The notes under the pieces were generated by a model, which saw nothing but the letters and a program-made list of their open reading frames with translations, searched no databases and had not been told where the DNA came from. The position numbers and the translations under genes were made by a program. A DNA stretch of 30,680 bases from a virus (Duplodnaviria; Caudoviricetes). The number at the start of each line of letters is the position of its first letter. Positions within the stretch are counted from its first letter, which is position 1. The stretch spans positions 1 to 30,680 of the IMG/VR virus record IMGVR_UViG_3300005512_000217, one strand, 5' to 3'. This document shows positions 1 to 30,680 of the stretch, one piece after another.

Positions 1-207
1 TAACCACTCGTCTTTCCACGAGGATGCAGAAGCATCTGCCATCTTCAAGTCCCAATCAATTTCACCGGTAGCTTTCTTTTCCATGATGACAGCTTCAGCT
101 TTTGCTTTGGCTACCTTCGCACCAGTTTCGGCTTTGGTCTTTTCAACCTTACCTTCTAGCCACGTTCCGGCTAGGTTTGATATTGGTCCGATTAGGGCTG
201 CTAACAT
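1..207 (-). CDS. Putative holin-like membrane protein (partial, runs off the window)
   Basis: Hand translation from ATG 207: MLAALIGPISNLAGTWLEGKVEK...DWDLKMADASASSWKDEWL. The SWKDEW motif resembles holin-like proteins of marine podophages. Confidence 0.55.
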   Translation of the reverse strand, partial: MLAALIGPISNLAGTWLEGKVEKTKAETGAKVAKAKAEAVIMEKKATGEIDWDLKMADASASSWKDEWL

Positions 208-497
208 TTCCATCTCTTTCGTGCTTGACGTAAGCGACTATTAGGGTTTGCTGCTGCTTTAGGAAACTTCTTCATCTGCCCAGCAGACCGCGCACAGTAA
301 GACTTGCGACGTTTAGCTGCTGCGCTTCCCGGCTTTACCTTCCCGGTAACAGCAGTCTTTAGCTTGCTACCGGGATTTGCTTTACGATACGCCTTTACAC
401 CAGCCGCTGTCATCCCCGCCCCAGACTTCGTAGGACGGAAGTTCTTTTTGTTACGGGCTGGCATGTTGTCAGGTTTTCTAGGCTTTCTTGGTGGCAC
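201..497 (-). CDS. Small basic protein, DUF6321-like
   Basis: KAYRKANPGSKLKTAVT...RRKSYCARSAG...SRLRQARKRWKC; translationally coupled to its neighbours. Confidence 0.7.
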   Translation of the reverse strand: MPPRKPRKPDNMPARNKKNFRPTKSGAGMTAAGVKAYRKANPGSKLKTAVTGKVKPGSAAAKRRKSYCARSAGQMKKFPKAAANPNSRLRQARKRWKC

Positions 498-726
498 TTT
501 TCTTCCTTCGCTTTCCCGATGCAGTAACAGACCATTTTACTCTAGCTGGTCCTGTCTTCTTAGCCGCTTCTTTCTTGGTTATACGACTAGCGACTTTGGC
601 AGGTCTACAAGCTGGATAGGGACGTTTCTTTTTCTCTGAACCAGAACGACCGCATTTCTTTCCGGTCTTTACGTCCCGCCAATCTTCCTTGAACCATTTA
701 GTTAAGCCGCCTTTAGGTTTAGCCAT
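478..726 (-). CDS. Small basic protein (GGLTKWFKEDW motif, DUF5872-like C-terminal half)
   Basis: Start re-set to ATG 726, which overlaps the upstream stop (TAATG). MAKPKGGLTKWFKEDWRDVKTGKKCGRS...YPACRP. Confidence 0.7.
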   Translation of the reverse strand: MAKPKGGLTKWFKEDWRDVKTGKKCGRSGSEKKKRPYPACRPAKVASRITKKEAAKKTGPARVKWSVTASGKRRKKSATKKA

Positions 727-884
727 TAGGCATACGTCCCGCCACGCTTCTTGTATGTCTTGACCAACCAAGCATTTGCGTATGCGCTTGGGTAAACGTC
801 AAACTTACGTTTAGCTTCGGCTTTTACTTTTGCATATAGAGCTTTGTTCTTAGGTGTAGGACTTTTTGTCTTTTTAGCTGCCAT
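726..884 (-). CDS. Small basic protein (DUF5872-like N-terminal half), 52 aa, not in the ORF track
   Basis: Hand translation: MAAKKTKSPTPKNKALYAKVKAEAKRKFDVYPSAYANAWLVKTYKKRGGTYA. Confidence 0.7.
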   Translation of the reverse strand: MAAKKTKSPTPKNKALYAKVKAEAKRKFDVYPSAYANAWLVKTYKKRGGTYA

Positions 885-913
885 AGTGTATTTACCCCCG
901 GCAAAGGTTATTG

Positions 914-942
914 CTTATAACATAAATTATAATAGGTGTCAA
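914..942 (-). promoter_or_regulatory. sigma70-type promoter TTGACA-17-TATAAG
   Basis: -35 at 942-937, -10 at 919-914, upstream of the small basic gene cluster. Confidence 0.65.
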
Positions 943-964
943 GGGGGCAAGTTGCCCTGCCCCC
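943..964 (-). terminator. Hairpin GGGGGCAGG-GCAA-CUUGCCCCC after the capsid operon
   Basis: 9-bp stem with a GNRA loop just after the stop at 977. The U-tail is weak. Confidence 0.5.
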
Positions 965-976
965 AAGACTTTTTAG

Positions 977-1411
977 TTAGGAAATGGTTGCAGTCTGTTC
1001 AGTCTGCGGACCACCTGTACAATCAGCAATAACTGCCCAGACGTTGACTTTAGCGTTGATAACACCAACGGCGACAGTCAAGTCAATTGTATCCGCACTT
1101 GAGTAAAAGTTCGGAACAGTTGTTGCAAGGATTGGGGTTTCCTGTCCAGCAGCAGCAGGAGTAGAAGCCGCTACGTAGCGGTCTACATCTGTGTCGCCAA
1201 GTGACAGCGTACCGCTGTTGCCAGCAGAGTCAGCAGTCAAGACGTTGTAACCAGCGGCAAGAACCAAAGTACCTGCCTGTACGCCCAACACTTCTACAGT
1301 CTCAGTAGATGTGTGGGTGAACTTGCTGAAATCAACAACCTCGCTGATAACCTTTACGTTAGCACCAGCAGCGGGAAAACCGGAAGTTCCGGCACCAGTA
1401 ATTGTAGCCAT
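977..1411 (-). CDS. Putative capsid decoration or minor capsid protein
   Basis: 144 aa, beta-strand and A/T/G/V rich, directly after the MCP, with RBS AAGGGAG. Confidence 0.6.
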   Translation of the reverse strand: MATITGAGTSGFPAAGANVKVISEVVDFSKFTHTSTETVEVLGVQAGTLVLAAGYNVLTADSAGNSGTLSLGDTDVDRYVAASTPAAAGQETPILATTVPNFYSSADTIDLTVAVGVINAKVNVWAVIADCTGGPQTEQTATIS

Positions 1412-1424
1412 TTTTCAGTCTCCC

Positions 1425-2405
1425 TTAAGCAACAGTATCTACAACACCGCGAACGAGTGCTTCTGGGCGAAGGACTTTACGTCCAAACACATGAAGACCA
1501 CGAACGATGTCGGAGAAGGTTTCAGTTGACCGAACTACTTCGGTTTTTGCAATGTGAGATGCAGTTGCAACGGCTGACATGTGACCAGCCAAAACAACAG
1601 ACTCACCATCTGCTGCAGCAACACCAGTGATGCTGATTGCATCTGTGCCGCCCGCTACCAGAGCAGTTGACTTGTAGCAGTTAAAGCCAGCAATCTGACC
1701 CTGCATTACAAGACCGTTCCGTAGTGGTGAGGTGCCGTCGCCAGTTACCTGAACTTCTGCAAACTTTGCACCGGCTGAGAACAGCTTGGCGTAGAAAGCA
1801 GGAGAAGCAACGAACCAACGGTTCTCTTCTGGAACAGACTGCTCGTCAAGTTCTTTTGCCATTTCTAGCATCAGGTTGACAGCGTTGTCTGGAGCAGTGT
1901 GAACTGCAATTGGTGTACCAGCAGTACCCAGAGCAGTGTTGGTGTTCAACAGACCACCAGCAAGTGATGCGTCATCAGCACCGGCAAGGCCAGCACCGTC
2001 AGCAATTGCTTGCAGGACGTTGAAGTCGTACTTGCGCTTCAAAGAGTATGCACCTGATGAGGTAGCAAGAGCTTCGAAGTTAACATGAGACTGACGCTCT
2101 TCGATGTCGTCAATCTTGAACGCAAATGCGTTTGCTTGGTCAACAACCATTGTTGTCTGGTCGTCAGCCAAGTCTTGTGGGTTAACCACAGAGCCACGTG
2201 AGTAGCTGCTTACTGTGATTGTAGGTTCTTTAATGATACGTACTGTATCGCCAAAGTTCTCAATTTCCCCCGCGTAATCGGTATTCGTGATGTCTTCAGC
2301 AACCGAAGCGCGACGGAAAAACTTGAGGACTTTCTGGCTAAAGATTTCCGGTGTAAAGTTACCGGAAGGCAGGTTATTGTAACCTGCAGCGCGATTAAAA
2401 GCCAT
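1425..2405 (-). CDS. Major capsid protein
   Basis: 326 aa; NF-PEIFSQKVLKFF, NTDYAGEI-NFGDTVRIIKEP, F-DIVRGLHVFGRKVLRPEAL are typical HK97-fold podophage MCP motifs; follows the scaffold. Confidence 0.93.
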   Translation of the reverse strand: MAFNRAAGYNNLPSGNFTPEIFSQKVLKFFRRASVAEDITNTDYAGEIENFGDTVRIIKEPTITVSSYSRGSVVNPQDLADDQTTMVVDQANAFAFKIDDIEERQSHVNFEALATSSGAYSLKRKYDFNVLQAIADGAGLAGADDASLAGGLLNTNTALGTAGTPIAVHTAPDNAVNLMLEMAKELDEQSVPEENRWFVASPAFYAKLFSAGAKFAEVQVTGDGTSPLRNGLVMQGQIAGFNCYKSTALVAGGTDAISITGVAAADGESVVLAGHMSAVATASHIAKTEVVRSTETFSDIVRGLHVFGRKVLRPEALVRGVVDTVA

Positions 2406-2434
2406 CTGCTTTTCCTTCCATTTTGAGGTTTATT

Positions 2435-3346
2435 CTAAGAGTTGAAGTCGATTCGCCCTTCAGACCGTGCCGCGTCCAATTCGCTTTCCAGCTTTTCGAA
2501 CTCGTGCGCTTTCATCTTGGCGATTTGTGAAGCTTTCCAAATCCGTTTACCGTCTGTAGTTTCAGCCTTGATTTCCCGTGCTGGGGTTTTTGTTACGGCT
2601 TCTGCTGCAGATGCAGACTTGGTTTTCTTCTTGGTAGTCGTTAAGCCTATGTCGGCTTTGTAGAGGTCTACTACCCGTGCCGCCCATTTCGCATCCGTAC
2701 TGTTCTTGTAGATGCCATCAGCGATAGAGCTTGGCTGCTCTTCTAACCATGTAAGAAACTGTTGGTCTGCTTTGATGTCATTAAAGTCTGGGTGGGCATT
2801 GAGAAGCTGCTCATAAGCTTTTTGTTTCTCTAGTTCCTTTTCCCGTTCCTTAATTGTACCTAGTTCTTCACGGAGTTTTGCAACCTGTGTTTCGGTCTGC
2901 ATACTTGAAACCGTCTGAACAACTTCGAAGACATCTGGATAACGTTCTTTAAACTCATCCAACTCTTCTTGTGTTCGTGGTGGCGTTACGCCTCGCGGCA
3001 TTTCTGCTGCACGGTCTGTCATTGTTTTTCTAAGGGTTTCGATTTCGCCTTTGAACTCGTTCACCTTGTCGTCGTAATGACGTTTCAAGTCGTCATACCT
3101 TTTTTTGTAGTCGTGGTCCTCACTGGTTTCTTTCTTTGATTCCACGAAACTACTGCCCTTGTCTTCGTCCTGAGTAGCCGCTTGGCCTTCTGCGGGGTCA
3201 GTCTCCTGTTGGGCTTCTACATTCTCCTCGTCTTCTTCGTCTTTGTAGACTTCATCCCGGTATTTTCCGCGATACAGGCTATCGTTGTTGACGGTTCCAA
3301 ACGAGTCGTTTGCTTTGTTGGCACGGTGGCCTCTTGCTTTTGCCAT
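2435..3346 (-). CDS. Capsid scaffolding protein
   Basis: 303 aa, acidic coiled coil; YKKRYDDLKRH, HPDF, C-terminal EGRI; directly before the MCP. Confidence 0.8.
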   Translation of the reverse strand: MAKARGHRANKANDSFGTVNNDSLYRGKYRDEVYKDEEDEENVEAQQETDPAEGQAATQDEDKGSSFVESKKETSEDHDYKKRYDDLKRHYDDKVNEFKGEIETLRKTMTDRAAEMPRGVTPPRTQEELDEFKERYPDVFEVVQTVSSMQTETQVAKLREELGTIKEREKELEKQKAYEQLLNAHPDFNDIKADQQFLTWLEEQPSSIADGIYKNSTDAKWAARVVDLYKADIGLTTTKKKTKSASAAEAVTKTPAREIKAETTDGKRIWKASQIAKMKAHEFEKLESELDAARSEGRIDFNS

Positions 3347-3362
3347 TTTATTTACCTCACTA

Positions 3363-3429
3363 GCGGGGCCACATGGCTGTGGGTAGCCGCTCCGGTTGTG
3401 CTGGGGCCACGAACTCGTGGGTAGCCAGC
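3363..3429 (-). promoter_or_regulatory. Tandem pair of covarying hairpins in the scaffold gene leader
   Basis: GCUGG-CUAC-CCACG..CGUGG-CC-CCAGC (3429-3400) and GCGG-CUAC-CCACA..UGUGG-CC-CCGC (3390-3363). Confidence 0.65.
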
Positions 3430-3436
3430 GGATTCT

Positions 3437-5290
3437 TTAGGCTAGGAAACCGCCCCGCGCTGCTTGGACAGGCTGCTGCCCATTCTCTGCTATGCGCTGT
3501 TCGGTTTTTCTAATGCCTCGTTTATTAATCTTTTCTAGGCGGTCTTCGCCAATAATCTTTACTAGGTGTGGGGCTACGGTTACTTCGCCACTCGACACCG
3601 CAATATCTACAAGGTTTGAATGCCGTTCGAAGTCGTCTGTAGACAGACCCCGGCGAACCGCTTCCTTCTGGGCATCCATAATCATCTTGCGGATATCTTG
3701 TTCTCCCGCGAACTCGACGGCAGCCGCATTTATAACATACGTACCCTCTGGAGCCTTCATAGGACGGTCGTCAGCGACTTTATCGGCTTCGGAGACCTGT
3801 GATGGCGGGCGGTCTACAAAACCAGTCTGTGAGGCTTGTACCCCCGGTGGCGGGGTTCCCATTGCGTAGCCCTGTACTTTACCGCCCTTGGCGTGGGAAA
3901 GACCGAAGCCGCCGCCAGCACCATATCCAGCTTCGTCTCCTGAAGGTCCTTCATATCCGCCATCACCGCCGCCACTACTTCGTTCAATCTCTCTCTGAGA
4001 TTGGCTGGCTCTCGCATCATTATAAGCATCTTGAGCCGCTTGTTCCTGCTGTCTGCTTGCCTGCGCCTTGGCAGCCTTTTGTGATTTGATACCAGAAATA
4101 ATGTCTTTTAACTTGCCCTCTCTTTTACGTGCAGCAGACAATGCTTTAGAGGCTTCAATTTCAGTAATGCCATAGGTTTCGGCAAGAGATTTTAAATCAC
4201 TTGCGCGACCCAGCATTGAAACACGACCAAACCTGTCCATGTAAGCACCAGTATCGGTATAACGACCACCACCTGAAAGCTGACCACTGTACCCCGCATC
4301 TTCGAACCTAACCGCATCTTTACCTGTGTAATCGAAACCCAAGGTTCCACCGAAGGTACTTGGGACAAACCCCCGTTGCACAGCTTCAATGCTTCTTAAA
4401 GTATTGTTGTCTAGGCCGCGTGTGTTTCCTGTATAGGTTCCGGTTCCGGCCTTGCGGGTTATGCCGCCTGCTCCGGGGCCGCTTCCGAACGACATGGCGA
4501 AGCCGAAATCTCTTCGGCCTTCTGATATACTTCCATAAAGGTCTTCGTCCGGGTCGTCTATGGCATCTTGCAAATCACTGCTGTAGGCCCGTGCAACCGC
4601 CCTATTGTGCGCCATATCTGCGTACTGTCTGGCGTGAACCGCGTCTGCAAACTGACCCAAGATACCATCTGGTCGTGCGCTGATGTTTCCAAAAGCATTT
4701 GTTACAGTGGTGGTGCTAAGCAAAGAGGAACCTGCAAGAGCTAACATAGGGTTCGTGGCTGCTAAAAATCCCTTCGCGGCAGTTTTGGCATCGGGCTTTG
4801 TAGCACCCTCAACTATGTCGGTTCCAACACGGTCAGCAAGCCCCTTGGTTCCCGCTGAAAAGTCTATGTCCCCTAACCTACCAGATGTGAGAGGTTCCAT
4901 GACGTTTGAAATAAAGTCTACCCGGTCTGCCATTCCCGGTGGTTTTTCAGCGGATAGATAGTCAGAGTAAGAATCGTAGGTGCTATATGCGTCAAAGTTG
5001 TTGTACTCTATCCCAGTCCCACCCGGAAACATTGAACCACCTACAAAGTCTCCTTGGATACTTGTGGCATCTAGAACATTAAGGGCATCGTCTTGGCTGT
5101 CGCCGCCACCCTCACCAGCTATACCATACTCTTCCAGTTCCGTAATATCATCAGGGTCGACGACATCAATACCCGTATCTTCCAAGATACTTGTATCTAG
5201 GGCCTGTCTGTAAAAATCAACAGGGCCAGAAGTATATGTATCCCGGCTAATAGCTTCAGGAGTAAAGAAGGATGGTGGGTTAGTTGCCAT
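3437..5290 (-). CDS. Putative internal (ejected) virion protein
   Basis: 617 aa, G/A/D rich, between portal and scaffold; C-terminal AKGG motif followed by a DDRPM-APEG-YVINA-AV type domain. Confidence 0.6.
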   Translation of the reverse strand: MATNPPSFFTPEAISRDTYTSGPVDFYRQALDTSILEDTGIDVVDPDDITELEEYGIAGEGGGDSQDDALNVLDATSIQGDFVGGSMFPGGTGIEYNNFDAYSTYDSYSDYLSAEKPPGMADRVDFISNVMEPLTSGRLGDIDFSAGTKGLADRVGTDIVEGATKPDAKTAAKGFLAATNPMLALAGSSLLSTTTVTNAFGNISARPDGILGQFADAVHARQYADMAHNRAVARAYSSDLQDAIDDPDEDLYGSISEGRRDFGFAMSFGSGPGAGGITRKAGTGTYTGNTRGLDNNTLRSIEAVQRGFVPSTFGGTLGFDYTGKDAVRFEDAGYSGQLSGGGRYTDTGAYMDRFGRVSMLGRASDLKSLAETYGITEIEASKALSAARKREGKLKDIISGIKSQKAAKAQASRQQEQAAQDAYNDARASQSQREIERSSGGGDGGYEGPSGDEAGYGAGGGFGLSHAKGGKVQGYAMGTPPPGVQASQTGFVDRPPSQVSEADKVADDRPMKAPEGTYVINAAAVEFAGEQDIRKMIMDAQKEAVRRGLSTDDFERHSNLVDIAVSSGEVTVAPHLVKIIGEDRLEKINKRGIRKTEQRIAENGQQPVQAARGGFLA

Positions 5291-5507
5291 TTTTAACTAT
5301 TGCCTCGTGGTTAACTTTCAACTGAAGGAGCGTTTCCAGTAAAGCCGCTTTCCCCTGCAGTTGGCGCAGTTCCGACTCCGATTGTGCCGTTACCAGACCC
5401 CTGTGCGTCTGTTCCTTCAGGACTTGAAGATACGCCTCCAGCCCCTGCCATACCTGCGGCTGTGCCATCAGCGGCCCCAGCAGCTTCGCCTGTTCCTTGC
5501 TGTACAT
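5280..5507 (-). CDS. Small portal-adjacent protein overlapping the portal 3' end
   Basis: 75 aa, helical (ELRQLQGKAALLETLLQLK), AAGGA RBS upstream, stop overlaps the start region of the next gene. Confidence 0.65.
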   Translation of the reverse strand: MYSKEQAKLLGPLMAQPQVWQGLEAYLQVLKEQTHRGLVTAQSESELRQLQGKAALLETLLQLKVNHEAIVKNGN

Positions 5508-7437
5508 TTGCCATCATTCCTTTTAACATCTGTGCGTAGAGTTGTGCTTGGTTGGCATCGTTGACTAGGCTGTCTGGGTCGATATCTTGAGAGATAGCCA
5601 GTTCCCGCATCAGGTTCGGTATCTTGATGAATGGTGCCAGCATCGGGTTTGCAACGGTTTGCAACAGGGACGTTAACCGCTGTGTGCGAACCTCTTTTTG
5701 CATAACGGCTGCAACGCCGCGTGGTTTAATTTCTAAGTCACCTTGAATGTCTTCTGCGTCTTCGTTGAACTGCATGTTCCACTGGAAGTAGGCTTCGCCC
5801 AGAGGTTTCAAAAGCATGTCGTCAATGTTCTTGATGACGGTCTTCATGGATAAGCCAGCAGACCCCATGAGCATGGATAAGCCTGCAGCGGTTCGCCCAG
5901 TTCCGGTTACTCCTGTCTGTCCGTGCATGATTGACGGGATGCCTGTCTCTTCATCAGCAAGCTGACGACTAATCTGGTACATCTGCAGGTTTTCTCCTGC
6001 GGTGTTCGGAAACTTCAAGCCGTTGATGGCTGTTCCGGTAACACCAGACTGACGACGGAATATCTTGCCGGGGAAAATATCCATGTTCTGTCCCGGTACG
6101 AGACTAGCTTCATCTACGTCAAAGACAAGGTTGCCTGCAAGAGCCAAGTTGTCAATAGCCATGCGAACATGTCCGTTCATCAACTTCTGGGCATCTTCCA
6201 TGTTTTCCGCTACGCCAACGCCCCAGAGTTGGTATGGGTTGACTTCATAAGGAAAGACTTGGAAAGGAATACGTGCTGGTGTGAACGGGTTCAGGACACA
6301 GCGAATAACCATGTTTCCGCAAACCCAAACATTAACCTGTAGTTCGTCGAACTCTGACATTTCGTCAGCTTCAGAAAGACCGGCTTCGTAGGCCATCTTG
6401 GAATCGAGAACACCCCAATATTCTAGGACTTCATAACGATTACCTTGATAGTATGCCTCTGTTTCATCCTCACGAATAGTGTCTTCATAATACTTGTCCT
6501 CGTAATTAGGACCTTTGGCAAGACACTCTTCAATAGCTTCGGAATTAAAGTGGGGACGTTTAATCAACGCACGAAGCTGCTGGCGGTTCATGCGGTGACG
6601 TTGAATAACATATTCGCAGTCATCAATGCTAGTAGCAGATGGGTCTGGGTGGAAATCCCACACAGATACCATTTCAATCCGTGGAACGGTTTTTTCATCG
6701 GGGTTGTAAAAGCGTTCGCCGTTTTCATCGCGTTCCCATTTGTGAACACGCTTGAAGAAATTGAACGGACCCTTTACGATACCTGTCCCTAAAAGGGATG
6801 ACTCAAACACAGCGTTACGCATAACGTTGACTGCATTCGTGTCGGTTAGTTGGTCGTGAATAACTTTTTCCATCCGAAGGGCTGCTTCTTGGGCAGGGCT
6901 AATCTGAGGTTCGCCCATTCGCGCAGGTCCTGCTGCTAGCTGTACGCCTTCATACTTTTTATTCAAGCCACCTAAGAAGTCACCACCCGGCCCTGCTTGT
7001 AATGAACCCGGAGCTAGTTCGCGACCATCTCCTGAAAATCCATAGGGGTCTTGTGGCTGGTTCTGGTCCAGTGGAGTTTCCATGTGAGCAAACTCCGCAA
7101 TACCTTCTGGTACAGGAGTCGATTCAACAACAAGCGGAAACTTCTTGTTTGCGAACAGGATGTCGATTATCTGACCAAAGGCTGCAAGAACCTTGGTCTT
7201 GGTAATACGAACAAACACCTTGGACCGCTCTGAATCACGATACTGTGTAGTAGAATCGTAGATACCTCTAAAGTTTTTATATGCCTGTAGCCAACGCTGT
7301 TCGTGGGCGTATCGTCCGTTCTCAGCATCTTCGAACTTTGAATTGACATACGCGGCAAGGCCGGGCATAAGTTCTTCAGGAGCAACTACAGATACGGCGG
7401 TATCATCTTCAGGCTGGAGAAAGTTATCTTCTGACAT
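5311..7437 (-). CDS. Portal (head-tail connector) protein
   Basis: 708 aa; LGTGIVKGP, WDFHPDP, WGVGVAE, IDNLALAGN, RTAAGLSMLM are typical podophage portal motifs; located downstream of TerL. Confidence 0.9.
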   Translation of the reverse strand: MSEDNFLQPEDDTAVSVVAPEELMPGLAAYVNSKFEDAENGRYAHEQRWLQAYKNFRGIYDSTTQYRDSERSKVFVRITKTKVLAAFGQIIDILFANKKFPLVVESTPVPEGIAEFAHMETPLDQNQPQDPYGFSGDGRELAPGSLQAGPGGDFLGGLNKKYEGVQLAAGPARMGEPQISPAQEAALRMEKVIHDQLTDTNAVNVMRNAVFESSLLGTGIVKGPFNFFKRVHKWERDENGERFYNPDEKTVPRIEMVSVWDFHPDPSATSIDDCEYVIQRHRMNRQQLRALIKRPHFNSEAIEECLAKGPNYEDKYYEDTIREDETEAYYQGNRYEVLEYWGVLDSKMAYEAGLSEADEMSEFDELQVNVWVCGNMVIRCVLNPFTPARIPFQVFPYEVNPYQLWGVGVAENMEDAQKLMNGHVRMAIDNLALAGNLVFDVDEASLVPGQNMDIFPGKIFRRQSGVTGTAINGLKFPNTAGENLQMYQISRQLADEETGIPSIMHGQTGVTGTGRTAAGLSMLMGSAGLSMKTVIKNIDDMLLKPLGEAYFQWNMQFNEDAEDIQGDLEIKPRGVAAVMQKEVRTQRLTSLLQTVANPMLAPFIKIPNLMRELAISQDIDPDSLVNDANQAQLYAQMLKGMMANVQQGTGEAAGAADGTAAGMAGAGGVSSSPEGTDAQGSGNGTIGVGTAPTAGESGFTGNAPSVES

Positions 7438-7443
7438 CTGATT

Positions 7444-7650
7444 TTAGTAGTCGCGTTCTTCAGCCATTTTCATAACTGAGGGGTCCACTGCCGTTTTAGT
7501 CATCTTCTTTGGCATGTCCTCAGTCAGAACGCCTTGCTTTGCCATTGTGTTGAACTCAAGACCTTCACGATACAGCTTGGCTGCACCACCTTGGTCGTCA
7601 ACTGATGTTGTATCTGAGTTCATAATGTAAGCGGCACCCATCTTATCCAT
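7444..7650 (-). CDS. Small hypothetical protein, probably virion associated
   Basis: 68 aa with a strong AAGGAG RBS, between the 692-aa gene and the portal. Confidence 0.7.
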   Translation of the reverse strand: MDKMGAAYIMNSDTTSVDDQGGAAKLYREGLEFNTMAKQGVLTEDMPKKMTKTAVDPSVMKMAEERDY

Positions 7651-7660
7651 GGTACTCTCC

Positions 7661-9739
7661 TTATCTAGATAAAAAGCCTTCGTCTCTAACAGGGGCGGCT
7701 TGAGGAACCCTGTCAGGTTCTGGAATCATGCCAGAATCTTGTGTGGCAAGTCGTGCCATCATGTCTTGGTCTGTTTGTTCTACTTCTCTAGCAGGAATAA
7801 AATCTTGTCCGGCGTAGGGTCCGGCAGGGTCTGCGGGGCGGTCCTCTGGGCGGAGTTCGCCGGAAGCTAGTTCACTAGGAGCCAGCATCATTGGAACTGC
7901 AGCGGCGGGGGCAGCACCAAAACCAACCGTCCTTGCTGCTCCCTCTAATCCCATTTCTGTAGCTATGGCTTGTCCAGTTTCTAAAGGTGCCTCTACAAAC
8001 TGACGACCAATCTCTAGAAGAACAGCACCCTTTACGCCCTTGCCTAATTTGTCTAGCATTTTAGAAAGAAGGCTATCCGTATTCACACCCTTTGCAATAG
8101 CTTTATCTGCCATTCCGGGAAAAGCTTCGTCTACGGAAGCAGGGGTAACGGGTTGTTTAGCAACCGGAACCTCTTCGCGAACCGGAAGGTCAAAGTAACC
8201 CTCATATCCTGCGGTTTGGGTCGTGATGCGAGTTTCTGGCATCGGGATTTTGGATTGGATATCGAAACCAGCATCCTTGGCAGCAGTTCCCCAAAATTCT
8301 GCGAACATGTTGGCATTCTGGCGGTCAACCTCACCAACTGCACCCGGAAACGCCTGCTGATAAGTTGTCAGTTCACCTGTGCTGCTCTTACCCGCTGATT
8401 TCAGGCTACGACCTTGCAAATAAGCGAGGCGGTCTTGGTCTACACCAATTGATTGACCCACAGTAGCGTGGATGTTACGTAAAAGGGCCGAACCTTTCTT
8501 ACCAGAGAAGCCTGCAGGAGCCAAACTGTCAAAATAACGGCCTGTACTGGCATCGAAAGCGATATCCTTGACCTTGACATCTTTTAACAAGTCTGTCATG
8601 TCTGCAGATGTAACAACTTTACCATTTGGCTTGACAAAGAAATTTTCTTTGTTGCCAGCAGCTAGGTTTTCTTGTAAGATGCTATCTGCAATCGGGTTCA
8701 AGGGGATGTTCACGGCTCGACCCTTGGCACCTTTGGTTTCTGCCTCAATGTAGATAGCACCGCTATCTGGCTTGTAGGCATTTAACTGAAGACCGGCAGC
8801 AGCGTTAGGACGAAGACCAGTGTTGAGGTTAAAAATGATTGCTTGTGCAATAGCTTTGGTGTTAGGGTTGTCAAGATACTTGGCGACACCCGCGAACAGT
8901 TGGCTCATCTTGGCTTTATCTGGGTTGATAGCAACCTCTGATACGGCCTTTGCTGGTTCGCTACGTCCAAAGATACGGTTGTTTAAATCTGTGTTCGGAG
9001 CCTTATCTGGCAACAGCTTGTATTCTGGTGTGTCAGGACCAAGCGAACCCTTTAAGGTTAAACCGACTTGGCGAAGGTTTTGCATCGCTGTTTTTACAGT
9101 CGATGTATCCTCAGTGCCTTTAAAAGTCTTTGAAAGAAGAGTGTTTCCTTCGGGGTCCTTTTCGAACAGCCGTAGGGCGGAGCCGGGTTCATCTGCAATG
9201 TCTTTAAAAAATTGTAATGAAGAAGTAACAAACGCCTTACCCCGCTTCGACTTCTCAGCGTAGGATTCAGCAACTTCACGGAGAGTAGCGGTTTTGGGGT
9301 CTAGTTCTGCCACGGGTTGATTTGCTGCCTTCGGTGTTTTTGCTGTTGTTATATTCTTGGATGCAGATGCGCCTTTTTCTTGCATCTCCATAGTCTTGCC
9401 AAATTTCTTTTGATAATCCTTAAAACTTTTCTCTTCGAACATTTCAGGTGCTTCTAAACGAATGGCATCTGCAATGCTAAATTTTGCATTTTCATCTGCA
9501 AGCGGAAAGCCACTAAAATCTAAAAACGCTATGGCTTGTTCGGCAGTTAATTTTTTAGGCGTTTTTACTCGTGTTTGACCCGGTTTTCCCCCAAAAGCCT
9601 CGAACAGTGCTTTCATATCCTCATCAGAACTGTTTTCAATATAGGGGATGTCCATATATTGTCTGAAAACAACTAAAGCATCTTGTACAATCTTTTGGGC
9701 AGTACCTTTTCCTTTATTGATGTTTGTTATCTCTGCCAC
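7661..9739 (-). CDS. Large protein with a central tyrosine recombinase-like domain
   Basis: Box I NTGLRP, TKG lysine, R-VNIPL, box II ALLRNIHAT, LQGR, and TTY tyrosine; long low-complexity flanks. Confidence 0.7.
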   Translation of the reverse strand: MAEITNINKGKGTAQKIVQDALVVFRQYMDIPYIENSSDEDMKALFEAFGGKPGQTRVKTPKKLTAEQAIAFLDFSGFPLADENAKFSIADAIRLEAPEMFEEKSFKDYQKKFGKTMEMQEKGASASKNITTAKTPKAANQPVAELDPKTATLREVAESYAEKSKRGKAFVTSSLQFFKDIADEPGSALRLFEKDPEGNTLLSKTFKGTEDTSTVKTAMQNLRQVGLTLKGSLGPDTPEYKLLPDKAPNTDLNNRIFGRSEPAKAVSEVAINPDKAKMSQLFAGVAKYLDNPNTKAIAQAIIFNLNTGLRPNAAAGLQLNAYKPDSGAIYIEAETKGAKGRAVNIPLNPIADSILQENLAAGNKENFFVKPNGKVVTSADMTDLLKDVKVKDIAFDASTGRYFDSLAPAGFSGKKGSALLRNIHATVGQSIGVDQDRLAYLQGRSLKSAGKSSTGELTTYQQAFPGAVGEVDRQNANMFAEFWGTAAKDAGFDIQSKIPMPETRITTQTAGYEGYFDLPVREEVPVAKQPVTPASVDEAFPGMADKAIAKGVNTDSLLSKMLDKLGKGVKGAVLLEIGRQFVEAPLETGQAIATEMGLEGAARTVGFGAAPAAAVPMMLAPSELASGELRPEDRPADPAGPYAGQDFIPAREVEQTDQDMMARLATQDSGMIPEPDRVPQAAPVRDEGFLSR

Positions 9740-9741
9740 GA

Positions 9742-11463
9742 CTAATATCCAAATGTAGCATCATAGGGCTTAAAGGTCTGGTCCTTTATCCCCTGAAGCG
9801 TTTTATGTATAGATTGATAACCAGATGTTCGCGTCATAACCATATATCGCAACGCATCATAGGCATGGTCCTCTGCTCGCGTGTCTACATCTTCGCTGTT
9901 AGTTTTGGAGAGTGGAATGCCTGATAACTGTGCAATGATATGCTTACAAGTGGAAAAAATCCGCATACGGGGTTCTTTGGAGTATGGGTCGTCAGCAAGC
10001 CGCCTGTGTAGTTCCATTTTTCCTTGAAGACGGTTGCGGTCTGAGGGAGTCCACCTAACCCCGGCCCTCATCATAGTTTCTGCGATTGATGGGCCGAATC
10101 CGGTTTTGTTCCAGCAGGAAGAGTCAAGGACCGTATAGTGTGGTGTAGGGTCTAACTCTTCACATTCTAATATTTTATCAGCCAATTGCTCTGCTGTCAA
10201 GTGTTTTACGTAAAGTTCACGATAAACCCAAATATTATTATCCCAGTCAATAGCACCCCACAGAACACACGACGGCGACGAGTAGCCGTAGTCGGCGGCT
10301 CGTATGCGGGGCCAGTTCGTGGGAAGGTCAAAATGTTCGACCACATGTCGTGTCCTTGAAAACTCTGGGAAGGCCGCTCCCTCTGCCACATCCCAATCCC
10401 CTTCAAGAAGCCGTCTACGCTCGACTTCTGGGAGTGACCGAAGCATGGCCTCGTACTGACCATCTGCCATCAGGAAGGGGTTATCTGTCAGCCGTGCTGG
10501 GATAAACTTGCGGTAGAACAGAGGCTGACCTGCTTTTGGATGATTTTCAGGCCACACGAAAGTACGGCCTGTCTCTAGGTCTTTAGCCCCGAACGCCTTA
10601 TTGGGTTCGTGAGCATCAATGTACATCTTCTTGACCCACCAGCCACCAACACCGCCGGGGTTTGCTGTGCAGCGCATGGTCAGGTTCTTTTGTAGTTCAG
10701 GGTCTGTTGAACGGAGACGAGAACGCAAGTAATCCCAGACGTAGCTCGACGGGTATTGAGTTATCTCATCTATGCCAATCCAGTTGAACGCCTGTCCCTG
10801 AAAACGGGTAACGTCTTTGTCCCTGTCGAGATAGGTGAACCACATGGTTGCACCAGACGGGAACACCCACGTTGACTTCGACTCGCGGAAGATGGCTCCG
10901 GGAAAAGCCTTGGGGTATAACTGCTTTGACTTGTCGATGAGTTCTGTTAGTTCGTCTAACGTGCGGCGAAGAAGAAGTCCACGATGATTAGCATTGTGAC
11001 AATAGCGTAAGGGGTCAGCAAGTAGAGCAAACGACTTGCCTCCGCCAGCGGCTCCCCCATAGAGTACATCTTGTTCAGGGGCAGAGAGGAAATCTTCTTG
11101 AGGCCCCTCGTTAGGTTTAAATATAACAGGCGTGTCATCTATCAGGTCCGTTACGGCTTGGGGTAATACATCTAAATCACCAGCGTCTACTACGCGGGTC
11201 TTGTTGCCGTTCAGGGCATCTTGTATGTTCGCGGCTGCGGCAGTTAGGTCCTTGACCTTCTTGCGCTTGCGAGCAACACGAGTTTCTTCACGTTGCTGTT
11301 GCTTCTTTGCATTCCGCAACTTCATCTGCACAGAACGCCGCGCACGTTCCCGGTCACTAATCTTGTGCGTGGTTTTGGATTCGCCGGGTCTTTTCTTAGG
11401 TCTTCCGACCTTGCCTAAGTCTTCTGGGTTCGGGGGGACTAGGACTCTTTTGCGTGGGGCCAC
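9742..11463 (-). CDS. terL: Terminase large subunit
   Basis: Walker A YGGAAGGGKS, Walker B IGIDE, motif III TANPGG, nuclease DYG and EDHAYDALRY. Confidence 0.95.
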   Translation of the reverse strand: MAPRKRVLVPPNPEDLGKVGRPKKRPGESKTTHKISDRERARRSVQMKLRNAKKQQQREETRVARKRKKVKDLTAAAANIQDALNGNKTRVVDAGDLDVLPQAVTDLIDDTPVIFKPNEGPQEDFLSAPEQDVLYGGAAGGGKSFALLADPLRYCHNANHRGLLLRRTLDELTELIDKSKQLYPKAFPGAIFRESKSTWVFPSGATMWFTYLDRDKDVTRFQGQAFNWIGIDEITQYPSSYVWDYLRSRLRSTDPELQKNLTMRCTANPGGVGGWWVKKMYIDAHEPNKAFGAKDLETGRTFVWPENHPKAGQPLFYRKFIPARLTDNPFLMADGQYEAMLRSLPEVERRRLLEGDWDVAEGAAFPEFSRTRHVVEHFDLPTNWPRIRAADYGYSSPSCVLWGAIDWDNNIWVYRELYVKHLTAEQLADKILECEELDPTPHYTVLDSSCWNKTGFGPSIAETMMRAGVRWTPSDRNRLQGKMELHRRLADDPYSKEPRMRIFSTCKHIIAQLSGIPLSKTNSEDVDTRAEDHAYDALRYMVMTRTSGYQSIHKTLQGIKDQTFKPYDATFGY

Positions 11464-11466
11464 GGG

Positions 11467-11739
11467 CTAATCGTCGTCGTCATCTTTACGGACGATGATT
11501 TTCATACCGTCTATTTCTTCGACGGTAGTCTCTGCAGACTTAGCTGCTTTACGAGTTTTGCCGGTCAACCCTGCTTTTTCTGCAAGGTAGATGATTGCAG
11601 ATGAAAGAGGAGAACCTGCCTTTGGGTCCGTTGCAATTTCTTTATAACTACGAGAAGGAACAGTACCGTCCTTATTTAAAAGTGTGCGTGTTTTTTTTGA
11701 CATAACCTCAATCCTTATTTCCTTGGGCCTTGCGACCAC
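11467..11739 (-). CDS. Hypothetical protein
   Basis: 90 aa in the packaging operon; the start is uncertain. Confidence 0.5.
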   Translation of the reverse strand: MVARPKEIRIEVMSKKTRTLLNKDGTVPSRSYKEIATDPKAGSPLSSAIIYLAEKAGLTGKTRKAAKSAETTVEEIDGMKIIVRKDDDDD

Positions 11740-11992
11740 GGCAAGATGACATCTTCTTCACACCGCCCTTGGGGGTGCCGTACCGGTAGCCGGGGACTTT
11801 GCCGCCCTTGGCTTTGGCTTTCTGTTCGCGAACCTCGTAGCCGAACTTCTTCAACTGAGACTTCAGGAACCGTGATGCTTCTGCGTCTGACATTTCTTCT
11901 TTTCGTGCGAAATCCATAACACGAGACACAACCTCATCGTAGCTAGGTTTTTCAGGTGATAGGGCTTTCATTGCGTTTCTTGCTAGTTCCAT
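11708..11992 (-). CDS. Hypothetical small protein with an AKGGKV-GY-YG motif
   Basis: 94 aa, coupled to terS; the motif is shared with two other proteins. Confidence 0.65.
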   Translation of the reverse strand: MELARNAMKALSPEKPSYDEVVSRVMDFARKEEMSDAEASRFLKSQLKKFGYEVREQKAKAKGGKVPGYRYGTPKGGVKKMSSCRGRKAQGNKD

Positions 11993-11996
11993 AACT

Positions 11997-12398
11997 TTAT
12001 CCGTCTATGACGACCTCTTTCTTGGGTGGCAACAGGACAACCCCGTGGATTGCCTGTACGTTGTGGTTCATTGTTTCCTGTTTTGCGATACCAACGCGGT
12101 TCAGGATGCTTTCCGCTGCCTTCATCCGCAAGTCATCTCCACGTTCGATGTCAGGGGCCGTTACGAGGCTTGCCAACTTGTTCGCGGCTGACAAGGAGTG
12201 GCCCGCTAACATGACTTTGGTGCGTTCGATGATTTCATCGGCTAGACGTTCCTTTAACCACGTAACTGACTTGGGGGAATAGCCAACGAGTTCGGCAGCA
12301 ACGGTCATATTGCCGTTGTTTTCGAACAAGGCATCTAGGAACTGCTCCTGCTTTTCAGTTAGGGCAGCTTTTTTATTTGTCTGGGGTAATAAATTCAT
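11997..12398 (-). CDS. terS: Terminase small subunit
   Basis: LTEKQEQFLDAL..AAELVGYS HTH, AAESILNRVG, C-terminal VVLLPPK; upstream of terL. Confidence 0.8.
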   Translation of the reverse strand: MNLLPQTNKKAALTEKQEQFLDALFENNGNMTVAAELVGYSPKSVTWLKERLADEIIERTKVMLAGHSLSAANKLASLVTAPDIERGDDLRMKAAESILNRVGIAKQETMNHNVQAIHGVVLLPPKKEVVIDG

Positions 12399-12404
12399 AA
12401 GGAT

Positions 12405-12605
12405 TTACGTTGAAGTACCTTTTATGTTGGTACACTTCCATTTTATATTTAGTTCAAAGAGATTCACACTCTTGGCAAACTCTGCCATTTCGTCGATACG
12501 ACGGATGCAGTCGGGTTTACTGGTGTAGGGACCTCTTGTGTCGTTCAACTCAACACATTCTTCGGGTGCTGCAGCTAAACATATCAGTAGGGCAGCTTCG
12601 AACAT
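12405..12605 (-). CDS. Small Cys-containing protein with a hydrophobic N-terminus
   Basis: Start re-set to ATG 12605 (RBS GGGAG): MFEAALLICLAAAPEECVEL...GPYTSKPDC...KWKC. Confidence 0.65.
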   Translation of the reverse strand: MFEAALLICLAAAPEECVELNDTRGPYTSKPDCIRRIDEMAEFAKSVNLFELNIKWKCTNIKGTST

Positions 12606-12639
12606 GGTGTTCTCCCGCGAACATGTGGCATACCCTTGT

Positions 12640-12668
12640 ATTATGGGGGGTTTTGGAACCCCTGTCAA
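12640..12668 (-). promoter_or_regulatory. sigma70-type promoter TTGACA-17-CATAAT heading the packaging/structural module
   Basis: -35 at 12668-12663, -10 at 12645-12640. Confidence 0.7.
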
Positions 12669-12719
12669 CCCGTTTCCTGCATGGTTTACCATAAAATAAC
12701 CAAAAATGAAAAAAAGGTG

Positions 12720-12748
12720 TTGACAAATCGTGAATTTGACTGTACCAT
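12720..12748 (+). promoter_or_regulatory. sigma70-type promoter TTGACA-17-TACCAT
   Basis: -35 at 12720-12725, -10 at 12743-12748, with an A-tract upstream; divergent from the promoter at 12668. Confidence 0.7.
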
Positions 12749-12754
12749 GGGACT

Positions 12755-12859
12755 AGTCCTGCCGGGGTAAACCCTATATCCACCCCGGTTCTCCCCCGGT
12801 ACCCCCAAAGGTTCGCAAAGTTACCCCCTGTTGGTTCGCCCAGCGGGGGTTTTTTCTTT
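12755..12859 (+). ncRNA. Candidate small RNA of about 105 nt
   Basis: Bounded by a promoter and an intrinsic terminator; 5' stem GCCGGGGU/ACCCCGGU; C-rich linker; no credible ORF. Confidence 0.55.
12825..12859 (+). terminator. Intrinsic terminator
   Basis: CCCCUGUUGG/CCAGCGGGGG stem followed by UUUUUUCUUU. Confidence 0.7.
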
Positions 12860-13025
12860 GGGGACCCCTGTCTCCCCAATGGTTCGCAAATTAACCATAC
12901 CGATAACCTAAAAAGTAGAAAAAATATGTCGGGTTTGCATAGCAAATGCCGGGGGGGTGGGGTGTCCCTCGCGTACCCGCGCACGGTCAGAAATTTATTT
13001 CGTTTTGTCACATCGCCGATACCTT

Positions 13026-13080
13026 AACCCCGCGAACATAAGCCAAACCCCGCGAACACACACACTAAACCCCGCGAACA
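13026..13080 (+). repeat. Three direct repeats of AACCCCGCGAACA
   Basis: Copies at 13026-13038, 13046-13058 and 13068-13080 (periods of 20 and 22 bp). Confidence 0.9.
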
Positions 13081-13235
13081 TACGCGCCCGCCCGCGCCCG
13101 TGTAGTTGATTTGTCATGCCGGATAGATTGGGGGATGGCCTTTCGGCCTAAAGAATATATACAATCCCAACCAAACCAGCCCGCCGGATATACAAGGGAT
13201 TACCGCCGGTTACCGCCCATTAATATAACCGGCAC

Positions 13236-13270
13236 AAAAAAACCCCCCCGCCGACTAGGGCAAGGGGGGC
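13236..13270 (-). terminator. Intrinsic terminator closing the early region
   Basis: Minus strand CCCCCUUGCC-cuaguc-GGCGGGGGGG followed by U7. Confidence 0.75.
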
Positions 13271-13336
13271 AAGGTTGGGGCGGGTTTATAGGGAGGATAG
13301 CAACAACCCCCGCCCCATGGGTTCGCAGGGTTCCCC

Positions 13337-13633
13337 CTAGTTGTTCGCGGGAGACGCGACAAGCTGCATGGCGTGGGTGAATGGGTCGACGTCGCGGTCA
13401 TCAAAGGTTCGTTGAGTTACCGGCTGTGTTCCCTCGAAGATAGCCGAACCATTATCAAGATGCCCAAACCGGTTCGCGGCTGCCATCAGTTCGGGGCAAT
13501 GCTTATCCAATATCGCCCGCTGGTTCAAATCCATGCAGGCAACAGCATTGTGCAAACTGCGAACAGCCCCTTGCAAAGCAAATGCGCGGGTATCAACAAC
13601 GCCAACATTTAAGAGATAAGATTTAAAAGACAT
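13337..13633 (-). CDS. Hypothetical early protein
   Basis: 98 aa; RBS GAAAGGA and its own promoter upstream. Confidence 0.7.
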   Translation of the reverse strand: MSFKSYLLNVGVVDTRAFALQGAVRSLHNAVACMDLNQRAILDKHCPELMAAANRFGHLDNGSAIFEGTQPVTQRTFDDRDVDPFTHAMQLVASPANN

Positions 13634-13690
13634 GGTTCGGTTCCTTTCGGTAAATGGTAAAAGAGCGGGGCAACATCACCCCGCCCTAAT

Positions 13691-13719
13691 GTTATGACAC
13701 AACCGGAATCAGGATGCAA
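13691..13719 (-). promoter_or_regulatory. Promoter TTGCAT-17-CATAAC followed by a 5' GCGGGG/CCCCGC hairpin
   Basis: -35 at 13719-13714, -10 at 13696-13691; the leader resembles the one at 15301-15328. Confidence 0.55.
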
Positions 13720-14104
13720 GCCGGTAAAGTTTCCGGTATTCCCTGCGCCCGCTGCGCTTGGTTTCAATCTGGTAACCATGCCGCCGGATATCATTCATGT
13801 AAGTCATAAGGGTATGCTGACTATATCCCAGCAATCCCCGCAACATTGGGGTCGTGGTATAATCCCGCTTCAATTCGGCAATGATGCGGTAATGTCCCTT
13901 GCAAAGTGTTCGCGGGCGTTTCACCGGCTCGACTGGTGTCGCCGCTGCCGTGGCTTCTGGCAAGCTTTCAACAAGCGGCCTGCCGTGGTCGTTCCATGCC
14001 TCATAGAGACTGGCACGAAGCTTGGCCTTGGCCTTGTTTTCGGCAAGGGTCATCAGTTGTTCGCAAAGTTCCTTCATGGCCTTATCATTATCAAACTGTG
14101 TCAT
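13709..14104 (-). CDS. Hypothetical protein with a C-terminal winged-HTH-like region
   Basis: Start re-set to ATG 14104 (MTQFDNDK); LRGLLGYSQHTLMTYMNDIRRHGYQIET...YRL resembles a wHTH. Confidence 0.6.
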   Translation of the reverse strand: MTQFDNDKAMKELCEQLMTLAENKAKAKLRASLYEAWNDHGRPLVESLPEATAAATPVEPVKRPRTLCKGHYRIIAELKRDYTTTPMLRGLLGYSQHTLMTYMNDIRRHGYQIETKRSGRREYRKLYRLAS

Positions 14105-14163
14105 TTCGTGGTTCTTTCCGCCCCGCAGGGCATTGGTTGGTTTAAGCAATAAAGACCGCATAT

Positions 14164-14192
14164 ATTATAGAGATTATCAACAGCACGGTCAG
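14164..14192 (-). promoter_or_regulatory. Promoter CTGACC-17-TATAAT
   Basis: -35 at 14192-14187, -10 at 14169-14164. Confidence 0.6.
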
Positions 14193-14273
14193 ACTGCGAT
14201 AAATTACATAAAGGGCTTCCATCGGTTATCTTTCATATCACAAAGAAGATTAAGAAGAGCAACACGGTTTCAA

Positions 14274-15275
14274 TCATGCTGCTAACTTTCCGGCAAAGCC
14301 CAGCCATGCCTTAGACTGTATAAGGTCACGAACAGCAATTGAGTTATCAAGCCGTTTCTTCTCTTCCCTGCCACCTTTGTTTGCATCGGGCAAATGAGTT
14401 GACCAGTGGGTTAGGGCATTAAATGCCGCCCACATTGTCTGGCCTAATTCGCGGGTTTCTTTCCCATACAGGTCTAATAAGGTCGCAAGCTTCTTTTGAT
14501 TGACTTTCAATTCGTCATTATTTTCGGCAACTTTTCCCGCCTTATCTATTAAACCGGAAGCAATCAAAACATCATTAAACTGCTTTTCGGTCATGGTTTT
14601 CTCGCGGTAAAGCTGCATCGTTTCCGATTGTTCGGTCCACATATCCAAACCTAAAACGCCTTTTGTGATTAGGGCTGCGCTATTCATGTTTTTTGTATGT
14701 TTCATTTTCTGGTGATATGCCTTTTCCCCGCCAAAAACCAAGGTATTGCGGCAAAGGTCACGATAAGCCCCGCTGAACACTTGCAGCGTCCAAGTTTTAT
14801 CAACACTATTAAAGATATCCAGACGACACCGGCTCACATCCTCTTGACCTGTTCTCGTCCGGCTGCGGTCGATTAAATCGTGAAAATAGATTGTCCGGTG
14901 AACACGCAAACCCTCTTGGTATATCCGGTCGCAAACTTCCACATTGCCTAGTTTACCCCGCAAACCGGAACCGCTCAAAATGTCGGATTGTTCCTGCATC
15001 AGTTTGTGGTGTGGTTTTAAGCTGTAGGTTTCAAGATTAAACGGTACAATATCAACAACCCGATTTGTGCGGATATTTTGCAAAGCGTGATATTTCATGC
15101 GCTGCATATCAACAATGCCGTTCGGGTCAGTGGTGACCGCTTCCACCGGCACCGGCTCGAAGCTGGCGAATTCATGGTAAAGACTGCAATCATTTATATC
15201 ATGATGGACGCTAAAAATATCCTCGCCTTTTGCTTTAGCGTTTTCGATTGCTTTGGTTGGTATCAAATCAAACAT
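14274..15275 (-). CDS. DUF932/DUF945-like protein
   Basis: 333 aa; IFNSVD, GAYRDLCRNTLV, MKHT, TMWAAFNALTHWSTH match the family pattern. Confidence 0.75.
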   Translation of the reverse strand: MFDLIPTKAIENAKAKGEDIFSVHHDINDCSLYHEFASFEPVPVEAVTTDPNGIVDMQRMKYHALQNIRTNRVVDIVPFNLETYSLKPHHKLMQEQSDILSGSGLRGKLGNVEVCDRIYQEGLRVHRTIYFHDLIDRSRTRTGQEDVSRCRLDIFNSVDKTWTLQVFSGAYRDLCRNTLVFGGEKAYHQKMKHTKNMNSAALITKGVLGLDMWTEQSETMQLYREKTMTEKQFNDVLIASGLIDKAGKVAENNDELKVNQKKLATLLDLYGKETRELGQTMWAAFNALTHWSTHLPDANKGGREEKKRLDNSIAVRDLIQSKAWLGFAGKLAA

Positions 15276-15322
15276 GGTTGGTTATTCCTTCTTGTTGGTT
15301 AGCGGGACAACCCCGCCTAACT

Positions 15323-15351
15323 GTTATGCCACCGCCCGCCGAATCGGTCAA
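15323..15351 (-). promoter_or_regulatory. Promoter TTGACC-17-CATAAC followed by a 5' hairpin
   Basis: -35 at 15351-15346, -10 at 15328-15323; GCGGG/CCCGC hairpin at about 15302-15316. Confidence 0.6.
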
Positions 15352-15503
15352 CAATAAAAATAGATAAATAAAATGGATGCCGCCCCGCGACTCGCGACAC
15401 CCGCTGCTAATACCGCACCCAATCCCCCCGAACCACCAAGGATAATTGCAAGTAACATACTAGCCCCAATCAAAAAGTTTAGCGTGGTTGATTTGTCATT
15501 TGG

Positions 15504-16208
15504 TCAATGCGTAACAAACAAGATTTGTTTATCCGGTGCAGACCAACACAGGGTACAGGTCGCGCACGATTCCGCCTTGCCGGTTTGTTCAGGACAAACG
15601 ATAGATTTGTTTTTAACTGGCTTGAATAAGTCGGCACTGTTCGCGCTAAACTGCCAATCCGGTGCGTTACTAAAACGGACGTTGAACCGGTCACCAAACC
15701 CGCCCCGAACGGCACGAAGCGCAAGCCCGATATCGCTGTTTGGCTCATAGCCGGTAAAGCCCCAGACCGCCAAATTATCAAATTTAGATAACAGATGCTG
15801 CCAGACTGCAACATAATCAACAGAATAAAAGTCGCCTAACACATGCAACCGGACAATCACCCCTTTATAGGTGGCGCATAGTTCTTCTATCTCATTTTTT
15901 ATTCGCTGTTCTAATTCGCTGCCATGCTGCAGCCGGTGCGCGAACATCATATTATTACCATAGCAATTATCCCAATGGTAACAAGAGCGGGGACAGGTGG
16001 CGCGTTCTTCTAAAGTTAAGGTGTAAATCACATAGCCCTTGAACTTGCCCTTTTTAATTACAGGCAATCTATCTTTTGAAAGCTTCGTATTTTTAGACTG
16101 CTTTAAAACCTGATTAAAACTGCCATCTTTCCTTTTATAATCCGCCAGCATTTTAACGGATTTGGGATACATGGTCACGGCTGGCTTGTTTATATCTGCC
16201 TTTTTCAT
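15504..16208 (-). CDS. GP88-like Cys-rich (radical SAM-like Fe-S) protein
   Basis: TCPRSCYHWDNCY, VRLHVLGDF, and C-terminal CP...CATCTLCW. Confidence 0.7.
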   Translation of the reverse strand: MKKADINKPAVTMYPKSVKMLADYKRKDGSFNQVLKQSKNTKLSKDRLPVIKKGKFKGYVIYTLTLEERATCPRSCYHWDNCYGNNMMFAHRLQHGSELEQRIKNEIEELCATYKGVIVRLHVLGDFYSVDYVAVWQHLLSKFDNLAVWGFTGYEPNSDIGLALRAVRGGFGDRFNVRFSNAPDWQFSANSADLFKPVKNKSIVCPEQTGKAESCATCTLCWSAPDKQILFVTH

Positions 16209-16244
16209 CGGTTCGGGTTCCTTTGTTGGTTTGTTGATTACCTA

Positions 16245-16273
16245 CCTTTAAGGATAATAACCGGCATGGTCAA
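16245..16273 (-). promoter_or_regulatory. Promoter TTGACC-17-TAAAGG
   Basis: -35 at 16273-16268, -10 at 16250-16245, upstream of the GP88-like gene. Confidence 0.5.
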
Positions 16274-16475
16274 GCCCTTTTATTTGCTGCCCTTGTTTTT
16301 TTAGATAACATTTAGGACAGGACAGCCCCGCCGATTCGCGAACCATCGCCGGTTCCCCGCAATCATCGCAACGATACGCAGGGTTTAGCGTGGTTGGTTT
16401 GTCACGTTTTAGCGTGGGTAGCTGCCCATTCTTGTTTTGCCGGAATTGCTCATGTAAGTTCCATCCCACAAACAC
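16248..16475 (-). CDS. Small zinc-finger protein
   Basis: CDDC...CPKC; the start is uncertain (67-nt overlap with the upstream ORF). Confidence 0.5.
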   Translation of the reverse strand: MFVGWNLHEQFRQNKNGQLPTLKRDKPTTLNPAYRCDDCGEPAMVRESAGLSCPKCYLKKQGQQIKGLDHAGYYP

Positions 16476-16855
16476 TTTTGGATTTTAAAGTTCCTGACCT
16501 TTAACGCATGACAGCCAGACCCAAATATTTTCCAAAACAATTTATCTAGAAAGTAGCTAGACATCATTTCGTACGCAGTCATTTGGTTAGGGTGCTTTGA
16601 CAGAAATTCTAGTCTATCTTGGTACGCCTGTTTGTTTTCAAACTGAAGTTTTTTGGTTATCAAGACAGGTTGCGCTGCTTCTTTTTCCTTGCGCTTTGCC
16701 CATGCCTTTTTCATGGCCTCGCTTCGTTTACGAAATTCTTTCAGGTGTTTTTCGCCCTGTTTAATAAGTTCTTTTTGCCGCTCCTCTTCCATCTTTTCCT
16801 TCAAGGGTTGCAGAGCCGCGAACGGACTAGCACCATTTGGATAATAGTTTCTCAT
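16409..16855 (-). CDS. Hypothetical protein
   Basis: 148 aa; GGAG RBS; ATGA overlap with the upstream gene. Confidence 0.65.
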   Translation of the reverse strand: MRNYYPNGASPFAALQPLKEKMEEERQKELIKQGEKHLKEFRKRSEAMKKAWAKRKEKEAAQPVLITKKLQFENKQAYQDRLEFLSKHPNQMTAYEMMSSYFLDKLFWKIFGSGCHALKVRNFKIQKCLWDGTYMSNSGKTRMGSYPR

Positions 16856-17055
16856 ATGTACTTACTCCAGTAGTTGTCCCAAGCTTCACGCAACATATCA
16901 GCATATTCTCTGTCGTTGTGCAAGCCCAAAAAATCGCGGTGCGGTTCCATCTCTTGCATGAACTCGCCAAAGAACTCGCAGTTGCCTATCTTACTGTTGG
17001 CAAGATACCAGAAATCTTCTTCTAGTTGCATTGCCCAAGCTTTGACCTTACCCAT
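16852..17055 (-). CDS. Hypothetical protein (MGKVKAWAMQLEE)
   Basis: GAAAGGA RBS before ATG 17055; alternative start at 17112. Confidence 0.65.
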   Translation of the reverse strand: MGKVKAWAMQLEEDFWYLANSKIGNCEFFGEFMQEMEPHRDFLGLHNDREYADMLREAWDNYWSKYI

Positions 17056-17236
17056 GCTTTTTCCTTTCGGGTTGAAATACACGAATTTTTGAAATGCCTT
17101 CGTATACTTCATCTAATTCTTTCCTGATACGCAACGCCGCTTCATACACCTCGCCACCGTTACCGTCTTGGTTAGGTAAAAGACCAGCGTTACCGTAATC
17201 TATGATGTACTTTAAGATAATTGAAATGTCGCTCAT
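17048..17236 (-). CDS. Hypothetical protein
   Basis: 62 aa, directly abutting the upstream stop. Confidence 0.55.
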   Translation of the reverse strand: MSDISIILKYIIDYGNAGLLPNQDGNGGEVYEAALRIRKELDEVYEGISKIRVFQPERKKHG

Positions 17237-17299
17237 TTAGAAATCCCCGACTTCTGTTTCAAACGCATCATAATCTTCCTTGATACGCAACGCCGCTTC
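17125..17299. repeat. 19-bp direct repeat TGATACGCAACGCCGCTTC
   Basis: Copies at 17125-17143 and 17281-17299; both encode EAALRI. Confidence 0.9.
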
Positions 17300-17482
17300 T
17301 TCGGCATATTTAGCCTCTTCGAACTTGGAACGTGTCGTGTGGTAAGCCATCAGCATTGCAGCAAACTCAGGGAATGTTTCCCAATCAGGTCTGCCGTGTG
17401 TATCAAATATGTAGTCAATTTCAGTGTCGAGTGCTACCAGTATGGCGTTGACTTGTTTCTTTGGTAGGTTAAGCGTTATCAT
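17237..17482 (-). CDS. Hypothetical protein
   Basis: 81 aa; GGAG RBS; ATGA coupling. Confidence 0.7.
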   Translation of the reverse strand: MITLNLPKKQVNAILVALDTEIDYIFDTHGRPDWETFPEFAAMLMAYHTTRSKFEEAKYAEEAALRIKEDYDAFETEVGDF

Positions 17483-17805
17483 CTGTCGTCTCCATCATAA
17501 CCATGAAATTTGATATATTCTCTTATCTTATCTTTTGCTTCTTTAACGTGACCATATATGTCATCTAACGTGCTGTCAACTATGTCGGCATTCTCTAAGA
17601 TTTTAGCTGATTCATTTAGGAACGCCAAGATATCCAAGCTGGTAAATTCAGATAGGACATGTAGGTCACCTTCACCATCACAGACATCACACTTACCATA
17701 GGTGCTATCTATCCAGCCACCGTTCGCAAAGTCTGTGACCGGTTTGTCGTATTCGGCAATGCCGCCACCGTTACAGGCGAGACAGGTTCTAATTATCGTT
17801 GCCAT
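17479..17805 (-). CDS. Protein with a DnaJ-type CxxCxGxG zinc finger
   Basis: Start re-set to ATG 17805 (AAGGAG RBS); CLACNGGG and CDVCDGEG. Confidence 0.7.
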   Translation of the reverse strand: MATIIRTCLACNGGGIAEYDKPVTDFANGGWIDSTYGKCDVCDGEGDLHVLSEFTSLDILAFLNESAKILENADIVDSTLDDIYGHVKEAKDKIREYIKFHGYDGDDR

Positions 17806-17962
17806 CGGTTGTCTCCTTGTCATTAGAAGGGAAAAGTCGTACATCCAGTCCTAGTTTGTCCGCCCTTCGTTGGAGTTCTTCGGGAATAGGTTTGCCTAGC
17901 ATCTGAAGTCGCTTTGCAATAGAACCCACCCACTCCCTATTAAGGTTGTCGTAATTACTCAT
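17789..17962 (-). CDS. Hypothetical protein, 57 aa, not in the ORF track
   Basis: AGGAG RBS; MSNYDNLNREWVGSIAKRLQMLGKPIPEELQRRADKLGLDV... Confidence 0.65.
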   Translation of the reverse strand: MSNYDNLNREWVGSIAKRLQMLGKPIPEELQRRADKLGLDVRLFPSNDKETTDGNDN

Positions 17963-18125
17963 CGGTTATCTCCTGTACTCTCAACACTTTGGTATTTTCA
18001 CCACCGACTAAGCCCACCATATCTATCTGGGCTTTTATCTGTGCCTCATATTCTGTGTTAGCGTGGACAATAACTTCACGAGTTGTTGTCGCCTCTACCT
18101 TAACTTCCCAAGTTCTTTCAGACAT
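17955..18125 (-). CDS. Hypothetical protein, 56 aa, not in the ORF track
   Basis: AAGGAG RBS; MSERTWEVKVEATTTREVIVHANTEYEAQIKA... Confidence 0.7.
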   Translation of the reverse strand: MSERTWEVKVEATTTREVIVHANTEYEAQIKAQIDMVGLVGGENTKVLRVQEITDE

Positions 18126-18126
18126 A

Positions 18127-18267
18127 TTAATACTCCTTCAATGTATCTATTACCAGATAAATAACTATAGCTAAACTCACCACCAGATACCCTATAACAA
18201 ACAGGTCGTCCATTCCCACGTCGGGCATTTGGTTACCTAAACAAACCAAAGTCTGGCAGTCAAGCAT
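18127..18267 (-). CDS. Small single-pass membrane protein, 46 aa, not in the ORF track
   Basis: Hydrophobic stretch LFVIGYLVVSLAIVIYLVI; fills the gap in the operon. Confidence 0.55.
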   Translation of the reverse strand: MLDCQTLVCLGNQMPDVGMDDLFVIGYLVVSLAIVIYLVIDTLKEY

Positions 18268-18499
18268 AATATCTGCCTTCCCAGTCTTTTATCTTGAACT
18301 TGTATTGCATAGCCCTCCTACGGCTACAAACAATAATACCACCAACCCAGACCTCGTTGTCTGCAACCCTCACGCGGCGTAATCTTTCACCGTGTACCTT
18401 GTCGGCTGCATCTAGAGCAAACGAACTGGATGGGTGCGGGTTGCTGACTATCGGTCTGGTGAACGGATGCTGGATAACGTACCATGAGGGATTAGCCAT
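18260..18499 (-). CDS. Hypothetical protein
   Basis: 79 aa; TAATG coupling to the upstream gene. Confidence 0.65.
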   Translation of the reverse strand: MANPSWYVIQHPFTRPIVSNPHPSSSFALDAADKVHGERLRRVRVADNEVWVGGIIVCSRRRAMQYKFKIKDWEGRYYA

Positions 18500-18786
18500 T
18501 ATCCCTGCTCCCGCACATCAAAGTTAAACTCGTGGCGCAACCTGTCTTTTGCATCAGATAGTTCTTGTAGGTCGTGGGCAGTAACAGCTTTGATACCGCC
18601 CATGTCAGGATACAAAGCAGTCTCTAGAATCTCGTCTAGCAACTCATATACCTTGATGACAGCAACCCGCTGGTCGAGGGACAACTTTGCTATGCGGTTA
18701 CGGCGTTGGATGCGGTCTTTTTCACGCAAGGCTGCGAAGTAAGCAATGCGTTCATCAGGTGTCATGTTCTCTAGTTTCTTAGCCAT
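18499..18786 (-). CDS. Hypothetical protein
   Basis: Start re-set to ATG 18786 (GGAG RBS): MAKKLENMTPDERIAYF. Confidence 0.7.
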   Translation of the reverse strand: MAKKLENMTPDERIAYFAALREKDRIQRRNRIAKLSLDQRVAVIKVYELLDEILETALYPDMGGIKAVTAHDLQELSDAKDRLRHEFNFDVREQG

Positions 18787-18816
18787 TTCATTTCTCCATC
18801 GGCTGTTGATTAGTAA

Positions 18817-18845
18817 CCAATATCGGAAACAAAAAAGGGTGTCAA
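18817..18845 (-). promoter_or_regulatory. Promoter TTGACA-17-TATTGG
   Basis: -35 at 18845-18840, immediately after the terminator U-tract. Confidence 0.55.
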
Positions 18846-18846
18846 C

Positions 18847-18881
18847 AAAAAAAAACGAGGCCAGAAATAAATCTGACCTCG
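18847..18881 (-). terminator. Intrinsic terminator
   Basis: CGAGGUCAGA/UCUGGCCUCG stem followed by U9. Confidence 0.8.
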
Positions 18882-19105
18882 CTTCCCAACCAACCAAGGA
18901 AACAAAGGGTAACCACTCCCCTTGCTTTTACTAAGAGTGCAGAGTAATCGCCATGAGGCAATCTGTTCTAACTCTTTTTATGCAGCGTGTTACCACGCTC
19001 AAAATCCTGTTGTTTCGGTCACTTTTCAGCGACATTCTCCACTTCAGGACTATGCTACCCTACGAACTTAAATTTAAAGTACAGACATTACTGTCACGCT
19101 CCATA
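18847..19105 (-). ncRNA. Candidate structured non-coding RNA
   Basis: Gap with no credible ORF, containing three GNRA-capped hairpins, two further stems and a terminator. Confidence 0.6.
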
Positions 19106-19107
19106 AT

Positions 19108-19368
19108 TTAAGCAACCTCGTAAGGTGTCCCTAGTTTTACCAGCTTCTCACGGTTGTTGTCAAGCCACTTTCTGCAATCATTTTCACTTTTTCCCACGAA
19201 CACGGAAATGTCCATTAAGTAATCTACACAATTCTTTTTCTTCACCTGTTCGCGGTCAGTCTCTCCGATTCGAACAGATGATATCGGTGCGTTGACAATC
19301 CACGAACCATCTTTGCGTTGCCATACTTCGATGGTAGGTTTCTTAGTCTGTATAGATGTTTGGGTCAT
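19108..19368 (-). CDS. Hypothetical protein
   Basis: Probable start at ATG 19368 (MTQTSIQTKKPTIEVWQRKDGSW). Confidence 0.6.
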   Translation of the reverse strand: MTQTSIQTKKPTIEVWQRKDGSWIVNAPISSVRIGETDREQVKKKNCVDYLMDISVFVGKSENDCRKWLDNNREKLVKLGTPYEVA

Positions 19369-19555
19369 TATCTTCATCCAATGCTTCAATGTAAAGTTCG
19401 ATTGCGTCACGCATTAAATCACCTACACTAACTTGCTCCAAGCTTTTCTTTTGCAATCGTGCAGCGTGTCCTGCTAGACTGTCATATTGTTCGACAGACA
19501 TTAACAGGTTATACGTCTTCGTTGGGTCAGGTATCTTTGCCGGTCTTCCCATCAT
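19343..19555 (-). CDS. Ribbon-helix-helix (CopG/Arc-like) DNA-binding protein
   Basis: MGRP, beta strand KTYNLLMS, a helix, then SVGDLMRDAIELYI. Confidence 0.65.
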   Translation of the reverse strand: MMGRPAKIPDPTKTYNLLMSVEQYDSLAGHAARLQKKSLEQVSVGDLMRDAIELYIEALDEDNDPNIYTD

Positions 19556-19676
19556 TCATTTCCTTCTTTGCAAGTTTATCTAATTTAGATTTCTTTTTAT
19601 CTGGGACAGTTTTATGTTTGTATTTTTTATCCCTTAATAGTTTAGCTATAGGGTTTATTTTAATATTAAAAGACAT
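19527..19676 (-). CDS. Small basic protein (NPIAKLLR..KYKHKTVPDKKK)
   Basis: Recurrent small phage protein pattern; probable start near 19676, within the track ORF 19527..19727. Confidence 0.55.
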   Translation of the reverse strand: MSFNIKINPIAKLLRDKKYKHKTVPDKKKSKLDKLAKKEMNDGKTGKDT

Positions 19677-19751
19677 AATAGGGTTCCCTATATGGTTACT
19701 GTTCATAATGCGTATCATGCCTGTCAAGCGTTCGTCAACAAAAAAATGTAG

Positions 19752-19780
19752 TTGACACGATTTTTATTGTGGGTTATTTG
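19752..19780 (+). promoter_or_regulatory. Promoter TTGACA-17-TATTTG for the replication module, back to back with leftward TTGAC hexamers at 19738 and 19727
   Basis: Divergent intergenic region between the two oppositely transcribed modules; AGGAG RBS before 19801. Confidence 0.55.
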
Positions 19781-19800
19781 TCGGGGCATAGGAGAAGCCC

Positions 19801-20595
19801 ATGACAGCTTGGCTAAAAGATTATGTGAACGGTTTGACAATTGCACCGGAAGGTCGTCTACGGATGGATTGCCCTGCGTGTGCCAAGAAGAATACCTTTA
19901 GCGTTTCAGATACAAATGGCGAACGCCTATGGTTTTGTTTTCATGCAGACTGTGGAGTTCGTGGACGGACTGGTTTCCGAATCAGAAACGATACACCCTA
20001 CCATCCCCTGCTGAAGAAGACGATGCCAGTTCGCGAACCCCTTTGCGAACAAGAGTTTCAGCTTCCTGATACCGTTGTCCCTGTGTCGCGCAGTGAAGAA
20101 GCCGTGCGATACTTGAAGAGGGTCAATGCCTATGATGCGTACCTTGCTGGTCGTGTCGATATTCGTTATGACTTCCGCATGAACCGTGTTGTTTATCTGA
20201 TTAAAGATGGTAGGCGAACAGTTGATGCGGCAGGTCGTAGTTTAGTTAATGCCAAACCAAAATGGTGGAGATATGGAAAATCAGGTAATCCTTTCGTTTG
20301 CGGCTCCAGCCGTGTCGGAGTTATTCTGGAAGACTGTGCTAGTGCTTGCAGTGTATCTAGTTTTCTTTCGGGGATAGCCCTCTTGGGAACCAACCTACAA
20401 GACAGTCACTTGCCAACTTTGCGTCAGTATGATAGATTGCTGGTCGCTTTGGACAAGGATGCTACAAAGAAAGCCCTCGAACTGGTTCGCAGGCTGCAGG
20501 CTATACGGCCTACTAATTTAATTGTTTTAAACAAAGATGTGAAAGATATGACCAATGATGAACGACACTCAACCTTCGAGAAATATATCAATTGA
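19801..20595 (+). CDS. DNA primase (zinc-binding plus TOPRIM domain)
   Basis: CPAC...CFHADC zinc finger; ILED, ALLGT, ALDKDA and KDVKD. Confidence 0.9.
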   Translation: MTAWLKDYVNGLTIAPEGRLRMDCPACAKKNTFSVSDTNGERLWFCFHADCGVRGRTGFRIRNDTPYHPLLKKTMPVREPLCEQEFQLPDTVVPVSRSEEAVRYLKRVNAYDAYLAGRVDIRYDFRMNRVVYLIKDGRRTVDAAGRSLVNAKPKWWRYGKSGNPFVCGSSRVGVILEDCASACSVSSFLSGIALLGTNLQDSHLPTLRQYDRLLVALDKDATKKALELVRRLQAIRPTNLIVLNKDVKDMTNDERHSTFEKYIN

Positions 20596-21796
20596 ACTGC
20601 AGGTTCTGGGATTCATTTTAAACAATGATTTCTATAACAAGGTAAAGAACATTATATCCCGCGACATGTTCGAGGGACGCTATGCAACCCTGTTCGATAC
20701 CATCACTTATGCCCACAAGAACTACGCCACGAACCTGTCGCGTGACCAGTTGGATTCCCTGTTCATGGACAGGAACCCTGCTATGCCTCACAGTGCAAAG
20801 CAAGAAGTCTTTGAAATCATTAGCCAACTTAGCGAACACGTTAGTGAAGCAGGTGACCTAGAGTTAGACGTGACCAAGAACTTCTGGGTTCGTGACCGTG
20901 CAAGACAGATTGGGGAGAAGGCTATTGCCATCTTCACTGGTGAGTCCGAACACTTTGGCGAACTCAAGACCCTGATTGATATGGTCGAAGATGGTCGCAT
21001 GTCCGACAAGACAACCTACAGTGAAATGGACAAAGACTTTGTTCAGCTAATGGAAGAAGAGGTTGGCGAACCAGACTTTCCATTCACTTGGGACTTGATG
21101 GCAGAACACCTTGGCGGTATGGACAGAGGTAACCTTGGGATTATCTTTGCCCGCCCCGAAGTGGGGAAGACAACCTTCTGTGCCTTTGTTGCCGCTAGTT
21201 ACGTCAAGCAAAAACATAAGGTAGTCTATTGGGCGAACGAGGAACCGGCAGAAAAGATAAAGCTAAGAATTATCCAAAGCTTCTTTGGCTTGACACGAGA
21301 GGAAATGGCTGCAGGTGCGGATGCCTTGTCCCATCGTTACGCAGAAGAGATTGCCCCATACCTCACTGTGATGGATTCGGTTGGCACATCAATGGAAGAG
21401 CTAAACGAATACGCCCAGCTAAACGAACCGGACGTAATGTTCTGTGACCAGCTAGACAAGTTCAAGGTATCTGGTGAGTTCAACCGTGGGGATGAACGCT
21501 TAAAGGAAACATATGTCGTGGCTCGTGAGATTGCCAAGCGTAACAAACTACTGGTGTGGTCAGTTAGTCAGGCAAGCTTTGAGGCACATGACCGTCAGTT
21601 CATCGACTATGCTATGCTAGACGGTTCGCGAACCGGTAAGGCTGGCGAGGCAGATGTTATCATCGGTATCGGCAAGACCGGTACGTCAGAAGAAGAGAAC
21701 ACCACACGGCACATCTGCATTTCAAAGAACAAACTCAATGGTTGGCACGGTATGTTTACCAGCCACATTGATGTGCAGCGGGGGGTGTATTACTAA
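20555..21796 (+). CDS. DnaB-like (SF4) replicative helicase
   Basis: ARPEVGKTTF Walker A, NEE, DQLDK, SQA, EADVIIG and SKNK. Confidence 0.92.
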   Translation: MMNDTQPSRNISIELQVLGFILNNDFYNKVKNIISRDMFEGRYATLFDTITYAHKNYATNLSRDQLDSLFMDRNPAMPHSAKQEVFEIISQLSEHVSEAGDLELDVTKNFWVRDRARQIGEKAIAIFTGESEHFGELKTLIDMVEDGRMSDKTTYSEMDKDFVQLMEEEVGEPDFPFTWDLMAEHLGGMDRGNLGIIFARPEVGKTTFCAFVAASYVKQKHKVVYWANEEPAEKIKLRIIQSFFGLTREEMAAGADALSHRYAEEIAPYLTVMDSVGTSMEELNEYAQLNEPDVMFCDQLDKFKVSGEFNRGDERLKETYVVAREIAKRNKLLVWSVSQASFEAHDRQFIDYAMLDGSRTGKAGEADVIIGIGKTGTSEEENTTRHICISKNKLNGWHGMFTSHIDVQRGVYY

Positions 21797-22383
21797 TGAA
21801 TGTCTTGACCTTTGACGTGGAAACAACCCACAAGCCCAAAGCCAATGGTTCGACAACTGCCTTGCCATACTTCGGAAACTCTTTAGTTTCAAACGGTTAC
21901 AAGTGGTTGGGCGAGCAGCACGTCCACTATCACTGCTATTACCACAGTGTTCGCGAACCGCATGAGTTCGCCTTCGAACTGTTCCAAGCTGCTCTTGACA
22001 AAGCCGACGTGGTTGTGGGACAAAACATAAAGTTTGATTTATCTTGGATTCGCGATTGCGGGTTCGTTTATGAGGGACACGTATATGATACAATGGTTGC
22101 AGAATATATTCTTGCCCGCTCCCAGAGGTGGCCTCTTTCACTTGCTGCTCTTGCAGAAAAGTATAGTGATGTGCAAAAAGAGAAAGACCTCGTTGCGCCG
22201 TACTTTAAAGAAGGCAAAACATTCTACGACATACCTTGGGAAATAATAGAAACGTATGGAAAGGCTGATGTCATTTCCACAGAGCAAGTAGCCCTTGCAC
22301 AACTCGAAGCCTTTGGCACTACATTTGAGGAACTATTCAATGAACAACCAAACACTCTTGCCCACTTTGCGTCTGTCGCTTGA
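21796..22383 (+). CDS. 3'-5' exonuclease domain of a family A DNA polymerase, as a separate ORF
   Basis: ExoI FDVET, ExoII NIKFD, DTMVAEY and ExoIII YGKAD. Confidence 0.85.
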   Translation: MNVLTFDVETTHKPKANGSTTALPYFGNSLVSNGYKWLGEQHVHYHCYYHSVREPHEFAFELFQAALDKADVVVGQNIKFDLSWIRDCGFVYEGHVYDTMVAEYILARSQRWPLSLAALAEKYSDVQKEKDLVAPYFKEGKTFYDIPWEIIETYGKADVISTEQVALAQLEAFGTTFEELFNEQPNTLAHFASVA

Positions 22384-23887
22384 GATGACAGATGTGCTGT
22401 CCCGCATCGAACGGAACGGCATCAAGATTAATAGACAAACACTATCTGACATTCGCCGCGAATACGAGGATGAACTGTTTACCCTCGAACGGCGGCTACA
22501 AGAACTGGCTGCGGAAGCTATGGGTGACACCCCCATCAACCTCGACAGTCCAGATGACCGTTCCAAGCTGTTCTATTCCTGTAAGGTAAAGGACAAGTCC
22601 CGCTGGGCTGGTCTGTTTAACTTGGGTCACGAGATTCGCGGTGCAGGACGCAAACCAAAACGCCGCACACGGATGAGTCGTGCCGACTTCAAACGCAACG
22701 TTGTAAACGAGACGGATGTACTATTCAAGACCCGTGGCAGTCAGTGTACCGATTGCGGCGGCGTAGGACGCTATACAGCCCGCAAGAAGGATGGAACACT
22801 AGGTAAGGCTATTAGAATCTGTAAGCCCTGTCAGGGAGCCGGTGTGCGCTATACATCGACTGGTCAGGTTGCAGGGTTCAAGCTGGTTCCTCGTGACCCC
22901 TACGATGTGGCTGCCGCAGGATTCAAGACAGATAAAGAAACCCTAGAGAGTATGTTCACATCCCTGAGAGGAGAAGCCCGTGAATTTGCAGAAGCTTATA
23001 TCAGATACAGTGCGGTTCGCACCTACCTTCGTTCGTTTGTCGAGGGCATGGAAAACAATATGGATGGCGAGGGTTTTATACACACAGAATTTATGCAGTG
23101 TGTTACGGCGACGGGTCGCCTTTCGAGCCGCAATCCTAACTTTCAGAATATGCCACGAGGTACTACCTTCATTATACGGCGGGCTGTTGAAAGCAGGTTC
23201 GAGGGCGGTTCGATACTCGAAGGGGATTATGCCCAGCTAGAGTTCAGGGTAGCTGGTTTCCTTGCAGATGATGAGGGTATCAAGACTGATGTGGATGCCG
23301 GTACAGATGTACATAGCTATACTGCCAGTGTCATAGGGTGTTCGCGGCAAGATGCCAAGGCTCACACATTCAAACCTTTGTATGGCGGTGTGTCTGGTAC
23401 AGATGACCAGAAACGATATTACAATGCGTTCAAGGAAAAGTATAACAATGTTACCAAGTGGCACGAACATCTGCAGAAACACGCGGTAACCAAGAAGTAC
23501 ATCCAGCTTCCTTCGGGCAGGCAATACGCTTTCCCGCATGCAAAGTGGACAGACTGGGGTGCAGCAACAGACCGCACCGCCATCTGCAACTATCCGGTTC
23601 AAGGGTTTGCAACTGCTGACCTGCTGCCTATGTCCTTGATTATGTTAGATAAACGAGTTCGCGAACTAAACCTGCGTTCGGTTATCTGCAACACGGTTCA
23701 CGATTCCATCGTCATGGACGTGTATCCCAGCGAGGAAAAAAAATGTATTGACGTGATGGCTGAATGTATGTTAGCTATCCCGTTGGAATCAAAGAATAGG
23801 TATGGGATTACCTATGATATGCCAGTTGGAATCGAACTAAAAATGGGTAAAAACTGGCTTGACTTGGAAGAGGTATTAACTGTATAA
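22340..23887 (+). CDS. polA: Family A DNA polymerase domain with an inserted DnaJ-type zinc finger
   Basis: GAGGA RBS before ATG 22340; CTDCGGVG...CKPCQGAG; TATGRLSS, motif A DYAQLEFR, motif B RQDAKAHTFKPLYG, motif C VHDS. Confidence 0.92.
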   Translation: MNNQTLLPTLRLSLEMTDVLSRIERNGIKINRQTLSDIRREYEDELFTLERRLQELAAEAMGDTPINLDSPDDRSKLFYSCKVKDKSRWAGLFNLGHEIRGAGRKPKRRTRMSRADFKRNVVNETDVLFKTRGSQCTDCGGVGRYTARKKDGTLGKAIRICKPCQGAGVRYTSTGQVAGFKLVPRDPYDVAAAGFKTDKETLESMFTSLRGEAREFAEAYIRYSAVRTYLRSFVEGMENNMDGEGFIHTEFMQCVTATGRLSSRNPNFQNMPRGTTFIIRRAVESRFEGGSILEGDYAQLEFRVAGFLADDEGIKTDVDAGTDVHSYTASVIGCSRQDAKAHTFKPLYGGVSGTDDQKRYYNAFKEKYNNVTKWHEHLQKHAVTKKYIQLPSGRQYAFPHAKWTDWGAATDRTAICNYPVQGFATADLLPMSLIMLDKRVRELNLRSVICNTVHDSIVMDVYPSEEKKCIDVMAECMLAIPLESKNRYGITYDMPVGIELKMGKNWLDLEEVLTV

Positions 23888-23888
23888 T
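23859..23888 (+). promoter_or_regulatory. Promoter TTGACT-18-TATAAT overlapping the polymerase 3' end
   Basis: -35 at 23859-23864, -10 at 23883-23888. Confidence 0.55.
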
Positions 23889-23928
23889 CCCTTTACGCTT
23901 AACACTCATAGAAAAGGAATCTACGATT

Positions 23929-24783
23929 ATGAGTAACGAACTTGAAATGTTAAATGATGAAATGAACACCTACCTGACAGCATTCCAGTCAGGCAATAAA
24001 GAAGCACTCATGGAGATGAGTGGACAGGCTGACCCAAACAACAAGCCTAAGATGGGTTTGCCTAGATTGAATATTAATTATGACACAGAAACAGATGATG
24101 GCACGTTGCTGCGGCGCGGTGCATGGCGCATCTGGAACGGTTCAGCCCCTGTCTACTCAGACAAGGTACAAATCCGCCCCTTGCTGCGAACCTTCGAGTG
24201 GTCTGTATGGGACCAAGAGGAAGGTAAGTTCTCCTGTAAGTCTGTGCAGAAGCGAAAGCTAGCTGGTGAATTCCCTGATACATTGGGCGGTAATAAGTGT
24301 GGTCGTCTGTCACGTCAAGAAGAAGAAGCTCTTGGACAGGATGACCCTCGTGTGTTGTTGAGCCGTTCAGTTAGCTGTAATCAGGTAATCTACGGAATCA
24401 TTGACGCACCTGAAGCAGCATACGCAGATGGTACTGTAGCACCTGTAGAGCAAATGCCGTTCATGGCATACTTCAAGCGTTCTGGATACCGTCCTGTAAA
24501 TGACTTCATTCAGAAGCAGCTTACAGACCGTAAGATTCTGATGCACAATGCTCTGATTGAACTCACAACAGAGAAGCAAAAGAACGGCGGTGTAATCTAC
24601 TGGACACCAAAACTTTCACTCGTGAAAGAGGTGACGGATACAGATGCTGACAAAGCCTTGATGAAAGACTTTGCTGATACTGTCAACGCACACAATGAGT
24701 CTGTGTTCGCTGAGTACAAGAACGCTCAAAAGGCAGCAGCATCATCAGCAGACATTGACCTGTCAGCACGGTTAGCTGGCTAG
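23929..24783 (+). CDS. Putative single-stranded DNA-binding or annealing protein
   Basis: 284 aa between the polymerase and a nuclease, with its own promoter; the function is inferred from synteny only. Confidence 0.5.
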   Translation: MSNELEMLNDEMNTYLTAFQSGNKEALMEMSGQADPNNKPKMGLPRLNINYDTETDDGTLLRRGAWRIWNGSAPVYSDKVQIRPLLRTFEWSVWDQEEGKFSCKSVQKRKLAGEFPDTLGGNKCGRLSRQEEEALGQDDPRVLLSRSVSCNQVIYGIIDAPEAAYADGTVAPVEQMPFMAYFKRSGYRPVNDFIQKQLTDRKILMHNALIELTTEKQKNGGVIYWTPKLSLVKEVTDTDADKALMKDFADTVNAHNESVFAEYKNAQKAAASSADIDLSARLAG

Positions 24784-24784
24784 C

Positions 24785-25678
24785 ATGATACAACTCGTAG
24801 AAGTCCAAGACTTCCTACAGAAAGCGGGGCGGGGAGAGATTGACTCTTCTCGCCTCGAACATCTGATAGAACAGTTTGGCGAGGATTGTAAAGCAGCAAT
24901 GCGAAAGCAGTTCTCTAGTAGGGGAGACTACCGGGTTCGTATGTCTGGTGTAGGTCGCCCTTTGTGTCAACAGCAACTTGAGAAACAGGGCAACAAACAA
25001 GATGTTGCCTACAATGATATCGTGCGGTTCGCAACTGGTGACCTTTTAGAAGCCTTTGCAATTCTTGTGATGCGGGCTGCAGGATTAGACGTGGTTGCGG
25101 AACAGAAGAAGTGTTCCCTCGAACTGGGTGGACAAACCGTCAACGGAACCCTAGACATCATCTTGAACATCGATGGTGAAGAAGAAGTCTGGGATATCAA
25201 GACAGCAAGCCCGTGGTCTTTCGACAATAAATTTTCTGGGCGCGGTGGTTACGATGTCATCAAAGAAGATGACCCCTTTGGTTATGTCATGCAGGGACAC
25301 TTATATGCTGAGTCAGAAGGTAAGCGGTTCGGGGGATGGATTGTAATCAACAAATCCACAGGTGAGTGGGATTTCGTAGAGGCACCCCGCGAACAGTCTG
25401 AAGACCGCAAGGCATACCTTGAGGATGCGAACAAGCGTGTTGAGGCTATTGTCAATGACGCACCGTTCAAAATACCGTTCCAGTCTGTTCCTGAGACAGT
25501 CACAATAGACAGGCAGAAAACAGAGACAGGTAATCGCTTGATGCCCAAGACCTGTACCTTCTGTTCTTTCAAAACAAAGTGCTGGAAGAATGCAGAGCTA
25601 GCTCCTAAGATAACATCTAAGGCGCGGTTCAAACCACACGTCTGGTACACAAAGCTTGTCAAGCGGGAACTAGACTGA
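24785..25678 (+). CDS. PD-(D/E)xK (Cas4/RecB-like) exonuclease
   Basis: RMSGVGRPLCQ, GTLD...WDIKTAS, YVMQGHLY and C-terminal CTFCSFKTKCW. Confidence 0.8.
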   Translation: MIQLVEVQDFLQKAGRGEIDSSRLEHLIEQFGEDCKAAMRKQFSSRGDYRVRMSGVGRPLCQQQLEKQGNKQDVAYNDIVRFATGDLLEAFAILVMRAAGLDVVAEQKKCSLELGGQTVNGTLDIILNIDGEEEVWDIKTASPWSFDNKFSGRGGYDVIKEDDPFGYVMQGHLYAESEGKRFGGWIVINKSTGEWDFVEAPREQSEDRKAYLEDANKRVEAIVNDAPFKIPFQSVPETVTIDRQKTETGNRLMPKTCTFCSFKTKCWKNAELAPKITSKARFKPHVWYTKLVKRELD

Positions 25679-26073
25679 TGCCGGTATTGTACACACGTGA
25701 GTACCCCCACGAACTGTTCGACTTGAATCCGCAGCTTTACTGTGTGTTCGTAGAGTCACATGAACGTCGTGGGGGTGGTCGTTCTACTGTACGGGTTCGT
25801 GGCTTGGAAATATCTTTGCCACTCACTTTACGAGACAATTTCTCAACAGACGGTTCTTTGAAGTCAGACACAGAAACACGAGACATAAAACTTATCGAAG
25901 AGGAATTTCAGAACATTGTTCATCACTTGCGACAGGGGTTGGTAGTATGTCTGCCGACAATGGAAATCTCAAAAGAAATATCGCAGTTAGAAAGACGGTC
26001 CCCAAAAGTAGGACAGTATCTGTTAAAAAGGCTAGAAGGGGTGAAGGCGGGATTTCCGCTGCTAGGATTATGA
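25678..26073 (+). CDS. Hypothetical protein
   Basis: 131 aa, coupled at both ends (TGATG, ATGA). Confidence 0.7.
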   Translation: MPVLYTREYPHELFDLNPQLYCVFVESHERRGGGRSTVRVRGLEISLPLTLRDNFSTDGSLKSDTETRDIKLIEEEFQNIVHHLRQGLVVCLPTMEISKEISQLERRSPKVGQYLLKRLEGVKAGFPLLGL

Positions 26074-26444
26074 GACAAACACGTTACCGTTCACAGTTCG
26101 AGATTAACCTTGCTAGGTCGTTAGCCGACAAGAAAGTTAACTTCGAATATGAACAGGCAAAGCTACAGTACATTCCCAAGCCGCGAACATATACGCCAGA
26201 CTTCTATCTTCCTGAACAGAACATCTACATAGAAGCCAAGGGTCATTTGGATAAGGGAGATAGGGTAAAGATGCAGCTAATCAAGCAGCAGTACCCTGAC
26301 TTAGATATTAGGTTTGTATTTGTTAGAGCCACAAACAAGATTTACAGAGGTAGCAAGACTAGCTATGCTGACTGGGCAAATCGTTATGGCTTTCCATGGG
26401 CTGAAGGTAGTGTACCAGAGGAGTGGTTAAAAGATGGCGGATGA
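26070..26444 (+). CDS. T7 endonuclease I-like Holliday junction resolvase
   Basis: Start re-set to ATG 26070; YRSQFE, YTPDF, IEAKG, DIRFVF and SYADWA. Confidence 0.88.
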   Translation: MRQTRYRSQFEINLARSLADKKVNFEYEQAKLQYIPKPRTYTPDFYLPEQNIYIEAKGHLDKGDRVKMQLIKQQYPDLDIRFVFVRATNKIYRGSKTSYADWANRYGFPWAEGSVPEEWLKDGG

Positions 26445-26790
26445 TAAGGATTATGAGATTACAAGCCTGTTACCTGATAGATGGTACGTTATCCTGAAGC
26501 GGACAGAAGAAGATTCTTTTACAATGAGTGCCTATGACACAACCCCCATGCCTGATGATGACGATGACTTTATGGATGCGGGGTTCGTGGCTCAACAAGG
26601 AATCATTGAATTGCTAGAGAATGATTTCGATAGACTAATACAGGCAGGGCTTGCCCGTATCTCCTTCTTGGAAATGAAAGAGACAATCATGGTAGAGTTG
26701 GAAGAAGAGGGCGTTGAGCTAGAGTCTCGTGACCGCGTAACAGGTCGAGATGAAAACGTAGTTAAAGTTGATTTTGGAACGAAGCAATGA
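26434..26790 (+). CDS. Hypothetical acidic protein
   Basis: 118 aa, C-terminal NVVKVDF; coupled to its neighbours. Confidence 0.75.
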
Positions 26791-27107
26791 AATTAGATGA
26801 ATATCAGATGCGGGCAGAAAGCACCGCAGTTTATCCGCAAGAATATAATGTTCTATATCCGACACTGGGTTTAGCAGGGGAAGCAGGCGAGGTTGCTGAC
26901 AAGGTGAAGAAGCTTGTTCGCGACGGTGAACCCCATCTTTTTTACAAAGATGATATTGCAAAGGAACTAGGAGACGTGTTATGGTACGTTGCAATTCTTG
27001 CAAGAGACTTAGGATACAGCTTAGAAGAGGTCGCGCAGCGCAACTTAGACAAGCTAGAGGACCGCAAGAATCGCAACATGTTGCAAGGCAGCGGAGACGA
27101 CAGATGA
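26787..27107 (+). CDS. mazG: MazG-like nucleotide pyrophosphohydrolase
   Basis: [10 protein letters not shown]...KELGDVLWY...NLDKL. Confidence 0.9.
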
Positions 27108-27391
27108 GACACGAGGCATACATGAAGTGTATGGAAGATGAAAACGAACAGGCCGGTAAGATGGCCTATGGCGGCGTTGATATGGTCAACAGTCCGGCAC
27201 ACTACAACGCATCAGGGCTAGAGTGCATAGATGCAATCCAAGCTGCAACCCTTGACGGGTTCGAATATTACTTGCAGGGAAACATAATGAAATACCTTTG
27301 GCGATATCGTTACAAGAATGGTAACGAAGATTTGAAGAAAGCGCAGTGGTATTTAAATAAATTATTAGAGGTTCGAGGAGAGAACAAATGA
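27104..27391 (+). CDS. DUF3310 (T7 gp1.7 nucleotide kinase-like) protein
   Basis: Start re-set to ATG 27104; [23 protein letters not shown] and [10 protein letters not shown]. Confidence 0.88.
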
Positions 27392-29316
27392 GCAACCAAC
27401 TACCCACACCATATCAACAATTCATTCACAAGTCACGCTATGCTCGCTGGATAGATAGCGAACAGCGCAGAGAGAACTGGGGCGAAACTGTAGACCGCTA
27501 CATATCTTTTATGCTCGAACAGGTAAAAGGTAAGTGCGGTGTAGAACTGCCTACGTCTGTTCGCGAAGAAATCGAGGAAGGTATCCTGTCCCTGAAGGTG
27601 ATGCCATCGATGCGGGCAATGATGACTGCAGGCCCTGCCCTTGCACGAGATAATGTCTGCGGCTACAACTGTAGCTACATTCCTGTAGACAACCCTCGTG
27701 CCTTTGATGAGTGCATGTACATCTTGATGTGCGGTACCGGTGTTGGTTTCTCTGTAGAGCGTGAAAACGTAGACAAGCTACCTGTAGTTAGCGACAACTT
27801 TAATTATTCAGATACTGTAATCAAGGTAGGTGACAGCAAGCCCGGATGGGCAAAGGCACTTCGCGAACTGATTGGCTTACTCTATGCAGGACAAGTTCCC
27901 TCGTGGGATATGTCAGGTGTTCGTGAAGCTGGTGCGCGATTAAAGGTTATGGGTGGACGTGCCAGTGGTCCGCAGCCCCTTGCTGACCTATTTAACTTTA
28001 CTGTTGAGATATTCAAGAAGGCACAGGGTCGCAGACTGTTCCCGATTGAGTGTCATGACTTGATGTGTAAGATTGGTGAGATTGTGGTTGTTGGCGGGGT
28101 TCGCCGCAGCGCACTCATCAGCTTGTCGAACCTCAACGATGACCAGATGGCACACGCTAAGTCCGGTATGTGGTGGGAAACAGAACCGCAGCGGGCATTG
28201 GCGAACAACTCTGTGTCTTACAAGACAAAACCTGAGATGGGTACGTTCATGCGCGAATGGCTTGCCCTGTACGACAGTAAGTCTGGTGAGCGTGGTATGT
28301 TCAACCGTGAGGCTGCTGATAAGCAGGTTGCTCGTAATGGTCGTCGTGAGACAGGCCACATGTGGGGTACGAACCCTTGTTCTGAGATTATCTTGCGGGG
28401 TTACCAGTTTTGCAACCTGTCAGAAGTAGTGGTTCGCGAAATGGATTCCTTGGAAGACCTGAAGACAAAGGTTCGAGTAGCTACCATTCTTGGAACCTTA
28501 CAATCAACCCTAACTGATTTCAAATACTTGAGGAAAATATGGAAACACAACACAGAGGAAGAGCGTTTGTTAGGCGTGTCCTTGACTGGTATCATGGACC
28601 ATCCCGTTTTATCCAAAAATGTAGACAGCAAGCGTTGGCTAGAAGAGATGCGCGAAGTCGCAGTGGAGACAAACAAGGAGTTTGCGAACATGCTTGGAAT
28701 CCCGCAGTCGGCTGCAATCACCTGTGTAAAGCCGTCGGGTACTGTGTCACAACTGGTGGACGCAGCAAGTGGGATACATGCAAGGCACAACGACTACTTC
28801 ATCAGAACCGTTCGCGGCGATAACAAAGACCCGTTGACACAGTTCCTTGTTGAAAGCGGTGTCCCTGCAGAGCGTGACGTTATGAAGCCCGACTCAACAA
28901 CTGTCTTTAGCTTCCCAATGAAATCACCTGATGGTGCCGTTACGCGAACACAGATGACTGCTGTTGAGCAGCTAGAGTTGTGGAAAACATATGCCATTCA
29001 CTGGTGCGAACACAAACCGTCTATCACTGTGTCTGTCAAGGAACACGAATGGATGGACGTAGGTTCGTGGGTCTATGAAAACTTTGACGTTGCCTCTGGC
29101 GTGTCATTCCTTCCTCACAGTGACCACACGTACCAACAGGCTCCATATCAGGACATCGAACCTGATGAGTACCTAGAATGGAAGCAGCGCATGGAAGTTG
29201 TCACGATTGACTGGGATAAGTTGTCTGAGTTCGAAAAGGAAGATAACACCAGTGGTTCGCGGGAACTAGCCTGTACAGCAGGGGTCTGTGAAGTTGTTGA
29301 CCTGAGTGCAGCATGA
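27388..29316 (+). CDS. nrdJ: Class II (adenosylcobalamin-dependent) ribonucleotide reductase
   Basis: YNC, GTGVG, GGVRRSA, TNPCSEI, TCVKPSGT and C-terminal C-AGVC; no beta-subunit gene nearby. Confidence 0.92.
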   Translation: MSNQLPTPYQQFIHKSRYARWIDSEQRRENWGETVDRYISFMLEQVKGKCGVELPTSVREEIEEGILSLKVMPSMRAMMTAGPALARDNVCGYNCSYIPVDNPRAFDECMYILMCGTGVGFSVERENVDKLPVVSDNFNYSDTVIKVGDSKPGWAKALRELIGLLYAGQVPSWDMSGVREAGARLKVMGGRASGPQPLADLFNFTVEIFKKAQGRRLFPIECHDLMCKIGEIVVVGGVRRSALISLSNLNDDQMAHAKSGMWWETEPQRALANNSVSYKTKPEMGTFMREWLALYDSKSGERGMFNREAADKQVARNGRRETGHMWGTNPCSEIILRGYQFCNLSEVVVREMDSLEDLKTKVRVATILGTLQSTLTDFKYLRKIWKHNTEEERLLGVSLTGIMDHPVLSKNVDSKRWLEEMREVAVETNKEFANMLGIPQSAAITCVKPSGTVSQLVDAASGIHARHNDYFIRTVRGDNKDPLTQFLVESGVPAERDVMKPDSTTVFSFPMKSPDGAVTRTQMTAVEQLELWKTYAIHWCEHKPSITVSVKEHEWMDVGSWVYENFDVASGVSFLPHSDHTYQQAPYQDIEPDEYLEWKQRMEVVTIDWDKLSEFEKEDNTSGSRELACTAGVCEVVDLSAA

Positions 29317-29468
29317 ACTGCTGGCACTGCCAAACAGAACTCATTTGGGGTGGAGACATCGACATAGAGTCGGAAGAATTTTTGATGGAAACAAATTTGT
29401 CTTGCCCCAACTGTGACTCTATGGTATTTGTATACTTGCCACGAACAGAGGGAGATGGTGATGAATAG
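29313..29468 (+). CDS. Small zinc-ribbon protein, 51 aa, not in the ORF track
   Basis: MNCWHCQTELIWGGD...TNLSCPNC; ATGA coupling to nrdJ. Confidence 0.75.
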   Translation: MNCWHCQTELIWGGDIDIESEEFLMETNLSCPNCDSMVFVYLPRTEGDGDE

Positions 29469-29886
29469 CATGGAACCACAGATGTGTGACCGCAAGAAGT
29501 TTGATATTGACTTGTCTTATGGTAAGGTTCGCGAACAGCAGGTTGCTGATATGCTGACCAACAAGAAGATTGAGGTGAAGTCTGAGCGGGGTATGTGGAT
29601 GCGTACAGGGAATATTGCCATTGAGTACGAATCATATGGCAAGCCCAGCGGTATAGAAGCAACTGAAGCAGACTACTGGTTCCACAATCTGTGCATAGGG
29701 GATGAGACTTTTGCAACCCTTGTGTTTGACGTGCCGTCCCTCAAACGAATCATAGATAATTTAGATTACAAAAAATCCGTGAACGGCGGAGACAACAACG
29801 CATCACGGATGTACCTTCTGAATCTACAGAAGTTGTTTTCAACAGATGTAATTAAGGCGTATAAAGATGAGCAACAAGCATCCTAA
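29461..29886 (+). CDS. Putative PD-(D/E)xK-like nuclease-fold protein
   Basis: FDIDL-YG--RE, IEVKSE, TGNIAIEY and KPSGI--TEADYW; start approximate. Confidence 0.6.
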   Translation: MNSMEPQMCDRKKFDIDLSYGKVREQQVADMLTNKKIEVKSERGMWMRTGNIAIEYESYGKPSGIEATEADYWFHNLCIGDETFATLVFDVPSLKRIIDNLDYKKSVNGGDNNASRMYLLNLQKLFSTDVIKAYKDEQQAS

Positions 29887-30091
29887 AGCTGAACTGTTCA
29901 AGTTCACGGCACACATGAACGACAGGGGCAATATAGAGTTGGACATGGACTCTGTAGACCCTGAACAGTTTGCCCGCCTAATGGAAAAAGACTTGCCTAC
30001 GTATGAAGGAACCTTCAAGGTAGCAAGTCTTTTGCGTTATTTAAAGTCTGTAGGAGACGAGATGATGGAGAAGTCTAGCCGCTATATTTAG
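29867..30091 (+). CDS. Hypothetical protein
   Basis: 74 aa; last plus-strand gene, and its stop overlaps the convergent gene. Confidence 0.65.
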   Translation: MSNKHPKAELFKFTAHMNDRGNIELDMDSVDPEQFARLMEKDLPTYEGTFKVASLLRYLKSVGDEMMEKSSRYI

Positions 30092-30273
30092 GCGGCTTCT
30101 TCTTCTTTTGGCTCTAAGCCTTTTAATTCCGCGTCAATTCTATCGCGAATGGCTTTGAGGTATTTAACACGAGCAGCATCTTGCTCCTTCTTTATTTCCT
30201 GAATTACAGCTTCACTAACAACCATAACGGGGCTGCGGTTGTAAAAGTTCAGGATATCAGTCAAACCGTACAT
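30088..30273 (-). CDS. Hypothetical coiled-coil protein
   Basis: GGAG RBS before ATG 30273 (alternative start 30285); has its own promoter. Confidence 0.65.
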   Translation of the reverse strand: MYGLTDILNFYNRSPVMVVSEAVIQEIKKEQDAARVKYLKAIRDRIDAELKGLEPKEEEAA

Positions 30274-30308
30274 GATTCTCTCCATTGGTTTGTTGTTGGT
30301 TTTGTTGC

Positions 30309-30337
30309 CATATGGGAGTTCGCGAACCTTTTGTCAA
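30309..30337 (-). promoter_or_regulatory. Promoter TTGACA-17-CATATG with GTTCGCGAAC in the spacer
   Basis: -35 at 30337-30332, -10 at 30314-30309, palindrome at 30318-30327. Confidence 0.55.
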
Positions 30338-30516
30338 CCCTTTTTGTGTGTTTCTTGCACAGTAAATTTAGCCCGTAAACTAGACCCCTTGTGACGCTTA
30401 TAGCCGTCCTTGGGGTTTTTCATTAGCTGATACCCGCTACCCTTTTTCATCCAGTGGTAGCCTCGTGGGGCTAGAACTGTTTTGTTTTTAGGAGCCATTC
30501 TTTTTGGTCTTTCCAC
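30334..30516 (-). CDS. Small basic protein (APRGYHWM...LMK motif)
   Basis: Recurrent small phage protein pattern; the start may be the internal MAPK. Confidence 0.6.
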   Translation of the reverse strand: MERPKRMAPKNKTVLAPRGYHWMKKGSGYQLMKNPKDGYKRHKGSSLRAKFTVQETHKKG

Positions 30517-30679
30517 CGTACATCATGCCCACCATCTTTTTGTCTACAGGGGGCTGCATACCAGCTTGTTCGCGGGGTTGCATTGGGTTGAACGATGTCA
30601 TCATCTTGTTTTCAGATGCCATTGGGCTGCGAACCATTGAGCCATAGGCATAGCCCTTGGTTTTGCCGCCACGAGCCAT
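30488..30679 (-). CDS. Small protein with GG motifs (possibly 5'-truncated by the window)
   Basis: MARGGKTKGYAYG...MMYGGKTKK. Confidence 0.55.
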   Translation of the reverse strand: MARGGKTKGYAYGSMVRSPMASENKMMTSFNPMQPREQAGMQPPVDKKMVGMMYGGKTKKNGS

Positions 30680-30680
30680 G

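Follow-up and report, generated by a model that had tools for sequence, protein, structure and literature searches.

A predicted tyrosine recombinase in a fixed slot between the terminase and portal genes of marine podoviruses

A gene between terminase and portal

The DNA analysed here (henceforth the window) is a 30,680-nt stretch, positions 1 to 30,680 of the IMG/VR virus record IMGVR_UViG_3300005512_000217. On its minus strand, the gene for the terminase large subunit (TerL; 9742..11463) is followed by a GTG-initiated open reading frame of 692 amino acids (7661..9739) that begins 2 nt past the TerL stop, by o68, a conserved gene for a 68-aa protein (7444..7650), by the portal gene (5311..7437) and by the gene for a hypervariable 617-aa post-portal protein that ends in GGFLA and is likely an internal virion protein (3437..5290). 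The initial annotation had placed a 692-aa ORF between TerL and portal, and both the ORF and its position are real; we refer to it as the slot gene. From the N-terminus, and on the same minus strand, its product comprises an optional module that matches no known family (residues 1–142; 9314..9739), a core-binding (CB) domain that is all-helical in the structural model (residues 144–265; 8945..9310), a catalytic domain (residues 266–492; 8264..8944) and an acidic, Ala/Gly/Pro-rich tail (residues 521–692; 7664..8179). The tail closes with the tag GFLSR (7664..7678), a putative capsid-loading signal that follows the pattern [GS]F[LIMV] within the last 25 residues.

The slot family counts 287 relatives at E≤1e-3 among 8000 scored sequences. 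Arm-binding phage integrases have an N-terminal arm-binding domain; most slot relatives begin at the CB domain and have no N-module, and an in-frame GTG at residue 143 of the window’s protein corresponds to their start site. Where present, the module stands ahead of several core classes and, in this dataset, only on slot proteins; an ESM Atlas search with its 142 residues returned no usable match, and a search with the tail returned only matches under 0.9. Compared with simple tyrosine recombinases, slot proteins add this tail of 150–300 aa with its terminal tag, and the tail recombines independently of the core. Of the K/A/G-rich flanking extensions described earlier, the Ala/Gly richness of the tail stands, but the tail is acidic (net charge -10) and not Lys-rich. 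It holds one mildly hydrophobic stretch; we considered and rejected a transmembrane tail, as a hydropathy of 1.6 is reached in only 8 of 75 tails.

Because the window encodes a Pol A with a DnaJ insert, and its portal is 50–54% identical to those of HTVC115P, HTVC033P and HTVC103P/104P and 48% identical to that of HMO-2011, the phage belongs, on these sequence grounds, to the HMO-2011-type group; the lineage is one of marine podoviruses. These cultured relatives have only short genes, or none, between TerL and portal. A tblastn search of 50,697 phage records with two slot classes found no match, and neither did a 66-row profile run on five cultured relatives, a weak negative given that the profile also missed the HMO-2011 integrase. 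Within the lineage, by contrast with its sister lineage, the slot is filled in every locus examined. Among the best 80 matches per scan, all 109 lineage loci holding TerL and o68 carry a slot protein of 529–816 aa (some contigs are doubled in this count), and in a scan with a divergent o68 all 60 loci spanning TerL to portal match the core profile, which was itself built from the slot family; the low-GC, HTVC033P-like sister lineage, which also has o68 homologs, carries the gene in 0 of 65 loci in the same scan. The TerL–portal position is thus conserved in homologs. The record of one relative, G001, spans 54 kb and has a completeness rating of 100%. When 1.84 billion representatives were searched with a profile, 106 proteins came back, and those of full length form a graded series of further classes. 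Spacing is tight, with 0–3 nt upstream and about 10–30 nt downstream of the slot gene, and in the 16 locus pairs inspected the slot start abuts or overlaps the TerL stop, an arrangement that suggests translational coupling.

Fold and catalytic residues

Sequence comparison of the slot protein yields a weak Pfam match (PF00589, E=0.031) and a PHROG integrase match (E=4e-4), and a PDB sequence search gave nothing informative (XerH, E=0.28). An AlphaFold model of residues 143–522, computed from a 79-row alignment (pLDDT 87), predicts that residues 144–492 form a core-binding plus catalytic tyrosine-recombinase unit. Foldseek matched the model to Tn1549 Int (best E, 5e-6), XerH and lambda Int, and a BFVD structure search matched it to phage integrases. 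By VIA-align the model shares its CB and catalytic fold with XerA (4a8e), lambda Int (1p7d, 1ae9), Brujita Int (5vfz), IntI (2a3v) and Tn1549 Int (6emy), at Z 12–14 and 9–16% identity: XerA scores Z 14.0 (model residues 8–345, rmsd 8.6, 252 aligned), lambda Int Z 13.0 and the lambda Int catalytic core Z 12.4 (rmsd 2.8, 153 aligned), while the CB domain compared with isolated integrase CB domains reaches Z 5–7.4. The tyrosine recombinase fold proposed from the letters alone is therefore borne out by the predicted structure, in which a helical CB domain precedes the catalytic one. A separate model of a second class (pLDDT 80) has tyrosine-recombinase-superfamily entries among its best 27 matches, with a best Z of 8.5.

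Type IB topoisomerases (TopIB) and the protelomerases TelK and TelA share the catalytic fold, at scores below those of the Int/Xer enzymes (Z 7.6–9.4, 6.0 and 6.2, respectively). Protelomerases and TopIB are marked by a Lys in place of the His of the HxxR motif (KxxR). In the window’s slot protein this residue is Ala, and Lys occupies it in only 4 of 75 divergent representatives; the match to TelK and TopIB, proposed earlier as comparisons, is less good than that to Int/Xer.

The recombinase motifs quoted in the initial annotation are present, at 8360–8812. In the window’s protein the relevant residues are R310 (codon 8810-8812), K339 (8723-8725), A418 at the HxxR His position (8486-8488), R421 (8477-8479), the class-specific H424 (8468-8470), R444 at the H/W position (8408-8410) and Y460 (8360-8362), all encoded on the minus strand. 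We followed their conservation in two sets. In the best 120 rows (the slot protein and 119 relatives at 50–95% identity) R310, K339, R421, H424 and R444 are invariant, and Y460 is kept in all 119 rows with a residue at that column. In the more divergent set, 75 representatives below 60% identity, all have R421 and 73 have R310 (the other two are truncated); 61 have a Lys in the K339 column; the Tyr stands in its column in 69 and is shifted by one column in the remaining six; and the H/W residue is Arg in 53 cases, His in 21 and Ser in one. R310, R421 and Y460 are thus conserved as anticipated; the conserved lysine is K339, and not the K336 of the TKG motif that had been proposed, which is variable (87 of 120 rows; 15 of 75 representatives). 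Set against the RKHRH+Y signature and domain definitions of tyrosine recombinases (PMC8138268, in part), the family has the Arg, the Lys, the second Arg and the Tyr, but not the HxxR His or, in this class, a His or Trp at the H/W position.

The absence of the HxxR His (0 of 75 representatives) had been singled out as notable. It is not diagnostic, because the integrases of HMO-2011 (gp09, MDLRR) and CRP-3 (gp02, RDLRR), from the same phage group, also have no such His, and CRP-3 nevertheless integrates at tRNA-Met (PMC6918029, in part); the His-less DLRR motif is common to many slot classes. The loss makes the slot protein less canonical and does not lower the case for activity. Tyr460 adjoins a low-confidence segment of the model, and most structural alignments end before it, so that its predicted place in the active site comes from the sequence. 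The core is under strong purifying selection: in the window’s class, dN/dS is 0.03–0.06 for the catalytic domain in 12 of 12 comparisons and 0–0.05 for the CB domain. Conservation of R-K-R-R-Y across classes that are only about 20% alike points to catalysis, and from the sequences and the model we consider the slot protein a likely active DNA cut-and-rejoin enzyme, which as a tyrosine recombinase would cleave through a 3’-phosphotyrosine.

Core classes, their exchange and the C-terminal tag

The comparison of loci revealed something that a single sequence could not: the slot core is a swappable cassette with many classes, bounded on the left by TerL and flanked on the right by o68. The cores form at least 12 classes, mostly 19–33% identical to one another, and core identity is two-peaked, mostly ≥77% or ≤25%. 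Among 67 distinct loci, 176 pairs have TerL ends at least 90% and portal starts at least 85% identical, and in 84 of these the cores are less than 40% alike (19–33% among the 40 pairs listed); in L009 and L067, for example, the flanks are 100% and 99% alike and the cores 24%. When the 12 classes were placed on a quick tree of TerL and portal they required 23 changes, against a minimum of 11 and a shuffled mean of 42, so the classes are clustered on the tree without following simple inheritance. DNA homology in the 16 pairs inspected breaks off no more than about 20 nt from the start codon, or where a shared N-module ends, and returns at varying points in the tail or past the stop. Such breakpoints fit homologous recombination in the flanks, with no sign of self-mobility, and both tails and N-modules are shuffled between core classes. 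In contigs from four public runs, the slot gene is mostly less well covered than its flanks, and loose contig ends occur where it starts; contigs from RNA runs span parts of the gene, which is no indication of transcription. A profile comparison of class A with class B/C was weak (probability 5%, E=0.007), and the kinship of these classes rests on shared motifs, intermediate classes and the two separately predicted folds.

The C-terminal GFL had been likened to the end of the 617-aa internal protein, and the likeness extends to other genomes. In eight genomes, [GS]F[LIMV] occurs within 25 residues of the C-terminus in 7 of 7 slot proteins, in all six copies of a 180-aa protein encoded before two large internal-protein candidates, and in 4 of 8 post-portal proteins; pooled, the tag ends 17 of 21 copies of the slot protein and the two likely internal virion proteins, versus 6 of 429 other ORFs, spurious ORFs included. 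More widely, 73 of 85 distinct slot proteins carry it, and only 44 of the 75 divergent representatives (31 do not); the tag consists of three residues, without a known receptor. Homologs of the 180-aa protein are present in 14 phage records: that of phiM6 has GFM 14–16 residues before its end, and the CRP-1 copy ends GGLMSRRT and does not carry the motif. Its likeness to T7 IVP-B is one of position and size only. PHROG and Pfam gave no name for the internal-protein candidates, and a cell-wall hydrolase domain in one relative’s post-portal protein (E=1e-4) is below the cut-off.

Between genomes, identity falls to 23–28% for the slot gene and mostly to 22–48% for the post-portal and large internal candidates, whereas Pol, RNR and helicase hold at 60–99%. 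Hypervariability is not unique to the slot gene, since among 70 close pairs identity is below 40% for the core in 25 and for the post-portal N-terminus in 43; the two-peaked pattern is unique to it. Taken together, the tag and a divergence pattern like that of internal proteins suggest that the slot protein may be loaded into the capsid. Internal virion proteins (IVPs) of podoviruses bring enzymes into the cytoplasm and are encoded in a block after the tail tube genes (PMC4819975, in part). Like N4 vRNAP gp50 and H66 gp60, the slot protein diverges rapidly and carries its enzyme on a low-complexity extension, but its gene lies outside the IVP operon: in G001 the IVP block is located elsewhere, and only the short tag is common to both. 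The available text of PMC4819975 describes no recombinase passenger.

Candidate substrates and possible roles

We found no integration site for the slot enzyme. A T-loop scan for a tRNA-type attP found none, and no tRNA 3’ half, in the window or the eight relatives fetched (several of them incomplete) while recovering, as a control, the CRP-3 site, which overlaps the 3’ end of a host tRNA (PMC6918029, in part). Neither the window nor 32 loci contain tRNA genes. Att sites within integrase genes have been described (PMC8371274, in part); inside the core the lowest synonymous ratios were 0.65–0.68 against a median of 1.03, with no marked dip. A single 2.9-kb MAG contig with phage genes only, and no prophage, was found among 185,579 genomes, in which marine hosts are mostly represented by MAGs. 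In keeping with the earlier remark that no ordinary integrase is visible, the slot gene was at most the only integrase found in ten relatives (two rated complete), and the core profile run over the fetched stretches of eight genomes likewise found at most the slot gene.

The motif GTTCGCGAAC and the region at 12.9–13.3 kb had been put forward as substrates, a suggestion that is weakened here. The window contains seven copies of GTTCGCGAAC and that region none; the region holds non-palindromic CGCGAAC repeats, a motif strongly over-represented genome-wide (z about 15–20). Other backbones carry AAACCGAC in place of CGCGAAC, and both track the backbone, not the class. GCGAAC/GTTCGCGAAC is dense (20–29 per 10 kb) in other-class loci on the same backbone (L067, L076, L079) and sparse (3–7 per 10 kb) in same-class loci on another backbone (L023, L032); it follows the TerS/TerL backbone and was rejected as a class-specific substrate. 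Upstream of TerS, L009 and L067 are 92% alike across 956 nt although they belong to different classes. No long palindrome, such as a protelomerase tel site would need, was present among the 25 longest inverted repeats in 11.9–20 kb. An invertase acting on the early region was also considered and dropped: that region has one and the same orientation wherever a locus extends into it. A class-specific site on the phage’s own genome is therefore unsupported, and the lack of a co-varying phage site leads either to relaxed or structure-based specificity or to a target outside the phage.

The reading we favour, at a probability of roughly 40%, is that of an active enzyme of relaxed specificity, loaded into the capsid and ejected, that nicks and rejoins the genome entering the cell. 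The slot protein would be made late, together with the terminase; its C-terminal tag would probably bring it into the capsid, and injection together with the DNA would take it into the cell, where it would nick and rejoin the incoming linear genome, either joining its ends or relaxing it. No class-specific site would be needed, because classes replace one another without a co-varying site: the enzyme might tolerate many sequences or recognise DNA structure. The many classes would be the outcome of host-facing selection on an injected protein, and homologous recombination in TerL on one side and the tail or o68 on the other would spread them. The substrate is the weakest step of this proposal, and the main tension lies in the existence of discrete, strongly purified classes, which are usual for site-specific enzymes and awkward for relaxed specificity. 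The position adjoining TerL, outside the internal-protein cluster, suits a packaging-stage role equally well. In its broader form – a lineage that turned an integrase into an obligatory, tagged and injected capsid passenger, with a dozen or more ancient classes kept by conflict with hosts or rival phages – the proposal falls a little short of even odds. For tailed phages, we found no role for a capsid-loaded, injected recombinase in the literature, and a search of open-access publications returned no report on this gene or on a packaged phage tyrosine recombinase.

Three other catalytic roles are less likely. A late enzyme that is not ejected would resolve concatemers, branches or junctions for the terminase, its tail docking on the procapsid or motor; this we regard as unlikely, although it would account for the start codon at the TerL stop in the pairs inspected and for the presence of the gene in every lineage locus, and baculovirus VLF-1 has been described as a genome-packaging factor (PMC11654684, in part). 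Against it, the window already encodes a homolog of endonuclease I, the junction resolvase of T7, the sister lineage has TerL and portal homologs without a slot gene, and a partner of TerL should follow TerL, yet the 12 classes need 23 changes on the TerL and portal tree, where the minimum is 11. Less probable than this is a capsid-loaded conflict effector of which each class cuts or rearranges its own site in non-self DNA; the targets proposed are the host chromosome, resident elements or rival phages, and no phage site need travel with the gene. Discrete classes, conserved within and swapped between near-identical genomes, would suit such an effector, as would the missing co-varying site and the pattern within single samples, where flanks stay covered while cover falls over the gene and loose ends appear at its start; but we identified no target for the putative effector, and the slot is never empty, unlike that of most accessory conflict genes.

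Equally improbable, in our estimation, is a relocated lysogeny integrase with a missed attP. Alleles of integrases are often swapped between related phages, the best structural matches are Int/Xer enzymes, the lineage has no early integrase such as subgroups I and III carry, and the group’s integrases share the DLRR motif of many slot classes. HMO-2011-type early integrases are 292–357 aa long, have a tRNA attP in CRP-3, and their sequences find no meaningful counterpart in the slot family, with a top score of 9.5 bits. They lie upstream of the replication module (PMC9038755), whereas the slot gene lies between TerL and portal in every locus. The slot gene is not an HMO-2011-type early integrase, and the possibility raised earlier of an ordinary early integrase with an attP receives no support from its location or from the tRNA-type scan. 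Further points against a relocated integrase are the few nucleotides on either side of the gene, the absence of a tRNA 3’ half from the window and eight relatives when the same scan found the CRP-3 site, the lack of a marked synonymous dip in the core and, as a weak point given the MAG-dominated marine hosts, the lack of a prophage; the late-operon position and the long tail would also be left unexplained. The R, K, R and Tyr positions are common to the slot family and Int/Xer, from which the family differs in its mostly Arg H/W position, its missing HxxR His (75 of 75), its late-operon position and the lack of a site. Finally, it is very improbable that the slot protein is a non-catalytic DNA-binding protein with a recombinase fold, a regulator or DNA packer, as the initial annotation had allowed. 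The phage proteins SroF (phi3T; Z 8.8) and MrpR (SPbeta; Z 6.7), which use the fold outside integration, are among the structural matches, and two His positions are replaced. SroF acts in lysis–lysogeny control, as does MrpR (PMC10516654, in part). The slot family, however, keeps R, K, R and Tyr in 75 representatives whose identity goes as low as about 20%, and a dead enzyme is not expected to keep its Tyr.

For the favoured reading of an ejected, genome-rejoining enzyme, the closest functional analogy is VLF-1, a tyrosine recombinase in a morphogenesis role that is a component of the baculovirus virion and whose Tyr is required for infectivity (PMC3649998 and PMC11654684, both in part). The virion location is proven for VLF-1 and proposed for the slot protein; VLF-1 serves a eukaryotic virus with a circular genome, no sequence link between the two is shown, and its name is not among the 50 BFVD matches listed, many of which are unnamed.

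A recombinase fixed in the head operon would represent a virion or packaging function new to tailed phages or, alternatively, a concealed way into lysogeny for an abundant marine group. In the available text of Qin et al. 2022, HMO-2011-type subgroups IV–X have no identifiable lysogeny genes; the window’s lineage is placed here to the level of the group only. Because automatic annotation labels some slot members ‘integrase’ and misses many others, predicting the lifestyle of these phages is unsafe in both directions. The slot family also supplies dozens of natural catalytic variants (R-K-x-R-R-Y). If the broader form of the favoured reading is true, an injected recombinase would act on DNA in the first minutes of infection, and these podoviruses would hold a tailed-phage counterpart of baculovirus VLF-1, together with a large untapped pool of recombinase specificities.

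Variable putative virion genes and the neighbours of the slot

The post-portal protein, the likely internal virion protein of 617 aa encoded on the minus strand at 3,437–5,290, varies among the relatives both in length (about 560–1,090 aa) and in sequence (30 to 99% identity), and one relative has a version with a C-terminal cell-wall hydrolase domain. The post-portal gene is a second hypervariable cassette. Candidates for tail tube proteins A and B in the relative genomes G001–G010 likewise differ widely, sharing 28–83% identity between genomes whose portals are 73–92% identical. The post-portal protein also has a 21-residue AKGGKV stretch in common (62%) with the 94-aa protein encoded upstream of TerL (11,708–11,992), and KGG repeats resembling this stretch are found in small basic proteins of G001, the 54-kb record rated 100% complete.

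In HTVC033P, the low-GC sister-lineage phage whose slot between TerL and portal lacks the recombinase, two genes resembling o68, the conserved 68-aa gene next to the portal, lie in tandem and are followed by the portal gene (4,341–4,859 of locus L048). A slot-like tail, o68 and portal were also detected on a contig of a Thermoplasmatales MAG (L139, 1–2,911), which is probably a mis-binned phage fragment rather than evidence on the host.

Early genes and DNA polymerase

Small early-type genes, including DUF932 and gp88-like genes, occupy 13,337–19,555 on the late strand, heading towards TerS; they diverge from the primase at approximately 19.6–19.8 kb. The cultured relative HMO-2011 has its early genes, integrase and primase all pointing the same way. 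We also detected a repeated TGACAAATCAAC-like motif on the minus strand upstream of early genes (13,102, 15,484 and 16,390), which appears promoter-like.

Pol A (21,796–23,887) is encoded by two ORFs in overlapping frames, a 195-aa exonuclease and a 530-aa polymerase with a DnaJ insert. The same arrangement is present in G001, whereas in HMO-2011 and CRP-3, another cultured relative, Pol A is a single CDS; the division in the window may be a natural split or a programmed frameshift.

Over-represented motifs

GCGAAC occurs 83 times in the window (18.9 expected) and TTCGCGAA 12 times (0.7 expected). Both are spread throughout, in coding and non-coding DNA alike, and are densest at 12,000–14,000 and 20,000–22,000. 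The relatives with another TerS/TerL background (G006–G009) are instead enriched for AAACCGAC. The GCGAAC/TTCGCGAA motif is possibly recognised by TerS or the primase.
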